Virus record (IMG/VR): IMGVR_UViG_2582581241_000004 | DNA from: a virus | Length of the DNA stretch: 47,094 nucleotides | Direction: 5' to 3' (one strand) | In this document: positions 1 through 47,094 of the stretch, one piece after another | Layout: each line of letters starts with the position of its first letter | Numbering within the stretch: position 1 is the stretch's first letter | Position numbers and translations under genes: made by a program | The notes under the pieces: generated by a model | What the model was told of the DNA's origin: nothing | Database searches by the model: none | What the model saw: only the letters and a program-made list of their open reading frames with translations

Positions 1-2858
1 GTTCCGAGATAGTCGATCGGCGTCTCGGGGATCTCGTCGTCGTATGTCAGCGCGCCAACGATGCCGTCGATGGCTCGCGGGCCGAGCTCCATGCGCCCGA
101 TGCAGACGGCGACGCCGTGGTGCTTGGCGAAATCCAGCCCGCGCAGGGCGCCGAAATGGACGGAGTCGAGATTGTCCGGAGGCCTCCAGTTGCGGTGCAT
201 CGACTCGCGGACCTTCTTCGTCGAGCCGACGATCACGCGGTCGTTGCCGAAGACGCCGCAGATGGACGAGATCGCCGTGCGGACGGCATAGAGGTTCTTC
301 GCCGCCCGCTCGCGCTTGCCGTCCTCGTCGGGATGTTTTTCGGGAATGAGGGCCGTGTCCGAATAGACCTGATCGATGACGCCGATCGTCCGCAGATGCA
401 AAGGCGCGTCGATATCGATGACGCGAAAATTCTTGTTGAACACCTTTCCCGCGATCTCGGGCGCCGCCGAGGCGTCCAGGAGCATCGTCGGGACGGCGGG
501 AAAATTCGTCTTCGACCGCCACGACACGCGGATGTATTCGTCGGATCCGTCCTTCAGCAGTTGAATTCTGGCGTCCGTGTCGCCCTTGGCGGACCGCGTG
601 AATTCGGCTTTGCCGCCGCCTTGCCGCTGCAATTGCTCGCTGAAGCGGTCGGATTTCAGCTTTTGATGGCGATCATCGACGATCGCCCAGAACCTCTTTT
701 CCGCCCATAGCCCCGTCAGCTTCGGCTGAGATGCGATCTCCTCGACGCCCTTGCGCGTGAGGTCCGGGCGCACAAGGCTGTAGGTGATGTCGGCCCGCGC
801 CATGACGCGGCGCACGGAATCGAGCAGCATCTCGCCGTCGGAGGCGTCGAGGAATGCGCGTGCGACGTCCCTGCCCGCCCGCAGCGCCTTCATCGCGATG
901 CCCACGGCCTTCTCTCTGGCCATCGAATGCTCCTCGGGCGCCGGCAGGACGACGCCGGCTTCCTTTGCCTTCCGCTGCTCCGTCTTCGTGTCGTAGGGAT
1001 CGGGACGCCCGATATCCAGCACGGCCGCGGCGAAGGTCTTCGCATCGACGAACTGGCCGAAGCACCGCTCGTCGATGACCAGCGCCTTCATCGACTTTTT
1101 GAGTTCCTTGGGCAGATTCTTGTCCAGAAACGCCATCGGCATGAAGACGACGTCGGCCAGATGCAGACGCCGGCGCTGATCCAGGGCCGGGCAGCCGACG
1201 AAATGCGGGCAGTAGACGGGCTCGCCCTGGTCGTCCTTCGCCTCGCACAGCCCCGCCGTGCCGACGCCGGCCTGCGTCAGAAGCTCGAGCTCCTCGGCGC
1301 GGGCGCAGCCGGCGCGGACCTTCCCCATGTAGACCTGCGTCCGAAGGCCCGGCGGAGCGCGTGAGACGGCTTCCTCTATGTTCTGATAGCTCGGCATCAT
1401 CATCACGATCGGGCCGCCGATCCGTCCGTTGTTCGCGATTTCCTCGCCGACGATGCGAACGAATGCGGACGTCTTTCCCGCGCCGGTCGGAGCCTTCAGG
1501 ATCACGTCGTCGGCTCGGACTCGTTTTTTTCTGACTTCGCCGAGCCAATCTCGGATCGCCTTCACGACGGATTTCGACGTCGCCTCCGTCACCTGCGACC
1601 GGTCCTCGAGGAGGGCGCGCCGCGCCGCCTTGTCGGGATCGGGCTTCGTCATCGCCAGGACTTCGAGCGGCTTTCTCTTCGCCGGCGCCAATGCCTTGAT
1701 ATCGGGATCGGGACCGGCGGGCTCCGGTTCGATGCGCGCCGGCGCATACACGCTGCCGTCCTCGGCTCGATAGATTCTCTTCGCCGTCAGCCGTCCCTCT
1801 GCGACGGCCTGCTTGGCGGAAAGCACGCGCTCCCGCGCCATGTCGACCAGCGACGTCTCCCACTTGCCTTCGATCCTGGCGTGATCGCGGAAGACCTGGA
1901 CGACGGATGAGTGGAGGGCCTCGAGGCCGGCGTCGGGATTGTGGGTCGCAAATCTGGCCGCGATCCAGTTGAGGAGCGTCTCGCGCCCGTCCACCGCCTT
2001 GCCGTCGATGTATTGCACGCCGGAAACGCGATCGGCACCGACCGGGACGACCAGATCCCCGACGACCGCGGGACGTTCATGGAACGCCTTCGCCCGCGCA
2101 CGCCGCCCGTCGTCGATCGGCGTGTATTCGCGGTCCAGCGCCTCGAAGAATGCGTCGAGCGCGTCCTGCGATATCAGGGGCGCCGTCTCGGGGCCGTGCA
2201 TGGACGGACGGCCCTCGGCCATCCATTGGAAATATGAACCGGTCTTGTGATGCCGCCCGTAGGCGGTGACCATCGAACCGTCGCCGAGAACCTCGACCGC
2301 GCCGATGTCGACGTATTTGCGGCTGACCTTGCGGAGTCGTTCGCCGTCCGCGTGGCGATAGAAGAGGACGATGCGCGGGGCGCGTCCGACGCGCTGGAAC
2401 GGCGTCCTTCCGAGATATTGCGCCGCGAGAGTCTGGATTTTCCGCGATGCGACGTCGTCGTCTATGTCGATATCGAGGGCGAATGCGTGTCCGGACGCGG
2501 CGCCGAGGACGATGGCGACGTTGGAGCCGGGCGCCATCAACGCCCAGTCGCGGATTTCGGCGTCGGTCGGGCGGACCGTCTGATACGGACGCCACTTTAT
2601 GGAATAGCCGCCGACGCGGGCCGTGCCGCGACCGTCGACGTGCTCCTGCGGCAGCACGGACCAGCCTTTGGCGACCATCGCCGGGCCGGCGGTTCCGAAT
2701 TGTACTTCGCCAAGACTGTACATGCGCTCGTTGGGAGAACGCGCGCGCGAGTCTTCGCTCACATGCGAGCGAACGACGGTTGCTTTCGAGAAGTCGAAGC
2801 CGCGAAATCCTTCTTCGGACGCGGCTGTATCGCTGTCGTCGTCTCCGGCAAGACTCAT
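1..2858 (-). CDS. Bifunctional primase-polymerase (Prim-Pol) fused to an SF2-like helicase/NTPase; 3' end lies outside the window
   Basis: Absent from the ORF track, consistent with no stop inside the window. Segments translated by hand from ATG 2858: MSLAGDDD...AMVAKGWSVLPQE...IKWRPYQ...EIRDW...NVAIVLGAASGHAFALDIDID (Prim-Pol DxD motif). Walker A-like LKAPTGAGKT at about 1499-1470 and the left-edge segment LTYDDEIPETPIDYLG are in the same frame. Confidence 0.8.
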   Translation of the reverse strand, partial: MSLAGDDDSDTAASEEGFRGFDFSKATVVRSHVSEDSRARSPNERMYSLGEVQFGTAGPAMVAKGWSVLPQEHVDGRGTARVGGYSIKWRPYQTVRPTDAEIRDWALMAPGSNVAIVLGAASGHAFALDIDIDDDVASRKIQTLAAQYLGRTPFQRVGRAPRIVLFYRHADGERLRKVSRKYVDIGAVEVLGDGSMVTAYGRHHKTGSYFQWMAEGRPSMHGPETAPLISQDALDAFFEALDREYTPIDDGRRARAKAFHERPAVVGDLVVPVGADRVSGVQYIDGKAVDGRETLLNWIAARFATHNPDAGLEALHSSVVQVFRDHARIEGKWETSLVDMARERVLSAKQAVAEGRLTAKRIYRAEDGSVYAPARIEPEPAGPDPDIKALAPAKRKPLEVLAMTKPDPDKAARRALLEDRSQVTEATSKSVVKAIRDWLGEVRKKRVRADDVILKAPTGAGKTSAFVRIVGEEIANNGRIGGPIVMMMPSYQNIEEAVSRAPPGLRTQVYMGKVRAGCARAEELELLTQAGVGTAGLCEAKDDQGEPVYCPHFVGCPALDQRRRLHLADVVFMPMAFLDKNLPKELKKSMKALVIDERCFGQFVDAKTFAAAVLDIGRPDPYDTKTEQRKAKEAGVVLPAPEEHSMAREKAVGIAMKALRAGRDVARAFLDASDGEMLLDSVRRVMARADITYSLVRPDLTRKGVEEIASQPKLTGLWAEKRFWAIVDDRHQKLKSDRFSEQLQRQGGGKAEFTRSAKGDTDARIQLLKDGSDEYIRVSWRSKTNFPAVPTMLLDASAAPEIAGKVFNKNFRVIDIDAPLHLRTIGVIDQVYSDTALIPEKHPDEDGKRERAAKNLYAVRTAISSICGVFGNDRVIVGSTKKVRESMHRNWRPPDNLDSVHFGALRGLDFAKHHGVAVCIGRMELGPRAIDGIVGALTYDDEIPETPIDYLG

Positions 2859-3009
2859 CGGTCACCAGTATTGCGCTTTGCGCGTCATCGATTTTTGCGT
2901 TTGGAACGGGCCATTTCTTCGAGGTTCCGGGCACGAACGACGGAGAAAACGCGGCTGAAAGACATTGTGAATCCATGCCTTGCATCCGTCAAGTTCATCC
3001 GTCCATCCG

Positions 3010-3057
3010 AAAAACCATTTTGAATTTTCGCACGCGTGATTCACCTGTCGAATCATG
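3010..3057 (+). promoter_or_regulatory. Repeated promoter-like motif, copy A, abutting the ruvC-like ATG
   Basis: AAAAACCATTTTGAATTTTCGCACGCGTGATTCACCTGTCGAATC-ATG; 41/48 identical to 36201-36248 and colinear with 9575-9619. Confidence 0.7.
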
Positions 3058-3624
3058 TCGAATTCTTCTCGAAAGATCCTTGCTCTCGATCTCGCACGCG
3101 TCATGGGCGCCGCGTGGCGTGATGGCGACGGTCGCATCGTCACGCGAGCGTTCGTTCTCGGCAAGGAAGGCCTGAGATACGTCCCGGCGCATCTCGTCGA
3201 ACTGGAAAAGATCGTCGCGGATCTGATCGACGAGTCCGGATGCGATGTCGTTTCCATCGAGAAGGACTTCGGGCGCGGAAAGGGCTCGACGACGCTTCGC
3301 TCATATCACGCCATCGCCAGGGCGGGCGCGCAGCGCAAAGGGGCGACTCCGCTCTGCGAGATCATGCCTTCGACAGCGCGCAAGCTCGCTCTCGGATACG
3401 GCGGCGGATCGAAGCCCGAGGTCGAGCGCCGGGCGAGAACTCTCATTCCCGAGACGGTCGGAAAGACGAACGACGAAGTGGACGCCGCGATTCTTCTGGT
3501 CGCGACGGAGGTCCGTCTCGCCGAACAGGAACGTCTCGCGGAAATCAGGAAGGCCGCGGCGAAAGCCGAGCGGGCGACGAAGGCGCTCGCAAGGCGCGCA
3601 GCGAAGGAAAGGGCAACGTCATGA
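3055..3624 (+). CDS. RuvC-like Holliday junction resolvase (phage type)
   Basis: ILALDLA (catalytic D), VVSIEK (E), KxEV and NDEVDA (D/D) in RNase H-fold resolvase spacing. Confidence 0.75.
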   Translation: MSNSSRKILALDLARVMGAAWRDGDGRIVTRAFVLGKEGLRYVPAHLVELEKIVADLIDESGCDVVSIEKDFGRGKGSTTLRSYHAIARAGAQRKGATPLCEIMPSTARKLALGYGGGSKPEVERRARTLIPETVGKTNDEVDAAILLVATEVRLAEQERLAEIRKAAAKAERATKALARRAAKERATS

Positions 3625-4637
3625 ACAGAAACTATTTCATCGGGCGGATAAAGCGCGCCCTGTTCGCCGGGCGCATCGGGCAGGCGCAGATCGACGGGAT
3701 CAATTTCCTGCTCGACGTGCGCGAGCAGCGGTTCCCCAAGGTCGGGATATACGAACTGGCATACGTGCTGGCGACGATCTTTCACGAGACCGGCGCCGCG
3801 ATGCGGCCGGTTAAGGAAAAGGGCGGCAACGCCTACTACACGAAGATGTACGACATTCGGGGATCGCGTCCTGAAGTCGCGAAACGTCTCGGCAATGTGC
3901 ATCCCGGCGACGGCTCGAAATTCCCCGGCATGGGCTACGTCCAGAACACGGGGCGCCGCAACGCGCATGTCGCGTCGCTGATCATCGCGGAAATCCTCGG
4001 CGAGAAGGTGGACTTCGAGGCGAGCCCCGCGCTGTTGATGCAGCCGAAATATTCCGCCATCCTGGCCTTCTACGGGATGATCCACGGTTCCTACACCGGC
4101 AGGAAGCTGTCGGATTACATCTCGGACGAGCATCGGGACTACGAAGGCGCGAGACACATCATCAACGGCACGGATCGGGCGAAGCTCATCGCCGGCTACG
4201 CCGAATCCTTCCTCGACGCGCTGAAGCAGGCCGAGGAACAGCCGTCCGCGAAGCCGATCGTCTTCGCTCCCGCTGCGCCCGCCGAGACTCCAGCGTCAAC
4301 GGACGATACGACGCCCGTTCCTGCGGAGTCGCCGGTGAAGGACGACGCCGCAGTCGATCTCGACTCCGGAGCGACCGGCAAGAGCTTGCTGAAGTCGAAG
4401 ACGGCTATCGGCTCCATCGCCAGCGGCGTGGTCGGCGTGACGACCGCGACGAAGGCGATCACCGACAACGCGCAGACGGTCATCGATACGGCCAATCAGG
4501 CGAAGGACACGGCGTCGGCTGCATGGACGCTGGCGTCGGGCCTGGGACCATGGGTCGTGGCGATTGTCGTGATCGTCGCCGCCGTGGGAATCGTCGTCCT
4601 GGAACGCCGTCGGCACTCGGTGGAATACGGAGTCTGA
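3621..4637 (+). CDS. Endolysin, GH19/lysozyme-like, with a C-terminal membrane segment
   Basis: Start taken at ATG 3621 (MNRNYF), overlapping the upstream stop. AYVLATIFHETG, LGNVHPGDGSKFPGMGYVQNTGRRN and ARHIING match GH19-type phage lysins; hydrophobic WVVAIVVIVAAVGIVVL near the C-terminus. Confidence 0.8.
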   Translation: MNRNYFIGRIKRALFAGRIGQAQIDGINFLLDVREQRFPKVGIYELAYVLATIFHETGAAMRPVKEKGGNAYYTKMYDIRGSRPEVAKRLGNVHPGDGSKFPGMGYVQNTGRRNAHVASLIIAEILGEKVDFEASPALLMQPKYSAILAFYGMIHGSYTGRKLSDYISDEHRDYEGARHIINGTDRAKLIAGYAESFLDALKQAEEQPSAKPIVFAPAAPAETPASTDDTTPVPAESPVKDDAAVDLDSGATGKSLLKSKTAIGSIASGVVGVTTATKAITDNAQTVIDTANQAKDTASAAWTLASGLGPWVVAIVVIVAAVGIVVLERRRHSVEYGV

Positions 4638-4642
4638 TCGCC

Positions 4643-4786
4643 ATGTGGAAGCTCGGCGACGCCTCCTTCGTAATCCTTGTCGTCGCGGGGCTGGTCGCGG
4701 CTCCCGAGGCGACGCTCGCATTTGCCGCCGGCGCGGTCGTCGGCTGGTTCACCGCTCTCGTCGGCTCTTACGGAGAGGAAGCATGA
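4643..4786 (+). CDS. Small membrane protein, possible holin
   Basis: 47 aa, almost wholly hydrophobic (MWKLGDASFVILVVAGLVAA...), between endolysin and spanins. Confidence 0.45.
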   Translation: MWKLGDASFVILVVAGLVAAPEATLAFAAGAVVGWFTALVGSYGEEA

Positions 4787-5220
4787 TCGGGGCGCTGTTC
4801 GGAAGCTTCGGACTTCTCGCCGGCGTCGGCGGCGCCGCGGCGTCCTTCGTCTATCTGCCGCCGGGGTTCAAGCAGGCCGGCATCGCGGCGGCCGTCGCCA
4901 TCGGCGTCGGCACGGCGTCGTTCGGCGCGGGATGGCAGCACGGGTTCGATTCCGCCGACGCCAAGCGGAAGACCGAGATCGCGGCGATCAACGACGCCAA
5001 TTCGAAGCTCGTCGCAAAAGCGAGGAACGACGCGGACGCCAAGGCGCGGGCGGATATCGCCGCCGCGCAGGAGGAGGCCGCGAAGGACGCCGCCGTCGAA
5101 CGCGAAGCCAACGCGCAATTGCAGGCGGCGCTGTCGGTATTGGGCAAGGCTCCAAAGGCCGAGCGCGACCGCAAGGCGCCTGCGTTCCTCGTCTGCGCCG
5201 CAAGAGGAGACTGCAAGTGA
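4783..5220 (+). CDS. Inner-membrane spanin (Rz-like)
   Basis: ATG 4783 after GAGG; N-terminal hydrophobic segments then an Ala-rich coiled coil; followed by an overlapping lipoprotein gene. Confidence 0.6.
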   Translation: MIGALFGSFGLLAGVGGAAASFVYLPPGFKQAGIAAAVAIGVGTASFGAGWQHGFDSADAKRKTEIAAINDANSKLVAKARNDADAKARADIAAAQEEAAKDAAVEREANAQLQAALSVLGKAPKAERDRKAPAFLVCAARGDCK

Positions 5221-5531
5221 AGGTCTCTCTCACACTGAAGAAGGTCTCCGTCACCGGCATCTGCGCCGTCGCGCTTTCGGGCTGCGCGCATGATTTGGTG
5301 GTGCTGCCGCCGCCCGATGTTCCCGTTCCGCGCATCGCCGACGCCGCCCGCGCCGCGAAGTTGAAAATGGATTGCCCTGAGCGTCCGAAACCGAAGGTCG
5401 GCGCCACGGAAGGCGAAATGGCGGAATGGTCGGCGCGGATCGTGCGCTCATACGACATCTGCTTCCGCCGCAACGATGCGAAGGCGAGGTTGATCGAGGG
5501 CGAAGCGGTTCTCGGCGGAGGTGGCAAGTGA
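5217..5531 (+). CDS. Outer-membrane spanin lipoprotein (Rz1-like)
   Basis: GTG 5217 overlapping the upstream TGA; lipobox VALSG-C followed by a Pro-rich segment. Confidence 0.65.
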   Translation: MKVSLTLKKVSVTGICAVALSGCAHDLVVLPPPDVPVPRIADAARAAKLKMDCPERPKPKVGATEGEMAEWSARIVRSYDICFRRNDAKARLIEGEAVLGGGGK

Positions 5532-6037
5532 GTCTTCTCGATCTCTTTGGAATACGCCCGACCGTCGATGCCAACTCATTCGTCATCGGAAAGGTGGATG
5601 AAGCGGTCTCCCAATTGAACAAGGCAGTTGAGGAACTGCGCGCCGAAAACAAGAACCTCATCGACAGAATGGGAGAACGTTCAACCATGTTCGCGAAGCT
5701 GGAAATGACGCTGACCCAGCTTCACAAGAGTGTGGAATCGATGCGCTCCGATATCGCCACCAACAACACGGCGATGAAGTCGGAGGTCGACAAGCTCGAG
5801 AAGAGAATCGAAACCCTCGAGCACGACGCTGCCAACGAGACGGACTCGGAGAAGCTTCGCGACTTCGTCGCAAGGCTCGAAGTGATCGAGAAGGACGTCG
5901 CGGCGATAAAGCTCGCCGCAGCCGAAGCGCGCGGCGGCGTCAAGGTTGCCGGCTGGGTCGGCAAAACCGCGGGAGCCGGCGCGTTTGCCGCGCTGGGCGC
6001 CGCAGTCAAATACACCTTCGACCATCTTACCAAGTGA
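5528..6037 (+). CDS. Coiled-coil protein with hydrophobic C-terminus
   Basis: GTG 5528 (GTGA overlap); heptad-rich body and Gly/Ala-rich hydrophobic tail. Confidence 0.55.
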   Translation: MSLLDLFGIRPTVDANSFVIGKVDEAVSQLNKAVEELRAENKNLIDRMGERSTMFAKLEMTLTQLHKSVESMRSDIATNNTAMKSEVDKLEKRIETLEHDAANETDSEKLRDFVARLEVIEKDVAAIKLAAAEARGGVKVAGWVGKTAGAGAFAALGAAVKYTFDHLTK

Positions 6038-6045
6038 GGATCATC

Positions 6046-6630
6046 ATGACAGACAACACGACCACATCTCCCCTTCAGGAACTCGCCGATCTGGCGCCGC
6101 TGCAATTCGTGTCGGCGAAGACGCCTGTGGACGATGCTGCGCCCGCACAGCCGGCATTGAAGCTGACGGTCGACGTCCCAGTTCCCGCGCCCGTGGCTTC
6201 CACGGAGGACGCGCCGGCTCCCGTCGCTACGGCTCCCGCACCGGCGACGGATTCCACGGATGCACCGGTCGTCGCCGACGCGTCCACGACTTCCGACGCC
6301 TCGGTGGAACCGCTCTCCTTCGTGGCCGCCGAAGAGCCGGCTCTGGAACCGGTGGCGGCCTTCAAAACTTCGGCGCCGTCCAATGAACTCGTCGCACTGA
6401 GAAGCCGCGTCGCCGAACTGGAGGACGAGCTCGCCGACGCGAAATCGCGGATTCCTCCCGACGTCGGGTCGGAGGAGTTCTCGCAGTGGCTGTCCGAGCG
6501 GTTCGACGGCGGCTACGCGATCTCGCGCGTGTTCGATATCGGGAGGGACCATTCGACCGTCCTCGAAATCGTCTCCCGCGATGGTTTCGGCGGCAAGATC
6601 ACGTTCTCCCGCCTCGAAAAGGTCGCATGA
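6046..6630 (+). CDS. Hypothetical protein with Ala/Pro/Thr-rich N-terminus
   Basis: ATG 6046 after GAGGA; continues the operon. Confidence 0.6.
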   Translation: MTDNTTTSPLQELADLAPLQFVSAKTPVDDAAPAQPALKLTVDVPVPAPVASTEDAPAPVATAPAPATDSTDAPVVADASTTSDASVEPLSFVAAEEPALEPVAAFKTSAPSNELVALRSRVAELEDELADAKSRIPPDVGSEEFSQWLSERFDGGYAISRVFDIGRDHSTVLEIVSRDGFGGKITFSRLEKVA

Positions 6631-6634
6631 CGCC

Positions 6635-6850
6635 ATGCCGAAGGCGACGACCATCGTCACCGATCACGCGCTCGTCAGATGGCTGGAGCGCGTGAAAGGC
6701 GTCGATGTCGAGGCTTTCCGAAAGGAGATCGCCGAGACGGTCGCAACGGGGACGTCCCTGGGGGCGACCGGCGTCAAGGCGCCCGACGGATTCCTCTACG
6801 TGCTCGATCCCCGGCGGAAGTCGGTGATCACTGTGAGGCCAAGGAAATAG
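6635..6850 (+). CDS. Small phage hypothetical protein (TDHALVRWLER motif)
   Basis: ATG 6635; operon packing; motif typical of small phage proteins. Confidence 0.6.
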   Translation: MPKATTIVTDHALVRWLERVKGVDVEAFRKEIAETVATGTSLGATGVKAPDGFLYVLDPRRKSVITVRPRK

Positions 6851-6862
6851 AGGGAGGCGATC

Positions 6863-7303
6863 ATGCAGGACGCTTACTGGCCCGTGTTCATCGCCTTTCT
6901 CGGCATCGTCGTCCTGCTCTATCTCCTCGGCCATCCGAGACTGATGCTCGCCGCCATCCTCGCCATGATCGTCGCCTGCAACTACGCGGAATTCGCGCAC
7001 GCCGACGAGATCCAATGCTTCCCGGTTCCCGTCGCCATCGAACGCCAGAAGGTGCTGGGGCGGAAGGCGCTGCACATCGAGGGGAATGCCGCGCTGGATC
7101 TGCGGACGACCTTTCGAAGGACCGGGCAGATCGGCGGCGACGGGGATTCCTATCTCGCCGTCATCGACAGGCGCGGCGTCGTCTTCGTGCCTGTGATCGA
7201 CGGCCACGCCTGCACGGGCCTTCCACTGCCGGTCGTCCAGCCTGGGCAGGAAGCCGACTTCCTGAAGGCGTTTCGGCTTCATCGAACAATGGATCGGGCA
7301 TGA
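6863..7303 (+). CDS. Hypothetical membrane protein
   Basis: GGAGG RBS; two N-terminal hydrophobic helices. Confidence 0.6.
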   Translation: MQDAYWPVFIAFLGIVVLLYLLGHPRLMLAAILAMIVACNYAEFAHADEIQCFPVPVAIERQKVLGRKALHIEGNAALDLRTTFRRTGQIGGDGDSYLAVIDRRGVVFVPVIDGHACTGLPLPVVQPGQEADFLKAFRLHRTMDRA

Positions 7304-9318
7304 GAACTGAAAAACAGCGCAGTCTCGTTCTCAAGCTGCATGTCGAAGGCGTCTCGAAGCACGCCATCGCGAAGCGCACCGGCGTCCCTCGCAGCACCGT
7401 CCAGGAATGGATCAAGAAGGCGACGCTCGATGACGACTACGGCGCGCTGCTGGATTCCATGATCGGCGAGGACGACGAACCGATCCCGACGCCAAAACCC
7501 GTCGCGCCGGCGGAACCCGAGCCCGATTTTCCACCGCCGCCCGAAGCCGACGACGACGATTTGCCGCTGCCGCCGACCGTGGATCCGGTCGCTCCTGCCG
7601 ATCCGCCGTCGGCGCCGCGAGTCGTCGGCTACGACAATTGCACGATTTCCGCCATCGCCGATCAGGACAACGAGCCTCCGTCCGCAGCCGACGAGGAGGA
7701 GATCGACTTCCCGTCGAATTCCGAACTCGACTGGTGCGAGCAGACCCGCGAGGGCTGGATTCACTACGGCGGCATGGATGTCGTCGGCGAAGGAAGGAAC
7801 AAGGCGGCGCAATACGATCCCGGCGTCGTGTTTCCGGCGGGATGGAGCGGCCCGTTTCTCCACGACGCGCCCGCAATCGCCGCGCGCCGCCCCGACGGCG
7901 TGAAGCGGTGGCTGCTGACGGCGGCGCAGAACGAGACGCCCGCGCACGGACCGGCGCTGGTGAATCTCCTGGCGCTCTCGCAATTCCTCGGCGCCGAATT
8001 CCGCGTCGGCAAGTTCACCTACAATCGCGACTGGTATTCCGCGATTTTCGGCGGACGCGGCATGGACGAGCGCGTGAAGAAGAAGAACGTCCGCGTCCGC
8101 CCCTATTCGTCGAACCTCGAACAGTGGCTGACCAAGGATCGCCTCGAACTCTCGGAAACGATCGTCCACTGCGCCGAGGTGAACATCATTCCCACGGCGG
8201 AACGTCCTCTTTCGGGCTTGCTGACATACGGGCGCGGGAAGTCCACCGTGTTCTCGCATCCCAAGCAGGAACTCGAAAGCATTCCGCGCTCGCCCGAAAA
8301 GGTTCCCGTCGTCGCGATGACGACCGGCGTGGTCACATGCCACAACTACGTTCCGCTCAAGGCCGGCTACAAGGCGTCATTCCACCACGTCATCGGCGCG
8401 CTGCTGATCGAGGTCGACGCGGACGGATACGTCTATTCGCAGCATGTCCACTGCGATCCCGCCGACGGCCGCCTACAGGTCTACGATGTCGTCGTCGATC
8501 GGGGCGTCGTCACGACCGGAAATCGGATCGCGGGCATGTCGCTCGGCGACACCCATGTGGAGCACGTCGACACCGACGCGGTGGAGGCCGTGCAGGTCGC
8601 CATCGACCGTCTCCAGCCGGCGCACGTCTTCTCGCACGACACGACCGACTTCTATGCGCGCAACCACCACACCCGCAACGATCCCTGGCATGCGTTCGAG
8701 GTCGAAAGGGACGGTCGGCGCGTCGAGCATTGCTTTCGGCAGGCGGCGGATTTCCTGTCGTCGTTGCGGAGGAACTTCCTTGCCGTCCACGCCATCGAGT
8801 CCAATCACGATCTCGCATTCTCCAGATGGCTTCGCGAGACGGATTGGCGGACGGACCCGCAGAACGCCGAGCTTCATCTCGAGGCGAACCTGCGGATGCT
8901 GCGAGCAATCAAGGCGAAGGAACGCTTCAGCATCTGGGAATGGGCCATCCGCCGCGCCGGCGTCGATCTGGACGGCGTCGAATTCATTCTCGCCGACGAG
9001 GGGTTCGCTCTCGCAGGCGTCGAATGCGGCTGGCACGGCGACAACGGCCCGAACGGATCTCGGGGATCCTCGGTGTCCTTCATGAAGTTGGCCGAGAAGG
9101 TAGCGCATGGACATACGCACACGGCGTTCAAGCGGCAGGGCGTCGCCAGCGGCGGCACGATTCAACAGATGATGCCGAAATACGCTCGCGGCCCGTCGTC
9201 GTGGTCTCAGTCGTTCGTCGCGGTCTATCCGAACGGCCAGACGGGGATCTGCTTCATCCACGACGGTCGCGCCTTCGCGAGCGGGCGGAAGCGGACACAA
9301 CGGAGGGCAGCGGCATGA
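7300..9318 (+). CDS. T5 A1-like calcineurin-type phosphoesterase/nuclease with N-terminal HTH
   Basis: ATG 7300; HTH (SKHAIAKRTGVPRSTVQEW); acidic Pro-rich linker; TAAQNET, TTGVVT..NY..KAG.KA.FHH, GDTH, HD..DF..RNHH, SNHD, HGD.G.NG.RGS, HGHTH, GPSSWS..YPNG as recalled for A1 homologues. Confidence 0.7.
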   Translation: MRTEKQRSLVLKLHVEGVSKHAIAKRTGVPRSTVQEWIKKATLDDDYGALLDSMIGEDDEPIPTPKPVAPAEPEPDFPPPPEADDDDLPLPPTVDPVAPADPPSAPRVVGYDNCTISAIADQDNEPPSAADEEEIDFPSNSELDWCEQTREGWIHYGGMDVVGEGRNKAAQYDPGVVFPAGWSGPFLHDAPAIAARRPDGVKRWLLTAAQNETPAHGPALVNLLALSQFLGAEFRVGKFTYNRDWYSAIFGGRGMDERVKKKNVRVRPYSSNLEQWLTKDRLELSETIVHCAEVNIIPTAERPLSGLLTYGRGKSTVFSHPKQELESIPRSPEKVPVVAMTTGVVTCHNYVPLKAGYKASFHHVIGALLIEVDADGYVYSQHVHCDPADGRLQVYDVVVDRGVVTTGNRIAGMSLGDTHVEHVDTDAVEAVQVAIDRLQPAHVFSHDTTDFYARNHHTRNDPWHAFEVERDGRRVEHCFRQAADFLSSLRRNFLAVHAIESNHDLAFSRWLRETDWRTDPQNAELHLEANLRMLRAIKAKERFSIWEWAIRRAGVDLDGVEFILADEGFALAGVECGWHGDNGPNGSRGSSVSFMKLAEKVAHGHTHTAFKRQGVASGGTIQQMMPKYARGPSSWSQSFVAVYPNGQTGICFIHDGRAFASGRKRTQRRAAA

Positions 9319-9575
9319 CGGAGGAACGCAAGGTCGTCGCGCTGCGGGGCGGACGGCAGGATACCGCAGGCGAGGTCGTCATATTCCTTCAGGATCTCCT
9401 GAAGCGGGCGCGCAACGGCGAGATCATCGGCCTCGTCGCAGGCGTCGTCTCGGGGGACGACGAGACGGTATCCTTCGAATGCGGATACGCCGCCGACGGA
9501 TGCTCTCTCGCCGATCTTGTCGTCGCCGCGAAGATGGCCGGAGACGACGTCTTCTCGGACATCGCGGACGCCTAA
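9315..9575 (+). CDS. Hypothetical protein
   Basis: ATGA overlap with the upstream stop; MTEERKVVALRGG... Confidence 0.6.
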   Translation: MTEERKVVALRGGRQDTAGEVVIFLQDLLKRARNGEIIGLVAGVVSGDDETVSFECGYAADGCSLADLVVAAKMAGDDVFSDIADA

Positions 9576-9619
9576 AAAATCGCTTTGCATTTTCACGGCG
9601 AGGATTCACCCGTTGATTC
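9575..9619 (+). promoter_or_regulatory. Repeated promoter-like motif, copy C
   Basis: AAAAATCGCTTTGCATTTTCACGGCGAGGATTCACCCGTTGATTC; same spacing as copies A and B. Confidence 0.65.
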
Positions 9620-9665
9620 GTCGCGAATTGAAAAGCGCACGTCGACGCAGACAAGGAATCCGAAA

Positions 9666-9974
9666 ATGTCCGAAGCATACAAATCGACCGACGACCGCCG
9701 CGCAACCGACGCCTCTCCGCAGGCATCGACGACAGGGAGCGTCGCCGGCGGCGCGTTCCGCAGCGTCTATCGTCCGCTGACGGACGGCGAGAAGGATCTC
9801 GTCGATCGCGTGAAGCTGAAGGGCGAGGAATTCTTCGCGCTCATCGCGGAAGCCGGCGGCACGGATCCGGCCTCGGAGAGAACGGGAAGCGCGTCGCTGA
9901 CGCTGGCCTTCCGCCACGTCGAGGACGCCGTCTACCGCACCGTGAAGCACATCACCGGCCCGAAGGCCGCGTAA
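9666..9974 (+). CDS. Acb2/Tad1-like helical-hairpin protein (candidate signalling-nucleotide sponge)
   Basis: ATG 9666 after AAGGA; YRPLTDGEKDLVDRVKLKGEEFFALI...LTLAFRHVEDAVYRTVKHIT resembles the YRxL...K..G...LA....E pattern of Acb2/Tad1. Confidence 0.55.
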   Translation: MSEAYKSTDDRRATDASPQASTTGSVAGGAFRSVYRPLTDGEKDLVDRVKLKGEEFFALIAEAGGTDPASERTGSASLTLAFRHVEDAVYRTVKHITGPKAA

Positions 9975-9989
9975 TCGTATCGGAGTCAT

Positions 9990-10020
9990 CGACGGCGCGA
10001 CACGCGTCGTCGTCCTTTTT
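9990..10020 (+). terminator. Putative intrinsic terminator
   Basis: CGACGGCGCG-ACA-CGCGTCGTCG followed by TCCTTTTT. Confidence 0.45.
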
Positions 10021-10037
10021 GAAGAGGGTGACAAAAC

Positions 10038-10385
10038 ATGCCGAACAACACGGAAATCGTCGCCAGGCGCATCTGGGTCAGCCGTCATTTCGCCGGCACC
10101 TTGGCCGACGCGAAGGTCATCACCGACGACCTCGTGAAGCGCGGGCTCATCGCGGGAGACGACAACGAGAGGGTCGCCCTCGAGAACGCCCTGGATCGCA
10201 TCGGCTGGGACGAGATCCACGCCTTCAACGGCGAGCTCGCCAAGGGCCAGGACATCCACGAGGACGGCGGTGGCTTCTTCAGGCGGGCGATCAAGGCGCT
10301 GTTCGGTGTGAAGCCGAAGGATCCCGTCGTCACGCATCGCGACGCTGCCAGGGCGCTGATCGAGAGCCTCGAGGGGAATTCCTGA
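10038..10385 (+). CDS. Hypothetical protein
   Basis: ORF track; GAGGG RBS. Confidence 0.6.
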   Translation: MPNNTEIVARRIWVSRHFAGTLADAKVITDDLVKRGLIAGDDNERVALENALDRIGWDEIHAFNGELAKGQDIHEDGGGFFRRAIKALFGVKPKDPVVTHRDAARALIESLEGNS

Positions 10386-10571
10386 ATGCAGATCGCGAGC
10401 GAATTCGAACTCGGCGACAAGGTCATCATCGACGGAGACAAATCCATCGTGGCCGTGGTCAGCGGTTTCACCTGGCGCGGACACCTCTTGATCGAGGTCG
10501 AGTGGTTCCATGCCGGAATTATTCACTCCGCATGGTTTCACGAGCCGCGCTTGGCCAAGAGGAATACCTGA
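10386..10571 (+). CDS. Small KOW/SH3-like hypothetical protein
   Basis: FELGDKVII...VEVEW-type pattern; abuts neighbours. Confidence 0.55.
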   Translation: MQIASEFELGDKVIIDGDKSIVAVVSGFTWRGHLLIEVEWFHAGIIHSAWFHEPRLAKRNT

Positions 10572-10825
10572 TGCAGATCGGGCGCATCGAAGGCGCGACG
10601 CGCGTCGTCGGGAAATCGCAGGGCTATCTCGGCCTTCCGATCCGCGACGGCTCGATCAACTGCACCGTCAACGGACCGGCCACGCCGACGATGACGACCG
10701 CGTGGCTGCCGACGCAGGACGAACTCGCGGCGCTGAATGCCGGCGCCTCGGTGCATGTCGAAATTCTCGGGAACGTCCATCCGCCGATTCTGGTCGGCGT
10801 CGGACCGGTTTCGCAGGAGGGGTGA
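10571..10825 (+). CDS. Phage hypothetical protein
   Basis: ATG 10571 (TGATG overlap); MQIGRIEGATRVVG...W.PT.DELAALNAG...HPP. Confidence 0.65.
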   Translation: MQIGRIEGATRVVGKSQGYLGLPIRDGSINCTVNGPATPTMTTAWLPTQDELAALNAGASVHVEILGNVHPPILVGVGPVSQEG

Positions 10826-10828
10826 TCC

Positions 10829-11134
10829 ATGTTGCACGCCGTGATCCAGTTCTATCTCACCGTCGGCTTTACGCTCACCACACTCATATTCGCGATGGCG
10901 GCTTTCGTGCCGGTGGACGTCATGTATTTGGCGTCATCGCCTGACGCGGTCGATGATGTTCGTGAGGCGTTCGACGGTTTCAAACGGAATCCGCTGCAAC
11001 TGCTGTTGTTCATTCCGTTGCTGATCATTCTCGGTCCGCTGCTGTTTGTCGTGCGAACGGATCCCCGTCGAGACACCCTGGCGATTCTTGTAGTTTTCTC
11101 CCTGAGCGCCCTGGCGTTCTACGCGAGCAGATGA
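10829..11134 (+). CDS. Membrane protein
   Basis: Three hydrophobic segments; GGAGG RBS. Confidence 0.55.
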   Translation: MLHAVIQFYLTVGFTLTTLIFAMAAFVPVDVMYLASSPDAVDDVREAFDGFKRNPLQLLLFIPLLIILGPLLFVVRTDPRRDTLAILVVFSLSALAFYASR

Positions 11135-11135
11135 C

Positions 11136-11627
11136 ATGCCCCTGTCGTTGATAGGCACCCGAGAAAATCCACTGACGATGGATCAGATCGTCAAAGTCCT
11201 GCCGAAGGACGGAGGCTATCATTATCTTGCGTCGCCGTATTCGAAGCATCCGAACGGGCTTCACGCCGCCGACTGGGAAATGAAGCGCGTCGCCGGCTTC
11301 TTTCTGCGGAACGGCGTCCCGGTGTTCTCGCCTGTCGTCCACAGCCATGGCGTCGCATTCGGAGCCGGCATCGATCCGTTCTCGCACGACATCTGGATCC
11401 CGCTGGATCGTCCGCTGATGGACGCCGCGGCGTCGCTGGTCGTCGTGATGCTGAAGACGTGGGAAACGTCGAAGGGCGTCGGCATCGAGATCGAGGAATT
11501 CGAGCGAGCCGGCAAGCCGGTGCTGTTCGTCGATCCGCACTATAGCGGCTGGCTGGACGTCGAAATGGCGCGGATCGTCGAGACGTTTCCGGATCGGATC
11601 ATCGACGAATTCGGGGAATCGAAATGA
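11136..11627 (+). CDS. DUF1937-like (nucleoside deoxyribosyltransferase-fold) protein
   Basis: YLASPYS, VFSPVVHSH, W..SKGV..EI motifs. Confidence 0.7.
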   Translation: MPLSLIGTRENPLTMDQIVKVLPKDGGYHYLASPYSKHPNGLHAADWEMKRVAGFFLRNGVPVFSPVVHSHGVAFGAGIDPFSHDIWIPLDRPLMDAAASLVVVMLKTWETSKGVGIEIEEFERAGKPVLFVDPHYSGWLDVEMARIVETFPDRIIDEFGESK

Positions 11628-12313
11628 GCGCCAAGACTTCAATACTTCGCGTCTACATGGCCGGGCCGTTGTTCACCGCCGCCGAGCGGATCTTCAATTC
11701 CGATCTGCGGGACGCCCTGGCGCGTCTCCTGCCGGAGGTCGAATTCGTGCTGCCGCAGGAGGCCTCGGACGCCCTGCTTCCCGATCTCGAGGCCGTCGCC
11801 GCCGACTGTTTCGAGCATGTCCGTGAGTGCGATCTGGTGCTGGCGAACCTGGACGGGCCCGACGCCGACTCGGGAACCTGCGTCGAAGTCGGCTTCGCGA
11901 TCGGGCTCGGGAAGCACGTCATCGGCTTCCGCACCGATTTCCGCGCCGGCGAAGTGGACGGCGTTAACGCCATGCTTCGCTACGGCTGCAACGAAATCGT
12001 TTCGGCGCCGTCCTTCTCCGGCGGCATCATGGAGCTGGCGCGGGCTATCGCCGAACGGATCGGGCGTTTGAAGGCGCCCATGTCTCCGGAGCCGACCGAA
12101 ATCGTCAGATATCGTCTCGCCGGCGACGGGGACGACCGCACCTATGTCATCCCGGTCGGTCGCGGCAGAGAGTTCGCGGCGATCTGCGAAGCGATCTCGA
12201 AATTCTGGGACGGCGGCATGACAGGCGATCCACCGGAGATTCCCGAGTGGGCCGTTGAAGTCGAGAATCCCTTTGGACGGCTGACGTTCTCGGATTGGAG
12301 GGTCGAGGATTGA
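11624..12313 (+). CDS. Nucleoside 2-deoxyribosyltransferase-family protein
   Basis: VYMAGPLFT..ER, D.VLANLDG.DADSGTCVEVGFA..LGK, NAML. Confidence 0.8.
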   Translation: MSAKTSILRVYMAGPLFTAAERIFNSDLRDALARLLPEVEFVLPQEASDALLPDLEAVAADCFEHVRECDLVLANLDGPDADSGTCVEVGFAIGLGKHVIGFRTDFRAGEVDGVNAMLRYGCNEIVSAPSFSGGIMELARAIAERIGRLKAPMSPEPTEIVRYRLAGDGDDRTYVIPVGRGREFAAICEAISKFWDGGMTGDPPEIPEWAVEVENPFGRLTFSDWRVED

Positions 12314-12627
12314 ATTTCATCGCCACCATGCTCGGTCTCGCCGCCGTCGCCTTCGTGCAGAACATGGCGTTCACGGCGGTATCGCGTTCGCGCAACAGCG
12401 GCGACGTCCTTCATCACGCGAAGTGGTCGGTGGCGTCGAACGGCGTCTGGTTCGTCATGCAGATCCTGCTGTGGGGAACCATCTGGAAGGCCGTCGAGGC
12501 CGGGTCGTGGTGGCAGATCGCCGTCGCGGGAGCCGTCTATGTCGCGGCCACGACGGCGGGGTCGTGTTTGATGATGGCGCACATGCTGCGGACGGAGGAC
12601 GGCAAGAGGAAGGTGGGGGCGAGATGA
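12310..12627 (+). CDS. Membrane protein
   Basis: TTG 12310 overlapping the stop (or ATG 12328); three hydrophobic helices. Confidence 0.55.
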   Translation: MNFIATMLGLAAVAFVQNMAFTAVSRSRNSGDVLHHAKWSVASNGVWFVMQILLWGTIWKAVEAGSWWQIAVAGAVYVAATTAGSCLMMAHMLRTEDGKRKVGAR

Positions 12628-13505
12628 GAGAGGAATTCGAAGAGATCAAGAAGCTCTATTCGGATGCGGCGGAGCGTAGCCGGAAGGCGTTTCGCAATCC
12701 CGGTCGCATGATCAAAGCTCAGGGCTATCCTGCGAATAGTCGGAAGAGCGAAGAGGAACATGTGGCGAGCGCGCAGTCGCATCTGAAGAAGGAATCCAAT
12801 ATGTCCACCGAAGGCAAGCACATTCCGTGGATCGACGCGAATACCTGGATTCCGATGGAGGTCGGCGCCTATCCGTCGGTGATCCCCGACAACGAAGGCG
12901 ACGAGGTCTCCTACATCGTCGTCGAACGCGATCAAGTCGGCAGGCCGTTCAAGTCGGAATCGAAACATCCGCATCTCATCGCACCGATCTGTTTTCCGCC
13001 GTCGTTCCATGGATGCGACGACGCGAAGACATGGGCGCGGGAAAACGGCGGCTCCCAGTTCGAGGCGGGATCCACGCTGCGCTACGAACGCGCGACAGCC
13101 GACCAGATCGCCTTCCTGATGAAGGCGACGCCGGGCACGCTGGTCGTCGGCGAAGCTCCATGGACGGGCATCGACACTCTGCTGGAATTGCTCGAGCCGG
13201 CGGTGGATGGATCCGCATTCCTCCTGGAGTCTGGAAGCCCATCCGTTCCCGGTGGAAAGGTCGGCAAGTCGAGCGGCTATGCAATCCTCGCCAACGGGTC
13301 GGCGTTTTTCACGTACGATCGCTACGCGGAATATGTGAAATCTTCCGTCTTAAATCTCGGTTTCCTGAAGCAGGCCATTCAGACTCGGTCCGGAGATGTC
13401 GTCGTCAAGCGCCGGATCGGCTGGATCGAGGAATGGGCGTCGAGAGAGACAGTGAACGAGATCACCGGCCTCCTGAATCCCGACGACGTGTTCGTGGTGG
13501 AGTGA
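12624..13505 (+). CDS. Hypothetical protein
   Basis: ATGA overlap at 12624; alternative start ATG 12801 after AAGGA. Confidence 0.55.
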   Translation: MREEFEEIKKLYSDAAERSRKAFRNPGRMIKAQGYPANSRKSEEEHVASAQSHLKKESNMSTEGKHIPWIDANTWIPMEVGAYPSVIPDNEGDEVSYIVVERDQVGRPFKSESKHPHLIAPICFPPSFHGCDDAKTWARENGGSQFEAGSTLRYERATADQIAFLMKATPGTLVVGEAPWTGIDTLLELLEPAVDGSAFLLESGSPSVPGGKVGKSSGYAILANGSAFFTYDRYAEYVKSSVLNLGFLKQAIQTRSGDVVVKRRIGWIEEWASRETVNEITGLLNPDDVFVVE

Positions 13506-13515
13506 GGTTCGAACG

Positions 13516-13662
13516 ATGACCGAAGACATCGCCGTCATCATCGCACTCGGGCTCGCCGCGTTGGGCTGGCTGGTCGGCAACGGCCTGAAGGAACTCGGCG
13601 AGAGCATCGACAGTGGCCTGACCAATCTCGCCAACGCGCTGGACCGGGACAGGAAGGACTGA
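13516..13662 (+). CDS. Small membrane protein (48 aa)
   Basis: Below the ORF-track cutoff; GAGG RBS; MTEDIAVIIALGLAALGWLVG... Confidence 0.5.
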   Translation: MTEDIAVIIALGLAALGWLVGNGLKELGESIDSGLTNLANALDRDRKD

Positions 13663-13663
13663 A

Positions 13664-13861
13664 ATGCACATCTGGAAGGACTACCTGACGGCGGAGCAGA
13701 ACGCGGAGATCAACTCGGAGATCGACCGCATCATTTCCGCCATCATCGAAAAGAGCGGAACGTCGATCACCCCGCAGGAGGTCGGCGGATATTCCACTCC
13801 TCCAGGCTCGCGCCCGCCTCTTCCGAAAACGGGAACAGGCGTGAATCGCAGGGAATCCTGA
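13664..13861 (+). CDS. Hypothetical protein
   Basis: AAGGA RBS; operon packing. Confidence 0.5.
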   Translation: MHIWKDYLTAEQNAEINSEIDRIISAIIEKSGTSITPQEVGGYSTPPGSRPPLPKTGTGVNRRES

Positions 13862-13899
13862 AGACTGATCGGCGTCGTCTTGAATACGGGAGCGGGGAA

Positions 13900-14409
13900 A
13901 TGAAGGCGCATCTCTCGACCAAAACCTACGTCTCATGTCCGAACTGCGGCAAAGGCGAGCATCTTGTGTCGCACCTGTTCGACGAGAGACTTCCCCGTGC
14001 ATTCGGCCCTTGGTATTGCAAGCACTGCGGGCAATCGTTCTCGGGCACGGTCAAGTCGGAGACCGACATCGACCTGAAGCTCAATTACGAGCAATCCGTC
14101 AAGCACGCCGTCCTGCTGATGCTGCCTCCACGCGACAAGCCGCTTTATTTCGTGATCGCCGGCAACGAGATCCGCAGGCCAGACAAGTCGCCGATGACGG
14201 AGGACGACTGGCGCTTTCGCTACGAATCCCACCAGTGCCCGACGAACTTCATCCCGGTGGAGTGCATCATCGACGACGGAGACACCGACCCGCACGGCGT
14301 CTTCGAGTTCGTCCGCGCCGTCGAATGGGTCGACGAACCGAACAACGGCGCAAGCGTGGACGAGAACGACAGCCACTACGCGAAGCTGTTTCCGGAGATC
14401 GAGGCATGA
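13900..14409 (+). CDS. Zinc-ribbon hypothetical protein
   Basis: CPNC...CKHC; H.CPTN; DPHG.F. Confidence 0.6.
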   Translation: MKAHLSTKTYVSCPNCGKGEHLVSHLFDERLPRAFGPWYCKHCGQSFSGTVKSETDIDLKLNYEQSVKHAVLLMLPPRDKPLYFVIAGNEIRRPDKSPMTEDDWRFRYESHQCPTNFIPVECIIDDGDTDPHGVFEFVRAVEWVDEPNNGASVDENDSHYAKLFPEIEA

Positions 14410-14705
14410 CGATCCACTGGAAAGAGCGTGATCCGACGCCGGGGCGCACCTATCCATTCCACGGCTATGCGCCGGGCAATTATCTGTGCGCCTGCGATGT
14501 CTGCGGATCCCGCTACATCGGCGACAAGCGGTCCCTGTGCTGCGAGGACTGCGCCGAGACCCGCGAAGAGGCGATCAAGCGCCAGCAGCAATGCGACCGG
14601 GCAGCGATGATGGATGGCGGATTCGTGGACGAGGTGGACGAGCCGGCAGCCTCCGACGTCGCTGCGGTCATCGACGATTTCTCGGCCAAATGGAGCAGGA
14701 CATGA
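14406..14705 (+). CDS. Small zinc-finger protein
   Basis: ATG 14406; GYAPGNY.C.C..C...GDKR..C..CA. Confidence 0.6.
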   Translation: MTIHWKERDPTPGRTYPFHGYAPGNYLCACDVCGSRYIGDKRSLCCEDCAETREEAIKRQQQCDRAAMMDGGFVDEVDEPAASDVAAVIDDFSAKWSRT

Positions 14706-15151
14706 CCATCAAAATCACCCGCGTTCTGACGCCGGAAGAGTTCGAGGAGATCAACGACGACGCCGTGAAGAACGGCTTCTGGCGCAACGATCCGCGCATT
14801 CTGACGCCGGGAATGGCATGGTATCAGCCCTGGTATTGGCATCCAGACGGATCGGGATGCCTTCCAAGGGGAAGCGAGTTCCTGTCCGATTACTATTGGA
14901 AGGATTGGGCGGACAAGCGGGCGCCGATCTGCGTCGTCTGTCCAAATGGCGAGCAATGGGAGATCGATCGCAAGAGCAGCAACGGCAACGGGTGGGTGGT
15001 CGTCGGAGAGCTTCCGGACATCACGGTGTCGCCGTCGATTTTGGTCAACGGCTATCATGGATTTCTTCGGGGCGTCCAGTTCACGGCGGATGTCGATGGC
15101 AGGCCGCCGAATGGAATTCCGCAGCCTTATACGAAGAGGGACGCGGCGTGA
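14702..15151 (+). CDS. Hypothetical protein (DUF6527-like C-terminus)
   Basis: ATG 14702; CP.G..W.ID...W...P.ITVSPSI...YHGF. Confidence 0.5.
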   Translation: MTIKITRVLTPEEFEEINDDAVKNGFWRNDPRILTPGMAWYQPWYWHPDGSGCLPRGSEFLSDYYWKDWADKRAPICVVCPNGEQWEIDRKSSNGNGWVVVGELPDITVSPSILVNGYHGFLRGVQFTADVDGRPPNGIPQPYTKRDAA

Positions 15152-15399
15152 CTGTCGAACTGAATCCGCGCTGGCTCGCCTACTGCGTTTCGCAGGGAAG
15201 ATCCGACGCCGAGCAACGCGCGTTCGACAAGGAAAGGATGCCGTGCGGGCGGATGTTCGGCTTCATCTCCTGGTCGAACAGAATGATCCGTGATGCGGCA
15301 AAGAGCATTCCAGAAGCCTTCATCGGCGGCGGCCTGCATGACCATGATGCGTACGACGACTGGCTCTGGCGCAACGTGGCGCCGTATTGGGCGGCGTGA
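15148..15399 (+). CDS. Hypothetical protein
   Basis: GTG 15148 (GTGA overlap); VELNPRWLAYC... Confidence 0.55.
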   Translation: MTVELNPRWLAYCVSQGRSDAEQRAFDKERMPCGRMFGFISWSNRMIRDAAKSIPEAFIGGGLHDHDAYDDWLWRNVAPYWAA

Positions 15400-15411
15400 A
15401 GGAGCAACCGC

Positions 15412-15987
15412 GTGATCGTCATCGGTTTCAAAGGCAAGAAGAACAGCGGCAAGTCCACCGTCGCCGACTATCTGGTCGCGCGCCACGGGTTCGTTCGGCA
15501 GAAGATGTTCGCGCCGGGCAAGGAAATGCTGCGCGTCTACCTGCGGTATCGGGGCGTCGCCGAGGATCGCATCGAGCGCATGATCGAAGGCGACCTCAAG
15601 GAGGTTCCGGTGTGGGAACTCTTCGACAAGACGCCGCGCTGGGTCATGCAGAAGTGGGGAACCGAGGGAAGCCGCGATCTGATCGACAAGCGGTTCTGGT
15701 CGGCGGCCTGGTTCGACCACCTTGAGCTGACGACGAACGAGGGCGCCGGCCGCCGCATCCTCGTTGACGACTGCCGATATATCGAGGAAGTCGAGGCGAT
15801 GAAGGCGACGGGATCGGCGTGGATCGTCAACGTCGTGCGCCCCGGTCTCGCTGCAAACGACGACCACGCGTCCGAGGAGCAGGCGTTCCCGCACGATCTG
15901 GAGATCGTCAACGACGGGACGGTGGACGACCTGCACGGGAAGGCCGACGCGCTGCTGCGGGATTTGTCGTGGGCCGTGGCGGCGTGA
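15412..15987 (+). CDS. Deoxynucleoside monophosphate kinase
   Basis: IGFKGKKNSGKST P-loop; FA..K; TPRWVMQKWGTE..R; DDCRY.EE; HASE. Confidence 0.85.
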   Translation: MIVIGFKGKKNSGKSTVADYLVARHGFVRQKMFAPGKEMLRVYLRYRGVAEDRIERMIEGDLKEVPVWELFDKTPRWVMQKWGTEGSRDLIDKRFWSAAWFDHLELTTNEGAGRRILVDDCRYIEEVEAMKATGSAWIVNVVRPGLAANDDHASEEQAFPHDLEIVNDGTVDDLHGKADALLRDLSWAVAA

Positions 15988-16013
15988 TGCCGATCACGGC
16001 GCAAGCCCGGCAC

Positions 16014-17078
16014 TAGAGCGGAATCCGATCAAGCTGCATCATAGCCGGACGCCGCGAAGTAATTCGCGCATTCGCTCGGCGTGACGCTTCGCAGGGCCAG
16101 GGCGACCGCCGCGTCGAGCGCATCGACAGTGCGCGCCGCGATGCGCTGGAGAACCGACTTGATCTTCGAGAAGGATTTTTCGATCGGATTGAAGTCCGGC
16201 GAATACGGCGGAAGATAAAGGACCTTCGCGCCTTTCGCTTCGATCGCCTCCCGCACGCCCACGACCTTATGGGTGCACACATTGTCCAGCACCACGATCT
16301 CTTCTGCGCAGAGCGTCGGCGCCAGAACCTGCTCGACATAGGCCAGGAACGAGCGTCCATCGAGCGCGCCGTCGATCATCATCGGCGCGTCGATGCGATC
16401 GACGCGCAGCGCCGCGATCAGCGTCGTCGTCTCCCGGTGTCCAAATGGGACCGACGCCCGGCAACGCTCCCCGCGCGGCGCCCGGCCGAAGCGCCGCGCC
16501 ATGTTCGTCGAGACGCTCGTCTCGTCGAGGAAAACGAGCTTTTCCGGGTCGAGATCGAGCTCGCCCTCGAACCATTCCTCGCGGGCCTCGGCGACGTCCT
16601 CCCTGTCCTGCTCCGCGGCATGGCCTGTCTTCTTCTTCCGCGTGATCCCATGGCGCGCGAGGAACCGCCACACCGTCCCATAGCCTACGGCGAGGCCATG
16701 GCTCTCCCGGATCTTGTCGCGCAGCTCCATGACCGTCGTGTCGGGCTTGTCCTTTATCTGCGCGAGGATGAAATCGGCGTGCGCCTCTATGCGCTGCGAG
16801 CGGCGGTCGCCGCCCATCTTGCCCGGCGCCACCTCGCCGGTGATCTCGACGCGCTTGGCCCAGCGCACGGCGGTCGCCGGACCGATATCGAACCGTGCGG
16901 CCGCCTGTCGTCGCGACATCCCGCACCGGATCGCCTTCATCACCTTCTCGCGAAGATCCATCGACAGCGCCACGATCCCCTCCCAGCCGCTCGCGCCGCT
17001 CAATGCCGATCAGCGCTCCGCTCGAGATATGGGAATCCGTCCCGCTTTATTGAATCGCCATGCTCGGACGATGCTCTA
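16014..17078 (-). mobile_element. IS630-family insertion sequence
   Basis: Imperfect TIRs TA-GAGCGGAATCCGA / TA-GAGCATCGTCCGA with TA at 16014-15 and 17077-78. Confidence 0.85.
16029..17003 (-). CDS. IS630 transposase (single ORF; true start probably near the SMDLREKV segment)
   Basis: SMDLR N-terminus, HTH, VFLDET, VLDN...HK, YLPPYSPDFNPIE. Confidence 0.92.
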   Translation of the reverse strand: MSGASGWEGIVALSMDLREKVMKAIRCGMSRRQAAARFDIGPATAVRWAKRVEITGEVAPGKMGGDRRSQRIEAHADFILAQIKDKPDTTVMELRDKIRESHGLAVGYGTVWRFLARHGITRKKKTGHAAEQDREDVAEAREEWFEGELDLDPEKLVFLDETSVSTNMARRFGRAPRGERCRASVPFGHRETTTLIAALRVDRIDAPMMIDGALDGRSFLAYVEQVLAPTLCAEEIVVLDNVCTHKVVGVREAIEAKGAKVLYLPPYSPDFNPIEKSFSKIKSVLQRIAARTVDALDAAVALALRSVTPSECANYFAASGYDAA

Positions 17079-17125
17079 ATCAACCGCCTTATGATGTGCT
17101 ACAAGCTCCGTGTTTCACGGGGTTT

Positions 17126-18136
17126 ATGATGTCGGATTTAGAGACCGTCGAGAAAATGAGCCGGCAGACGTTTTCAATCGCTTACAGCGGAATTGACCGC
17201 TCGGACGACCACTCGATAGATGTCGAGGCGCTCGCTCCCGCTCTCTTGGCATTCGGAAAGCTGATTCGTGAAAGCAACTCCGAGATAAACGGGAAAAATG
17301 CGACGGCCAAGGTTCTTGTCGTATCCGACTTCGAGCATAAGTGCTTCAATATCAATTTCGAGGTTGTTCTTGGATATTTGGAGCAGATCAAGACTCTTCT
17401 TGGTGACGACCCGATAGCGACTGCCAAGAAAATCCTTGAAATGATCGGAATTCTAAAGCCCGAGACGGGGGCCGTCGCCGCCACCGCCGGCGTCTCCTAC
17501 ATCACCTACCTGACGCTTAAAAAAGGGCGGAAGGTCGCCAAGACCGAGGTTCTCGACCAGACGCGTTCAGGGCTGGTCAAGGTGCATATCGAGGGCGACA
17601 ACAACAACCCGATCACCGTCCACAACGCCGTATACAATCTATCGGTCAATCCGAGGGCGCTGAAGGCGACGAGGGACGCCTTTACACCGATCGGACAGGA
17701 TGGATTCGATCGCGTGGAGTTTCGGGATGGAGGTCAATTGATCGACGGGATCACGCCCGATCAGACGCAGGCCATTCTCGCCTCCTGTCTGTCGGGATTG
17801 AACGAGGCTGCCGACAACCCTCCCGACGTCCAAACAATACCGGCGTGGCTCAGCGTCTACGGTCCTGTTTTCGATGCGAAGGCCGAAAAGTGGCGCTTCC
17901 GGTTCGGGGCAGATACGATCTATGCCGACATCACGGAGACGGGGATCGCGCAGAGCGCCATTGAACGCGGCGGCTCCATGGTCAACGACGCCTATCATGT
18001 CATGTTGGAGATTGCGACGCCGAAGGACGCCATGGGAAGAACGGGAAAGCAGTCATACAAGATCGTCGACCTCATCAAATTCGTGCCTTCCGATCCGAAG
18101 GCTCAGGGCTCCCTGTTCGACGCAGATAAAAAATGA
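17126..18136 (+). CDS. Hypothetical protein coupled to a methyltransferase
   Basis: ATG 17126/17129 or 17156; HSIDVEALAPALLAF; stop overlaps the MTase start. Confidence 0.65.
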   Translation: MMSDLETVEKMSRQTFSIAYSGIDRSDDHSIDVEALAPALLAFGKLIRESNSEINGKNATAKVLVVSDFEHKCFNINFEVVLGYLEQIKTLLGDDPIATAKKILEMIGILKPETGAVAATAGVSYITYLTLKKGRKVAKTEVLDQTRSGLVKVHIEGDNNNPITVHNAVYNLSVNPRALKATRDAFTPIGQDGFDRVEFRDGGQLIDGITPDQTQAILASCLSGLNEAADNPPDVQTIPAWLSVYGPVFDAKAEKWRFRFGADTIYADITETGIAQSAIERGGSMVNDAYHVMLEIATPKDAMGRTGKQSYKIVDLIKFVPSDPKAQGSLFDADKK

Positions 18137-19719
18137 CCAACAGGCTCTATTATGGCGACAACCTCGGCGTCCTGCGCGAGTCGATCAAGGACGAGTCCGT
18201 CGATCTCGTCTACCTCGACCCTCCGTTCAATTCGAACGCCGGCTATAACGTCCTTTTCTCGACGCCGTCGGGCGAAAGGTCGCAGGCGCAGATCGAGGCG
18301 TTCGATGATACATGGCATTGGAACGAATCCGCCGAATTAGCCTTCGAAGAAGTGATGCGGAGCAATCATTCGGAGGCGGCAACGATGATCCGGGCGATGC
18401 GTTCCGCGCTCGGCGAGAACGACATGATGGCCTACCTCGCCATGATGGCCGTGCGCCTGATCGAACTGCACCGCGTCCTGAAGCCGATGGGGTCGCTCTA
18501 CCTCCACTGCGATCCGACGGCGAGCCACTACCTGAAATCGATCTTGGATGCGATCTTCGATCCGACAAACTTCGGGAACGAGATCATATGGAAAAGGCAG
18601 AATGCCAAGGGACTGGCGTTCACGAGGTTCGCGCGCAACCACGATGTGATCCTGCGATACACTCGCTCGGACAAGTGGACGTGGAACGCCCAATACACCG
18701 CGCATGATCCAGAATATGTTCGGCAATTCTACAAGTTCAAGGATGCCGACGGACGCGTCTACCGGCTGGCCGACCTGACCAACCCGAACAAGAACAGACC
18801 GAATCTGACCTACGAATTCCTCGGCGTAACCCGCGTTTGGCGTTGGACGAAAGACAGAATGCAGCAGGCCTACGACGACGGGATTGTCGTGCAAAACAAG
18901 CCGGGTCAGGTTCCATCGTTGAAGAGATACCTCGACGAGCAGGAGGGGAACCCGATCGACGACGTGTGGACCGACATCGTTCCCGTTCAGGCTCAGGCTT
19001 CGGAACGGCTCGGCTATCCGACTCAGAAACCCGTCGCACTGCTCGAGCGCATCATTTCAGCATCGTCCAATCCAGGCGACGTCATTCTCGATCCCTTCTG
19101 CGGGTGCGGGACGACGATACACGCCGCCCAGAAGCTCGGAAGGGAATGGATCGGCATCGACGTCACCCATCTCGCCGTCGCGCTGATCGAAAGACGGATG
19201 AAGGAGGCGTTCCCCGGCCTCAAATACGACGTGTTCGGCGTTCCGACCGACGCCGACGGCGCCAGGGATCTCGCCGAGCGCGACAAGCACGAATTCCAGA
19301 AATGGATCGTCGCCACCATCGGCGGCCAGCCCTACAAGGGCGGCAAGAAAGGCATGGATCGCGGCATCGACGGCTATCTGCATTTCCGCGACGCCGATCG
19401 CCAGCCCCAGTTCGCGATCATCAGCGTGAAGGGCGGCGGCATCAAATCCGGCGACATCCGCGATCTCAAGGGCACTATGGAACGCGAGAAAGCGGCGCTC
19501 GGGATCTTTCTCACGCTCAAGCCGCCGACACGGGAAATGCAGAAGGAGGCGGCCGCCGCCGGCTTCTACGAGACCGGCGGACGGAAATTCCCCCGCATCC
19601 AGATCCTCACCGCCGCCGACATAATCGACGACCGGCGCCCCCAGGTTCCCTTCGGATTCACGGAGTCGTTGAAGAAGGCGAAGGCGGAAACCGAGGGGAC
19701 GCAGGGAACACTGCTTTAG
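18133..19719 (+). CDS. Amino (N6A/N4C) DNA methyltransferase, beta class, with C-terminal Mrr-like domain
   Basis: LYYGDNL, YLDPPF, YPTQKP..LLERII, DPFCGCGTT; tail DRGIDG...IISVKGG. Confidence 0.88.
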   Translation: MTNRLYYGDNLGVLRESIKDESVDLVYLDPPFNSNAGYNVLFSTPSGERSQAQIEAFDDTWHWNESAELAFEEVMRSNHSEAATMIRAMRSALGENDMMAYLAMMAVRLIELHRVLKPMGSLYLHCDPTASHYLKSILDAIFDPTNFGNEIIWKRQNAKGLAFTRFARNHDVILRYTRSDKWTWNAQYTAHDPEYVRQFYKFKDADGRVYRLADLTNPNKNRPNLTYEFLGVTRVWRWTKDRMQQAYDDGIVVQNKPGQVPSLKRYLDEQEGNPIDDVWTDIVPVQAQASERLGYPTQKPVALLERIISASSNPGDVILDPFCGCGTTIHAAQKLGREWIGIDVTHLAVALIERRMKEAFPGLKYDVFGVPTDADGARDLAERDKHEFQKWIVATIGGQPYKGGKKGMDRGIDGYLHFRDADRQPQFAIISVKGGGIKSGDIRDLKGTMEREKAALGIFLTLKPPTREMQKEAAAAGFYETGGRKFPRIQILTAADIIDDRRPQVPFGFTESLKKAKAETEGTQGTLL

Positions 19720-19724
19720 CATCC

Positions 19725-20048
19725 CTACTCCGCCCTCATCGCCCTACAGACGGCCCGCTCCAGCCCGTCCTTCTCCGCCGCCTCGGCCTCCTCCTGCCAC
19801 CGCATGTTTCCCGGCGCGTCCTCGCCGCCGGCGCACAGCGGCTCGTCGTGGTCGATGACGTAGTCAGGACACGGGCCGGTGGTCAGCCCGGTGGACGGAC
19901 ACGGGTTGGCGCGGCGAAAGGCCTCCCGAGCGCGCCCGCTGCGGGACTGGCGGGCGTCGGCGGCGCCGAGGATCCCGACGATCCCGAGAAGGATGAAGAT
20001 GGCGCGGGTCGGAATATTCCGCCGCAAGGATCGGCACACCGATTCCAT
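19725..20048 (-). CDS. HNH-fold protein with predicted signal/membrane segment
   Basis: AIFILLGIVGILGAADA then F.R.NPCP.TG...CP.YVIDH.EPLCAGG.D...NM.WQ. Confidence 0.65.
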   Translation of the reverse strand: MESVCRSLRRNIPTRAIFILLGIVGILGAADARQSRSGRAREAFRRANPCPSTGLTTGPCPDYVIDHDEPLCAGGEDAPGNMRWQEEAEAAEKDGLERAVCRAMRAE

Positions 20049-20062
20049 GACTCCGCGCACGG

Positions 20063-20410
20063 CTACATGCGCGGTTCCATATCGATGTCCATTTCGAGAT
20101 CCTCGTCGATCTTCTTTTCCGCGTCGAGCACCGCGAGCGTCACCTGATGCGCGTAGAGCGCCTTGTAGCGCTCCTTCATCATCGGCAACCCAGACTTCTT
20201 CACCCACGCCATCAACTTCCGCACGAGATCGTCAGAGACCGGATATTTCCCGGCCATGACGCCATTCAGATACTGCGCGGAATAGCCGATCGCCTCGCCC
20301 ATCGCTGGCGCCCATCGCTGGCCGAAGAAGGCCTCGCCGATCCCCCTGATGGCCTCCTTCTTCTTTTCGTCCTTCTTTCCGTCGTCCACGACTCCATCCC
20401 CTTCGAACAT
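20063..20410 (-). CDS. XRE/Cro-like HTH regulator
   Basis: FFGQRWAPAMGEAIGYSAQYLNGVMAGK; divergent from the 20560 operon. Confidence 0.6.
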   Translation of the reverse strand: MFEGDGVVDDGKKDEKKKEAIRGIGEAFFGQRWAPAMGEAIGYSAQYLNGVMAGKYPVSDDLVRKLMAWVKKSGLPMMKERYKALYAHQVTLAVLDAEKKIDEDLEMDIDMEPRM

Positions 20411-20484
20411 ATGGCTTTCCAGTTATGAAAGGTGGCACGGGAGCAGGCTAATTTCAATAGCAAATATTTTTTCGAGGATCGCTA

Positions 20485-20513
20485 TTGCATTCGCTTATCG
20501 AATGCCTTACATT
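20485..20513 (+). promoter_or_regulatory. Sigma70-type promoter with an embedded palindromic operator
   Basis: TTGCAT-N17-TACATT; GCATTCG-CTTAT-CGAATGC spans the -35 and spacer. Confidence 0.6.
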
Positions 20514-20559
20514 CTGTCTCAGAAAGCCGAGGCGACGCCCTGGCTGTTAGAGGCGACAA

Positions 20560-22056
20560 ATGAGCATCGACGACACTCCCTCCACCCTCGCAATCGGACG
20601 CGCCGTCCTCGACGAGAATCTGATGCTCCGGTGTCAGATCGTCTCCGGCGGCGCCATCGGCCCCGGCACGATCCTGAAGGCCACCGGCTACGAGAAGACG
20701 CAACGAATCCCGTGGTCTGAGGATTCCCGATCCAATTCAGGACGTTCCGGGAGCGTGGGATACCGCCTCGAGGCGGACGCGCTCTATGCGCTCCAGCGAA
20801 TCGCCATCGGTTCCTCGAAGGCCGCCGACTTCTGGCTGTCGACCTTCGGCGCGCCGCGACTGCTCGAACGGAAGGAATTCGACGAGCAGCGCGAGTTGTT
20901 GTGGGCCGACCAGTTCGCCGAGGTCCTCCGTCGTCGCATGGAGTTGGCGCGCAGCAACGACATCCGTGACCAGGAGCAGAGACGCGTCCTGGGAGCCCTC
21001 CCGAAGCTGCGGGGCACCGAAAAGCAGATCGCTTGGGCGTCCGATCTCCGCAGGGCTTGGGCACTCGAACTCGTTACCGGCTTCGCGGCGCAGGTCGAAG
21101 CCGAAGAGCGCGGAATCTACGCCGACAGGGTATTCCGGATGGCGCCGGACAGATATGCGGTTTCCGCCGTCACCGGCGCCGGCGGCGACACGCCGGAGGG
21201 GCGCGGCGCGATCATCGACGCGGTAAAGAAGGCCGATCAGGCGAAGTTCTGGATCGACAACCGCGGCGGATTCTCCACCGTCCTCGACGCCGTAATGAAG
21301 GCCGCCGAGCCGGTCCCCGAGGAGGAGATCGTCAGGATCGCCGCCACCGCTCGCCGCGAGCTCGAGGCCAAGGCCGAGGCGACGCTGTCTCCCGAGGATC
21401 CGGACACGACGATCCTCACCGAGATCACGCTCGACGGGAAGGAGCTTCGCGTCAAGTCGGAAGCCTACATCGAGGGGCTGGGCGATGTCCTGAAGCCGCT
21501 CGGTTTCGCGTGGGACAAGGACGCGCGCCGCTGGTCGCGGAAGCTCGGTGCCCTTTCCGACGACCCGATCGACAGGATCGCCGAGACGGCTGCGAAGCTC
21601 GTCGACGCCGGGATGCCGGCGCTGACTTGGGACGAGGAGGCTCGCAGGCGCGTCGTCGCCAATTCCTGGAAGCCCGAAATCCGCAAATGGATCCACGCCT
21701 ACATCGGCAAGAAGGGCTCCACGAAGTTCGGCGTCGTCTATCCCTACGACGAGAACCACTACGAGCAGGCGCGGCGACTGCGCGGCGCGGAATACGTCTC
21801 CAGCGGATTCTTCAAGGTCCCCGTCTCCTCTTACGAAGAGATCGTCGACTTCGCCGAGCAATACGGGTTCGGATTCACCCCTGGCGCCCGCCAACTGATC
21901 GACGCCGCGCGCGCCGCCGACGGCCATCGCATCACGGTGGCGCCGGCCATTCCGGAAATCGCCGTTGCCGCATCCATGCCCGATGTGCCGCTGCCGCTGG
22001 CCGTTCCGACGGACGTGACTATCGACCCCGACCTGCTGGACGACGCGGCGGCGTGA
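20560..22056 (+). CDS. Hypothetical protein (L.GTEKQIAWA motif; possible HARP-like segments)
   Basis: GAGG RBS; LRGTEKQIAWASDLR, AKFWIDNR, GFAWDKDARRW. Confidence 0.65.
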   Translation: MSIDDTPSTLAIGRAVLDENLMLRCQIVSGGAIGPGTILKATGYEKTQRIPWSEDSRSNSGRSGSVGYRLEADALYALQRIAIGSSKAADFWLSTFGAPRLLERKEFDEQRELLWADQFAEVLRRRMELARSNDIRDQEQRRVLGALPKLRGTEKQIAWASDLRRAWALELVTGFAAQVEAEERGIYADRVFRMAPDRYAVSAVTGAGGDTPEGRGAIIDAVKKADQAKFWIDNRGGFSTVLDAVMKAAEPVPEEEIVRIAATARRELEAKAEATLSPEDPDTTILTEITLDGKELRVKSEAYIEGLGDVLKPLGFAWDKDARRWSRKLGALSDDPIDRIAETAAKLVDAGMPALTWDEEARRRVVANSWKPEIRKWIHAYIGKKGSTKFGVVYPYDENHYEQARRLRGAEYVSSGFFKVPVSSYEEIVDFAEQYGFGFTPGARQLIDAARAADGHRITVAPAIPEIAVAASMPDVPLPLAVPTDVTIDPDLLDDAAA

Positions 22057-22114
22057 GTCCGCTGCGGCCAACGACAATTTCGAGTTTCGCGTAACGAGTA
22101 AAGGAGTCCAATCA

Positions 22115-22546
22115 ATGCAGTTTATCGAGCATCTCACCATCACGACGGGCCACACGCGCATGTCGCCGCGCTCCGAGGTGGACGACAAGATCATCCAATT
22201 CATCAGCGACTCCATCGCGTCGGGCGGCGCTCTGGGCGTCGATTGGGCGATCGAAATGATCCGTTCCGACGGCGCCGGATATGTCTTCGACATCCTCTGG
22301 CGTGGCAATCATGCCATCAGATCCTGGATGTGCCTCGACGCCGCTGCGTCCGACAGGATGTGGGCCGAGGCCAACAGCGAAGACCTGATCCTGTTCGCCG
22401 GAACGCCGAAGCAGCCGCGCACCGCGCCGTGGCTCGCCGTCGCGATGACGTGGGACGCGTTGAGAATGCCCTTCAAAATTCAAGCCCAGGCCGGCGATCT
22501 CGAGCGCTGCGTCGCGTGGACCCTCATCGAGTCGCGGGCGCACTGA
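22115..22546 (+). CDS. Hypothetical protein
   Basis: AAGGAG RBS. Confidence 0.6.
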   Translation: MQFIEHLTITTGHTRMSPRSEVDDKIIQFISDSIASGGALGVDWAIEMIRSDGAGYVFDILWRGNHAIRSWMCLDAAASDRMWAEANSEDLILFAGTPKQPRTAPWLAVAMTWDALRMPFKIQAQAGDLERCVAWTLIESRAH

Positions 22547-24000
22547 TGACCTGGACATCGACCACCGCGCTCATGGCGCACCAGATCGATGCCGTCGCGA
22601 AGCTGATTCCGACGCGCATCGGCGCCCTCTTCGCCGATCTCGGAACGGGGAAGAGCCGCATCCTGCTGGAGCTCGCCCGCCTTCGGCAACTGAAATTCAA
22701 CTATCTCGTCTGGTTCTGCCCCGTCAGCGCGATGGAGAACACCCGCCGTGAGATCCTCAAGCACACCGACATTCCCGCCGACATGATCTACGTGTTCGGT
22801 CCGAAGACGAACGTGGAGACCATTCCACTCGACCGCTGCGTCTACATCGTCGGCATCGAGTCGATGCAGTCGTCGAACCGCATCTTTCGCGCCGTCGACA
22901 AGCTCATCACCGAGCAGAGCTACGTCGCCGTCGACGAGAGCACGTATATCAAGGGCGCCTTCTCCCGCAGGACGAAGCGCATCACGGGCCTTTCCGAGCG
23001 CGCCCGTTATCGCTGCGTGATGACCGGCACGCCGCTGACGCAGGGCGCCGTCGATCTCTACGCCCAGATGCGTTTCCTCTCTCCGAAGATCCTCGGCTAC
23101 CAGTCGTTTGGCGCCTTCGGCGCAAATCACCTCGAATATCGGATGGTCCGCATGCCGGGCCGGCGCAATCTGGTCCGCACCGATCATGTCGTGCGGGCTC
23201 ACAATGTCGAGTATCTCGCCGCCAGGATCGCTCCTTATACGTATCAGATCCGAGCCGAAGAATGCCTCGATCTGCCCGGCGCGATCCACGAGACCCGCTG
23301 GTTCGCCATGACCAAGGCGCAGCGCCGTCTCTATGAGCAAGTGAAGGAACAGATCCTCCGCGAGGAGGAAGAGAACATGATGAATCCGATGAATTCCATC
23401 TGGATCTTCAGGCTGTTCTCCGCCCTCCAGGCCGTCATCTGCGGATACCACGGGATTTCCAAGCAGGAAATGGTGCGCGTCGAGCACGATCGCGTCGAGA
23501 ACATGCTCGCCGTCATCTCCGAAATCCCCGAGGACGAGCGCATCGTCGTCTGGAGCAAATACCTCCCGGCGGCCGCCGACATCAAAGCGGCGCTGGAAAA
23601 CCGCTACGGCGCCGGATGCGTCGCCACCTTCACCGGTCCGACGGCGAACACCCGCGAATCCGAGCTCGCGGAATGGAAGGACGGGAAGCGTCGCTTCCTC
23701 GTCGCCACGCAGCAATCCGGAAGCCACGCGCAAACGTGGATCGAGGCGGCCTTCGTCATCTTTTACGCCGATGGATTCAAATTCAGCGAACGCGAGCAGG
23801 CCGAGAAGCGAACGATGCGCTTCGGACAGACTCGGAAGGTCCGCTACGTCACGCTGCGCTGTTCCGACAGCATCGACGAGAAGATCGGATCCGCGATCGG
23901 CGGCAAGCGCGACACGCTGAGGGAGTTCAAGCGCCAGGTCGATGTCTACCGGGCGCAAGGACTCAAGGCGAAGATCGTCGAAGCGATCAAATCCCTGTAA
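22546..24000 (+). CDS. SNF2-family helicase/ATPase
   Basis: ATG 22546; HQ..AV, FADLGTGKS, VAVDEST.IK, MTGTP, DLYAQ.RFL, QAEKR..R.GQ. Confidence 0.88.
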   Translation: MTWTSTTALMAHQIDAVAKLIPTRIGALFADLGTGKSRILLELARLRQLKFNYLVWFCPVSAMENTRREILKHTDIPADMIYVFGPKTNVETIPLDRCVYIVGIESMQSSNRIFRAVDKLITEQSYVAVDESTYIKGAFSRRTKRITGLSERARYRCVMTGTPLTQGAVDLYAQMRFLSPKILGYQSFGAFGANHLEYRMVRMPGRRNLVRTDHVVRAHNVEYLAARIAPYTYQIRAEECLDLPGAIHETRWFAMTKAQRRLYEQVKEQILREEEENMMNPMNSIWIFRLFSALQAVICGYHGISKQEMVRVEHDRVENMLAVISEIPEDERIVVWSKYLPAAADIKAALENRYGAGCVATFTGPTANTRESELAEWKDGKRRFLVATQQSGSHAQTWIEAAFVIFYADGFKFSEREQAEKRTMRFGQTRKVRYVTLRCSDSIDEKIGSAIGGKRDTLREFKRQVDVYRAQGLKAKIVEAIKSL

Positions 24001-24015
24001 ATAAAAGGAGTATGA

Positions 24016-24462
24016 ATGATGTTTGTGTTTTCGAACATGGGCCAAAAGCTCGTCGATACGAGCTACTGGGCGAGTGAACACGCGCTGATGGGGTTTGTCT
24101 ACATCAGCGTAAACGCCGGAGCGGCTCGATTGCTGCTGCCGCGCGTGCAGGAATCGCATCTTCCGGACATCGGATCCGCGAATGAGGTCGTCATTTCATT
24201 CGCGAGCCGGTTCGATCCGCGCAAGGATCCGAGCATCGAAATCATGTTCGACGACGGATCGGCGAATCCGTTCTGCCTCTTCATTTCTCGCGATCAATGC
24301 GACTGCTGGGCCAGCCTTTCAGCCGCGAAATCCATCCCCTTCTCGGTCGTGACGCAGGGGAATGGAGAAGTGTTCGCCTGCGAGGCGAAAGTCCGCAAGG
24401 TCCGCAGAATCCCGTGCCTATTGCCGTGGAATGCCTCGCACGCGAATTCGGTTCGGAGGTGA
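24016..24462 (+). CDS. Hypothetical protein
   Basis: AAGGAG RBS; TSYW.SE, S.NAGA.RLLLP, E.MFDDG...PF. Confidence 0.65.
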   Translation: MMFVFSNMGQKLVDTSYWASEHALMGFVYISVNAGAARLLLPRVQESHLPDIGSANEVVISFASRFDPRKDPSIEIMFDDGSANPFCLFISRDQCDCWASLSAAKSIPFSVVTQGNGEVFACEAKVRKVRRIPCLLPWNASHANSVRR

Positions 24463-24464
24463 TC

Positions 24465-24899
24465 ATGACCACTATCAAATCCATTCAGGCACGCGCCGAA
24501 TATTTCGGCTTTCCGACCAAGGCATGGTTCAAGGGCGACAAGATGCGCCTCTACTGCGATGCCGAACGCCGCGACATGAAGGTCTATCTCGAACTCGAAG
24601 GCGATTCGAAGGACGAAATCACCGGCGGCGCTTATAGGGTCTTCTGCTCGACGGAGCAGCACCCGAACTGGATCCGCTCGCAGGTGAAGGAATACCGCGA
24701 GCGCTTCATGCCGGTCTTCTACGCCTACATCATCGAACAATATCGCAACGTAGACCTCTCCGGATACGGCGAAGATCTCCGCGATCTGGTCGATACGTCC
24801 ATGGCATTTCTTCACGACTTCGAGTCGCGCGAGCCCGCCAGCGAAGCGGACGAAGCGGAAGCCACCGACGAATCCATCGAGGGCAAGGCCGATGCGTGA
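24465..24899 (+). CDS. Hypothetical protein
   Basis: GGAGGT RBS, ATG 24465. Confidence 0.6.
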   Translation: MTTIKSIQARAEYFGFPTKAWFKGDKMRLYCDAERRDMKVYLELEGDSKDEITGGAYRVFCSTEQHPNWIRSQVKEYRERFMPVFYAYIIEQYRNVDLSGYGEDLRDLVDTSMAFLHDFESREPASEADEAEATDESIEGKADA

Positions 24900-24905
24900 A
24901 TCTAT

Positions 24906-25196
24906 TCAGCGATCCTTGGTCGGCGCTCGCACTTTCTTTGCCGTGGACTTCTTCGGCGGCGCCTTTTTGGCGGGCGCCTTTCGGATCACGGCCTTCTTCG
25001 ACATCGGAGCCTTCACGGGCTCCGGCTTCCGGGCGGCGGCGATGATTGCTTCGCGGCGTTGCAGTTCGGACTCGACGGCTTTTCGTATGAAAGCCGTTCT
25101 CTCCTCGTCCTCGGCAAGCACGGCGGATATCCGGTCGACGGTCCCTTCCGGGAAACGTCCAAGTATGTCCTCCGAGAACAACTTCTTTCGACCCAT
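24906..25196 (-). CDS. Ribbon-helix-helix-like DNA-binding protein with basic tail
   Basis: ATG 25196; MGRKK...RFPEGT.DRI.A.L...E.RT.FIR.AVE.EL.RRE, then K/A/P-rich tail. Confidence 0.65.
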   Translation of the reverse strand: MGRKKLFSEDILGRFPEGTVDRISAVLAEDEERTAFIRKAVESELQRREAIIAAARKPEPVKAPMSKKAVIRKAPAKKAPPKKSTAKKVRAPTKDR

Positions 25197-25218
25197 TCCC
25201 CTCACCCCGTCATTTTTT

Positions 25219-25261
25219 CTTATATAGGTTATTGACGCTTCCAATGTCAATCTTATATAAG
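25219..25261. promoter_or_regulatory. Overlapping divergent promoters with two CTTATATA(A/G)G boxes
   Basis: Minus strand TTGACA-N17-CTATAT (25250 to 25222); plus strand TTGACG 25232 with TATAAG 25256; boxes at 25219-25228 and 25252-25261. Confidence 0.65.
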
Positions 25262-25297
25262 ATATCGATGCCGCCGACGGACGAAGGAGCCGGAACG

Positions 25298-25480
25298 ATG
25301 TGCACTCATTCATACTCATACACCGTCAACTTCCGCACGATCGAAGGAGAGACGCACTCGAAGGTCTTCGTCGACGACCTCGCCGCTGCGGAATCCTATG
25401 CGACAGAACTGTCGTCGTGCATCGACGTCGATGTCGAATCCATCGAGATCGACGAGCAGGAACTGCTTGGAAATCGCTGA
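25298..25480 (+). CDS. Small acidic hypothetical protein, first gene of the Cas-containing operon
   Basis: AAGGAG RBS, ATG 25298. Confidence 0.55.
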   Translation: MCTHSYSYTVNFRTIEGETHSKVFVDDLAAAESYATELSSCIDVDVESIEIDEQELLGNR

Positions 25481-25493
25481 AACGGACGCCGCC

Positions 25494-26396
25494 ATGATCC
25501 ACCTCGGTCTCACGATCCCCGAAAAGAAGGCCCGCATCGAGGCCTACTGCCGAGAGAACGGCGTCGATCACGTCGTCATGCTCTCGCCGGCCAAGTTCGC
25601 CTTCGAGGTGGACGCGCCGCGCTTCAAGAGCGTCGATTGGCCTGAGACGATCATGTATCGGACGTTCTACCCCTTGCTCAAGGAGATCGACGCCAACACG
25701 CTCGTCGTCGTCAACGAGAGCCTGCGCGATCGCAACCGCAATTGCCTCACCTACAATTGCATGCGGCATTTCCTGTCGCAGACCCGGCGCGTCCTCGTCT
25801 TCCAGTGGCTGCCGCTGATCGAGGACATGAGCGACTTCATGATCCTCTTCGACCTGGCCACCAGTAGCCTCCGAAAGGCGTTCCCTTACGGCACGGATCT
25901 CCTTTCCGAGGTGGAGATCGAGATCGTCGATAGGACGCCCTTCTTCGCCGGCGTCCCTGTCGAGACGGACGCGAAGACCAAGGCCAAATACGCAGCCGAG
26001 CGCGAGAAGATGTTCGCAAACCTCGGCATGGGCGATCCGCACACGATCCCGCGCAATCTCTACCTCATCGGCGGGAAGGCCAAGGCAGCAGCGGCGCCAA
26101 AGACGGCGATCGTCGCGCGCAACTCGCGGCTCAAGATCGACCGGTTGGCGACGTTCCGCCAGGACGCCTATCCGGACGGCCCCTACGCAATGCTGGAGCT
26201 GCCGCACGTCTTCATGGACTTCGCCGATTTCTCGGCGCTGTCGGGGCAGACGGAATTCGACGTGATGCTCGCCGATCTCAAGGTCGACGACTGGTATTTC
26301 CGGCGCTTCAACGCCTGGTCGAAAAGGATCCAAGATGGCTACCGCGATCTACGACAGTTCGGTGGACGTTCTCACGGCCGCGCGCAAGCGGCTTGA
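25494..26396 (+). CDS. Hypothetical protein, possibly an inactivated SF2 helicase-like domain
   Basis: LVVVNES (DExx-like) and F..LP.I.D..DF.IL; no Walker A seen. Confidence 0.5.
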   Translation: MIHLGLTIPEKKARIEAYCRENGVDHVVMLSPAKFAFEVDAPRFKSVDWPETIMYRTFYPLLKEIDANTLVVVNESLRDRNRNCLTYNCMRHFLSQTRRVLVFQWLPLIEDMSDFMILFDLATSSLRKAFPYGTDLLSEVEIEIVDRTPFFAGVPVETDAKTKAKYAAEREKMFANLGMGDPHTIPRNLYLIGGKAKAAAAPKTAIVARNSRLKIDRLATFRQDAYPDGPYAMLELPHVFMDFADFSALSGQTEFDVMLADLKVDDWYFRRFNAWSKRIQDGYRDLRQFGGRSHGRAQAA

Positions 26397-27462
26397 GTTC
26401 GTCTTCGACAATTTCAGGGAGGTCCACGTCTCGATCTCCGGCGGCAAGGATTCGACCGTCCTCGCCCATCTCGCGCTGATCGAGGCGAGGAAGCGCAATC
26501 GCAAGGTCGGCCTGTTCTTCCTCGATGAGGAGGTCGTCTACGAAAGCACGGTCCGCCAGATCGAATATCTGATGGAGCTTTACCCGGAGAACACCAACCG
26601 GCTGTGGCTCCAGATCCCGTTCTGTTTGACCAACGCCGTCTCTCTGACGGAAGGCCAGCTCGTCGCCTGGGAGCCCGGCCGCCACAAGGACTGGATGCGC
26701 CCGAAGAAGGCCTATTCGATCCACGCCGCCCCTTGGGACCGCGAGAAGCAGACCGTCGGCAATAAGTCGAAGGGCTTTGGATTCTACGATGTCATCGAGA
26801 ATTGGGAACGCTGCCATTCCGGCGTCGCCTATCTCGTCGGGATGCGCGCGACGGAACACACGAATCGCTGGCTGGCCGTCGTGCAGCACCCAGTCGATGT
26901 CGGCGGCGAGATGGTCCATTGGGCGACGAAGAACGGCGCGAACGTGAATTTCAACCCGCTCTACGATTGGCAATACTGGGACGTCTGGAAATACATCCAT
27001 CAGGAGAATCTCCGATATTCCCGCGTCTACGACTGGCAGTTCCGCAAGGGCACGCCGTTCCATCAATGCCGTGTCTCGTCGCTGATCCATGAGAAGAGCT
27101 TCCGCTCGCTCTGCGACCTGCCTGAGTTCGAGCCGAAGACCTACGAGCGGCTCTGCGAGCGGATCAAGGGCATCTCGTTCGCGTCCGAGACCGGCAAGGC
27201 GTCGCGCATGTTCGGCGTCTCCAAGCTGCCGAAGAACTACGACTCATGGCGCGGATATCGGGACTTCCTTCTCGCGACGTATCCGGACGCGGAGAAGAAA
27301 GGGATCTTCGTGAAGCGCTTCGCGAAGCATCTCGACAACGACTACGTGGCCCGCCAGCAGTGCCGCCAGCTCGTCCTCAACGACTACGAGAACAATCTTC
27401 CGATCGCGAACAAGGAAGATCCTCGCGTCGCCCTCATCCAATACTATCGGGAGAACCTGTGA
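26335..27462 (+). CDS. ibrA: PAPS reductase (CysH/DndC superfamily), IbrA-like
   Basis: V..AAR.RL...FDNF..V.VSISGGKDS (PP-loop), FFLDEE, VGMRA.E..NR, PLYDW...DVW.YI, Y..VYD, RVS. Confidence 0.8.
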   Translation: MATAIYDSSVDVLTAARKRLEFVFDNFREVHVSISGGKDSTVLAHLALIEARKRNRKVGLFFLDEEVVYESTVRQIEYLMELYPENTNRLWLQIPFCLTNAVSLTEGQLVAWEPGRHKDWMRPKKAYSIHAAPWDREKQTVGNKSKGFGFYDVIENWERCHSGVAYLVGMRATEHTNRWLAVVQHPVDVGGEMVHWATKNGANVNFNPLYDWQYWDVWKYIHQENLRYSRVYDWQFRKGTPFHQCRVSSLIHEKSFRSLCDLPEFEPKTYERLCERIKGISFASETGKASRMFGVSKLPKNYDSWRGYRDFLLATYPDAEKKGIFVKRFAKHLDNDYVARQQCRQLVLNDYENNLPIANKEDPRVALIQYYRENL

Positions 27463-28073
27463 TGAACATCCTTATCGAAAGCGCCGAGCAGTTCAAGACA
27501 ATGCGCGGCAATCTGAAGACTCCGACGATCAAGAGCCGCCACGGGCAGGTTCCCGTCCCGGCGACCGTCACGCTGCTCGTCGCCAGGAGCCTCCTCAAGG
27601 CCAACAACTACAACCCGAACAGCGTCCCAGACGAGAAGATGAAGCTCTTGAAAATGAGCATTCTCGACAACGGATTCTGCTTTCCGGTCGTGACGATCTG
27701 GAGCGACGATGACGAATGCTTCGTCATCGTTGACGGCTTCCATCGATACATGATCACCGGCCCGAAATGGCTGGACATGGAGTTCGTCCCGATCGTCGTC
27801 CTCGATCACGACGTCTCGAAGCGCATGTATGCGACGGTTCAATTCAACAAGGCGCGGGGGACGCATCAGGTCGATCTCGACGCCGACCTGATCCGCGCCC
27901 TGATCGAGCAGGGCAAATCCGAGGACGAGATCTCCGATCACCTCGGCATCGATCTCGACACCATCCACCGCTACAAGCAGCTCACGGGCATCGCGGACCT
28001 CTTCAAGAATTCCGCCTGGTCTCCGAGCTGGAACGCCGTCGAAGGCATTCGCGAGGAGAACATCCATGGTTGA
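27462..28073 (+). CDS. ibrB: ParB/Srx-domain protein, IbrB-like
   Basis: ANNYNPN.V...M.LL..SI..NGF..PVV, IVDGFHR, AT..FN.ARG.H, C-terminal HTH. Confidence 0.8.
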   Translation: MNILIESAEQFKTMRGNLKTPTIKSRHGQVPVPATVTLLVARSLLKANNYNPNSVPDEKMKLLKMSILDNGFCFPVVTIWSDDDECFVIVDGFHRYMITGPKWLDMEFVPIVVLDHDVSKRMYATVQFNKARGTHQVDLDADLIRALIEQGKSEDEISDHLGIDLDTIHRYKQLTGIADLFKNSAWSPSWNAVEGIREENIHG

Positions 28074-28707
28074 GTGGAACTATGGCGGCGCCCATCTGCG
28101 CCACGACATGACCGGCATCATCGAACTGCCGAACGACTCCAAGGTCCAGGTCGCAGATCTGACCAAGGAATTGCCGGAATTCATGATGCTGGCGGACTGC
28201 CTCTTCATCGACCCGCCGTGCAGCAACGGAAACCTGAGGTCTTTTCATACGAAGGCCGACATGGACCTGATGTACGAGTTCAAGGATTTCGAGGAGGCGC
28301 TGTTCCGACGGATCGAGACGATCGGGCCGAGGGACGTCTTCATCGAGGTCTTCAAGTCGAACAAGGCGTCGTTCATCGAGCGGCTGGAGAAGCTCTACGG
28401 CTCGGTCCGCGTCCACGACAGCTTCTACTACAACAAGCCGGCCAACAGATGCTGGATCCTGCAAGCCAGCAGGCGGCCGACATTCCCGGAATTCGACATC
28501 GGCGGAATCGACGAAGCCAAGGCGATCCAGCGCATCTGCTCGGGCTTCGAATTCGACACCATCGGCGACCTCTGCATGGGCAAGGGACTCGTCGGCAAGC
28601 ACGCCTATCTCGCGGGACGGCGGTTCGTCGGAACGGAACTCAATCGCAAGCGCCTCGCCGTCCTGGTCGATTTCATCCGCGAGCAGGAGACGAAGAAGGC
28701 CGCGTGA
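28066..28707 (+). CDS. Small amino-methyltransferase-like protein
   Basis: FIDPPC followed by GDLCMGKG.VG...F.GTELN (SAM-binding motif). Confidence 0.7.
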   Translation: MVEWNYGGAHLRHDMTGIIELPNDSKVQVADLTKELPEFMMLADCLFIDPPCSNGNLRSFHTKADMDLMYEFKDFEEALFRRIETIGPRDVFIEVFKSNKASFIERLEKLYGSVRVHDSFYYNKPANRCWILQASRRPTFPEFDIGGIDEAKAIQRICSGFEFDTIGDLCMGKGLVGKHAYLAGRRFVGTELNRKRLAVLVDFIREQETKKAA

Positions 28708-28742
28708 ATCGACGTTTTCGAGTGAGTGAGTGGAGTTTTTAC

Positions 28743-29654
28743 GTGTTCAACAATAGCAGCACACAATTCGCGTGGAAGATCGCGTCCGGAAATACCGTCT
28801 ACGAACCCCCGATTCCCAAGCGCGGGGAGCGATACGCCGAGGGAGACCGCTGCTGGCTGTGCGGCGGTCCGACCGGCGGCCAGGGATGGCGCAAGGAAGA
28901 CGCCATCGCGGCCACGTTCACAAATCATAACTTGGCGGCCGCCCACGGCGCCGTCGCCGTCTGCCAGTCGTGCACCGCCCTGTCGCGGTCCGAGACGTTT
29001 CAGGGCATCGTCAAGGCGCGGAATCTGGACGTCAAAACGTGGACGCAGGCCGGCTGGCATTCGTACAGCCACTTCTTCGCCGAGCCGAATGTCTACGAAT
29101 GCCCGGTCCCGTCCCGCGTCCGCGAGATCCTGCTGTCGCCGCCGGAAGGACGATGGCTGCTCGGAGTGAATCCGAGCGGCAAGAAGCACACGATATTCCG
29201 CGCTCCGATCTGCACGGGCAAGGAGTGGGGCGTGCAATTCGACGAGGCGCGAATCTATTCGACGACCGACGAATTCGCGGCCTGCCTCGCGGATTTCGAA
29301 CGTATGACCGCGCTCGGATTCTCGAAGGACGACGTCTCCAGCGGACGCCAGAGCCACGGTTCGATCCTGCGCGCCGGCGTCTCCGCATGGGCGTCCGCCG
29401 ATGGCGCGATGAAGATCTGGCGCCGCGAGCGTCCCGACCTCCTCGATCTCGTCGCCTATTGCGCCCGCTCGGCGTCCGCCCATGGCGTCGAATTCAAGGC
29501 GCGGGATTCCCCTCCCCCGCCTGCGGTCGCCGATCCGCCGGCGCCGCCTCCGATCGTCGAACCGGCATCCGTCGAACCGGCGAAACCGAAGCGCGGAAGG
29601 AAGGCGGCGAAGCCCGTCAAGCCGACCAACCCCGTCCAACTGAGTCTGTTTTGA
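28743..29654 (+). CDS. csf1: Type IV Cas large subunit Csf1 (Cas8-like)
   Basis: GTG 28743 after GGAG; CWLCG...FTNH......VCQSC Zn motif, LL.PP, KKH; first gene of the csf cluster. Confidence 0.7.
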   Translation: MFNNSSTQFAWKIASGNTVYEPPIPKRGERYAEGDRCWLCGGPTGGQGWRKEDAIAATFTNHNLAAAHGAVAVCQSCTALSRSETFQGIVKARNLDVKTWTQAGWHSYSHFFAEPNVYECPVPSRVREILLSPPEGRWLLGVNPSGKKHTIFRAPICTGKEWGVQFDEARIYSTTDEFAACLADFERMTALGFSKDDVSSGRQSHGSILRAGVSAWASADGAMKIWRRERPDLLDLVAYCARSASAHGVEFKARDSPPPPAVADPPAPPPIVEPASVEPAKPKRGRKAAKPVKPTNPVQLSLF

Positions 29655-29664
29655 GGAGTCTCTC

Positions 29665-30099
29665 TTGCTCTACAATTTCGACACCCACGACGACCGGCTC
29701 GCCGCAGCCGCGCTCGTCCTCTACGCTGCCTACAAATCCCGCGACCGCCGTCGCTTCGCCGTCTCCACGGACATGTGGGACCGGATCGAGCGCTTCGTGA
29801 AGGACGCGGCGAAGAGATCGCGCACGCTTCCGGCTTTCGTGGAAGCTCTGAAGCCGCGCCTGTGCTGCGGATCGATCTCGCCGCGCTGGCTGTCGGCGGA
29901 TCCCTTCGACGCCGCCTGCGAGCGGCGCGGAACCGAATTCCTCTCGCATCTCCTCGAACGCCACGACGGCGCGGCAGTGGTGCGGAAGGCATACGACGAG
30001 ACGGCCTGCGTCGTCCTTCTCGTTCGTGACCGTCTCGAGCGGGAAAAGCCCGTCGAGTCGAACAGCAACGACGCGATCAACGTGAAGGAGTCTGTGTAA
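29665..30099 (+). CDS. cas11: Type IV-B small subunit (Cas11-like)
   Basis: About 144 aa, helical, between csf1 and csf2; GAGGAG RBS; positional call. Confidence 0.55.
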   Translation: MLYNFDTHDDRLAAAALVLYAAYKSRDRRRFAVSTDMWDRIERFVKDAAKRSRTLPAFVEALKPRLCCGSISPRWLSADPFDAACERRGTEFLSHLLERHDGAAVVRKAYDETACVVLLVRDRLEREKPVESNSNDAINVKESV

Positions 30100-31091
30100 T
30101 GGGTAACAAATCGTATCGTCTCGACGGCCTTTTCAGCCTGAAGTCGCCGCTTTCGCACATCAGCGAGACCGTCTCGAACTCGTCCTATCTCGTCCAGGAG
30201 CGCGTCATCCAGAATGACGGCAGCGTCGCCGACGTCTTCGTCTACAGCGGAAACGCCTGGCGCGGCCAGCTTCGCGACCTGATGGCCCGCGATCTCCTCG
30301 ACCGCCTCGGCGACGACAACGGCCCGGCGCGCGTCGGCCTGGACACGTTCTCGCTGCTGTTCTCCGGCGGACGCATCGGCGGCACGCAGACGACGGACAT
30401 CGGGCAGGCGCGTCGCCTGCGTTCCGCGCTGCCGTCGATCGCGCTGCTCGGCGGCGGCGTCGGCAATCAGCTTCTCGCCGGCAAGGCCCGCATCGGCAAC
30501 TGCTATCCGCTCTGCCGTGAAGCGTCGGGCATCCTTCCGGCGTCCTTGCGCGCCGACGCCGCCCTCGTCGAATACGCGGACTGCACGCAAAGCAAGGAGC
30601 ATTCGCGCCGCGACGACAAAAAGATCGAGACCATCAACGGCTATCTCTTGCCGGCGGCCGCGATCGAGGAGACGCCGAAGAAGGGGAAGAAAGCCAAGGC
30701 CGACGACGACGCGCCGGCGACCGACCAGATGAGGATCCGCATGGAGCTCCTCTCGCCGGGCGTCAGACTCCACACCTGGATCTCGATCGAGACGGCGACC
30801 GAGGAGGAGCTCGGCTGTCTCGTCGCCGCCCTGAAGCTCTTCTCCGACGCGCCGCACATCGGCGGGCAGTCCGCGAGAGGCTACGGGCTGGTGGACCTGG
30901 ACTACGCGCTGACCGACCGCACGACCGGCGCCGTCGTCGAGCATTTCGTGACCGTCGCCGACGGCGCCTGCATGCTTTCTCCGGAGGCCTCGGAGGCCCT
31001 GGCGGCCTACGGAAGCCATGTCGGCGCGCTGAAGGAAACCGCCATCGCGCCGAACGGCGGCGTCCTGGCTCTTCTGGAGGGCGCGGCGTGA
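30099..31091 (+). CDS. csf2: Type IV Cas7-family backbone Csf2
   Basis: SPLSH, SGNAWRGQLRD, LFSGG, LR..LP.IALLGG.VGNQ...GK, QM...E, IGG.SARGYG. Confidence 0.85.
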   Translation: MGNKSYRLDGLFSLKSPLSHISETVSNSSYLVQERVIQNDGSVADVFVYSGNAWRGQLRDLMARDLLDRLGDDNGPARVGLDTFSLLFSGGRIGGTQTTDIGQARRLRSALPSIALLGGGVGNQLLAGKARIGNCYPLCREASGILPASLRADAALVEYADCTQSKEHSRRDDKKIETINGYLLPAAAIEETPKKGKKAKADDDAPATDQMRIRMELLSPGVRLHTWISIETATEEELGCLVAALKLFSDAPHIGGQSARGYGLVDLDYALTDRTTGAVVEHFVTVADGACMLSPEASEALAAYGSHVGALKETAIAPNGGVLALLEGAA

Positions 31092-31672
31092 GCGTCTACA
31101 TCGCGAAAATCAACACGCCGCGCGGGCCGATCTCCTCGATCCATTGCGCGCTCTACGCCTGCCTGCCGCCAAGGCCGGAGGGAAGCAAGCGTCCCTTCGT
31201 CTGGCGCGTCGCCGACGGCGGACGTTCGATCGTGTTCGTCTCGTCGGAGATGCCGATCGTCCCGCATGCGACGATCTCGCTCGAGGCGGGGCGGTCCTAC
31301 GAGTTCGCCATCACTTATACGCGCGACAAGCACGTCGGAAAGAAGAAAGCCCGTCACCTCGTCGAGATCAACTCGATGCTCGATCTGCGTGATCGCATCT
31401 CGCATTTCGCCGGCTCCTACGGTGGAAGCGTCGGATTCGTGCGCCACGAACACATGCGGACCCTGCATGTGCGCCGGCAGAACGAGCATCTCGAAATGCC
31501 GATCGTGGACGCCTATGGGCGCGTCGTGGTCGAGGATCCCGTCGCGTTCGAGCAGGTCGTCCTCCAGGGCGGACCGGGCGGCGCCAAGGTCTACGGATGC
31601 GGCATGTGGTGGCTGCCGGAAATCATGGAGCCGGCTCTTTCGCCGGCGAAACTCGAAAGGATCGCCGCATGA
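31088..31672 (+). CDS. cas6: Cas6-like RAMP (Cas6e-type G-rich loop)
   Basis: H..LY, FVWR, G...V.DP..F..V...G.GGAKVYGCGM. Confidence 0.6.
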   Translation: MSVYIAKINTPRGPISSIHCALYACLPPRPEGSKRPFVWRVADGGRSIVFVSSEMPIVPHATISLEAGRSYEFAITYTRDKHVGKKKARHLVEINSMLDLRDRISHFAGSYGGSVGFVRHEHMRTLHVRRQNEHLEMPIVDAYGRVVVEDPVAFEQVVLQGGPGGAKVYGCGMWWLPEIMEPALSPAKLERIAA

Positions 31673-32310
31673 AACCGACTCTCATCCGAGCCGTCCTGGT
31701 CAACGGCTACATCACCAGCAACCCCTGGACGCCGACCATCGACGGCATCGTGGCCTACGCCTCGCAGCTTCGAAAGCACGGCGACGAGTTCTATGTCCAC
31801 CGCGATTCCGAAATGGTCCCGGTGGACGACCTGCCGATCGAGAAGGCCAAGTTCAACGGACGCTGGTGGTATTCGTGTTCGACGCCGACGCCCGTCGATT
31901 CCGTCGGACGCCAGAAGCGAAACTACCACCGCCGCTTCGACGACCAGTATGAGGGCTATCTCGTCTCGGGCGTCGGCAAGGTGCTGACCAAGGCCGGCCC
32001 CTACAAAGCGGCTCGCCTCGCCGACACGCGTACGATCTGCCGAGCCGTCGAGTGGCACGTCGTCGGCGACCGTGACGCGCTGCGGGATCTCCTTGGCGAC
32101 ATCGATCAGATCGGAGCCGCCCGCGCCGTCGGCTTCGGCTCCGTCGTCGAGTGGCAGTTCGAAGAGGGCGACGCCGAAATCGCAAGACGCCGGCGTCCGC
32201 TTCCGCTCGAATACGCGGAGAGCATCGGCATCGCAGGGCGCAGGATGTCGTGGGGCATCGTGCCGCCGTCGCGCCTGCCGGAGTCGATCTGCGAGTGCGT
32301 CATGCCGTGA
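31669..32310 (+). CDS. csf3: Type IV Cas5-family Csf3
   Basis: ATG 31669; IDGIVA, LP, WWYSCS, GPYK, W..VGD...LR.LL..I..IG..R..GFG.V..W, RRPLP. Confidence 0.82.
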   Translation: MKPTLIRAVLVNGYITSNPWTPTIDGIVAYASQLRKHGDEFYVHRDSEMVPVDDLPIEKAKFNGRWWYSCSTPTPVDSVGRQKRNYHRRFDDQYEGYLVSGVGKVLTKAGPYKAARLADTRTICRAVEWHVVGDRDALRDLLGDIDQIGAARAVGFGSVVEWQFEEGDAEIARRRRPLPLEYAESIGIAGRRMSWGIVPPSRLPESICECVMP

Positions 32311-32316
32311 ATCATG

Positions 32317-32356
32317 GCCGTCGCCGGGTTCCGACAGGGATTCGGCGACGGCTTTT
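32317..32356 (+). terminator. Intrinsic terminator closing the Cas operon
   Basis: GCCGTCGCCG...CGGCGACGGC perfect 10-bp outer stem followed by TTTT. Confidence 0.65.
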
Positions 32357-32378
32357 CGATGGCGGAACCGCATCCGCA

Positions 32379-32445
32379 TTAACCATTCGTTTCCCAATCC
32401 GCCTCTCGATTCCACACGCTGCGGTCGTATTAACACATCATTTCC
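32379..32445 (+). promoter_or_regulatory. Two CtrA-like boxes upstream of flagellin
   Basis: TTAACCATTCGTTTCC (32379) and TTAACACATCATTTCC (32430); CtrA consensus is TTAA-N7-TTAA, half-site TTAACCAT. Confidence 0.5.
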
Positions 32446-32495
32446 GCGCCGCTGATAATTGAAACGACACGGGTTTCCATAACGAAGTCGATTTC

Positions 32496-33593
32496 ATGTC
32501 CAGCGTTCTCACGAATTCATCCGCGATCACCGCGCTCCAGAACCTGCGCTCGACGCAGTCCGCCCTGGCGGACACACAGCACCGCGTCGCTACCGGCCTC
32601 AAGGTTTCCACCGCCGCCGACAACCCTTCGACATGGGCCGTCGCGGAAACGATGAAATCCGATCGAGGCGTGGTGTCGACGATCGCGGATTCGCTCGGGG
32701 TGAGTTCGCAGATTGTCGGCGTCGCGATGGCGGGCGTCGAAAGCACGATCTCGGTGATGAACCAGATCAAGAGCGCCATCGCACAAGCGGCACAGCCGGG
32801 AGCCGACAAGGCGAAGATTGCCACGAGCCTTGTCGGCCTGAGCGCGCAACTGCGATCGATTATTGCGTCCGCTTCGTTCAACGGAATAAACCTACTCGAC
32901 GGATCGCAGTCCTCGATCAGCTTCGCGTCCGGATACGTCGATGGGAATGGGTCGGGATCGGAACTGCGATCACTGGGCTTCACGCCTGCGGCGTTAGTAG
33001 AAAATAAAACGGCAATTGCATCCTTAAACGCAAGTAACATCACTGTAAACAATGCATATCAAGCTGGACTGCTATCCTCAAGCAACAAATCGGATATATT
33101 CGATTCTGGTAGTTCTTCGAATCTCGGGTGGATTCCAACCTATGGATTCGAGCCAAACGAGTCGATATTTCCAAATAGCCCTACATATTACGATACATAC
33201 TCCTATGATCTGGCCAATAATGTCATAAACGTAAACTACTATGCCAATTTCGCGGAGATATTTCCGGATTCGTCTGGTGGCTCCGGACTTGGAACCGTCT
33301 TGCTCAACCCTGTCATTGAAGGGAAAAGCCTCGATGTAGCCGATGCGGTTATTTCCCGCCTTACCGACTACGCCTCCACGCTCGGCTCGACAAAGACGAC
33401 CATCGACTCCCAGCGCGGCTTCATGCGGACCCTCGGCGACGCCATGGACCAGGGCATCGGCTCGCTGGTGGACGCCGACCTGAACGCGGAATCCACGCGA
33501 TTGCAGGCATTGCAGACGCAGCAGCAGCTAGGCGTCCAGTCGCTATCTATCGCCAACAGGGACGGCGACATCGTCCTGAAGCTGTTCCAGTGA
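32496..33593 (+). CDS. fliC: Flagellin (alphaproteobacterial type)
   Basis: MSSVLTNSSA..ALQ.L...TGLKV..A.DN, ASFNG.NLL, LVDADLN.ES.RLQALQ.QQQLG.Q.LSIAN. Confidence 0.93.
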   Translation: MSSVLTNSSAITALQNLRSTQSALADTQHRVATGLKVSTAADNPSTWAVAETMKSDRGVVSTIADSLGVSSQIVGVAMAGVESTISVMNQIKSAIAQAAQPGADKAKIATSLVGLSAQLRSIIASASFNGINLLDGSQSSISFASGYVDGNGSGSELRSLGFTPAALVENKTAIASLNASNITVNNAYQAGLLSSSNKSDIFDSGSSSNLGWIPTYGFEPNESIFPNSPTYYDTYSYDLANNVINVNYYANFAEIFPDSSGGSGLGTVLLNPVIEGKSLDVADAVISRLTDYASTLGSTKTTIDSQRGFMRTLGDAMDQGIGSLVDADLNAESTRLQALQTQQQLGVQSLSIANRDGDIVLKLFQ

Positions 33594-33923
33594 TTATGTC
33601 CGTCCGCCTCGGATGGTCTCGGCCATTCTTCCGAACGCCAATTTCCTGATCATCAAATATCGGGGAGCCGCCTCGTCCGATCCCATGCCAACGACGGCCA
33701 CTGCGACGAAAGCGAATCCCGCCGGCAGGAGGATCAACGCGCTCCACAGACGGTCGGCAGGCGTCGGCTCGACCCGATATCCGCGATCGCGAGGCGCTTC
33801 CGGAGCCAGCAACAGCGAACTGACGTAGTTCGGCCAGATCGCCATCGGAACGACCGCAAGGCTGTAACTGACCGCGACGACGACCGAGAACACGATGTCG
33901 TCGATCCATTTGATGACGTTCAT
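33594..33923 (-). CDS. Membrane protein
   Basis: Two hydrophobic helices; convergent with flagellin. Confidence 0.55.
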   Translation of the reverse strand: MNVIKWIDDIVFSVVVAVSYSLAVVPMAIWPNYVSSLLLAPEAPRDRGYRVEPTPADRLWSALILLPAGFAFVAVAVVGMGSDEAAPRYLMIRKLAFGRMAETIRGGRT

Positions 33924-34237
33924 TTTATCTCGTTCTTCAGGCCTTTTATGCGCCGGTCGACTTCGGCTGCGAACGCGTCCTCAATGATCGCCACGATCTC
34001 CTCGGGTGTCCGTCCAGCTCCTGCGGCCGCGATGCAGGCGTCCGTTGCGCGATGGACGACCAACGAACATTCCGATTCGATGTAGATCAGTCTGGACGCC
34101 GCCATGTGCCACCGCATCGCGATCCGGACGAGTTCCTCGATCTCAGGTCTCGGCGCCTTCCGCAGGGCGTGGCGGGCGGCTTCGGTCTTCGAAATATCAC
34201 TATCGCGGGGAATTCCGAACAATTCGTGGTCTTTCAA
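33920..34237 (-). CDS. Hypothetical protein
   Basis: Overlapping stop/start with neighbour. Confidence 0.5.
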   Translation of the reverse strand: MKDHELFGIPRDSDISKTEAARHALRKAPRPEIEELVRIAMRWHMAASRLIYIESECSLVVHRATDACIAAAGAGRTPEEIVAIIEDAFAAEVDRRIKGLKNEIK

Positions 34238-34336
34238 GGGATTTGGTGAAAACAGCGCGCCTCCTTAGCCCCGCGCAAGCCGATCGTCAACGCGGTCCAG
34301 TTTCTGCTTCGTTTCCGACGGTGCGGAAAACGGAAG

Positions 34337-34597
34337 TCAGGCCGTCCCCGCCCGCGCCGCCATGTCCGCCAGGGCGACGCCGACATCCTGGACGAAATCC
34401 GCCACGCCGGGATGGCTCTTCGCGAGCTCCCTCGCCTTGGTGTCCCGCTGCGCCGGCGACAGGCTGGCGTCGCGAAAGATATTTTCCATATCAATGACGA
34501 ACACTGCGGATGGAATCGAGATCCGATGCAACGGCACATGGAATTCCGATGACGGAAACAGCCGCGTCAGCGCGATGATTTCACTGGGTCTGAGCAT
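34337..34597 (-). CDS. Hypothetical protein
   Basis: AAGGAG RBS. Confidence 0.55.
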   Translation of the reverse strand: MLRPSEIIALTRLFPSSEFHVPLHRISIPSAVFVIDMENIFRDASLSPAQRDTKARELAKSHPGVADFVQDVGVALADMAARAGTA

Positions 34598-34940
34598 AGT
34601 CGGTCTCCTTCGATGCCGATGTCTTGGATTTTCGGCGTTCTTCCCGCCGATAGCTTTCGAGCTCCAATTGAAGGCACTCGATCTGCGCCTTCATGGCTTT
34701 CAGCACATCGTCGTGCAGATCCGAAATTCCTTCGCGCAGCGCAGCCATCTTCTCGCGAAGATCGACGCTGGATTCGCGATCGAGGAGCGTTTTGATGACG
34801 TGGATCGCTTGCAGGCACGGAACCGCGACGAAACGCCGGTCAAAACTCGCTTCCGCCGCAATCTCGAGTTCCTCGAGCAGACGCTCGGCCTCGATCGGCG
34901 TCTCGTCGACATGCATGTGAAATTCCGCCAGCCTGTCCAT
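34581..34940 (-). CDS. Hypothetical coiled-coil protein
   Basis: AAGGAG RBS. Confidence 0.55.
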   Translation of the reverse strand: MDRLAEFHMHVDETPIEAERLLEELEIAAEASFDRRFVAVPCLQAIHVIKTLLDRESSVDLREKMAALREGISDLHDDVLKAMKAQIECLQLELESYRREERRKSKTSASKETDYAQTQ

Positions 34941-34952
34941 TGCCGGACTCCT

Positions 34953-35504
34953 TCAGATCACATCCGACCAAAGCAGATCGACGACTTCGTTGAAGTCGAG
35001 CGGCTGGACGATCAACACATTCCGCTCCTGCCAGTCCTTCGCACCGCCGCAGAAATATTCGCCGCTGGCGACGCAATAGGCGATAGGTGTCGATCCGACG
35101 ACCTCGCCGTTTTCCGTCACTTCCTTCCAATATTCGGTGCGGAAACACAGATTGCCGCCGAAGAGGAACAGCCCCGGCCGGCAGGCCTCCAGCGAGACGG
35201 GGCCGCGCGGCGCCTCGTCTTCATCGTCGTCGCCATCGACCGGAGCCGCGTCGACCTCATGAACGACGGTAGCCTGGAAGCCGTTGAAGGCTTGAAAATC
35301 GGACGATCGATCGAACGGGTCGGAATTATGGTCGCTAAAAACCCGCGCGATCTCGATTTCGGCGTTGTCTTCGAGGCCGAGCTGCTTCCGCAATTGACGT
35401 TCGATGATCGCCTCGATGTCCTGCACCGAGACGCGGAACACGGCTTCCCGGCGCGTCTTGGTCGTGGTGATGTCCTTCTTCGTCTCGAATGGAATCTTGC
35501 TCAT
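34953..35504 (-). CDS. Hypothetical protein
   Basis: GAGGGG RBS; acidic linker; PGLF.F...TEY, SGEYF.GG. Confidence 0.6.
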   Translation of the reverse strand: MSKIPFETKKDITTTKTRREAVFRVSVQDIEAIIERQLRKQLGLEDNAEIEIARVFSDHNSDPFDRSSDFQAFNGFQATVVHEVDAAPVDGDDDEDEAPRGPVSLEACRPGLFLFGGNLCFRTEYWKEVTENGEVVGSTPIAYCVASGEYFCGGAKDWQERNVLIVQPLDFNEVVDLLWSDVI

Positions 35505-35510
35505 CGCCCC

Positions 35511-36107
35511 TCACTCCGTTTCGACATCCCAGAATTTCCCGGCGCGCACGATTGCCTCGTCGTTCCCGGCATCGGTATTGTCGTGCGGTTCATCGAGCCA
35601 CGCCGCCAGCGTCCAGCCATCGGCTTCCCACATGAAGACGTCGCACCATCCGCCGTTATCGACGCTGTAGAAAAGACTCCAACCCTTGCGCGGGCGGACT
35701 TTGCCCTTCTCCTTCCGTCCCTCGAAAAGCACTGGATACCAGCCCGATTTCGAAGGCGATTTCGTCGGCGGCTGCTCTTCGCGCGGCCACTGGAAAACCT
35801 TGTCGATCAGGTGATCCCCGATCCTGGACGCCACGTCGCAATGCGCCCGATCGACTCCATATGTCGTCACATGCTCGCCGTGCGGCGCCGGATCGTCGCC
35901 GACGCGCCGGGCGTAGATGATCACTTGGTCGTAGCCGTAGTCGTCGGCGATGCGCTTCGCGGCGGAGATCGGAATTCGCTTCATTTTACGTGGCTGCGAC
36001 ATTGGAGTGTCGTTCCTCTTTGGCTTTTGACGCTTGCGTTCCCGATCGGGAACATTTTCCGGCAAACGAGCGATCTCGGATGAAAGCTTCCCGATCGGGA
36101 ACGTCAT
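35511..36107 (-). CDS. Hypothetical protein (start 36107 or 36002)
   Basis: IPISAAKRIA..YGYDQV.I.AR...EHVTTYG...HC. Confidence 0.6.
   Translation of the reverse strand: MTFPIGKLSSEIARLPENVPDRERKRQKPKRNDTPMSQPRKMKRIPISAAKRIADDYGYDQVIIYARRVGDDPAPHGEHVTTYGVDRAHCDVASRIGDHLIDKVFQWPREEQPPTKSPSKSGWYPVLFEGRKEKGKVRPRKGWSLFYSVDNGGWCDVFMWEADGWTLAAWLDEPHDNTDAGNDEAIVRAGKFWDVETE
36038..36102. repeat. Pair of 16-bp palindromes
   Basis: GTTCCCGATCGGGAAC (36038-36053) and CTTCCCGATCGGGAAC (36087-36102). Confidence 0.7.
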
Positions 36108-36200
36108 GCCGACTCCTTCGACGACCATTGAATCGAGCGATGAATTCAAAGTGATTTGCCGTCAAGAAGCCTTCAGGCCGGGGAGCGATAGCGGCGGTAA

Positions 36201-36248
36201 AAAAATCGCTTTGAATTTTCACGCGCATAATTCACCTGTCGAATCATG
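36201..36248 (+). promoter_or_regulatory. Repeated promoter-like motif, copy B, abutting the tnpB ATG
   Basis: 41/48 identical to 3010-3057, including ATTCACCTGTCGAATCATG. Confidence 0.7.
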
Positions 36249-37439
36249 ATCAAGCGCGGCTTCCGATACCGGCTCGACCCGACCGACGAACAGGAACTCA
36301 TGTTCCGGAAGTTCGCGGGCGTCTGCCGCGCCGTCTACAATGCCGCGCTCCATCAACGCGAAGTATTCTGGCGGCAGCATCTTCGGACGGAAGGAAGGCA
36401 CGTTTCCTACGTCGGACAGGCTGCGGAACTGACCGCGCTTCGCGCCGAGTTCGACTGGATCAGGGAAGTCTCCCAAGCCTGCGAGCAGCAGGCGCTGCGC
36501 GACCTCGACAATGCGTTCCAGCGGTTCTTCGACGGCGTTTCCGGCTATCCGACCCCGCGCCGGAAGGGCAAGAACGACGGTTTCCGCTTCCAAGGACGCA
36601 ATGTCGAAGTCGAGAAGCTCAATCGCAATTGGAGCCGGGTGAAGCTTCCGAAGATCGGATGGGTGCGCTTCCGCGACACACGACCAATGGTCGGGAAGCT
36701 GAAGAACGTCACCGTCTCTCTCGACTCGCTCGGATGGCACGTCTCCTTCGCCCGCGAGATCGAGCATGAAGCTCCGGCGAATATCGCGCCCGCAGTCGGC
36801 ATCGATAGAGGAGTCGCCAATTCCATCGCCATGTCGACCGGCGAAATGGATTCGATCGGCAAGGAGCGGCTCGCCGTCCTCGACCGGCGTCGCAGGAAGC
36901 ACCAGCGCGATCTGTCCCGGCGCAAGCGCGGATCGCAGCGCTACGGCAAGACCCGCAAGCGGGTCGCCGCCGTCGCCGCCAAGGGGGCTCGCGTCCGCGA
37001 GCATTTCAACCATGTCCGGACGACGCGCATCGTGCGGAACTTCGGCACGGTCTGCATCGAGGATCTGAACATCGCGAACATGACGGCGTCCGCGAAGGGC
37101 ACGGTCGAAGAACCGGGAAAGAACGTCGCGCAAAAGGCGGGACTGAACCGCTCCATCCTCGAGCAGGGTTGGGGTCAATTCGAGGAATTCCTCACCTACA
37201 AGCTCGCCGCTTCCGGCGGCGTGCTGGTGAAGGTCGATCCGCGCAACACTTCGCGGAAATGCTCCAACTGTGGCCATATCGACGCTCGCAATCGCGAAAG
37301 CCAAGCATCGTTCCGATGCGTCGAATGCGGACACGAGGCTCATGCCGACGTGAATGCGGCCATCAACATTCTTCAGGCCGGAACGCGGCCTTCGGAAGAG
37401 GCGAAAGCCCCACGCCGAAAATCTCGGAAGGCCGCCTAG
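36246..37439 (+). CDS. tnpB: TnpB RNA-guided nuclease, catalytic D-E-D intact
   Basis: YRLDP...G.CR.VYN; GIDRG (RuvC-I D), IEDL (II E), TS..CS.CG/C..CG Zn finger, ADVNAAINI (III D). Confidence 0.93.
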   Translation: MIKRGFRYRLDPTDEQELMFRKFAGVCRAVYNAALHQREVFWRQHLRTEGRHVSYVGQAAELTALRAEFDWIREVSQACEQQALRDLDNAFQRFFDGVSGYPTPRRKGKNDGFRFQGRNVEVEKLNRNWSRVKLPKIGWVRFRDTRPMVGKLKNVTVSLDSLGWHVSFAREIEHEAPANIAPAVGIDRGVANSIAMSTGEMDSIGKERLAVLDRRRRKHQRDLSRRKRGSQRYGKTRKRVAAVAAKGARVREHFNHVRTTRIVRNFGTVCIEDLNIANMTASAKGTVEEPGKNVAQKAGLNRSILEQGWGQFEEFLTYKLAASGGVLVKVDPRNTSRKCSNCGHIDARNRESQASFRCVECGHEAHADVNAAINILQAGTRPSEEAKAPRRKSRKAA

Positions 37440-37496
37440 GCCTTTCGCATAAATCTCCGAAAGGGGAAGACGTTATCACAACGATTCCTTGGACAA
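37375..37496 (+). ncRNA. Putative omegaRNA (reRNA) overlapping the tnpB 3' end, plus downstream guide
   Basis: GCGGCCTTC (37385)/GAAGGCCGC (37427) pairing; GGC-GAAA-GCC (37400); TCTCC-GAAA-GGGGA (37454); position typical for TnpB RNAs; limits uncertain. Confidence 0.5.
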
Positions 37497-37715
37497 CCGC
37501 TCCACGATCCGCTCCATCGCGGCCGCCGCGCCAGGATTCAACGACAGCATTCCGCGAACAAGGAACTGCCTTTGAGCCGGATCCGCCTTCGACGTTTCGT
37601 TGATCCTCGAAACGAGATCGCCGGCGAGAACGTCATCGCGCCGATCTCCTCGAAGGCCGCCAGACTGCTCGATCACGGCGGCCCACTCGATGGCTTCCAG
37701 CGCGGACAGGGACAT
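37476..37715 (-). CDS. Hypothetical protein
   Basis: TGATG coupling with the upstream gene. Confidence 0.55.
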   Translation of the reverse strand: MSLSALEAIEWAAVIEQSGGLRGDRRDDVLAGDLVSRINETSKADPAQRQFLVRGMLSLNPGAAAAMERIVERLSKESL

Positions 37716-37963
37716 CAGGACTTTCCTCTGTCCTGCGCCAGCTTCATCTCCTCAAGACGCTGCAACTCCATTTCAAAGACCCGGCGAAGGAGTTCATTTT
37801 CCTGGAGTGTTTTTCCGCCGCCTTCCTTGTCCACAAGCCTGCCACGATCCGCAAGCAGGAAGGCCAGCAGCTTCTCCTGATACTCGATGGCATCCTTGCT
37901 CGGACGACGACCTTTGACCGGAGAACGAGCGGCGGCACGCCGCATCTTTCTTTCGAGAGACAT
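37715..37963 (-). CDS. Hypothetical protein
   Basis: Downstream of promoter-like motif copy D. Confidence 0.55.
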   Translation of the reverse strand: MSLERKMRRAAARSPVKGRRPSKDAIEYQEKLLAFLLADRGRLVDKEGGGKTLQENELLRRVFEMELQRLEEMKLAQDRGKS

Positions 37964-38010
37964 TATTGAATTCCCCGTGCTTGTCGTCGGCAGCGTGTTC
38001 GCCGACCTTC

Positions 38011-38046
38011 AAATCAATGGGTGAATCCAAGCTCGGTAAAAATCAA
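38011..38046 (-). promoter_or_regulatory. Divergent copy D of the promoter-like motif
   Basis: Minus strand TTGATTTTTACCGAGCTTGGATTCACCCATTGATTT; one base longer than copies A-C. Confidence 0.45.
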
Positions 38047-38086
38047 TGGTGCGAAAGATCTTTCTGAAACGCATCGAATCCTAGGA

Positions 38087-38133
38087 TTATTCACTATACG
38101 AAATATCGGGCGTTTATTTCGTATAGCGAATAA
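38087..38133. repeat. AT-rich inverted repeat, 19-bp arms and 9-nt spacer
   Basis: TTATTCACTATACGAAATA-TCGGGCGTT-TATTTCGTATAGCGAATAA (18/19 complementary). Confidence 0.75.
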
Positions 38134-38157
38134 AATCCCGATACGAAGACAAGGCCG

Positions 38158-40662
38158 TCATCGACGGCGCCGCTTCTGCGGCTTTTCATATTGATTCCGC
38201 TTTACGCCCATAGCCGCGTCCATTTCGGCCATTTCCGCAGGAGACGCAGTGCCTCCCCACCACGCCAGAAACTTCAGTGCGCGCGCGTCGCCTTCCGGAT
38301 CTGGACAATTTGCCGTCGGAATCTTCGAAGCCGTTTTTGGAAGACGATCATTCGTGCCGTCCGATGAATTTGAATTTGGATTCTCGATCGCAGGAACGTC
38401 CTTCGAGTCCTGTGCCGTCACATGGACAATCCCAATTTCATCATCACGAATTGCCGTCTCCGAGGATGTTTCGACAGATGTGGCGATGGAAATCGTTGAA
38501 GGCGGAATCGACGGTTCAATTCGTGAAGACGATTGGCCGAATCTTCCAAAACGTGAAGGACGACTCTTGTGAATGACGGAGCAATTCGAAGCGGATTCCT
38601 CGGACGAAGAAATATCGATCGATGCAGGAATTATCCCGTCTCCATTCTCGCCGTCATCCACACCAATGATCGTCTCCGGAACGATGGATGTCGTCGATGA
38701 CGGAATCGACTTTGCAGGGGACGACGACCGGTCAATCCTTCTTCCGAACCGTCGCGGATTCCCTTTCACGTCGATGATCTTTGAGACATTCGCATCGACC
38801 TCGCCGAGAGATTCCCCACCGACGGTCTTCGAAATAGCCACGCTTTCCACGGTCTTTTCACCGTCGTTCTCGACCGAGATTCCAGCCGTGATTGACGTCT
38901 TCACCAATCCGCCCCGCAGACGCGCCAATTGACGTCCCAAATCGGACTTGCGATGTGCGAAATCCGCAGTGTCATTCACGGCCTGAATCTCCAATTCATC
39001 AACGCAGTCGTCTTCCATCCACCACGACGGAATATCCACACCATCCTCATTCGAGTTATCGTCCCAAGCCGGCAGGGACGGAATGACGATGTCGGATGCG
39101 ACGACTCTTTCGATGCTCTGATGTTCGATCTTCGTTTCGTCTTCCATCTTCCCCCTGCGAATTCCTTCTCCATTCCGGGGATCTATAGACCTTCGTTTAT
39201 CGCGAGAGGCGCAATCGTCTTTTGTTTGTTGGGGAGTCGACCTCTCGTTCATGTATTTATAAGCGGTCGGCTTGCTGACTCTGGCCTCGCGAGCGATGGA
39301 TGCAGCCGAGACTTCCTTCCCGGCTTCTCGAAGTCTCGAGATCGCGGCAAGAACGGCGTTGCGGGCGGTCGCCGCTCTGCATTCTGCGGAATATTGGGCT
39401 CCGACAGCCTGACGTTCCGCGACCGTCTTCAATCCCTTGACGCGATCCCGGCACGCTCCCCTGTCGCGCCCGTTCGCGGAGCAGCGATCGGGATCCCATC
39501 GCCCGGCGGCATAGAGCGCCACGCGACGGATCATTTTCATGAGACGCTTTTGCTCGGACTTCTTTTGAAACATATGTCCGATTTCGGCGGTGCATTTCGC
39601 CTCGAGGATGTCCGCCAGCGCTTCCGTGTCGCCGATCGCGTCGAGATATTCCGGATCGCAGGCGTGGTGCATCATTCTCAGGGAGTCGAAGGCGATGCGC
39701 TGCGCCGCACAGAAGGCCGCGTTAGAGTCGTTTTTGTCCAATCCCGAACCCAGCGCCGCAGCGTCCCTGGCGAGATCCCCATACCGACGTCCGGTGTCGA
39801 CGCACTCGGCCCATTCCGTCAGATCGGGAAACGCCGTCCCGTTCCAGATTTCCCTGGTCCAGTGTGAACTGAGCGGGCTCTTGCCCTTTCCTTCATTTGC
39901 GATCGCGCTGATGTCCGCGCCGAGGTGCAGCAGCGCCGCGGTGCATCCGCGCACTACGCCGTCGAACAGCGCCATGATGCGCTTGTTGCAGCGCTCGTCG
40001 TCGGGGTCGTACCAGACCTGCGAGCCGTACGGTAAAAGCCACCAAAGATGCGGACGCCGCAGGGTTCCGTCATGCTCGACATGACCGACCGGTATGTGCG
40101 GCAGACACGGCAGATCGCCTCGATCGACGACCTTCTGAAGCTCGTAGCGCAGGTAGGCCATCGACGGGAAATCCATGTCGAGATCGACCCGCCAGCCGTG
40201 TCTCATCAGCCGCGTCAGTTCGATGACCGGCATGTCGAGAGCCAGCAATTTGCTGTCTGCCAGCGGCAGGAATCCCTTTTCATAGCCGGCATGCAAAGAA
40301 TTCGCGATGCGCTTTTCGATGAGTTCGTTGGTCTCGTCGCCGAAGCGTTCATGCGTCCGACCGTGGTAGACGCGGGGGGTCGCCGCGATGAAACGCCTGA
40401 GGACGTGCTCTTCCTCCGACGCCAGTCCGACCTCATGAAACGGTTCGATGAAATAGGCGCCGACCATCCCGCCCGGCCATACGAAGCCGGTTTCGAGACG
40501 CTGCTTTACGAGATCCATTCTCGACTGATGACGCTCGATCGACGCCTTCGCGAGCTCGGAGACTTCCGCCGTGGTGATCTTGCGCTTTCGACGCCTCAGC
40601 TCGCTTCGAACGCCGCGCATGGCGGCATAGTCGGAGTCGAATTTGTCGATGCTGACGTCCAT
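38158..40662 (-). CDS. ColE2-type (AEP superfamily) replicase with HTH and long low-complexity tail
   Basis: RVDLDMD, PH...GH...PHLWWLL, L.GAD, KSPLS.HW, then SAASIAREARVSKPTAYKY HTH; acidic/Ser-rich C-terminal third. Confidence 0.65.
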   Translation of the reverse strand: MDVSIDKFDSDYAAMRGVRSELRRRKRKITTAEVSELAKASIERHQSRMDLVKQRLETGFVWPGGMVGAYFIEPFHEVGLASEEEHVLRRFIAATPRVYHGRTHERFGDETNELIEKRIANSLHAGYEKGFLPLADSKLLALDMPVIELTRLMRHGWRVDLDMDFPSMAYLRYELQKVVDRGDLPCLPHIPVGHVEHDGTLRRPHLWWLLPYGSQVWYDPDDERCNKRIMALFDGVVRGCTAALLHLGADISAIANEGKGKSPLSSHWTREIWNGTAFPDLTEWAECVDTGRRYGDLARDAAALGSGLDKNDSNAAFCAAQRIAFDSLRMMHHACDPEYLDAIGDTEALADILEAKCTAEIGHMFQKKSEQKRLMKMIRRVALYAAGRWDPDRCSANGRDRGACRDRVKGLKTVAERQAVGAQYSAECRAATARNAVLAAISRLREAGKEVSAASIAREARVSKPTAYKYMNERSTPQQTKDDCASRDKRRSIDPRNGEGIRRGKMEDETKIEHQSIERVVASDIVIPSLPAWDDNSNEDGVDIPSWWMEDDCVDELEIQAVNDTADFAHRKSDLGRQLARLRGGLVKTSITAGISVENDGEKTVESVAISKTVGGESLGEVDANVSKIIDVKGNPRRFGRRIDRSSSPAKSIPSSTTSIVPETIIGVDDGENGDGIIPASIDISSSEESASNCSVIHKSRPSRFGRFGQSSSRIEPSIPPSTISIATSVETSSETAIRDDEIGIVHVTAQDSKDVPAIENPNSNSSDGTNDRLPKTASKIPTANCPDPEGDARALKFLAWWGGTASPAEMAEMDAAMGVKRNQYEKPQKRRRR

Positions 40663-40671
40663 CAGGAACTC

Positions 40672-40714
40672 GAAACAAAACGAGCGCCGAGAGGCCCCAC
40701 TCCTCTCGGCGCTC
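40672..40714 (-). terminator. Terminator-like hairpin in the replicase leader
   Basis: Perfect 13-bp stem GAGCGCCGAGAGG/CCTCTCGGCGCTC followed on the minus strand by GTTTTGTTTC, about 20 nt before the ATG. Confidence 0.6.
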
Positions 40715-41099
40715 TGAACCGTGCGCGACTTGCGCCTGCGCGACGGATTCTAGAATTCCGTTTCGATGCACGTGGGGCATGCACCACCCGAAGATGGCGC
40801 CGCCTCCCGCATGCCGCAATAGGTATTCAATGGAGATATCAATGTGTTAAGCGCAGCGTCGCTTTCGGACACCCGCGTAAAACAGACTCTTTCGCGCCTT
40901 CAGATGCAACTACGCATCGAGAGTCGAAAAATCACTGTCGCGTCGTCATCGACACATGGAGGCTATCCTGGACATGTTTGCGAGGCATCGAAAATGATGA
41001 CGTCGCGAGACGGCTGGAAAACTTTTTGAAAATATTTTTTCGAGGGCCGTCGAAAAATGGGGTCGAAGCGCCTTTTTGGACGAGATCGACCCCGAGGCA

Positions 41100-41446
41100 T
41101 CACGGACACCGCAGGAAATCGTGCTCGGCGCCGCCGTTCACGCGCAGCGATATCCAGTCGCGGTCTCCGTCGTTGTAGCTGCGAGCCGTCACAGTTGCGT
41201 TCGAGAGACTCGCCCCGAACGCCCGGTCGCATATGCCTTTCCATGTCACCGTCTCGCCGGAGCGACTCACCGAATTGAACCGGCATTTCAATTCCGGTGA
41301 AGAGATCTCCATCCGCCCGATGGACATCGCCGCGAATTCGCAGGCTTCCCCGTCGGAACCCCATTTGCCGACGATGGATTTCGCGGCCTCCGTTGGAGTG
41401 GACACGACGGCCAGCGCAGCGACCCCTCATTTAATCGTTTTTTCCA
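41100..41446 (-). pseudogene. Paralogue of 41902-42294 with an in-frame TGA in its leader (or a shorter GTG-started gene)
   Basis: LEKTIK*GVAALAVVSTPTEAAKSIVGKWGSDGEAC...; mature part closely matches the paralogue. Confidence 0.5.
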
Positions 41447-41569
41447 AGGCCGTAATCCTGGTGTCGGTGTATGAAAGGATATCGCACGAAGTGTCTTGAT
41501 TTATGCCGTATTGCGATTCCGCCCGTCTCCCACTAAAATCAACTGACTCCATTATGTCGGTGGCGGGAA

Positions 41570-41899
41570 ATGGGAATCGGTGAAACGATATTCTGGTATG
41601 CGGTCGGCGGAATTGTCGTTCTTGCAATCGCATGCTCGATAATCAACTCCATTTACGAATGGTATCAGCGCGACGTCAATAAAAAGTGTCCTGCATGCGG
41701 GGAATCCGGCGTCTTCGAGCAGGTCTCGGACGTCCTCAAAAACAAGCGCAGAACCAGTAGGAGGATTTTGCGAATGGAGGGGGCGGACAGGTATTACGAA
41801 AACGAATACACTACGACGGAATATTGGGAATCGACATACAGATGCTCAGCATGTGGGCATGAGGCCGTCTATGAGCACACGGATTCGTATCGGTCCTGA
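41570..41899 (+). CDS. Membrane-anchored zinc-ribbon protein
   Basis: N-terminal TM helix; CPACG...CSACGH. Confidence 0.6.
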   Translation: MGIGETIFWYAVGGIVVLAIACSIINSIYEWYQRDVNKKCPACGESGVFEQVSDVLKNKRRTSRRILRMEGADRYYENEYTTTEYWESTYRCSACGHEAVYEHTDSYRS

Positions 41900-41901
41900 A
41901 T

Positions 41902-42294
41902 TCACCGACACCGCACATAATCCCTCTCGACACCTCCATTGATCCGCAAACCAATCCGCTCATAATCGCCGTCGTTGTAGCTCCGAGCCGTCACGGTGGC
42001 GTCAGCGACTCGTGAACCAAAAGCCCGGTCGCACGAACCGCGCCACGTCACCGTCTCACCGGATCGGGAAACCGACGTGAAATGGCATCTCAACTCCGGC
42101 GACGAAATCTCCATCCGTCCGATGTTCGTCGCCGCGAATCCGCAGGCCTCCCCATCAGATCCCCAGCGTCCGACAATCGATTTGGCAGCGAATGCCGGTG
42201 TAGAAGCGATGACCAGCATGCATAGAATTTTCTCCATCGACGCCTTCCGTAATCGTTTTACCATTTTGGACCCCCAAAATAATCGTTTTTCCAT
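41902..42294 (-). CDS. Small secreted Cys-containing protein (start possibly at internal MEKILC)
   Basis: Signal-like MEKILCMLVIASTPAFA; four Cys in the mature part. Confidence 0.6.
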   Translation of the reverse strand: MEKRLFWGSKMVKRLRKASMEKILCMLVIASTPAFAAKSIVGRWGSDGEACGFAATNIGRMEISSPELRCHFTSVSRSGETVTWRGSCDRAFGSRVADATVTARSYNDGDYERIGLRINGGVERDYVRCR

Positions 42295-42343
42295 GGCCGT
42301 AAGCGTTTTTCCATATTTCAGACCGGCATGTAATAGGCTCCAA

Positions 42344-43036
42344 TCAGTCGCTATTCGGCGCCACGATGGCGATGATCGCGAGTTCTTCAGCGCTGCGCGT
42401 CATCCGATTGACCAGAAGTTCATCGAATTCCGGCGCGTCCGATGCGATGCAATCCAGCGCGCGCTGACTGAAATCGACGGGATAGAACCCCTCCGACAGC
42501 CATGCATAAGACGTGTTCGCATCGAGCCCGATCCGTCGCAGTTGAGAGCGATATAGGTCGAGCTGGTCCAGCGTCGGCGTCCGCCACCCGATCCCCGTGC
42601 CCCACCAGTTCCGAGCGATGAATTTTGCGACCTCCGCCGCCGGCTCCCGCATCGTCAGCCGCAATCCGGCGAACGTTTGCTGCCGGCACCACGTCCCGCA
42701 GATCTGGTGTTCGATCAGCGACCATTTGAATCCCGGCGCCAGGACCGGGACGAGATGAGGGAACACCAGAAACGCGGTCGGCGTCATGATGTCGTGCGCG
42801 TTCGGCTGGGCATTCACCCATTCCTTTGCGTCGTTGGCATCGATTTGGGATCGGCGCGAATATTCGAGCAGGACATCGCGCCCGTTGTCTCCGATCCATT
42901 CGCAGACGGGGTGATCGCTCGAATGCGAGAAGACGGATTCGGGGAGCATACGAAGTGGGAGAACGCCGTTCGGCATTCCCTTCTCCGCGCGGAATGGCCC
43001 GAGAATCTGCTCGATGTCGTCGTGCTCGATCGTCAT
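42344..43036 (-). CDS. Hypothetical protein
   Basis: GGAGG RBS; HQ.CG..C, EG.YP, NSD end. Confidence 0.6.
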   Translation of the reverse strand: MTIEHDDIEQILGPFRAEKGMPNGVLPLRMLPESVFSHSSDHPVCEWIGDNGRDVLLEYSRRSQIDANDAKEWVNAQPNAHDIMTPTAFLVFPHLVPVLAPGFKWSLIEHQICGTWCRQQTFAGLRLTMREPAAEVAKFIARNWWGTGIGWRTPTLDQLDLYRSQLRRIGLDANTSYAWLSEGFYPVDFSQRALDCIASDAPEFDELLVNRMTRSAEELAIIAIVAPNSD

Positions 43037-43800
43037 GCGTCTACCTCCACGACAAGCATGCCGAACTCCGTGTTTTCAGGCAGTCCTCGAAATGAGTGAG
43101 GCCCGTAGCCTTTCGGATTGCAGATCACACGCGTCTCGCCAACACGATAGTCGAACGACGAATGCATGTGGCCGTGAATCCAAAGCGCCGGTCGATATTT
43201 CTCGATCAGCCATGTGAGATCGCTAGCGAACGCCGGCGTCAAAGGATCATTCGTGAACTGCGGAGCCACCGAGTCTGGATGCGGCGCATGGTGCGTCACA
43301 ACGACCGTCGGACCGTCGAATCGCTCCTTCAGCCGCGCCTCTAAAAAGCACAGGTCGATGACGTGCAGTTCGTGCGCTAGCGTCGGCGTGAACCCATTGA
43401 TCAAGCGATGATCGTTGAGCCATCTGCCGGCCTCCGCCATCGCCTCGTCGCGCCGTCCGAACAGATCGTAGTTCGTCCAAAGCGTCGCCCCGAGGAATCG
43501 CACGCCGTTGATGACGACGCGACCTCGGTCCAGTAGATGGACATTCGTGCCCTTCGCCGCCTCGGCGCCGGCGAAGACTCGCGCCTGGATCGAGCCGCCG
43601 TAGAACTCGTGGTTGCCAGCGACGTAGACGACCGCCGCCGGGAAGAACTCCATCTTCGCCCACTCCACAGCGGAATTCGGTGGAGAATGGATATCGCCGG
43701 CCAGGACGACGACATCGTGCGGCGGGAGGTTCTCCGGCATGGACCATTGGTATCCGTGCTCGATGTGGAGGTCGGATAGAACAAGGATTTTCACAGACAC
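43033..43800 (-). CDS. Calcineurin-like metallophosphoesterase
   Basis: SDLH, LAGDI, GNHE, THHAP, HGH.H, NP.GY. Confidence 0.9.
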   Translation of the reverse strand: MSVKILVLSDLHIEHGYQWSMPENLPPHDVVVLAGDIHSPPNSAVEWAKMEFFPAAVVYVAGNHEFYGGSIQARVFAGAEAAKGTNVHLLDRGRVVINGVRFLGATLWTNYDLFGRRDEAMAEAGRWLNDHRLINGFTPTLAHELHVIDLCFLEARLKERFDGPTVVVTHHAPHPDSVAPQFTNDPLTPAFASDLTWLIEKYRPALWIHGHMHSSFDYRVGETRVICNPKGYGPHSFRGLPENTEFGMLVVEVDA

Positions 43801-44018
43801 TTTCCCTCCACGATTTCGAGTGCCTGCCGAGCGAGAATTCTCCGCTCGGCGACGGCTTGGGCGGCTCGGTCGGTGCCGGCGAGTGAATACAGATATTCCT
43901 CGCGGTCACCGAGCGGCAGCAGTCGATAGACCCGCTCCATCGCGGCGTCCGACGTGATTGCACCGGCGCGCCAGCTTCTGGCGACGTTGTCGATTGAGTT
44001 TCCGAAGATCCTCTGCAT
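43791..44018 (-). CDS. Hypothetical protein
   Basis: GGAGG RBS; TGATG coupling. Confidence 0.55.
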   Translation of the reverse strand: MQRIFGNSIDNVARSWRAGAITSDAAMERVYRLLPLGDREEYLYSLAGTDRAAQAVAERRILARQALEIVEGKCL

Positions 44019-46060
44019 CAGCGGACCTCCATTGTAGCGGCGTCGGCGATCTCCGGAACATCCTCGGTCGCCGCGATCAACGCCGCAATCTCCTCACCCG
44101 TCAGAAACCGCTCCTTGTCCGCCGCCTTTGCGAGCCGCAGCAACGCCGAATGATGCTTTCGGACGAGGTCGAACGTCGCCGTATAGACGGTGTCGAGCGT
44201 CTTTTTGACGGCCGCCTCCGTGGCGATTCGATTCTCGAAATGCTCTTCGTCGACATGCATCAATCCCGACGCACCGAGGCCGCCACGCGTGTGAAGCGTC
44301 CTCGCAGTCGCGGTCGCCGCCTCGATGTCCGCGACACAGAGCGTGGACGGCTCGCCGAGGACGACATGCTCGGCGGCGCGCCCGGCCAGCAGGGTGCCGA
44401 TGTTGTGATGGAAGTCGCGCTCAAAAAACATATTGGATTTGCCGACGTGGACATATCCGCGATCGATATCGAGATAATCGATCGACACTTTGTACAAATG
44501 CGCGACCAACGCATGTCCCGACTCGTGCAGCGCCGCCCGCCACGGATCGACGCCATGCGGCTTGATCGACCCCCTCACCGCCGCGACAAGATCGTCCGCA
44601 GTCACGCGCCGACGAGCGCGCCGAGCGATTCTGCGAGCATCGCGGCAGGCCATTTGGATTTCGGCGGGCGTCATTCCTCGGCACGCGCGGGCCGCACGGG
44701 CGTCGTTGAGACCGAGGTGATGGCGGATGATTCCCGGCAACTCGGCGACGCCGGGCGCGGGAATGATGACATGCCGGTCCAGACGACCGGGACGGCGCAG
44801 CGCGGGATCGATCTTGTCGGGGTAATTGGTCGCCGCGATGACGATGATACCGTCGCGGCCGTTTGCGCCGTCGAGAAACGCCAGCCAGGCATTCACGATC
44901 GGGCCGAACCAGGAATCGTTGTGGGCGTTTTGGCCGCGAGTGCCGATTGAATCCAGCTCGTCCAGGAAAAGGATAAACGGCCCGCTCGCCGCCTTCTTTT
45001 TCCATGCCGTGAACTGCTTCTTCAACTCCTTGCAAACGGAATCGCCGCCAACGGAGTTCCCGTGCCAGTCCGAATATGTGGACACGACGAGATCCAGACC
45101 GCACTCCATCGCGAGAGCGCGCGCGAACGTCGTCTTCCCGCAGCCGGGAGGTCCTGAGAGAAGGACGCCCTTGTCGACGTCATGCCATCCGATCCGTCCG
45201 TCCTTGTAGTCCCGCAGATCCGCAGCGAGCTGAAGACCCCACTCCTTTGCGGCTCCGAACCCCGTCATCGCCGAGAGCCTTCGAACGACGTCGGCCGCCG
45301 CGTCCCCGATCGGAGCCGCGGATTCCGCGATCATCTGCTCGAGGTCGTCCATGTCGTCATTGATCTTCTGCGTGCCGCGCTTCTGCGCAGCCTTGATCCG
45401 CCGGCGAATGCGGTCCAGCGCCTCGTCGACGGAGATTCCATGACGCAGCACGGATTGCGTCCACTCGACGGTCGCGTCGACATAGACGTCATCGAGCGAC
45501 AGAAAGTGATTCGAGCGCGTCACGGCCCGAAAGATCCGACCGAAAGTCGCAGGCTCGTCGAGATCCAGGAGGATTCGCATCGAGTCGGACATCTCGACCA
45601 GGGACGACGGCAGCTTGCTCACGCGTCCGATGCCGATGACGGTCGGGCAGGTTTGCCAAAGCCCTGTGAACGTCTTGTCGTCGGCGTCGTCGAGGATGAG
45701 CCCGATGTCGCGTCCCGCGCTCGGGCTCACGGTGACCCGCCCCTTAAACAAAGCGGCGAGCATGCTCCTTACGCAGCCGCCGACCTTTGAATCGTCCTGC
45801 GTGATGAGAATGTGGGTGCCGTCAAGAATGCGGTCGTCGATGCCCGAGGCGTCGAGGACGGCGGCGCCGATGATGAGATCGAGATAGTCGTGCCGGGCGG
45901 GGTCGGGGATGATGAGGTCGTCACGAAACTGGTCGGCCCACGGCTGGTCGCCGTCGTCGGGCTTGGCGGTGGGCGCCGGCGGGGTATTCAAGAAGGCGAG
46001 AACGCGTTGGGTCCAAATGTCCTTTTGCATGGGTTGCACCTTTGTCTTAGGCGCAATCAT
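44018..46060 (-). CDS. Soluble FtsH-like AAA+ ATPase/M41 zinc protease
   Basis: KGVLLSGPPGCGKT, LFLDELD, AATN.P..IDPALRRPGRLD, HESGH, LLAGRAAE; no TM segment evident. Confidence 0.85.
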   Translation of the reverse strand: MIAPKTKVQPMQKDIWTQRVLAFLNTPPAPTAKPDDGDQPWADQFRDDLIIPDPARHDYLDLIIGAAVLDASGIDDRILDGTHILITQDDSKVGGCVRSMLAALFKGRVTVSPSAGRDIGLILDDADDKTFTGLWQTCPTVIGIGRVSKLPSSLVEMSDSMRILLDLDEPATFGRIFRAVTRSNHFLSLDDVYVDATVEWTQSVLRHGISVDEALDRIRRRIKAAQKRGTQKINDDMDDLEQMIAESAAPIGDAAADVVRRLSAMTGFGAAKEWGLQLAADLRDYKDGRIGWHDVDKGVLLSGPPGCGKTTFARALAMECGLDLVVSTYSDWHGNSVGGDSVCKELKKQFTAWKKKAASGPFILFLDELDSIGTRGQNAHNDSWFGPIVNAWLAFLDGANGRDGIIVIAATNYPDKIDPALRRPGRLDRHVIIPAPGVAELPGIIRHHLGLNDARAARACRGMTPAEIQMACRDARRIARRARRRVTADDLVAAVRGSIKPHGVDPWRAALHESGHALVAHLYKVSIDYLDIDRGYVHVGKSNMFFERDFHHNIGTLLAGRAAEHVVLGEPSTLCVADIEAATATARTLHTRGGLGASGLMHVDEEHFENRIATEAAVKKTLDTVYTATFDLVRKHHSALLRLAKAADKERFLTGEEIAALIAATEDVPEIADAATMEVR

Positions 46061-46108
46061 ATACTCCGGATTTGCCAGGCATTTCCGCGGCTGGACCCTA
46101 AAATTTTA

Positions 46109-46139
46109 CTGTCCTGAAAATCGTCAAAATTCAGGACAG
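46109..46139. promoter_or_regulatory. Inverted repeat in a divergent intergenic region
   Basis: CTGTCCTGAA-N11-TTCAGGACAG enclosing a minus-strand TTGACG. Confidence 0.45.
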
Positions 46140-46200
46140 CAGCCGGGGGCTATCCCGGAGGACGCTTTGAGGATGCACGTATCGGATTCATCGATGAAAG

Positions 46201-47094
46201 ATGGTCCGAGAGTTCGCGTCAGGGAAAATCGTCCTTCATATCGGCGACAGCCGCGATGTCGTCGCGCGCCTCGACGCATGCTCGGTCGATTCGATCGTGA
46301 CCGACCCGCCGTATGGCATCGGATTCATGGGGCGGCGGTGGGACCACCCCGACAACATCGCATTCGATCCTGCATTCTGGCGCGAATGCCTGCGCGTCAT
46401 GAAGCCCGGCGGACACCTCGCCGCCTTTTCCGCCGCGCGGACATATCATCGGATGGCGTGCGCCATTGAAGACGCGGGCTTCGAAATTCGCGACCAGATC
46501 GGGTGGCTTTACGGGTCGGGTGCCCCGAAGACCAAAAAGACGCTGAAGCCGGCATGGGAGCCGATCTGTCTTGCGCGGAAACCCTTCGAGGGATCCATGC
46601 GCGACAATATGGAATCCACCGGCCTCGGCGGCCTGAATGTCGATTTGTGCCGAGTCCACGGCAAAGACACCGTACCGATTTTTCGAAACGAGAAAAATCT
46701 TTCGTCGAGTGGGATTTACGGCGACGGCCTGCATGGTGGCATGAGGACAGGCGAGCAGGCCTCCAGCCGTTGGCCGGCGAACGTCGTCCATGACGGCAGC
46801 GACGAGGCCCTGTCGATATTCCCCTCTCCGAAAGGAGAGTCCGCAGCCAGATATTTTTACTGCTCAAAAGCCCCGAGATCCGAGCGAGCCGGGTCGAAAC
46901 ATCCGACGATCAAGCCCATGGCTCTCATGCGCTGGCTGACGCGTCTCGTCACGCCGCCGGGCGGCCTGATCCTGGAGCCTTTCGCCGGCAGCGGGACGAC
47001 CCTCGCGGCCGCCGAGCTCGAGGGCTTCATGGCCATCGGAATCGAGCGAGAGGTGGAATTCGCGTCCGATATCGAACGCAGGATGACGGCCTAG
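46201..47094 (+). CDS. Amino DNA methyltransferase, beta class (phage orphan type)
   Basis: GDS, VTDPPY, HPTIKP..LM.WL, EPFAGSGTT; TAG at the last three bases. Confidence 0.88.
   Translation: MVREFASGKIVLHIGDSRDVVARLDACSVDSIVTDPPYGIGFMGRRWDHPDNIAFDPAFWRECLRVMKPGGHLAAFSAARTYHRMACAIEDAGFEIRDQIGWLYGSGAPKTKKTLKPAWEPICLARKPFEGSMRDNMESTGLGGLNVDLCRVHGKDTVPIFRNEKNLSSSGIYGDGLHGGMRTGEQASSRWPANVVHDGSDEALSIFPSPKGESAARYFYCSKAPRSERAGSKHPTIKPMALMRWLTRLVTPPGGLILEPFAGSGTTLAAAELEGFMAIGIEREVEFASDIERRMTA

Follow-up and report, generated by a model that had tools for sequence, protein, structure and literature searches.

The window (the whole 47,094-nucleotide stretch of IMG/VR record IMGVR_UViG_2582581241_000004) comes from a myovirus prophage of ~87 kb inside a complete 5.1-Mb bacterial genome. 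An ORF check of the sequence found ten co-oriented genes at 25298-32310, all on the + strand and with neighbours that overlap or stand no more than 35 nt apart, as originally predicted. The operon is a join of two cassettes, an enzyme half and a Cas half, and the ten genes are probably co-transcribed. The first is a 60-aa acidic orphan ORF (25298..25480) with a good ribosome-binding site; a homologue search with it returned nothing besides the ORF itself.

Upstream lie putative divergent promoters and a pair of palindromes (25219..25261, assigned to neither strand). The palindrome, CTTATATA(A/G)G, occurs at 25219 and 25252, 33 nt apart, and these are two of its 10 matches across the 5.1-Mb genome. 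A sigma-70 consensus scan called no promoter at 25232, where the sequence reads TTGACG (-35) with an AT-rich -10 that lacks the last T; since these elements are visible, an operon promoter there is plausible. At the 3' end, a strong hairpin with a short U run (32316..32357, + strand; -33.5 kcal/mol, z -6.8), made up of 17 pairs at 32316-32353 and then four U, is a probable intrinsic terminator. The single terminator of the original prediction is thus upheld, whereas its single promoter is only plausible. This terminator occupies the position of cysH in the closest relatives, where cysH lies directly 3' of csf3. A full flagellin gene lies 3' of csf3 in both prophage copies. A search for att repeats found none.

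Divergent to the operon stands a putative ribbon-helix-helix-like (RHH) regulator with a basic tail (24906..25196, - strand), the fold being predicted from the sequence pattern. Its family numbers 344 proteins, and the only clear homologue among ~170 fetched loci, in Aureimonas L002, is also divergent and upstream of csf1, so the tie between this regulator and csf is seen at one other locus only; the contigs carrying three further relatives are too short to show their gene context.

Cas half of the operon

The genes csf1, csf2 and csf3 of the type IV-B core and the small subunit gene cas11 are all present by PADLOC and NCBIfam, and together with the cas6-like gene (Pfam) they match the profiles of the families originally named. 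csf1 (28743..29654) encodes the large subunit of type IV, which ends in a Pro-rich tail and has conserved cysteines in two CxxC pairs (TIGR03114, E 4e-9; PADLOC Csf1_0_IV, E 3e-38); its start is probably the GTG at 28743, behind GGAG, instead of the alternative at 28704. It is followed by cas11 (29665..30099; PADLOC typeIV_Cas11, E 2e-71) and by csf2, the Cas7 backbone (30099..31091; PADLOC, E 6e-64), whose family has as its top PDB match the IV-B Csf2 7JHY (E 8e-23), with IV-C Cas7c nearly tied. The Cas6e-like gene (31088..31672; PF08798, E 2e-9, above cut-off) is the only PF08798 match in the genome and has a conserved Gly-rich loop and N-terminal His, the latter kept in 16/16 aligned sequences. 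The last gene is the Cas5-like csf3 (31669..32310; TIGR03116, E 2e-15; PADLOC, E 2e-32). The NCBIfam matches of csf1, csf2 and csf3 all fall under the equivalog cut-offs, which are IV-A based.

Single-sequence searches for Csf2 loci gave no matches, and alignments were needed as queries; csf2 and ibrA were also sought in 60 related genomes, and neither was found. In a Csf2 tree, built without a published reference set, the prophage protein falls in a clade with loci of Aureimonas, Rhodovulum and Hyphomicrobiaceae, all of them cysH-bearing, and its nearest relatives (58-65% identity) have cysH and no enzyme core. By these sequence relationships, the Cas half stems from type IV-B loci of Alphaproteobacteria in which the short CasCysH is present. 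The second prophage copy likewise has no cysH behind csf3, and its cas6 slot is filled by an unrelated 99-aa gene. Judged by dN/dS against that copy (csf3 0.10, csf2 0.18), csf2 and csf3 are still under purifying selection.

Enzyme half of the operon

The enzyme half opens with hel (25494..26396, start codon ATG 25494), a degenerate SNF2-fold protein of 300 aa with 538 homologues. Its AF2 model (pLDDT 92) has the two RecA-like lobes of the SNF2 type (SNF2/SF2 fold), and the structure search matched CSB (Z 18.2, rmsd 4.0 across 282 residues), the top rows all being SNF2 remodelers. Both ATPase motifs are broken: Walker A (GxGKS/T) is reduced to G-x5-K, and the DE of Walker B (DExx) has become an NE that is invariant in 40/40. 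HHalign between hel and the cassette SNF2 aligned K11 with Walker A and NE with Walker B but was non-significant (probability 3.7%, E 0.011), and so does not support an origin of hel by local duplication.

Directly 3' of hel in 95/95 cases lies ibrA, here a gene for a 375-aa IbrA-like PP-loop (SGGKDS) adenine-nucleotide alpha-hydrolase with a DUF3440 tail (26335..27462; PF01507 and PF11922) and a fold shared with APS/PAPS reductase and FAD synthase (Z 15.7). In 223 records of isolated phages IbrA is present, and hel was undetected in every one of them; a search for hel in isolated phages and plasmids found none. An IbrB-like ParB/Srx protein (DGFHR, NKARG) with a C-terminal HTH follows (27459..28073), recognised by phrog_2159 (E 2e-43) and conservation, with weak Pfam matches to ParB_N and HTH, so that a PAPS_reduct and DUF3440 protein precedes a ParB-like one as in IbrA/IbrB. 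The fourth gene encodes a compact beta-class N6/N4 amino-methyltransferase of 213 aa (28066..28707; DPPC ... DLCMGKG), which has no match in Pfam and resembles N6_N4_Mtase clusters of the ESM Atlas (features 0.98, TM 0.7-0.9). Its motif IV (DPPY-like) lies ahead of motif I (DxxxGxG), as the beta class requires, and among 68 relatives 55 carry DPPW and 8 DPPC. Profiles, folds and motifs therefore confirm the degenerate helicase, IbrA, IbrB and methyltransferase that had been named from the sequence.

The PAPS-reductase fold of IbrA, its weak hits against profiles of DndC and BrxP (E 7e-6 to 6e-3) and the membership of DndB in the ParB superfamily (PMC12839542) would fit DNA phosphorothioation of the Dnd/Ssp kind, in which IbrA would play the part of DndC and IbrB that of DndB. 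We consider this very improbable because no cysteine is among the invariant residues of 55 IbrA sequences, which also leaves the originally drawn analogy with DndC weak. The best conserved cysteine, C343, is replaced by Val or Ala in 10 of the 55, IbrA has neither a CC nor a CxxC cluster motif, and desulfurase, DndD/E and SspB/C are absent among the ten genes (Pfam, NCBIfam, PADLOC), though the host might supply a desulfurase in trans.

The original prediction also took the IbrA-like gene to be the CysH-like traveller of type IV-B systems, a role that belongs to CasCysH, a separate short family. The two are homologous across 228 columns (HHalign 99.6%), and IbrA is by this alignment the longer sister of CasCysH. 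Held-out CasCysH members score 156-228 bits against their profile and the best score in the prophage-bearing genome is at most 73; by this profile the short CasCysH is missing from the locus, the only fully sequenced csf-linked locus without it in the 70 lineages sampled. CasCysH stands beside IbrA in 26/34 csf-linked lineages, and the two are therefore not plainly redundant.

Upstream SNF2 unit and recurrence of the core

Relatives of the system reach upstream of the ten-gene operon, to 20560. Gene X (20560..22056, + strand; 498 aa) is regularly paired with the cassette SNF2, which it precedes in 16 fetched SNF2-type Ibr loci, and it was found in no csf-type locus fetched. Its C-terminal half resembles the N-terminal parts of phage SNF2 proteins, the structural similarity being weak (TM <0.5 to SNF2-family clusters), and on inspection it appears HARP-like. 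The SNF2-family ATPase itself, the usual motor of the Ibr cassette (22546..24000, + strand; 484 aa; phrog_62, E 4e-75), has intact Walker A, Walker B and motif III and is 48-57% identical to the SNF2 genes immediately upstream of the closest hel relatives. It is followed by a 148-aa protein also seen alongside other Ibr cassettes of the SNF2 type, though not all (24016..24462, + strand; 36% identity to genes behind the methyltransferase in L066, L166 and L167). The nearest hel relatives (60% identity) have SNF2 and no csf. By sequence, then, the enzyme half goes back to phage cassettes in which a HARP-like gene and an active SNF2 are the drivers; the core normally belongs with such a unit (here 20560-24000), and its join to csf in the prophage is recent, which the original prediction missed.

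Among 70 sampled hel lineages (70% identity clusters), the partner of the core is csf only in 30, cassette SNF2 only in 22 and both in one, the prophage locus; an SNF2 near L040/L062 belongs to an unrelated family (20% identity) and was not counted. Where at least 6 kb was available on both flanks, the counts are 11 csf only, 9 SNF2 only, one both and one neither. The linkage of ibrA, ibrB and the methyltransferase with csf hence extends beyond one locus, as predicted. The partners follow an either/or pattern, for which Fisher p 3e-4 is overstated since it rests on only ~4-5 independent switches: the hel tree has ~4 partner switches plus the one in the prophage locus. In the Csf2 tree, the core was gained or lost at least 9 times, its Csf2 partners are deeply diverse, and 37/69 rows (IV-B-like loci) are without it. 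Cassettes interleave, since the core is flanked by csf or cysH genes on both sides in 21 loci.

The two halves may share nothing except a promoter, as independent cargo cassettes merged in a phage accessory region, with the Ibr core still using the upstream X-SNF2 pair and Csf doing a separate job or decaying after the loss of CasCysH. The recent join of halves of different ancestry, the intact motifs of the upstream SNF2 and the mosaic nature of the region (the 99-aa gene in the sister cas6 slot, the flagellin after csf3) all suit this account. However, the pairing arose repeatedly and interleaves elsewhere, selection maintains csf2 and csf3, and the core sits between the regulator and promoter on one side and csf1 on the other, with the divergent gene shutting it off from SNF2. 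We regard the account as doubtful, though it is the main rival of the reading that we favour.

Array, guide RNA and host CRISPR

As predicted, the locus has no array and no nuclease: an array search of the window found neither a CRISPR array nor a mini-array, and profiles of the ten genes revealed no nuclease. The only array and cas1 of the genome lie ~770 kb from the operon. Searches for conserved flanking RNA found none, Rfam gave nothing credible, and no guide RNA or target for the Csf complex was found.

The host has its own type I-C system, whose array counts 75 repeats, and the Cas6e-like protein retains its His and Gly loop; a Cas6e and Csf filament could accordingly serve as an anti-CRISPR sponge that captures or mis-processes host crRNAs or other small RNAs, with the enzymes inactivating bound RNA or being unrelated. 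Type IV-B complexes do bind heterogeneous RNA and have been suggested to act as sponges (PMC8175902), but the authors of a paper that reports a negative correlation of IV-B with I-C consider a sponge unlikely (PMC7038947). We also judge it improbable here: none of the host spacers matches the prophage or a fetched locus over its full length, the sister copy has another gene in place of cas6e, and the idea leaves the enzyme core unexplained.

TldR prophages offer an analogy for RNA-guided silencing of host flagellin, with the downstream phage flagellin taking over. The flagellin gene behind csf3 in both prophage copies and two host flagellin genes on C8 would suit such a role. It is nevertheless the faintest of the prospects considered: the prophage shares only 14-15 nt chance matches with the upstream regions of the host flagellin genes, and no guide-like match, the prophage flagellin has no match in any other fetched locus, and the terminator lies between csf3 and flagellin.

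Discussion

The reading that we favour, and to which we give about an even chance, is a composite phage system in which an adenylating and methylating core can exchange its locator, Csf being one such locator, and in which IbrA does duty for CasCysH. The core (the dead SNF2-fold protein, IbrA, IbrB and the methyltransferase) would act on nucleic acid: IbrA would adenylate a substrate using ATP, the methyltransferase would methylate an exocyclic amine, IbrB would be a partner that binds DNA under nucleotide gating, and the dead SNF2 protein would grip DNA without translocation. Such a core would require a partner to open or present DNA, in about half of the phages a HARP-like protein with an active SNF2 motor and in the other half a type IV-B Csf ribonucleoprotein. 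A published proposal has the IV-B complex recruit a PP-loop enzyme that would AMPylate the bound nucleic acid (PMC8175902). The prophage locus would be a fresh independent switch, in which an SNF2-type core came under the promoter preceding csf, the homologous IbrA took over as the short CasCysH disappeared, and the old SNF2 motor persists upstream as a separate transcription unit. As this motor is intact, the core may manage without Csf; the frequent coexistence of IbrA and CasCysH, the IV-B-like loci without the core, the phage IbrA records in which hel is undetected and the negative searches for array, conserved RNA and target also speak against the reading. The likely purpose, without cleavage, would be to mark or protect phage DNA or to repress a competing element. 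Physical contact between the halves, each enzymatic step, the substrate, RNA guidance and the purpose are all inferred.

A narrower and rather less probable version is that Csf carries an RNA that comes from no array and was processed by its Cas6e, and so leads the core to selected sites on DNA, in the role that HARP-SNF2 has in related phages; this would make it a guided writer or silencer, as first proposed. If so, it would be a natural RNA-guided, nuclease-free DNA writer and a candidate programmable one, it would give a type IV-B-derived system its first defined function, and IbrA could replace CasCysH. The either/or of Csf and SNF2 predicts that Csf presents or opens DNA for the modifying core, and the pairing is a testable clue to the role of the unexplained type IV-B systems. 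With both locators, no CasCysH and a complete bacterial genome, the prophage locus is a natural experiment.

Comparison with known systems

Type IV-B loci consist of Csf1-Cas11-Csf2-Csf3 with CasCysH, as in Mycobacterium sp. JS623 (PDB 7JHY; PMC7937560, PMC8175902). The prophage locus has the same four effector genes, a mobile-element location and no array, adaptation genes or nuclease, and its nearest relatives are complete IV-B-type loci with cysH. It differs in lacking the short CasCysH while having the homologue IbrA, in its Cas6e-like gene (Cas6 is absent from IV-B loci with 12 published exceptions; PMC7038947) and in csf genes that share an operon with the core. In type IV-B, Csf2 and Cas11 form a filament on RNA. 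Types IV-A (DinG) and IV-D (RecD) resemble it in a Csf effector and Cas6 adjoining a helicase-fold protein, but this locus has no array, and the one gene of the ten with a helicase fold is SNF2-derived, neither DinG nor RecD, and its Walker B is broken (NE for DE).

The IbrA/IbrB pair of E. coli activates prophage eib genes in trans. The prophage pair has the same domains in the same order, its IbrA being ~34% identical to phage proteins annotated as IbrA; PMC4490671 and PMC8813620 name IbrA/IbrB of E. coli and phages. The hel-linked subfamily differs in always occurring with the dead SNF2-fold gene, usually with the N6/N4 methyltransferase, and in being paired with X-SNF2 or csf. Dnd, Ssp and type 4 BREX also set a PAPS-reductase-fold enzyme beside a ParB-superfamily protein, yet here IbrA is without conserved cysteines, sulfur-relay and ATPase partners are missing, and a methyltransferase belongs to the core.

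A literature search of incomplete coverage found no paper uniting type IV-B with ParB and a methyltransferase or with IbrA; the part of the 2025 classification that was searched mentions no such variant (PMC12669027), and a 2026 paper still calls type IV-B function unclear (PMC13676074). The type IV-B effector and the IbrA/IbrB pair are thus known, and what is new against the literature searched is an operon that holds the csf genes together with those for IbrA, IbrB, a methyltransferase and a dead SNF2 protein.

Gene content of the predicted operon

The ten co-oriented ORFs of the original prediction are present at 25298-32310, with overlaps or gaps of at most 35 nt, and profile searches bore out the identities of csf1, cas11, csf2, a Cas6e-like gene and csf3. 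The predicted PP-loop and ParB proteins were recovered by profile searches as an IbrA-like protein (PAPS_reduct plus DUF3440) and a neighbour with ParB plus HTH domains (IbrB), and the predicted methyltransferase (MTase) is a compact N6/N4 enzyme. These three genes and hel, a degenerate gene of the SNF2 fold (25494-26396), are referred to as the core. A 17-pair hairpin, probably the expected terminator, lies 3' of csf3. The promoter proposed ahead of the operon is plausible but received no call in a consensus scan.

As predicted, the window holds no array. The nearest one (75 repeats) lies ~770 kb away with cas1 and a type I-C cas5, and is the host genome's only array; this type I-C CRISPR-Cas occupies C9:1805271-1810208 of the host, with cas genes up to about 1815820. 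The Cas6e-like protein retains the His and the Gly-rich loop. That the operon serves as a crRNA sponge is improbable, as the host type I-C spacers gave no full-length match to the genome or to the fetched loci.

Neighbourhoods of hel and Csf2

About 165 related loci were gathered using Csf2 and hel alignments and protein look-up. The gene ibrA lies directly 3' of hel in every case (95/95), and ibrB and the MTase almost always adjoin this pair, on either side. The predicted linkage between core and csf genes recurs in other loci: among 70 hel lineages, 30 have csf genes only, 22 have an SNF2 ATPase only, often with gene X ahead of it, and 17, mostly from short contigs, have neither; the sole lineage with both is the window. 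For lineages with 6 kb on both sides, the counts are 11 (csf), nine (SNF2), one (both) and one (neither). Furthermore, the core is flanked on both sides by csf or cysH genes in 21 loci. The partner pattern clusters on the hel tree, and since about four switches suffice to explain it, it rests on few independent events; the Csf2 tree requires at least nine gains or losses of the core.

Several further features were observed in these loci. Two tandem hel-ibrA-ibrB sets, or an extra ibrA-ibrB pair, stand behind a single SNF2 in the phage loci L073, L075, L148, L150 and L060/L069/L120. About half of the window's Csf2 clade (L001-L023, L160-L162) has a Cas6e that looks intact and lacks an array in its vicinity, which is more frequent than the literature's wording of a "rare exception" suggests. 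In L009, a 30-bp hairpin repeat lies on both sides of a cas6-bearing type IV operon (about 4-33 and 4948-4977), with GAAAC after one copy, and is a candidate single-repeat unit or promoter duplicate. The viral contig L018 has a short type I-E-like array (15538-15749) ~2.7 kb 3' of a type IV operon with cysH and without cas6. Among isolated phages of the collection, a Csf2 match was limited to Skermania phage SPI1 (KR011061.1 33767-34708; 31%), where it is annotated as hypothetical.

Ancestry of the locus

The Csf2 of the window sits in an alphaproteobacterial clade whose remaining members have cysH and lack the core, and its closest relatives (58-65%) show the order csf1-cas11-csf2-(cas6e)-csf3-cysH. 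Its hel groups within the SNF2-type cassettes, the closest being X-SNF2-hel-ibrA-ibrB-MTase with csf absent. Gene X and an intact SNF2 persist in the window at 20560-24000, and a divergent RHH-like regulator gene (24906-25196, minus strand) and two palindromic boxes stand between SNF2 and the core. This regulator has one clear homologue among the fetched loci, divergent and ahead of csf1 in Aureimonas, a single comparison which suggests that the core was inserted between a csf promoter and csf1.

The core-csf link in this phage is recent, and possibly regulatory only. The main rival explanation, two unrelated cassettes under one promoter, draws on this recent join and on the survival of the SNF2 motor; we consider it possible, if rather unlikely.

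The hel and IbrA proteins

The hel family comprises at least 538 proteins. The modelled structure (pLDDT 92) matches SNF2 remodelers across nearly its full length (Z 18.2), but with Walker A reduced to a G-x5-K remnant and an invariant NE in Walker B, hel is in all likelihood a dead motor.

IbrA folds like PAPS reductase and FAD synthase. Its SGGKDS PP-loop is invariant and none of its cysteines is, which points to adenylation chemistry over sulfur transfer; the same argument has been published for CasCysH (PMC8175902), the short PP-loop family that accompanies type IV-B. The lack of an invariant cysteine also makes phosphorothioation by the operon very improbable. IbrA and CasCysH are homologous, yet distinct families. 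With a CasCysH profile, held-out members reached 156-228 bits and no match in the host genome exceeded 73, and the window's locus is the sole case without CasCysH among the fully sequenced csf-linked loci in the sample.

Prophage setting and sister copy

The window makes up the right half of a prophage of ~87 kb, which encodes terminase, portal, tail sheath, tape measure and baseplate proteins. A search of 60 related genomes recovered neither csf2 nor ibrA. A truncated sister prophage on the same contig (L156, C9:890629-908270; ~90% nucleotide identity) retains a partial csf2, interrupted by an IS21-like element, and a complete csf3, with protein identities of 93-96%. Low dN/dS between the copies (csf3 0.10, csf2 0.18) argues against obvious decay of either gene. 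At the cas6e position the sister has an unrelated 99-aa gene with a HAIDRFRER motif, RNase-like by inspection and without a Pfam match, and it has no cysH 3' of csf3.

Both copies carry a full-length phage flagellin directly 3' of csf3 (window 32496-33593, plus strand; L156 12946-13947); the two share 55% identity and differ in their cores, and the host's own two flagellins are on contig C8. TnpB-like genes (phrog_506) occur in the prophage and sister region (window 36246-37439, plus strand; C9:969489; C9:938987-940147), and a 48-nt motif upstream of one of them is also at window positions 3010 and 9575. The terminase large subunit (L172 12078-14675 = C9:977378-979978) is 866 aa long, with a ~260-aa internal region matched by long terminase profiles only, possibly an intein.

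Proposed mechanism

Searches for an array, conserved RNA, spacers and flagellin-promoter sites found no guide or target. Silencing of flagellin is the least probable reading and, like the crRNA sponge and phosphorothioation, faces specific contrary evidence. In the most economical reading, which we hold at about even chances, a modifying core works with an exchangeable locator, newly switched here. The core would be placed by either an SNF2 motor or a Csf ribonucleoprotein, and IbrA would substitute for CasCysH; we infer every biochemical step and physical contact in this scheme, as well as the guidance by RNA.

Comparison with known type IV systems

Published type IV-B loci are linked to cysH and sometimes to an ADP-PRT gene, with an N6-MTase among the locus labels (bioRxiv 10.1101/270033), and Cas6 exceptions are on record (PMC7038947). 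The function of IV-B was still open in 2026 (PMC13676074), a question that the core-csf variant makes testable. Our literature search found no paper placing the IbrA/IbrB/dead-SNF2 core together with type IV, and the variant is real, recurrent and apparently unpublished, with a putative mechanism. It descends from type IV-B and would work in the same way. However, canonical type IV-B has CasCysH and lacks Cas6, whereas the system in the window lacks CasCysH and carries Cas6e; as these two canonical features fail, we file it as a IV-B-derived variant.

Follow-up and report, generated by a model that had tools for sequence, protein, structure and literature searches.

A divergent Cas6e-family gene between csf2 and csf3 in an array-less, phage-borne type IV-B operon

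The window, by which we mean the whole 47,094-nt stretch of DNA analysed here (IMG/VR virus record IMGVR_UViG_2582581241_000004), contains a type IV-B CRISPR-like operon that is phage- or prophage-borne. Nine co-oriented and tightly packed genes, from the gene of a 332-aa protein to csf3, constitute one operon, and a flagellin gene follows downstream. The features of this region are:

25398-26396, plus strand: first long gene of the operon, 332 aa (GC3 frame plot)
26335-27462, plus strand: IbrA-like PAPS-reductase/DUF3440 gene (PF01507, E 1.6e-13; PF11922, E 1.5e-8)
27462-28073, plus strand: ParB-N (IbrB-like) gene (PF02195 and TIGR00180, both weak)
28066-28707, plus strand: gene of a 213-aa protein (GC3 0.86 in frame)
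28704-29654, plus strand: csf1, Cas8-like large subunit (PADLOC Csf1_0_IV, E 2.9e-38; TIGR03114, E 1.7e-8)
29665-30099, plus strand: cas11, type IV small subunit (PADLOC typeIV_Cas11, E 2.1e-71)
30099-31091, plus strand: csf2, Cas7 backbone (PADLOC Csf2_0_IV, E 5.8e-64; TIGR03115, E 1.3e-18)
31088-31672, plus strand: Cas6e-like gene, 194 aa (PF08798, PADLOC Cas6e, AlphaFold2 model, family profile)
31669-32310, plus strand: csf3, Cas5 (PADLOC Csf3_0_IV, E 2.3e-32; TIGR03116, E 2.1e-15)
32316-32352, plus strand: intrinsic terminator of the operon (17-bp perfect stem, four-base GACA loop, UUUU tail)
32430-32459, plus strand: sigma70-like promoter of the flagellin gene, outside the Cas system (TTAACA-18-GATAAT, 10/12)
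32496-33593: flagellin gene (flagellin domains)

The operon thus comprises the type IV-B set of csf1, cas11, csf2, and csf3, and the nearest solved chain to the window Csf2 is the IV-B Csf2 of 7JHY (E 7.7e-16). The start of csf1 is placed at GTG 28704 because this codon forms a 4-bp overlap with the preceding stop, and the ParB-N gene starts at either ATG 27462 or GTG 27459. Neither the 332-aa gene nor the 213-aa gene has a match in Pfam, PHROG, or PADLOC, and no adaptation genes, DinG, or RecD are detected among the operon genes with Pfam, NCBIfam, and PADLOC. An SNF2 ATPase is encoded in the gene cluster upstream of the operon, and genes for a DNA methylase with an Mrr-like domain, TnpB, an endolysin, and a nucleoside deoxyribosyltransferase lie nearby.

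The IbrA-like protein is cysH-like in a broad sense but differs from the canonical CasCysH of 230-260 aa, and it shares only 25% identity with the cysH product encoded after csf3 in the related locus L003 (see below). Its identity to the DUF3440 protein beside the type IV-B locus of the Rhodovastum atsumiense plasmid RHOApd is 30%, and the window ParB-N protein is 36% identical to its Rhodovastum counterpart. The RHOApd locus itself is devoid of Cas6 and has its IbrA/IbrB-like pair nearby. While the IbrA-like gene resides inside the window operon, a canonical CasCysH homologue is not found in the window, the position after csf3 included.

The Cas6e-like gene is embedded in this operon through short overlaps on both sides. 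Its GTG start codon shares the GTGA at 31088-31091 with the csf2 stop, and its TGA shares the ATGA at 31669-31672 with the csf3 start, both read directly in the sequence. Further, GC3 frame analysis identifies the frame of 31088-31672 as coding over its whole length. The 194-aa open reading frame with 4-bp overlaps at either end, as described in the initial annotation, is thus confirmed, and the overlaps with csf2 and csf3 argue for translational coupling of the Cas6e-like gene to its neighbors.

Profile searches place the product in the Cas6e family. It scores 38.4 bits against Pfam PF08798 (cut-off 25) and is again above the cut-off, with 29.9 bits, in a scan of the whole host genome, which reveals no second PF08798 gene. 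PADLOC Cas6e models match with E 1.4e-11. The NCBIfam model TIGR01907, which defines the I-E equivalog, reaches 26.5 bits against a cut-off of 45.2, which marks the protein as a divergent member of the Cas6e family rather than an I-E equivalog. A family profile, for which the window protein was combined with 27 relatives, aligns end to end with E. coli CasE (E 4e-23) and also matches T. thermophilus Cse3 (E 1e-12). The structure prediction suggested in the initial annotation agrees with this assignment: an AlphaFold2 model calculated on the family alignment (pLDDT 96.2, pTM 0.89) displays the two-RRM (ferredoxin-like) RAMP fold, and in a Foldseek comparison with the PDB, the top ~25 matches are all Cas6e chains (E down to 3e-11, TM 0.70-0.74), with other Cas6 families far behind. 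In addition, the ESM Atlas neighbors of the window protein are PF08798 clusters of ~190 aa. Judged by sequence profiles and the predicted model, the product is a true, if divergent, RAMP protein of the Cas6e family.

One shared element is the C-terminal G-rich loop (residues 161-172), which is followed by the family motif WWLPEIM. The likeness of this loop to Cas6e, already remarked upon at first inspection, holds in the alignment, where GGPGGAKVYGCGM of the window protein pairs with GIGPAKSMGCGLL of CasE. Within the loop, the glycines G161, G164, G170, and G172 show no or next to no variation in the family, and K167 is conserved; outside the loop, R35 shows the same constancy. H19 aligns with CasE His20 and is kept in 27 of the 28 family members. 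His20 of E. coli CasE is the catalytic His in helix 1 (Brouns 2008; Cse3 structures), and Tyr23 of T. thermophilus is the Tyr located three residues before the active-site His. This Tyr at His-3 is shared by the Cas6e proteins of E. coli and T. thermophilus and by those family members that are more distant from the window protein, about half of the total. The window protein itself carries S16 instead, and the Tyr is replaced in the GGPG subclade to which it belongs. Cas6e active sites are described as His/Tyr (PMC8175902), and this replacement may weaken catalysis. RNA binding by the window protein is likely given its conserved residues, while RNA cleavage is probable but not assured. Moreover, the family possesses a specific C-terminal WWLPE-x-M motif and a C-terminal helix, both missing from CasE; the tail may serve as a docking site on the Csf complex.

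Members of the family are rare: when 1.84 billion cluster representatives are searched exhaustively with HMMER, ~30 proteins of 150-200 aa are retrieved at E < 1e-3. Those that were looked up are metagenomic singletons, either without a name or annotated as "hypothetical protein". No family members occur in 60 related genomes or, by tblastn, among PLSDB plasmids; a word-indexed homologue search with the window protein returns no relatives, and an alignment-based scan of viral contigs finds no members either. Genomic context is known for the window and for ten loci recovered by motif scans. In eight of these ten, the Cas6e-like gene lies directly after csf2, making nine loci with this arrangement when the window is counted. 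The eight are a Hyphomicrobiaceae MAG (L003), the metagenome contigs L004 to L008, a 56.9-kb IMG/VR viral contig with dnaB and dUTPase upstream (L010), and a Gammaproteobacteria MAG (L011). The two remaining loci were set aside: in L002, a lone copy of the gene lies next to addAB and an IS-like open reading frame, and L012 proved to be a type I-E system of the ordinary kind from Pseudomonas.

The gene order around the Cas6e-like gene is largely constant. csf3 follows it directly in six loci (L003, L004, L005, L006, L007, and L010); in L011, cysH is placed between the Cas6e-like gene and csf3, and the L008 contig ends within the Cas6e-like gene. csf1 and cas11 precede csf2 wherever the contig reaches that far (L003, L006, L007, L010, and L011). 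A PAPS-reductase gene of the CasCysH type, 230-260 aa in length, comes after csf3 in L003, L004, L006, L007, and L010, so that, with L011, six loci carry a canonical CasCysH within the csf operon. A tyrosine integrase is encoded near the locus in L003, L006, and L007. L003 and L007 share 89% identity over exactly the stretch from csf1 to cysH, and this confinement defines csf1 to cysH as the limits of the module.

The same pair of loci allows selection to be estimated. Between L003 and L007, dN/dS amounts to 0.11 for cas6e, 0.12 for csf2, 0.12 for csf3, 0.09 for csf1, and 0.06 for cas11, which indicates that the Cas6e-like gene is as constrained as the core subunits. Over longer distances, the Cas6e-like protein diverges faster than its neighbors, as is evident from the sequence identities between loci (25-43% versus 43-59% for csf2).

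The host genome contains a second copy of the arrangement, in which csf2, an intervening gene, csf3, and flagellin follow one another (C9:890629-894927, IS21-truncated). This copy is ~90% identical to the window copy at the DNA level, and the paralogous homology ends exactly at the cas6e start and restarts 17 nt before the cas6e stop. In place of cas6e, the copy has an unrelated 100-aa open reading frame with the same GTGA and ATGA overlaps. The 100-aa frame is 38% identical (E 3e-7) to an 85-aa frame beside csf3 on Rhodovastum RHOApd. The products of both frames are small 'HAxxRFRERI' proteins of Cas6-less relatives. A weak tblastn match of the 100-aa frame to window positions 32289-32384 was dismissed as not significant and Arg-rich. 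A third kind of occupant is seen on the Gloeobacter morelensis plasmid pGMOR1 (NZ_CP063846.1), which has a Cmx6-family Cas6 between csf2 and csf3 and thereby argues that complexes of this kind accommodate a Cas6-type subunit. Conversely, the absence of the Cas6e-like subunit from two loci, the sister copy in the host genome and the Rhodovastum one, implies that it is dispensable or replaceable. In a Csf2 tree, all these loci group apart from the actinobacterial canonical IV-B systems with support of 100/99, and the window copy and the second copy are sisters; the branching inside the group is without resolution, and the Gloeobacter branch is long. The csf2-csf3 junction thus represents a modular slot that holds a Cas6e-like protein, a Cmx6, a small unrelated protein, or nothing, and this modularity bears on how the type IV subtypes gained and lost crRNA processing.

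A subunit that can be swapped for an unrelated 100-aa protein, that diverges fast, and whose subclade has lost the Tyr partner of the active-site His might be a catalytically inert structural relic that caps the Csf filament through protein contacts or non-specific RNA binding and does not process RNA. The lack of a cognate repeat anywhere in the genome-wide repeat scan and in the viral record (see below) is in line with such a role. We nevertheless regard it as unlikely, since the His persists in 27 of 28 members despite a sequence identity of only ~25%, the G-loop Lys is kept, and dN/dS is as low as in the core subunits.

As had been noted from the outset, no CRISPR array is visible, and repeat searches reveal neither an array nor CRISPR-like repeats in the window. 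Arrays and mini-arrays are also absent from L003, L006, L007, L011, L013, and the full 56.9-kb viral record L010, in which the only repeats are an iteron cluster beside dnaB. A distant array on the same replicon, as envisaged in the initial annotation, does exist: the host genome harbors one array at C9:1805272-1810220, ~770 kb from the locus. Its repeat, present 75 times, is GTCGCCCGTCGCGCACGGGCGTGGATTGGAAC and is typical of type I-C; the processor Cas5d is encoded next to it. A comparison of the 74 spacers with the prophage gives no match. When the whole genome is screened for paired repeats (at least 24 matches in 26 nt, spacing 45-90 nt), nothing is detected within ~75 kb of the window, with the nearest pair at C9:930274; in the rest of the genome, the screen recovers only the I-C array and scattered pairs that are not CRISPR-like, and a single unrepeated hairpin would escape it. 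The search of replicon and host for arrays yielded the I-C array and no mini-array.

These scans bear directly on whether a cognate array or solitary repeat unit elsewhere on the prophage has been overlooked and supplies the substrate. Viral IV-B loci with a mini-array are known in Fuxiviridae (PMC10541130), and most contigs of the related loci are short. We nonetheless judge this highly improbable, as the paired-repeat scan is empty around the window, the long viral record has only its iterons, and no non-coding DNA is conserved between the related loci.

The search for a local RNA gave a similar picture. The initial annotation had pointed to the hairpin behind csf3 and to the following leader as candidate substrates. 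Neither proposal survives closer analysis. Located immediately behind csf3 and made up of a 17-bp stem and a UUUU tail, the 32316-32352 hairpin is best explained as an intrinsic terminator. It is not present in the related loci, where cysH follows csf3, and the paralogous copy in the same genome has a different hairpin and unrelated sequence after csf3, although it is without cas6e. On account of its terminator anatomy and lack of conservation, we reject it as a Cas6 substrate. The "leader" carries the flagellin promoter, and because similarity to the paralogous copy sets in again at 32456, in the region of the promoter's -10 element, it belongs to the flagellin gene. Hairpins of the I-E or I-C kind and Rfam matches are likewise absent from the window. 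We likewise discarded the idea of a non-coding RNA conserved around the loci, because all similarity between loci is coding; a 42-nt piece common to L003 and L007 upstream is the end of a small open reading frame, not an RNA element. Taken together, no RNA partner of the Cas6e-like protein was found.

Because the contig also bears a 75-repeat I-C array that looks active, and because the locus is phage-borne, the host pre-crRNA itself comes into consideration. The phage Cas6e-like protein could cut or sequester it and load it into the Csf complex, thereby disarming immunity or borrowing guides, in keeping with the crRNA-sponge idea proposed for IV-B (PMC8175902, PMC7038947). This scenario is weakened by several observations, and we consider it distinctly improbable. 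The I-C array has its own processor, Cas5d, and a hairpin that differs from the I-E type; the window offers no I-C- or I-E-type hairpin, and no host spacer targets the prophage. Cas1 is not detected in the genome carrying L003, which is a MAG, so that its absence is unproven. Moreover, IV-B shows negative co-occurrence with I-C and I-E (PMC7038947), and co-expressed I-E crRNAs were not loaded by canonical IV-B (PMC7937560).

We favor, with moderate confidence, the reading that the Cas6e-like protein is a fixed subunit of the phage-borne IV-B complex that binds, and probably cleaves, a hairpin RNA supplied in trans. Family membership, fold, the retained His and G-loop, gene order, purifying selection, and the absence of arrays are shown by the analyses above, and we infer RNA binding, cleavage, a capping role, and an RNA source in trans. 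The complex would be composed of the products of csf1, cas11, csf2, the Cas6e-like gene, and csf3. By analogy with Cas6e of Cascade and Cas6/Csf5 of type IV-A, the Cas6e-like protein most likely binds a short RNA stem-loop and probably cuts at its 3' base via the retained His. It would then remain bound as a cap from which the Csf2/Cas11 filament assembles. Since neither an array nor a conserved hairpin is encoded close to any locus, the RNA has to be supplied in trans, by the host or by another part of the phage. Counting against this reading are the lack of an RNA partner, the replaced Tyr, the low identity of the Cas6e-like protein between loci, the dispensability of the subunit, and the canonical IV-B complex, which assembles on heterogeneous RNA without any Cas6 (PMC7937560).

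Extending this proposal, an array-less phage IV-B branch may have kept or recruited a dedicated hairpin endonuclease that carves a defined guide from a non-CRISPR host or phage transcript or from host pre-crRNA, a tentative idea to which we assign a rather low probability. If true, IV-B complexes would be RNA-guided after all, with the Cas6e-like subunit selecting the RNA, and the small 'HAxxRFRERI' protein would be an alternative selector in the Cas6-less relatives. The function of IV-B is a long-standing question, and the solved complex carries heterogeneous RNA. While the Cas6e-like finding does not explain IV-B itself, a IV-B clade with a conserved and selected Cas6-type subunit provides an experimental handle and a practical route to the missing RNA.

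Compared to known systems, the window protein is closest in fold to Cas6e (CasE/Cse3) of E. coli (4TVX, 5CD4, 4DZD) and T. thermophilus (2Y8W, 2Y9H), with which it has the double-RRM architecture in common. It resembles type I-E Cas6e in its length of ~195 aa, in the His at the catalytic position in helix 1, and in the loop G-x-G-x-x-K-x-x-G-x-G, at an overall identity of only 15-20%. In contrast to Cas6e, its loop is longer by one residue (GGPGG), Ser replaces Tyr at His-3, and the WWLPE-x-M motif and C-terminal helix are added. Unlike in type I-E, its partners are Csf rather than Cse proteins, and a I-E array is absent.

Canonical IV-B systems are exemplified by Mycobacterium sp. JS623 (7JHY), Rhodococcus plasmids, and the Skermania phage SPI1. 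The window shares with them csf1, cas11, csf2, and csf3, the lack of an array, adaptation genes, and DinG, the location on a mobile element, and an attached gene of the PAPS-reductase family. In canonical IV-B, however, csf3 follows csf2 directly without Cas6, whereas the window has the Cas6e-like gene in between, and CasCysH comes after csf3, whereas the window instead has the IbrA/IbrB-like pair upstream. IV-B is described as devoid of Cas6 and arrays (PMC8175902, PMC7937560), and the IV-B loci of Rhodococcus, the Skermania phage, and Rhodovastum are without Cas6, in agreement with the premise of the initial annotation that canonical IV-B lacks this protein.

The novelty implied there was overstated, as Cas6 in IV-B had been listed before by Pinilla-Redondo et al. 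2019 (PMC7038947), in the words "rare exceptions: only 12 instances". That mention leaves the Cas6 family, its position, conservation, and context undescribed; the loci are of the same kind as the window locus, array-less with Cas6. The locus on pGMOR1 is like the window in its csf2-cas6-csf3 order and in having no array within 25 kb, with a PAPS reductase (cysH-linked) after csf3. Its 263-aa Cas6 is annotated as I-MYXAN Cas6/Cmx6 and falls outside the Cas6e-like family, only the G-loop being alignable; RefSeq annotates this Gloeobacter cas6 already. On the strength of that annotation and PMC7038947, the existence of IV-B loci with Cas6 is on record. Type IV-A, with its Cas6/Csf5 or, in IV-A3, Cas6e-like protein, is comparable in that Cas6 stays in the Csf complex, and differs from the window in possessing an array and DinG and lacking cas11; the IV-A3 Cas6 profile matches the window protein weakly (22 bits versus 43 for generic Cas6e). 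Against this background, what is new is that phage-borne IV-B loci of Proteobacteria are linked to one coherent Cas6e-like family, whose gene has a fixed position, is under selection, and is replaced in the manner of a cassette, with the His kept and an array in cis consistently absent.

The same genome carries a second, decaying segment consisting of csf2, a 100-aa ORF, csf3, and a flagellin-like gene, in which the 100-aa ORF, unrelated to the Cas6e-like protein, occupies the exact place of the Cas6e-like gene and displays 4-bp overlaps identical to those of the latter. Of csf2, the C-terminal 212 aa are left (93% amino acid identity), csf3 is retained at 96% identity, and an IS21 element cuts off the copy on the upstream side. 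The features are as follows (C9, host genome contig; L009, extract of the same genome; L013, Rhodovastum locus).

C9:890629-894927 (L009:8630-12928), second csf2 - ORF - csf3 - flagellin-like segment
L009:6216-8541, IS21 element (istA and istB)
L009:9265-9567, 100-aa ORF
L013:7601-7858, 85-aa ORF of Rhodovastum atsumiense plasmid RHOApd

Homology links the 100-aa ORF to the 85-aa ORF (38% identity, E 3e-7), which adjoins csf3 in a IV-B locus without Cas6, and both share the start VT-x-HA-x-x-RFRERI. Neither has relatives in Pfam, PADLOC, or databases. This family may represent a small IV-B accessory protein of loci without Cas6.

An orphan Cas6e-like gene with 38% identity to the window protein is found at L002:9923-10561 in an Alphaproteobacteria MAG (JBFWVT010000071.1), immediately preceded by addB and addA; the contig, on which no csf genes were seen, ends with an IS-like HTH ORF that follows the Cas6e-like gene. 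In Gloeobacter morelensis plasmid pGMOR1 (NZ_CP063846.1, 78.5-82.9 kb; L016 and L017), an array-less IV-B locus harbors a Cmx6-type Cas6 (263 aa) flanked by csf2 and csf3, then a PAPS reductase. CRISPR-like repeats were not found within about 25 kb of this locus, and the repeats present at L017:13624-13928 resemble iterons. Five or six palindromic AAACCCCCGCAATAATTACGGGGG units, spaced by ~33 nt, cluster immediately 5' of dnaB at L010:4410-4600 in a viral relative (IMG/VR UViG_2728368988_000001). These repeats are not CRISPR-like and probably constitute a replication-origin iteron set.

The host genome contains a type I-C array (C9:1805272-1810220; 75 repeats of 32 nt, spacers of 33-39 nt), with Cas5d ~5 kb away (C9:1815194-1815820). 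None of its spacers matches the prophage, and the best self-matches elsewhere in the genome comprise merely 25-27 nt with 2-3 mismatches.

Around the window operon, a DNA methylase-Mrr-like domain fusion and a SNF2-family ATPase lie 5' (18133-24000), and TnpB (IS605 OrfB, Cas12f-like TNB domain) lies downstream (36246-37439). In both the window and Rhodovastum, the IV-B genes are accompanied by an IbrA-like protein (PAPS reductase plus DUF3440) and an IbrB-like ParB-N protein, encoded within the same operon in the window (26335-28073) and nearby on the opposite strand in Rhodovastum (L013:10050-12821). The window locus lacks the canonical cysH-type PAPS reductase CasCysH, whereas its relatives carry CasCysH 3' of csf3.

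Follow-up and report, generated by a model that had tools for sequence, protein, structure and literature searches.

The flagellin gene described here is probably a cargo gene (moron) that a temperate Methylosinus phage carries as a transcription unit of its own, and its product would co-assemble with the host flagellins FlaA and FlaB with no silencer involved. An earlier note on this DNA proposed flagellar remodelling by an alphaproteobacterial prophage, perhaps with the nuclease-free Csf complex, encoded directly upstream, as the silencer of host flagellin. The first part of this proposal is supported. The flagellin is prophage-borne, it comes from a lineage distinct from that of the host flagellins and it is under purifying selection; a lysogenic change of the filament is therefore plausible. 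The second part, a role of Csf as silencer, is not.

Prophage and host

The window, i.e. the whole 47 094-nucleotide stretch that was analysed, corresponds to C9:1005257-1052350 of a 5.1-Mb genome. The prophage is 121 kb in length (C9:931524-1052546), and a 56-bp direct repeat in tRNA-His marks its ends. Genes for terminase, portal, sheath, tape measure, baseplate, integrase and endolysin are found in or upstream of the window. The element is a myovirus-like prophage, and the flagellin gene is within its boundaries. DnaK and DnaJ encoded by the genome share 99% and 98% identity with their counterparts in Methylosinus sp. LW4, and therefore the host appears to be Methylosinus, a methane-eating bacterium. 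The host flagellin genes, flaA and flaB, encode 303 aa each and lie in tandem in the flagellar cluster, which is on a different contig (C8) from the prophage (C9). Flagellin matches in the whole genome are the window gene, a copy at C9:892945 and the two genes on C8, with no others.

The prophage also has repeat sequences. A 48-nt promoter-like repeat precedes phage gene blocks at window positions 3010-3057, 9575-9622 and 36201-36248. Two 300-nt direct repeats, 71% alike, are found in a low-GC stretch (window 41100-41399 and 41902-42201), and only one of them is matched in the prophage remnant described below.

The flagellin gene and protein

The gene displays an open frame of 365 aa with no internal stop codon (Table 1). 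The earlier note described it as a full-length flagellin situated behind csf3, and this is borne out: the gap is 185 bp, and the N- and C-terminal helical core domains of a bacterial flagellin are both present in the open frame. Pfam Flagellin_N covers residues 4-138 (E 7.6e-23) and Flagellin_C covers residues 279-364 (E 6.2e-13), both above cut-off. The top NCBIfam model is the rhizobial PRK12687, at 188 bits, which is below its cut-off of 311. The fold predicted from the single sequence is poor (pLDDT 41). In an alignment-based model built with 36 sequences, the D0/D1 helices have pLDDT values of 70-96, and the best PDB match of the flagellin model is the Sinorhizobium meliloti filament 7sn9 (E 6e-15).

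The middle of the protein, a probable surface domain, is approximately 60 aa longer than that of the host flagellins. Residues 196-250 show pLDDT below 50 even with the alignment-based model. The middle of the phage flagellins has 13-14 aromatic residues, compared with one in host FlaB. It is also AT-rich, with a GC3 of 0.44 versus 0.76 and 0.85 in the termini of the window copy. Among 1.84 billion proteins, a profile of the middle matches only the phage copies and a clade of chromosomal orphan flagellins, which are discussed below. The final residues depart from the host consensus and read NRDGD, as opposed to NQNSQ in the host.

Table 1. Positions of the flagellin gene, its upstream elements and neighbouring genes in the window
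Feature	Position	Strand	Basis or remark
Four-gene block, recurrent csf partner	25398..28707	+	family models; recurrence
IbrA-type PAPS reductase, 375 aa	26335-27462	+	family models
ParB-like gene	27459-28073	+	family models
Putative methyltransferase-like ORF	28066-28707	+	no family match
csf1 (start approximate)	28743..29654	+	TIGR03114, E 3e-9, below cut-off
cas11-like small subunit (start uncertain)	29665..30099	+	position; homologues in 108/113 csf2 loci
csf2 (Cas7-like), 330 aa	30099..31091	+	TIGR03115, E 1e-18, below cut-off
Cas6e-like gene, conserved N-terminal His and Gly-rich loop	31088..31672	+	PF08798, above cut-off
csf3 (Cas5-like), 213 aa	31669..32310	+	TIGR03116, E 2e-15, below cut-off
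17-bp hairpin with short T run closing csf operon, probable terminator	32316..32353	+	not called by terminator scan
Upstream box 1, ATTAAC-N6-TTTC, putative CtrA-like half site	32378..32393	+	motif search
Upstream box 2	32429..32444	+	66 nt before ATG; 67 nt in second copy
Prophage flagellin with conserved N- and C-terminal filament core	32496..33593	+	Pfam, NCBIfam, model, PDB match
Variable middle of flagellin, about residues 161-277, probable surface domain	32976..33326	+	GC3, identity, pLDDT
TnpB, intact RuvC triad D187/E272/D368 and zinc finger, mobile insert	36246..37439	+	

A second copy in a prophage remnant

The same genome has a remnant of a related prophage at C9:890626-908415. It is cut at the left by an insertion sequence and its other end is at tRNA-Thr. 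The remnant is 80-91% identical, in blocks, to window positions 30453-46150. It retains the end of csf2 (partial), a csf3 that is 96% identical to that of the window, and a 333-aa flagellin. The order of csf3 followed by flagellin is kept in both known members of the phage lineage. The cas6 gene is replaced in the remnant by an unrelated 100-aa open reading frame, and the gap from csf3 to flagellin is occupied by a convergent bPH_2-domain gene and has a different hairpin. By eye, the 100-aa frame resembles one located after csf2 in locus L063.

The window and remnant flagellins are 83-86% identical at the termini but only 30% identical in the middle. The remnant flagellin has a 13-aa insert near residue 98. 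The middle of the remnant copy is also AT-rich (GC3 0.41), and GC3 ranges from 0.72 to 0.85 in the termini of the two copies. Values of dN/dS for the two termini are 0.34 and 0.35, each based on only 27-28 changes; those of csf3 and csf2 are 0.10 and 0.18. Based on the diverged middle, the conserved termini, and the convergent gene and cas6 replacement in the remnant, the flagellin has a conserved core and a variable predicted surface, and the csf3 junction is not conserved.

A third member of the phage lineage was not found in viral contigs, in the family (300 genomes), in the order (400 genomes) or by a sheath protein search. The search for csf2 in the 300 family genomes gave one weak match (E 3e-4), and csf3 was not found in the 400 genomes of the order outside the present genome. 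The closest relative of the sheath protein is at only 42-46%, with no close phage relative found. Searches of viral contigs with single sequences of csf2, the flagellin and an 834-aa neighbour found nothing, and alignments were needed. Within the phage lineage, co-occurrence of csf and flagellin rests on two related copies.

Origin of the phage flagellin

The nearest relatives are flagellins of 352-353 aa, which some Methylosinus genomes have as solitary genes between dnaK and dnaJ. Their distribution is patchy: of 13 other genomes in the genus, two have them, and the present genome has nothing at that site. The 353-aa orphans are located at L006:7460-8521, L009:10001-11062, L070:8687-9748 and L071:8497-9558. 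The orphan genes often adjoin other small inserted genes, for example a toxin-antitoxin pair. No prior description of these flagellins was found.

A tree of the conserved termini unites the orphans with the two phage copies in one clade, with support of 100/99. A grouping of the phage flagellins with host flaA/flaB was rejected (p-AU 7e-5). The tree is midpoint-rooted and so does not fix the direction of transfer. By this phylogeny the phage flagellins are not copies of flaA/flaB but belong to a small clade of accessory flagellins. The orphans, e.g. that of LW4, resemble the phage copies in forming a sister clade with an alignable middle, in lacking the host-type leader and in being outside the flagellar cluster. 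They differ in that they are chromosomal and the middle is host-like in GC3 (0.82).

Upstream region and regulation

Two boxes are located upstream of the flagellin gene (Table 1). Box 2 overlaps the -35 region of a sigma70-like site at 32430-32459; a scan detected three such sites where 3.0 are expected, and a sigma70-like match alone proves nothing. The genome has four occurrences of the pattern ATTAAC-N6-TTT(C/T), two before each phage flagellin, although the pattern was drawn from those same sites and is therefore post hoc. TTAA is rare in the genome (0.23 per kb). The paired TTAAC boxes are kept in both copies while the surrounding DNA differs.

The CtrA consensus is TTAA-N7-TTAA, and CtrA sites in, as well as CtrA binding to, alphaproteobacterial phage DNA have been reported (PMC9437464). 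The full site is not present upstream of the flagellin, where there are only two TTAA-N7-TTTC half matches. The boxes are putative CtrA half sites; alternatively, they may be plain -35 elements or sites for a phage regulator. The upstream motif differs from the 48-nt promoter-like repeat, which was not reported there.

A 28-nt leader core precedes flaA, flaB and the flagellar-cluster flagellins fetched from the genus, but is absent before both phage copies and the dnaK-dnaJ orphans. The core is part of a longer leader and is found at C8:248341 and 249581 (L002:2342 and 3582). Neither the window nor the leader of the host flagellins matches an Rfam family. The host genome encodes FlbT. FlbT is described as acting on flagellin 5' UTRs in Caulobacter and as required for flagellin in Brucella (cited in PMC8781033). 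The leader is a candidate FlbT-binding RNA element. With its own paired boxes and without the leader of the genus, the phage flagellin looks like a unit with its own promoter. The earlier note also placed a terminator between the csf and flagellin units. The 17-bp hairpin with a short T run that closes the csf operon is a probable terminator, but the terminator scan did not call it.

Proposed role and alternative explanations

In a lysogen, the flagellin would be transcribed from its own promoter, probably when CtrA, a cell-cycle regulator of the host, turns on the motility genes. The host flagellar apparatus would export the protein, which would then co-polymerize with FlaA and FlaB in the manner of Rhizobiales secondary flagellins. 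The extra middle domain would cover the short host subunits and alter the filament surface. Perhaps the altered surface hinders flagellum-binding phages, or alters swimming or adhesion. Host flagellins would not be silenced by an RNA guide. Expression and filament incorporation are predicted here from sequence. A variable middle would suit a role in blocking flagellum-binding phages. For a free-living methanotroph, evasion of animal immunity would be an unlikely benefit.

Several observations favour the cargo proposal: the location in a prophage with att sites; a second copy that shares its termini and not its middle; membership in the orphan clade and not in that of flaA/flaB; a dN/dS of about 0.35; and paired boxes retained in diverged DNA. 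The convergent bPH_2 gene of the remnant also argues for an independent unit, and mixed flagellin filaments are normal in Rhizobiales (10.1101/335265). On the other hand, each box corresponds to just one half of the CtrA consensus, both known members of the lineage keep csf3 upstream of the flagellin, and the NRDGD terminus could impair assembly.

The phage flagellin could instead become the main filament protein without any guide, either by escaping FlbT/FlaF control exerted through the leader or with the help of a phage protein that lowers host flagellin. Absence of the leader before the phage copies and the orphans, the FlbT gene of the host and the reported action of FlbT on flagellin leaders are consistent with such a takeover. 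However, leader-FlbT binding is itself presumed, the leader has no Rfam match, the flagellin of a Labrenzia prophage retains a host-type leader, and no candidate phage repressor was identified. A takeover is thus considered unlikely.

It is improbable that the protein is a filament poison or a shed decoy, that is, one that caps or weakens filaments or, instead of staying in the filament as a stable subunit, is released to absorb flagellum-binding phages. The fast-changing middle, the acidic, non-consensus residues close to the C-terminus of both copies, and a dN/dS in the termini that is above those of csf3 and csf2 would agree with this. The dN/dS values come from few changes, however, both core domains are complete with a modelled fold as in filament structures, and chromosomal relatives of the same build persist in several Methylosinus genomes.

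Lastly, the gene might be a neutral passenger that was acquired from a former host and is no longer used. The low-GC, unameliorated middle and the presence of one copy in a prophage cut by an insertion sequence could be read in this way. Yet both copies are open over the full length, dN/dS is below 1, and the upstream boxes are at the same distance in diverged DNA, which makes a disused gene quite improbable.

The csf operon

The operon consists, in order, of an unknown open reading frame, an IbrA-type PAPS reductase gene, a ParB-like gene, a putative methyltransferase-like frame, csf1, the cas11-like gene, csf2, the cas6e-like gene and csf3. It resembles type IV-B loci (PMC8175902; 10.1101/780106) in having csf1, the cas11-like gene, csf2 and csf3 in one operon on a mobile element, with the reservation that the TIGR matches are below curated cut-offs. 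The cas11-like gene has no match to a family model in Pfam or NCBIfam. No cas1, cas2 or dinG match is found among the operon genes. The operon has no CRISPR array of its own, and the sole array in the genome is that of the host type I-C system. The latter system is at C9:1805272-1818552, with 75 repeats and the array at C9:1.805-1.810 Mb.

The operon differs from type IV-B loci in that it has a Cas6e-like gene, which is termed a rare exception (10.1101/780106). Genes of this type are present in 34 of 113 related csf2 loci; in the type IV-B clade they keep the His and Gly loop and mostly have no array nearby. A further difference concerns cysH, a near-invariant partner of type IV-B, the function of which is unknown (PMC8175902; 10.1101/780106). 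The short cysH-type gene is missing from the prophage, though it is kept in loci with the four-gene block, and the PAPS-reductase-family gene of the operon is the long, upstream IbrA-type one. The four-gene block adjoins csf genes in loci L063 and L172, as does most of the block in L173, all without flagellin. It also recurs in unrelated elements, including some without csf (L170, L171).

A provirus with csf, cas6e and cysH (L041), whose csf2 is recorded from Hyphomicrobium sulfonivorans, shows two type I-E-like repeat hairpins around an approximately 29-nt spacer (L041:13440-13530). The pair is a candidate mini-array for a type IV-B system.

The csf operon as partner or silencer

Co-occurrence of csf and flagellin genes in related elements, which the earlier note had suggested as a check on its proposal, was not observed in related csf2 loci. 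A total of 113 loci around csf2 relatives, mostly 30-65% identical, were drawn from viral, genome and metagenome collections; none is a close relative of the present phage. All 113 have csf without flagellin, an outcome that the earlier note had named as refuting its proposal, by a profile that does detect the flagellins of two other viral sequences (L163 and L164, see below). Sequence extends at least 1.5 kb past csf3 in 63 of the loci (53 clusters at 90%) and at least 5 kb in 37. A cysH-like gene is present in 58 loci and directly follows csf3 in 51 of the 63. These counts, together with a flagellin-carrying Labrenzia provirus that has no csf2 match, favour the cargo proposal. The caveat raised in the earlier note, that adjacency of csf and flagellin may be incidental, proves the better reading in view of the 113 loci and the broken junction of the remnant. 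The type IV-B operon is most likely a separate module that is tied to cysH/IbrA-type genes and shares an accessory region with the flagellin.

A guide was also sought. No array, repeat pair or type I-E-like hairpin was found in the prophage. Matches between the non-coding DNA around the operon and the flaA/flaB regions do not exceed 11 nt, and random prophage pieces give 9-15 nt; a guide that is short or bulged would be missed by this comparison. A 15-nt match between the csf3 tail (32232) and the flaA promoter region was attributed to chance (E 0.27) and is broken in the remnant. None of the 74 host type I-C spacers matches either prophage or the flagellin genes and loci over its length.

A nuclease-free Csf complex that received a guide RNA from Cas6e could in principle silence flaA/flaB and let the phage flagellin take over. 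The gene order shared by window and remnant, the retained His and Gly loop, the possible guides in provirus L041, the loss of the short cysH-type gene usual after csf3 and the lack of a known type IV-B function (PMC8175902) speak for it, but given csf2 loci devoid of flagellin, the fruitless search for arrays, guides and spacers, and a remnant with no cas6 and with a convergent gene in the csf3-flagellin gap, such silencing is very improbable. There is an equally slim chance that an array-less type IV-B system, having lost the short CysH, was co-opted with a Cas6e-cut guide that repeat searches would not recognize. Were this true, type IV-B would gain its first function, and flagellar remodelling a second RNA-guided route. 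As it stands, the analysis takes away a function of type IV-B that is attractive but lacks support.

Comparison with known systems

Prophage flagellin has been described only in Enterobacteriaceae and always with an RNA-guided silencer; the FliCP flagellin there is called the first known (PMC13418256). No alphaproteobacterial prophage flagellin was found in the literature, and no isolated phage record matched the present flagellin. Two other viral sequences carry rhizobial-type flagellins. L163 is a 63.5-kb provirus rated 100% complete. Its 306-aa flagellin (10001-10921), which is the part recorded from Labrenzia sp. C1B10, lies among phage replication genes and is unrelated to the Methylosinus phage copies. 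A tree in which the phage flagellins of Methylosinus and Labrenzia form one clade was only weakly rejected (p-AU 0.04, with a long branch). L164 is a viral contig fragment with the end of a flagellin gene (3-212) directly before scaffold and capsid genes. The two Methylosinus copies, the Labrenzia one and the fragment suggest that phages captured flagellin more than once and that they can use it without a known silencer. In a single genome, two flagellins that have the core in common but not the middle represent a natural test pair for the role of the outer domain.

The FliCP-TldR prophages, e.g. FR-phi (10.1101/2023.11.30.569447; PMC13418256), are likewise temperate phages with a full-length flagellin unlike that of the host. 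The present case differs in the alphaproteobacterial host with its two short flagellins, the rhizobial-type phage flagellin and the myovirus-like genes (FR-phi is a siphovirus). In addition, neither a nuclease-dead TnpB nor a guide directed at host flagellin was found. TldRs are defined by loss of the RuvC triad (10.1101/2023.11.30.569447), and the TnpB of the window was rejected as a TldR on reading this copy, where triad and zinc finger are intact. Another copy of this TnpB, 90% identical, is present at a different site of the prophage, and the remnant has no TnpB at the position of the window gene. Three TnpB genes are found in the prophage, that of the window and those at C9:938926-940221 and C9:969492-970667, two of them being 90% identical in DNA. 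With neither a broken triad in the window TnpB nor a guide found, two defining features of that system, the phage flagellin is by its sequence a prophage cargo like FliCP but not a FliCP-TldR member. Measured gains of the Enterobacter FliCP are motility and immune evasion (PMC13418256). Superinfection exclusion was ruled out in that system, with no flagellotropic phage among 1144 screened (PMC13418256); thus receptor masking is as yet without precedent.

The secondary flagellins of Agrobacterium and Sinorhizobium provide another parallel (10.1101/335265). These are extra paralogues that join the main flagellin in one filament, as is proposed for the phage protein. They are chromosomal host genes, however, whereas the Methylosinus flagellin is phage cargo with a variable middle.

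What the first reader, a model, noticed from the sequence alone, without database searches (positions are those of the whole stretch)
36161..37476. TnpB that looks domesticated: phage promoter motif, eroded IS ends, intact nuclease
Seen: the 45 nt before the tnpB ATG plus the ATG are 41/48 identical to the same region of the ruvC-like gene; there is no tnpA; D-E-D residues are intact. The left-end-like sequence has the GGCCGGGG arm but lacks most of its complementary 5' arm. The right-end stem is a short GAAA-tetraloop hairpin. Inference, based partly on recalled IS200/IS605 end patterns: the element can no longer be mobilised by TnpA but is expressed in the phage programme, for example as an RNA-guided homing or competitor-cutting nuclease.
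Basis: partly seen in the sequence, partly recalled or inferred. Interest (0 to 1): 0.7.

Follow-up and report, generated by a model that had tools for sequence, protein, structure and literature searches.

The report
Stranded TnpB rewired to phage promoter
A jumping-gene remnant inside a 121-kb dormant virus has lost its transposase and its end hairpins, but keeps an intact RNA-guided nuclease (TnpB) and guide-RNA scaffold behind the virus's own promoter-like signal. It may therefore now spread or compete like a phage homing endonuclease, though its expression and cutting are untested.

Summary
Window 36163-37475 is an IS605-derived unit with an intact 397-aa TnpB: RuvC residues D187/E272/D368 and the zinc finger are present. 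It has no tnpA, a collapsed left-end hairpin and a right-end hairpin cut down to 5 bp plus a GAAA loop.

The 45 nt before the ATG belong to a motif with seven strict copies in the 5.1-Mb genome. All seven lie in one 121-kb tailed prophage at tRNA-His. Each is followed by a same-strand gene, and four abut an ATG.

All three tnpB paralogs of the genome lie in this prophage and carry the motif in the same register. They represent two lineages that are only 47% identical. Their nearest outside relatives (58-71% aa) carry ordinary -10 boxes there instead, and the two closest still have tnpA.

Copy 1 and copy 2 give dN/dS 0.21, and the guide-RNA scaffold shows compensatory changes. Expression, TAM and cleavage are untested. 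No empty-site allele was found.

Best reading (about 0.45): an immobilised TnpB-omegaRNA module expressed in the phage programme and persisting by TnpA-independent homing between co-infecting phages. This is a new variant of a known kind. The scan has noted similar phage-wired solo TnpBs on other DNA, for example e1-5525350 and e1-136442.

The parts
36125..36165 (-). Looser, differently spaced copy of the promoter-like motif. It faces the leftward gene 35511-36107, whose AAGGAG ribosome site lies 6 nt before its ATG.
   Evidence: The spacing between the boxes is 3 nt shorter than in the strict copies, so this assignment is weak.
36163..36200 (+). Left-end remnant. It comprises 5 nt shared with copy 2, a 3-nt relic of the 5' arm, the TTCA loop, the 3' arm GGCCGGGG (36176-36183), and about 17 nt that resemble the last codons of tnpA in full-length relatives.
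   Evidence: Homology with copy 2 starts at 36163-36171.
36201..36245 (+). Prophage-private promoter-like motif. It has an A-run, a TTGAAT box, 13 nt, an ATTCAC box, and then GTCGAATC directly abutting the ATG.
36246..37439 (+). tnpB, 397 aa, with an intact RuvC D-E-D triad and zinc finger.
37226..37475 (+). Predicted omegaRNA scaffold. It covers the last ~210 nt of tnpB plus the right end.
   Evidence: Alignment A4 and its consensus fold: 57 pairs, 21 with compensatory changes. Synonymous divergence is lower here than at the 5' end.
37454..37467 (+). Truncated right-end hairpin, a 5-bp stem with a GAAA loop. The conserved terminus that follows ends at 37475.
37476..37495 (+). Predicted guide segment, that is the flank read into the omegaRNA. 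It is the antisense of the last codons of the convergent gene 37476-37715.
   Evidence: Position inferred from the IS200/IS605 rule that the guide follows the right end. No second target exists in the genome.
3010..3054 (+). Motif copy abutting the ATG of the RuvC-like resolvase gene 3055-3624.
9575..9619 (+). Motif copy 46 nt upstream of a 102-aa gene.

Best explanation
Window 36163-37475 descends from a full IS605-type element (left end, divergent tnpA, tnpB, right end) that landed in an accessory slot of a 121-kb tailed prophage. Nearly all of tnpA, together with the native sigma70-type tnpB promoter, was later replaced by one copy of a promoter-like motif used only by this prophage. The ATG sits directly behind that motif, which suggests a leaderless or near-leaderless mRNA. 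The DNA hairpins that a TnpA would need have decayed, so the element cannot transpose. TnpB and the overlapping omegaRNA scaffold are still kept by selection. Inferred mechanism: during phage transcription, TnpB loaded with an omegaRNA whose guide reads the right flank cuts related co-infecting phage genomes that lack the insert. Repair from the insert-bearing genome then copies the module and its neighbours. This is TnpA-independent, 'non-restorative' homing, as practised by free-standing phage homing endonucleases. Shown here: ancestry, loss of tnpA, promoter swap, hairpin decay, and conservation of the protein and the RNA. Inferred only: promoter activity and direction, omegaRNA production, cleavage, and homing.
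For: All seven strict motif copies lie inside the prophage C9:931524-1052546, and none lies in the other 5.0 Mb. All seven precede a same-strand gene by 0-46 nt, and four abut an ATG. All three tnpB genes of the genome lie in this prophage and carry the motif in the same register. Copy 3 is only 47% identical to copy 1 and lies outside the clade of copy 1's relatives. Relatives of both lineages lack the motif. Where an ATG start is read (L013, L050, L056/L061, L060, L066) they carry canonical -10 boxes 6-7 nt before the ATG; L041 has a tRNA-Val gene there and no ATG. The closest outside relatives, at 70-71% aa, have a divergent tnpA 20 nt upstream, and the window keeps about 17 nt of a tnpA 3' end. 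Hairpin energies are -2.8 (left) and -1.6 (right) kcal/mol in the window, against -11.4 and -11.8 for the left ends of relatives. dN/dS between copies 1 and 2 is 0.21 at dS 0.26. The omegaRNA fold has 21 covarying pairs, and the window copy keeps every helix except the apex of the last one. The related prophage remnant at tRNA-Thr lacks the element in the allelic slot, so presence varies among kin. TnpA-independent homing into co-infecting phages or plasmids is an already proposed mode (PMC13565253). A cyanophage tnpB is induced during infection (10.64898/2026.02.14.705889).
Against: The TAM is unknown, and the left flank that would carry it is eroded. No insert-free allele with a matching target was found. 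The homologous site in the remnant prophage differs at 3 of the first 16 guide positions. The motif's forward -10 region is non-canonical, while its reverse complement reads as TCGACA, 16 nt, GAAAAT. Purifying selection since the split of copies 1 and 2 could predate immobilisation. Two 90%-identical copies in one phage imply that the promoter-bearing element did move, or was recombined, at least once.
Confidence: 0.45

Rival explanations
1. This is an ordinary stranded IS remnant. A non-autonomous IS605 derivative sits in a permissive, insertion-prone slot of the prophage and is slowly decaying. The phage-type promoter arose by recombination among the dispersed motif copies and has no consequence beyond residual selfish expression. 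TnpB currently does nothing useful for itself or for the phage.
For: The same slot in the remnant prophage holds a different transposon, an rve-type DDE transposase with an AAA_25 ATPase. The prophage also carries an IS630-family element. Solo tnpB genes with degraded ends are very common: more than 5000 homologs were found at E<=1e-40. There is no evidence of expression or of a target.
Against: dN/dS is 0.21 over dS 0.26, with no stop codon or frameshift in any of the three copies. The omegaRNA helices are retained. The right-end hairpin was remodelled into a stable tetraloop stem rather than simply deleted. The promoter swap happened in two unrelated tnpB lineages in the same register.
Confidence: 0.27
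2. This is a phage weapon in the strict sense, truly domesticated. The phage uses TnpB-omegaRNA to destroy competing related phages or other mobile elements that carry the guide-matching site. The benefit goes to the phage rather than to the insert.
For: The evidence is the same as for the best explanation. In addition, one 121-kb phage carries three differently guided TnpBs, all under its own motif, in a genome region rich in defence and counter-defence genes (unverified leads only).
Against: Each guide is simply the flank of its own insertion, as in any IS, and was not retargeted. No matching target was found anywhere. This reading cannot be separated from selfish homing in silico.
Confidence: 0.13
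3. The motif is mainly a leftward or bidirectional sigma70 promoter. It feeds the divergent neighbour genes, for example 35511-36107, which the insertion cut off from their operon. Its abutment to the tnpB ATG is incidental.
For: The reverse complement reads TCGACA, 16 nt, GAAAAT, and the GAAAAT box is invariant in all seven copies. Five of the seven copies have a divergent gene starting 41-152 nt upstream. In the remnant prophage the leftward genes form one uninterrupted run apart from a transposon insertion.
Against: Two of the seven copies have no divergent gene, whereas all seven have a same-strand gene within 46 nt and four share an exact ATG abutment. Leftward genes at 2858 and 37963 have their own motif-like copies in leftward orientation.
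Confidence: 0.1
4. This is a TldR-like RNA-guided repressor linked to the phage flagellin gene at 32496-33593. It would silence the host flagellin as in the FliCP-TldR prophages.
For: A phage flagellin gene lies 2.6 kb upstream. TldRs are TnpB derivatives found in prophages (10.1101/2023.11.30.569447).
Against: The catalytic triad and zinc finger are intact. The gene is not adjacent to the flagellin gene; six leftward genes lie between them. No guide of any of the three copies matches within 2 mismatches over 12 nt near the host flagellin genes at C8:248-250.6 kb, nor within 1 mismatch over 16 nt anywhere else in the genome.
Confidence: 0.03

Closest known systems
Full-length IS605-type elements in metagenomic contigs (loci L056-L059, L061, L062; TnpB 70-71% identical)
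   Same: They share the TnpB clade, the right-end terminus, the TTCA-looped hairpin type and the omegaRNA scaffold. The tnpB start also lies close behind the promoter.
   Different: They keep a 139-140-aa Y1 transposase 20 nt upstream, good hairpins, about 27 nt of left end outside the hairpin, and a canonical -10 box. One of them occurs at two or more different sites. The window copy has none of these.
ISDra2 TnpB-omegaRNA (OMEGA system; PDB 8bf8, 8exa, 8h1j)
   Same: Homology is full-length (E 6e-38). The catalytic D-E-D triad and zinc finger are shared, and the guide RNA is encoded over the 3' end of the gene and the right end.
   Different: ISDra2 has tnpA and functional ends and relies on TnpA excision for restorative homing (prior knowledge; see also PMC13565253). 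Here there is no tnpA, the ends are decayed and the promoter is of phage type. The protein also has a ~15-aa insertion after E272.
IS1341-group (tnpB-only) elements, such as the solo relatives L060 and L013
   Same: There is no tnpA, and a short hairpin-to-ATG spacer holds the promoter.
   Different: Those relatives keep perfect 8-bp left hairpins (-11.4 and -11.8 kcal/mol) and sigma70-type -10 boxes. The window copy has neither.
Free-standing homing endonucleases of T-even phages (SegF, SegB, Mob), and 'transposon non-restorative homing' as set out in PMC13565253
   Same: The proposed way of working is the same: a nuclease gene wedged between conserved phage genes, present or absent among kin, expressed by the phage, cutting the insert-free competitor and spreading by repair.
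   Different: Recognition would be RNA-guided rather than protein-based. Neither cleavage nor biased inheritance has been shown here.
TldR (TnpB-like nuclease-dead repressors) of FliCP prophages (10.1101/2023.11.30.569447; PMC13418256)
   Same: It is a TnpB derivative fixed in a prophage that also encodes a flagellin.
   Different: TldRs have lost the RuvC active site and carry guides against host promoters. Here the active site is intact and no host target exists.
tnpB of cyanophage A-1(L) (10.64898/2026.02.14.705889)
   Same: It is a phage-borne tnpB whose transcription rises during infection and whose function is open.
   Different: That copy is identical to five host IS copies, so it is a recent, still mobile acquisition. 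The copies here have no chromosomal counterpart and carry a phage-type upstream signal.

Membership tests
TnpB (IS200/IS605-family RNA-guided nuclease, OMEGA) | Domain architecture HTH_OrfB_IS605 + OrfB_IS605 + zinc-ribbon TNB domain | tested here: met
   All three Pfam families score above their cut-offs. Alignment to ISDra2 TnpB is full-length.
TnpB (IS200/IS605-family RNA-guided nuclease, OMEGA) | RuvC catalytic D-E-D triad and CxxC...CxxC zinc finger | tested here: met
   D187, E272 and D368 align to D191, E278 and D361 of ISDra2 TnpB. Four cysteines are present.
TnpB (IS200/IS605-family RNA-guided nuclease, OMEGA) | Conserved structured RNA (omegaRNA) spanning the 3' end of the gene and the right end | tested here: met
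   A seven-sequence alignment gives 57 pairs, 21 with compensatory changes. The window keeps all helices except the apex of the last. Transcription of this RNA was not tested.
TnpB (IS200/IS605-family RNA-guided nuclease, OMEGA) | TAM-dependent RNA-guided DNA cleavage | not testable with these tools
   This needs a biochemical or plasmid-interference assay. The TAM could not be derived because the left flank is eroded.
Autonomous IS605 element | Adjacent Y1 (HUH) transposase gene tnpA | tested here: not met
   No Y1_Tnp match occurs in the window. The single genomic match is on contig C10 and is unrelated to these ends.
Autonomous IS605 element | Subterminal left-end and right-end DNA hairpins recognised by TnpA | tested here: not met
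   The left end folds at -2.8 kcal/mol (z +0.75) and the right end at -1.6 kcal/mol, against -11.4 and -11.8 for the left ends of relatives.
Autonomous IS605 element | Several near-identical copies at different sites, a sign of recent mobility | tested here: not met
   Only one other copy exists, at 90% identity and in the same prophage. There is none in the chromosome. The nearest sequence elsewhere among 5.8 billion proteins is 71% identical.
IS1341-group non-autonomous element (mobilisable in trans) | tnpB only, but with intact left and right ends | tested here: not met
   tnpB-only is met. Intact ends are not met.
TldR (nuclease-dead TnpB-derived repressor) | Loss of RuvC catalytic residues, often with C-terminal truncation | tested here: not met
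   The triad and the zinc finger are intact, and the protein is full length at 397 aa.
TldR (nuclease-dead TnpB-derived repressor) | Guide complementary to a host promoter such as fliC | tested here: not met
   No match was found near the host flagellin genes or elsewhere in the genome.
Phage homing-endonuclease-like element (functional class, not a sequence family) | Presence/absence polymorphism between related phages at the same slot | tested here: inconclusive
   The one related element, the remnant prophage at tRNA-Thr, lacks it but carries other DNA there. No clean empty site was found.
Phage homing-endonuclease-like element (functional class, not a sequence family) | Cleavage of the insert-free allele and biased inheritance in mixed infection | not testable with these tools
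   This needs phage crosses.

The most novel reading that the evidence does not exclude
TnpB-omegaRNA modules have repeatedly been turned into phage-programmed, TnpA-independent RNA-guided homing endonucleases. In this one prophage, two unrelated tnpB lineages independently exchanged their sigma70 promoters for the phage's private promoter in the same leaderless register. They shed tnpA and the TnpA hairpins while keeping the nuclease and the guide scaffold. If so, this would be an RNA-guided gene drive acting between co-infecting phages.
Probability: 0.35. Interest if true: 0.7.

Novelty: new variant of a known kind. Interest (0 to 1): 0.5.

Why it matters
TnpB is the ancestor of Cas12. How it escapes dependence on its transposase is central to understanding how RNA-guided nucleases were recruited for new roles. 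Known exits are CRISPR effectors and nuclease-dead TldR repressors. A third exit, catalytically active and TnpA-free homing between phages, has been proposed, but clear natural examples are scarce.

This locus offers a compact, testable case. It has three active-looking TnpBs in one inducible-looking prophage, each behind the same phage signal. The ancestral state (tnpA, hairpins, sigma70 promoter) can be read from relatives. It also shows which parts of the right end are needed for the RNA (the stem base and the terminus are kept) and which for TnpA (the stem apex and TTCA loop are lost).

Tried and rejected
- **Rfam.** No family matched the omegaRNA region; the best hits had E >= 0.058, all far below the gathering scores.
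- **Empty-site alleles.**
  - 400 genomes of the same family gave only short hits to part of the left neighbour gene.
  - A 5.8-billion-protein search with that neighbour found no close ortholog other than the in-genome paralog.
- **The motif in IMG/VR.** There were no exact pattern matches, so the promoter class could not be shown in other phages.
- **Phage record search.** No related element was found in 50,697 phage records.
- **TldR/flagellin idea.** It was rejected because the active site is intact and there are no guide matches.
- **Motif as part of the native IS.** This was rejected because relatives of both tnpB lineages lack it.
- **The C10 Y1-domain gene as the cognate TnpA.** This was rejected because no end-like sequences occur there.
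- **Phage hallmark searches.** Phage_sheath_1 and TerL_nuclease (Pfam) missed the prophage. PHROGs then found terminase, portal, sheath and baseplate genes.
- **TAM.** It could not be derived. Relatives share a TCATC-like word about 20 nt outside the left hairpin, but neither copy in this prophage retains that segment.

Full report
**What is at the coordinates**

The only coding frame with gene-like codon-position GC at 36161-37476 is 36246-37439 (+), 397 aa. It carries the three Pfam domains of TnpB. It aligns over its full length with ISDra2 TnpB (8bf8/8h1j, E 6e-38). D187, E272 and D368 sit on the catalytic D191, E278 and D361, and both CxxC pairs are present.

A third copy at 9575 scores 37/48, and background in the window is 24-26/48. 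The gene behind the 3010 copy is a RuvC-like resolvase (PHROG 159).

**Genomic setting**

The window is C9:1005257-1052350 of a 5.1-Mb genome. Earlier scan notes call the host a methane-oxidising alphaproteobacterium. I did not test this.

A 56-bp direct repeat at C9:931524 and at the 3' part of tRNA-His (1052491) delimits a 121-kb prophage. The prophage has an integrase at its left end, and genes for large terminase, portal, tail sheath, tape measure and baseplate. The window is its right 47 kb. That part holds replication, nucleotide-metabolism and accessory genes.

A second, partial element at tRNA-Thr (C9:890.6-908.3 kb) is 80-91% identical to window 30453-46150.

**The element and its copies**

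The genome has three tnpB genes, and all are in this prophage:
- the window copy;
- copy 2 at C9:938926-940221 (-), 90% nt and 89% aa identical;
- copy 3 at C9:969489-970694 (+), 47% aa identical.

Homology between copies 1 and 2 runs from window 36163/36171 to 37475. This defines the unit.

Copy 2 has similar hairpins with a TTCA loop at both ends. In the window copy the left 5' arm is missing apart from 3 nt. At the right end, the apical 16 nt of the hairpin are replaced by 7 nt, leaving a 5-bp stem with a GAAA loop.

| End, folded as DNA | Energy (kcal/mol) |
|---|---|
| Window left end | -2.8 (no better than shuffles) |
| Copy 2 left end | -2.8 |
| Window right end | -1.6 |
| Copy 2 right end | -5.7 |
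| Left ends of two relatives (perfect 8 bp) | -11.4 and -11.8 |

The end core sequences occur nowhere else in the genome. The only Y1-transposase-like gene is on another contig, without such ends.

**Ancestral state**

Among 5.8 billion proteins, the nearest sequences outside this genome are 71% identical. Two of them (70-71%) were retrieved with their DNA. They are complete IS605-type elements with a 139-140-aa Y1 transposase gene diverging 20 nt upstream of tnpB. One of them sits at two or more different sites.

In these elements the left hairpin overlaps the end of tnpA, and about 27 nt of left end lie outside the hairpin. Neither prophage copy keeps that outer segment. After its hairpin arm, the window keeps about 17 nt that resemble the last tnpA codons. 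The phage motif then begins. So about 400 nt, covering tnpA and the native promoter, were replaced.

**The upstream motif**

A mismatch search, a weight matrix and a gapped pattern each find the same seven strict copies. All are within C9:940-1041 kb, which is 2.4% of the genome. Nothing comparable occurs elsewhere.

All seven have a same-strand gene starting 0-46 nt downstream. Four abut an ATG directly: the three tnpB genes and the resolvase gene.

Relatives of copy 1 (58-71% aa: L013, L050, L056/L061, L060, L041) and the nearest relative of copy 3 (Rhodovastum, 69%) all lack the motif. Apart from L041, where a tRNA-Val gene replaces the 5' region and no ATG is present, they have canonical -10 boxes (TATATT, TATATG, TAAGAT, TACAAT) 6-7 nt before the ATG.

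Copy 3 falls outside the clade formed by copy 1 and its motif-less relatives. The presence of the motif therefore follows residence in this phage, not tnpB ancestry. At least two swaps or conversions occurred, each preserving the leaderless geometry.

Caveat: the forward -10 position reads ACCTGT, while the reverse complement reads as a fair sigma70 promoter. The direction is therefore inferred from gene arrangement, and from leftward genes that have their own leftward motif-like copies. It has not been shown.

**Selection**

Copies 1 and 2 differ at dS 0.26 and dN 0.056, giving dN/dS 0.21. Synonymous divergence is threefold lower in the last third of the gene, which overlaps the predicted omegaRNA.

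An alignment of the last ~250 nt from seven relatives folds into 57 pairs, 21 of them with compensatory changes. The window copy keeps every helix. In the terminal hairpin it keeps only the basal 5 pairs plus the conserved 9-nt terminus.

L041, on a viral contig, likewise keeps the stem base and terminus but not the apex. My inference is that the base and terminus serve the RNA, while the apex and loop serve TnpA.

**Targets**

The predicted guides, meaning the first 16-24 nt beyond each right end, match only their own flanks in the genome. The homologous site in the remnant prophage differs at 3 of 16 positions. None lies near the host flagellin genes.

The allelic slot in the remnant holds a 92-aa gene, and the neighbour gene's start has been split off by a DDE transposon. 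The slot is therefore insertion-prone and variable. No clean empty site was found in 400 family genomes or through the neighbour protein.

**Interpretation**

The facts fit an IS605 derivative that can no longer transpose. Its nuclease-guide module is maintained and is placed under a phage-private signal.

The most economical mechanism is TnpA-independent ('non-restorative') homing between co-infecting related phages. This concept has been set out, with plasmid evidence, in PMC13565253. It parallels the free-standing homing endonucleases of T-even phages. It needs no benefit to the phage, so 'domesticated' is stronger than the data allow.

The rivals are inert decay, a true anti-competitor weapon, a mainly leftward promoter, and a TldR-like repressor. 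They are weighed in their own sections of this report.

Phage-borne tnpB with infection-induced transcription has been reported (10.64898/2026.02.14.705889). This scan has also noted similar phage-wired solo TnpBs on other DNA. The kind is therefore known. The features specific to this case are the triple occurrence in one prophage, the two independent promoter swaps in one register, and a readable ancestral state.

Noticed in passing
G000 C9:890629-908271 (partly in loci L005 and L063): A second, partial prophage-like element lies next to tRNA-Thr. It is 80-91% identical to window 30453-46150 and includes its own flagellin gene, 55% aa identical to the window's. The start of its homolog of gene 35511-36107 has been split off by a 4.7-kb insertion that encodes an rve-type DDE transposase, an AAA_25 ATPase and a SEC-C/TPR protein.
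   Followed up: partly
L002 reverse strand, about 40-150 nt left of copy 2's left end (C9 ~940260-940370): There are three or four direct repeats of a GTCGGAAAA-type word at roughly 20-nt spacing, which look like iterons. Their function is unknown.
   Followed up: no
L041:2906-3001 (Hyphomicrobium MAG contig, also IMG/VR UViG_3300014205_005089): A 68%-identical tnpB on a viral contig starts about 20 nt after a tRNA-Val gene. It has no ATG at the aligned start and no left end, while its right-end terminus is conserved. It may be co-transcribed with the tRNA or may be a 5'-truncated copy.
   Followed up: partly
window 36201-36245, minus strand: The reverse complement of the phage motif reads as a sigma70-type promoter (TCGACA, 16 nt, GAAAAT). 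The GAAAAT box is invariant in all seven copies, so the motif may be bidirectional.
   Followed up: partly
window 36219-37343 (-): A 374-aa open frame runs antisense across tnpB. Its codon-position GC is not gene-like, so it is probably a by-product of high G+C. A cyanophage preprint (10.64898/2026.02.14.705889) reports peptides from a comparable antisense frame.
   Followed up: no
window 16029-17003 (-): An IS630-family DDE_3 transposase gene lies inside the prophage. A 71-nt stretch at 16014-16084 is 96% identical to a site on contig C1, so this IS family also occurs elsewhere in the genome.
   Followed up: no
L056:2540-2570 and L061:110-140: In the full-length relatives, the TTCA loop of the left-end hairpin is the reverse complement of the tnpA stop codon, so the hairpin encodes the last residues of TnpA.
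   Followed up: no
L064:2398-2400 (copy 2 right end): The convergent 285-aa gene next to copy 2 ends with a stop codon formed by the last three bases of the IS right end. This suggests the insertion replaced that gene's original 3' end.
   Followed up: no
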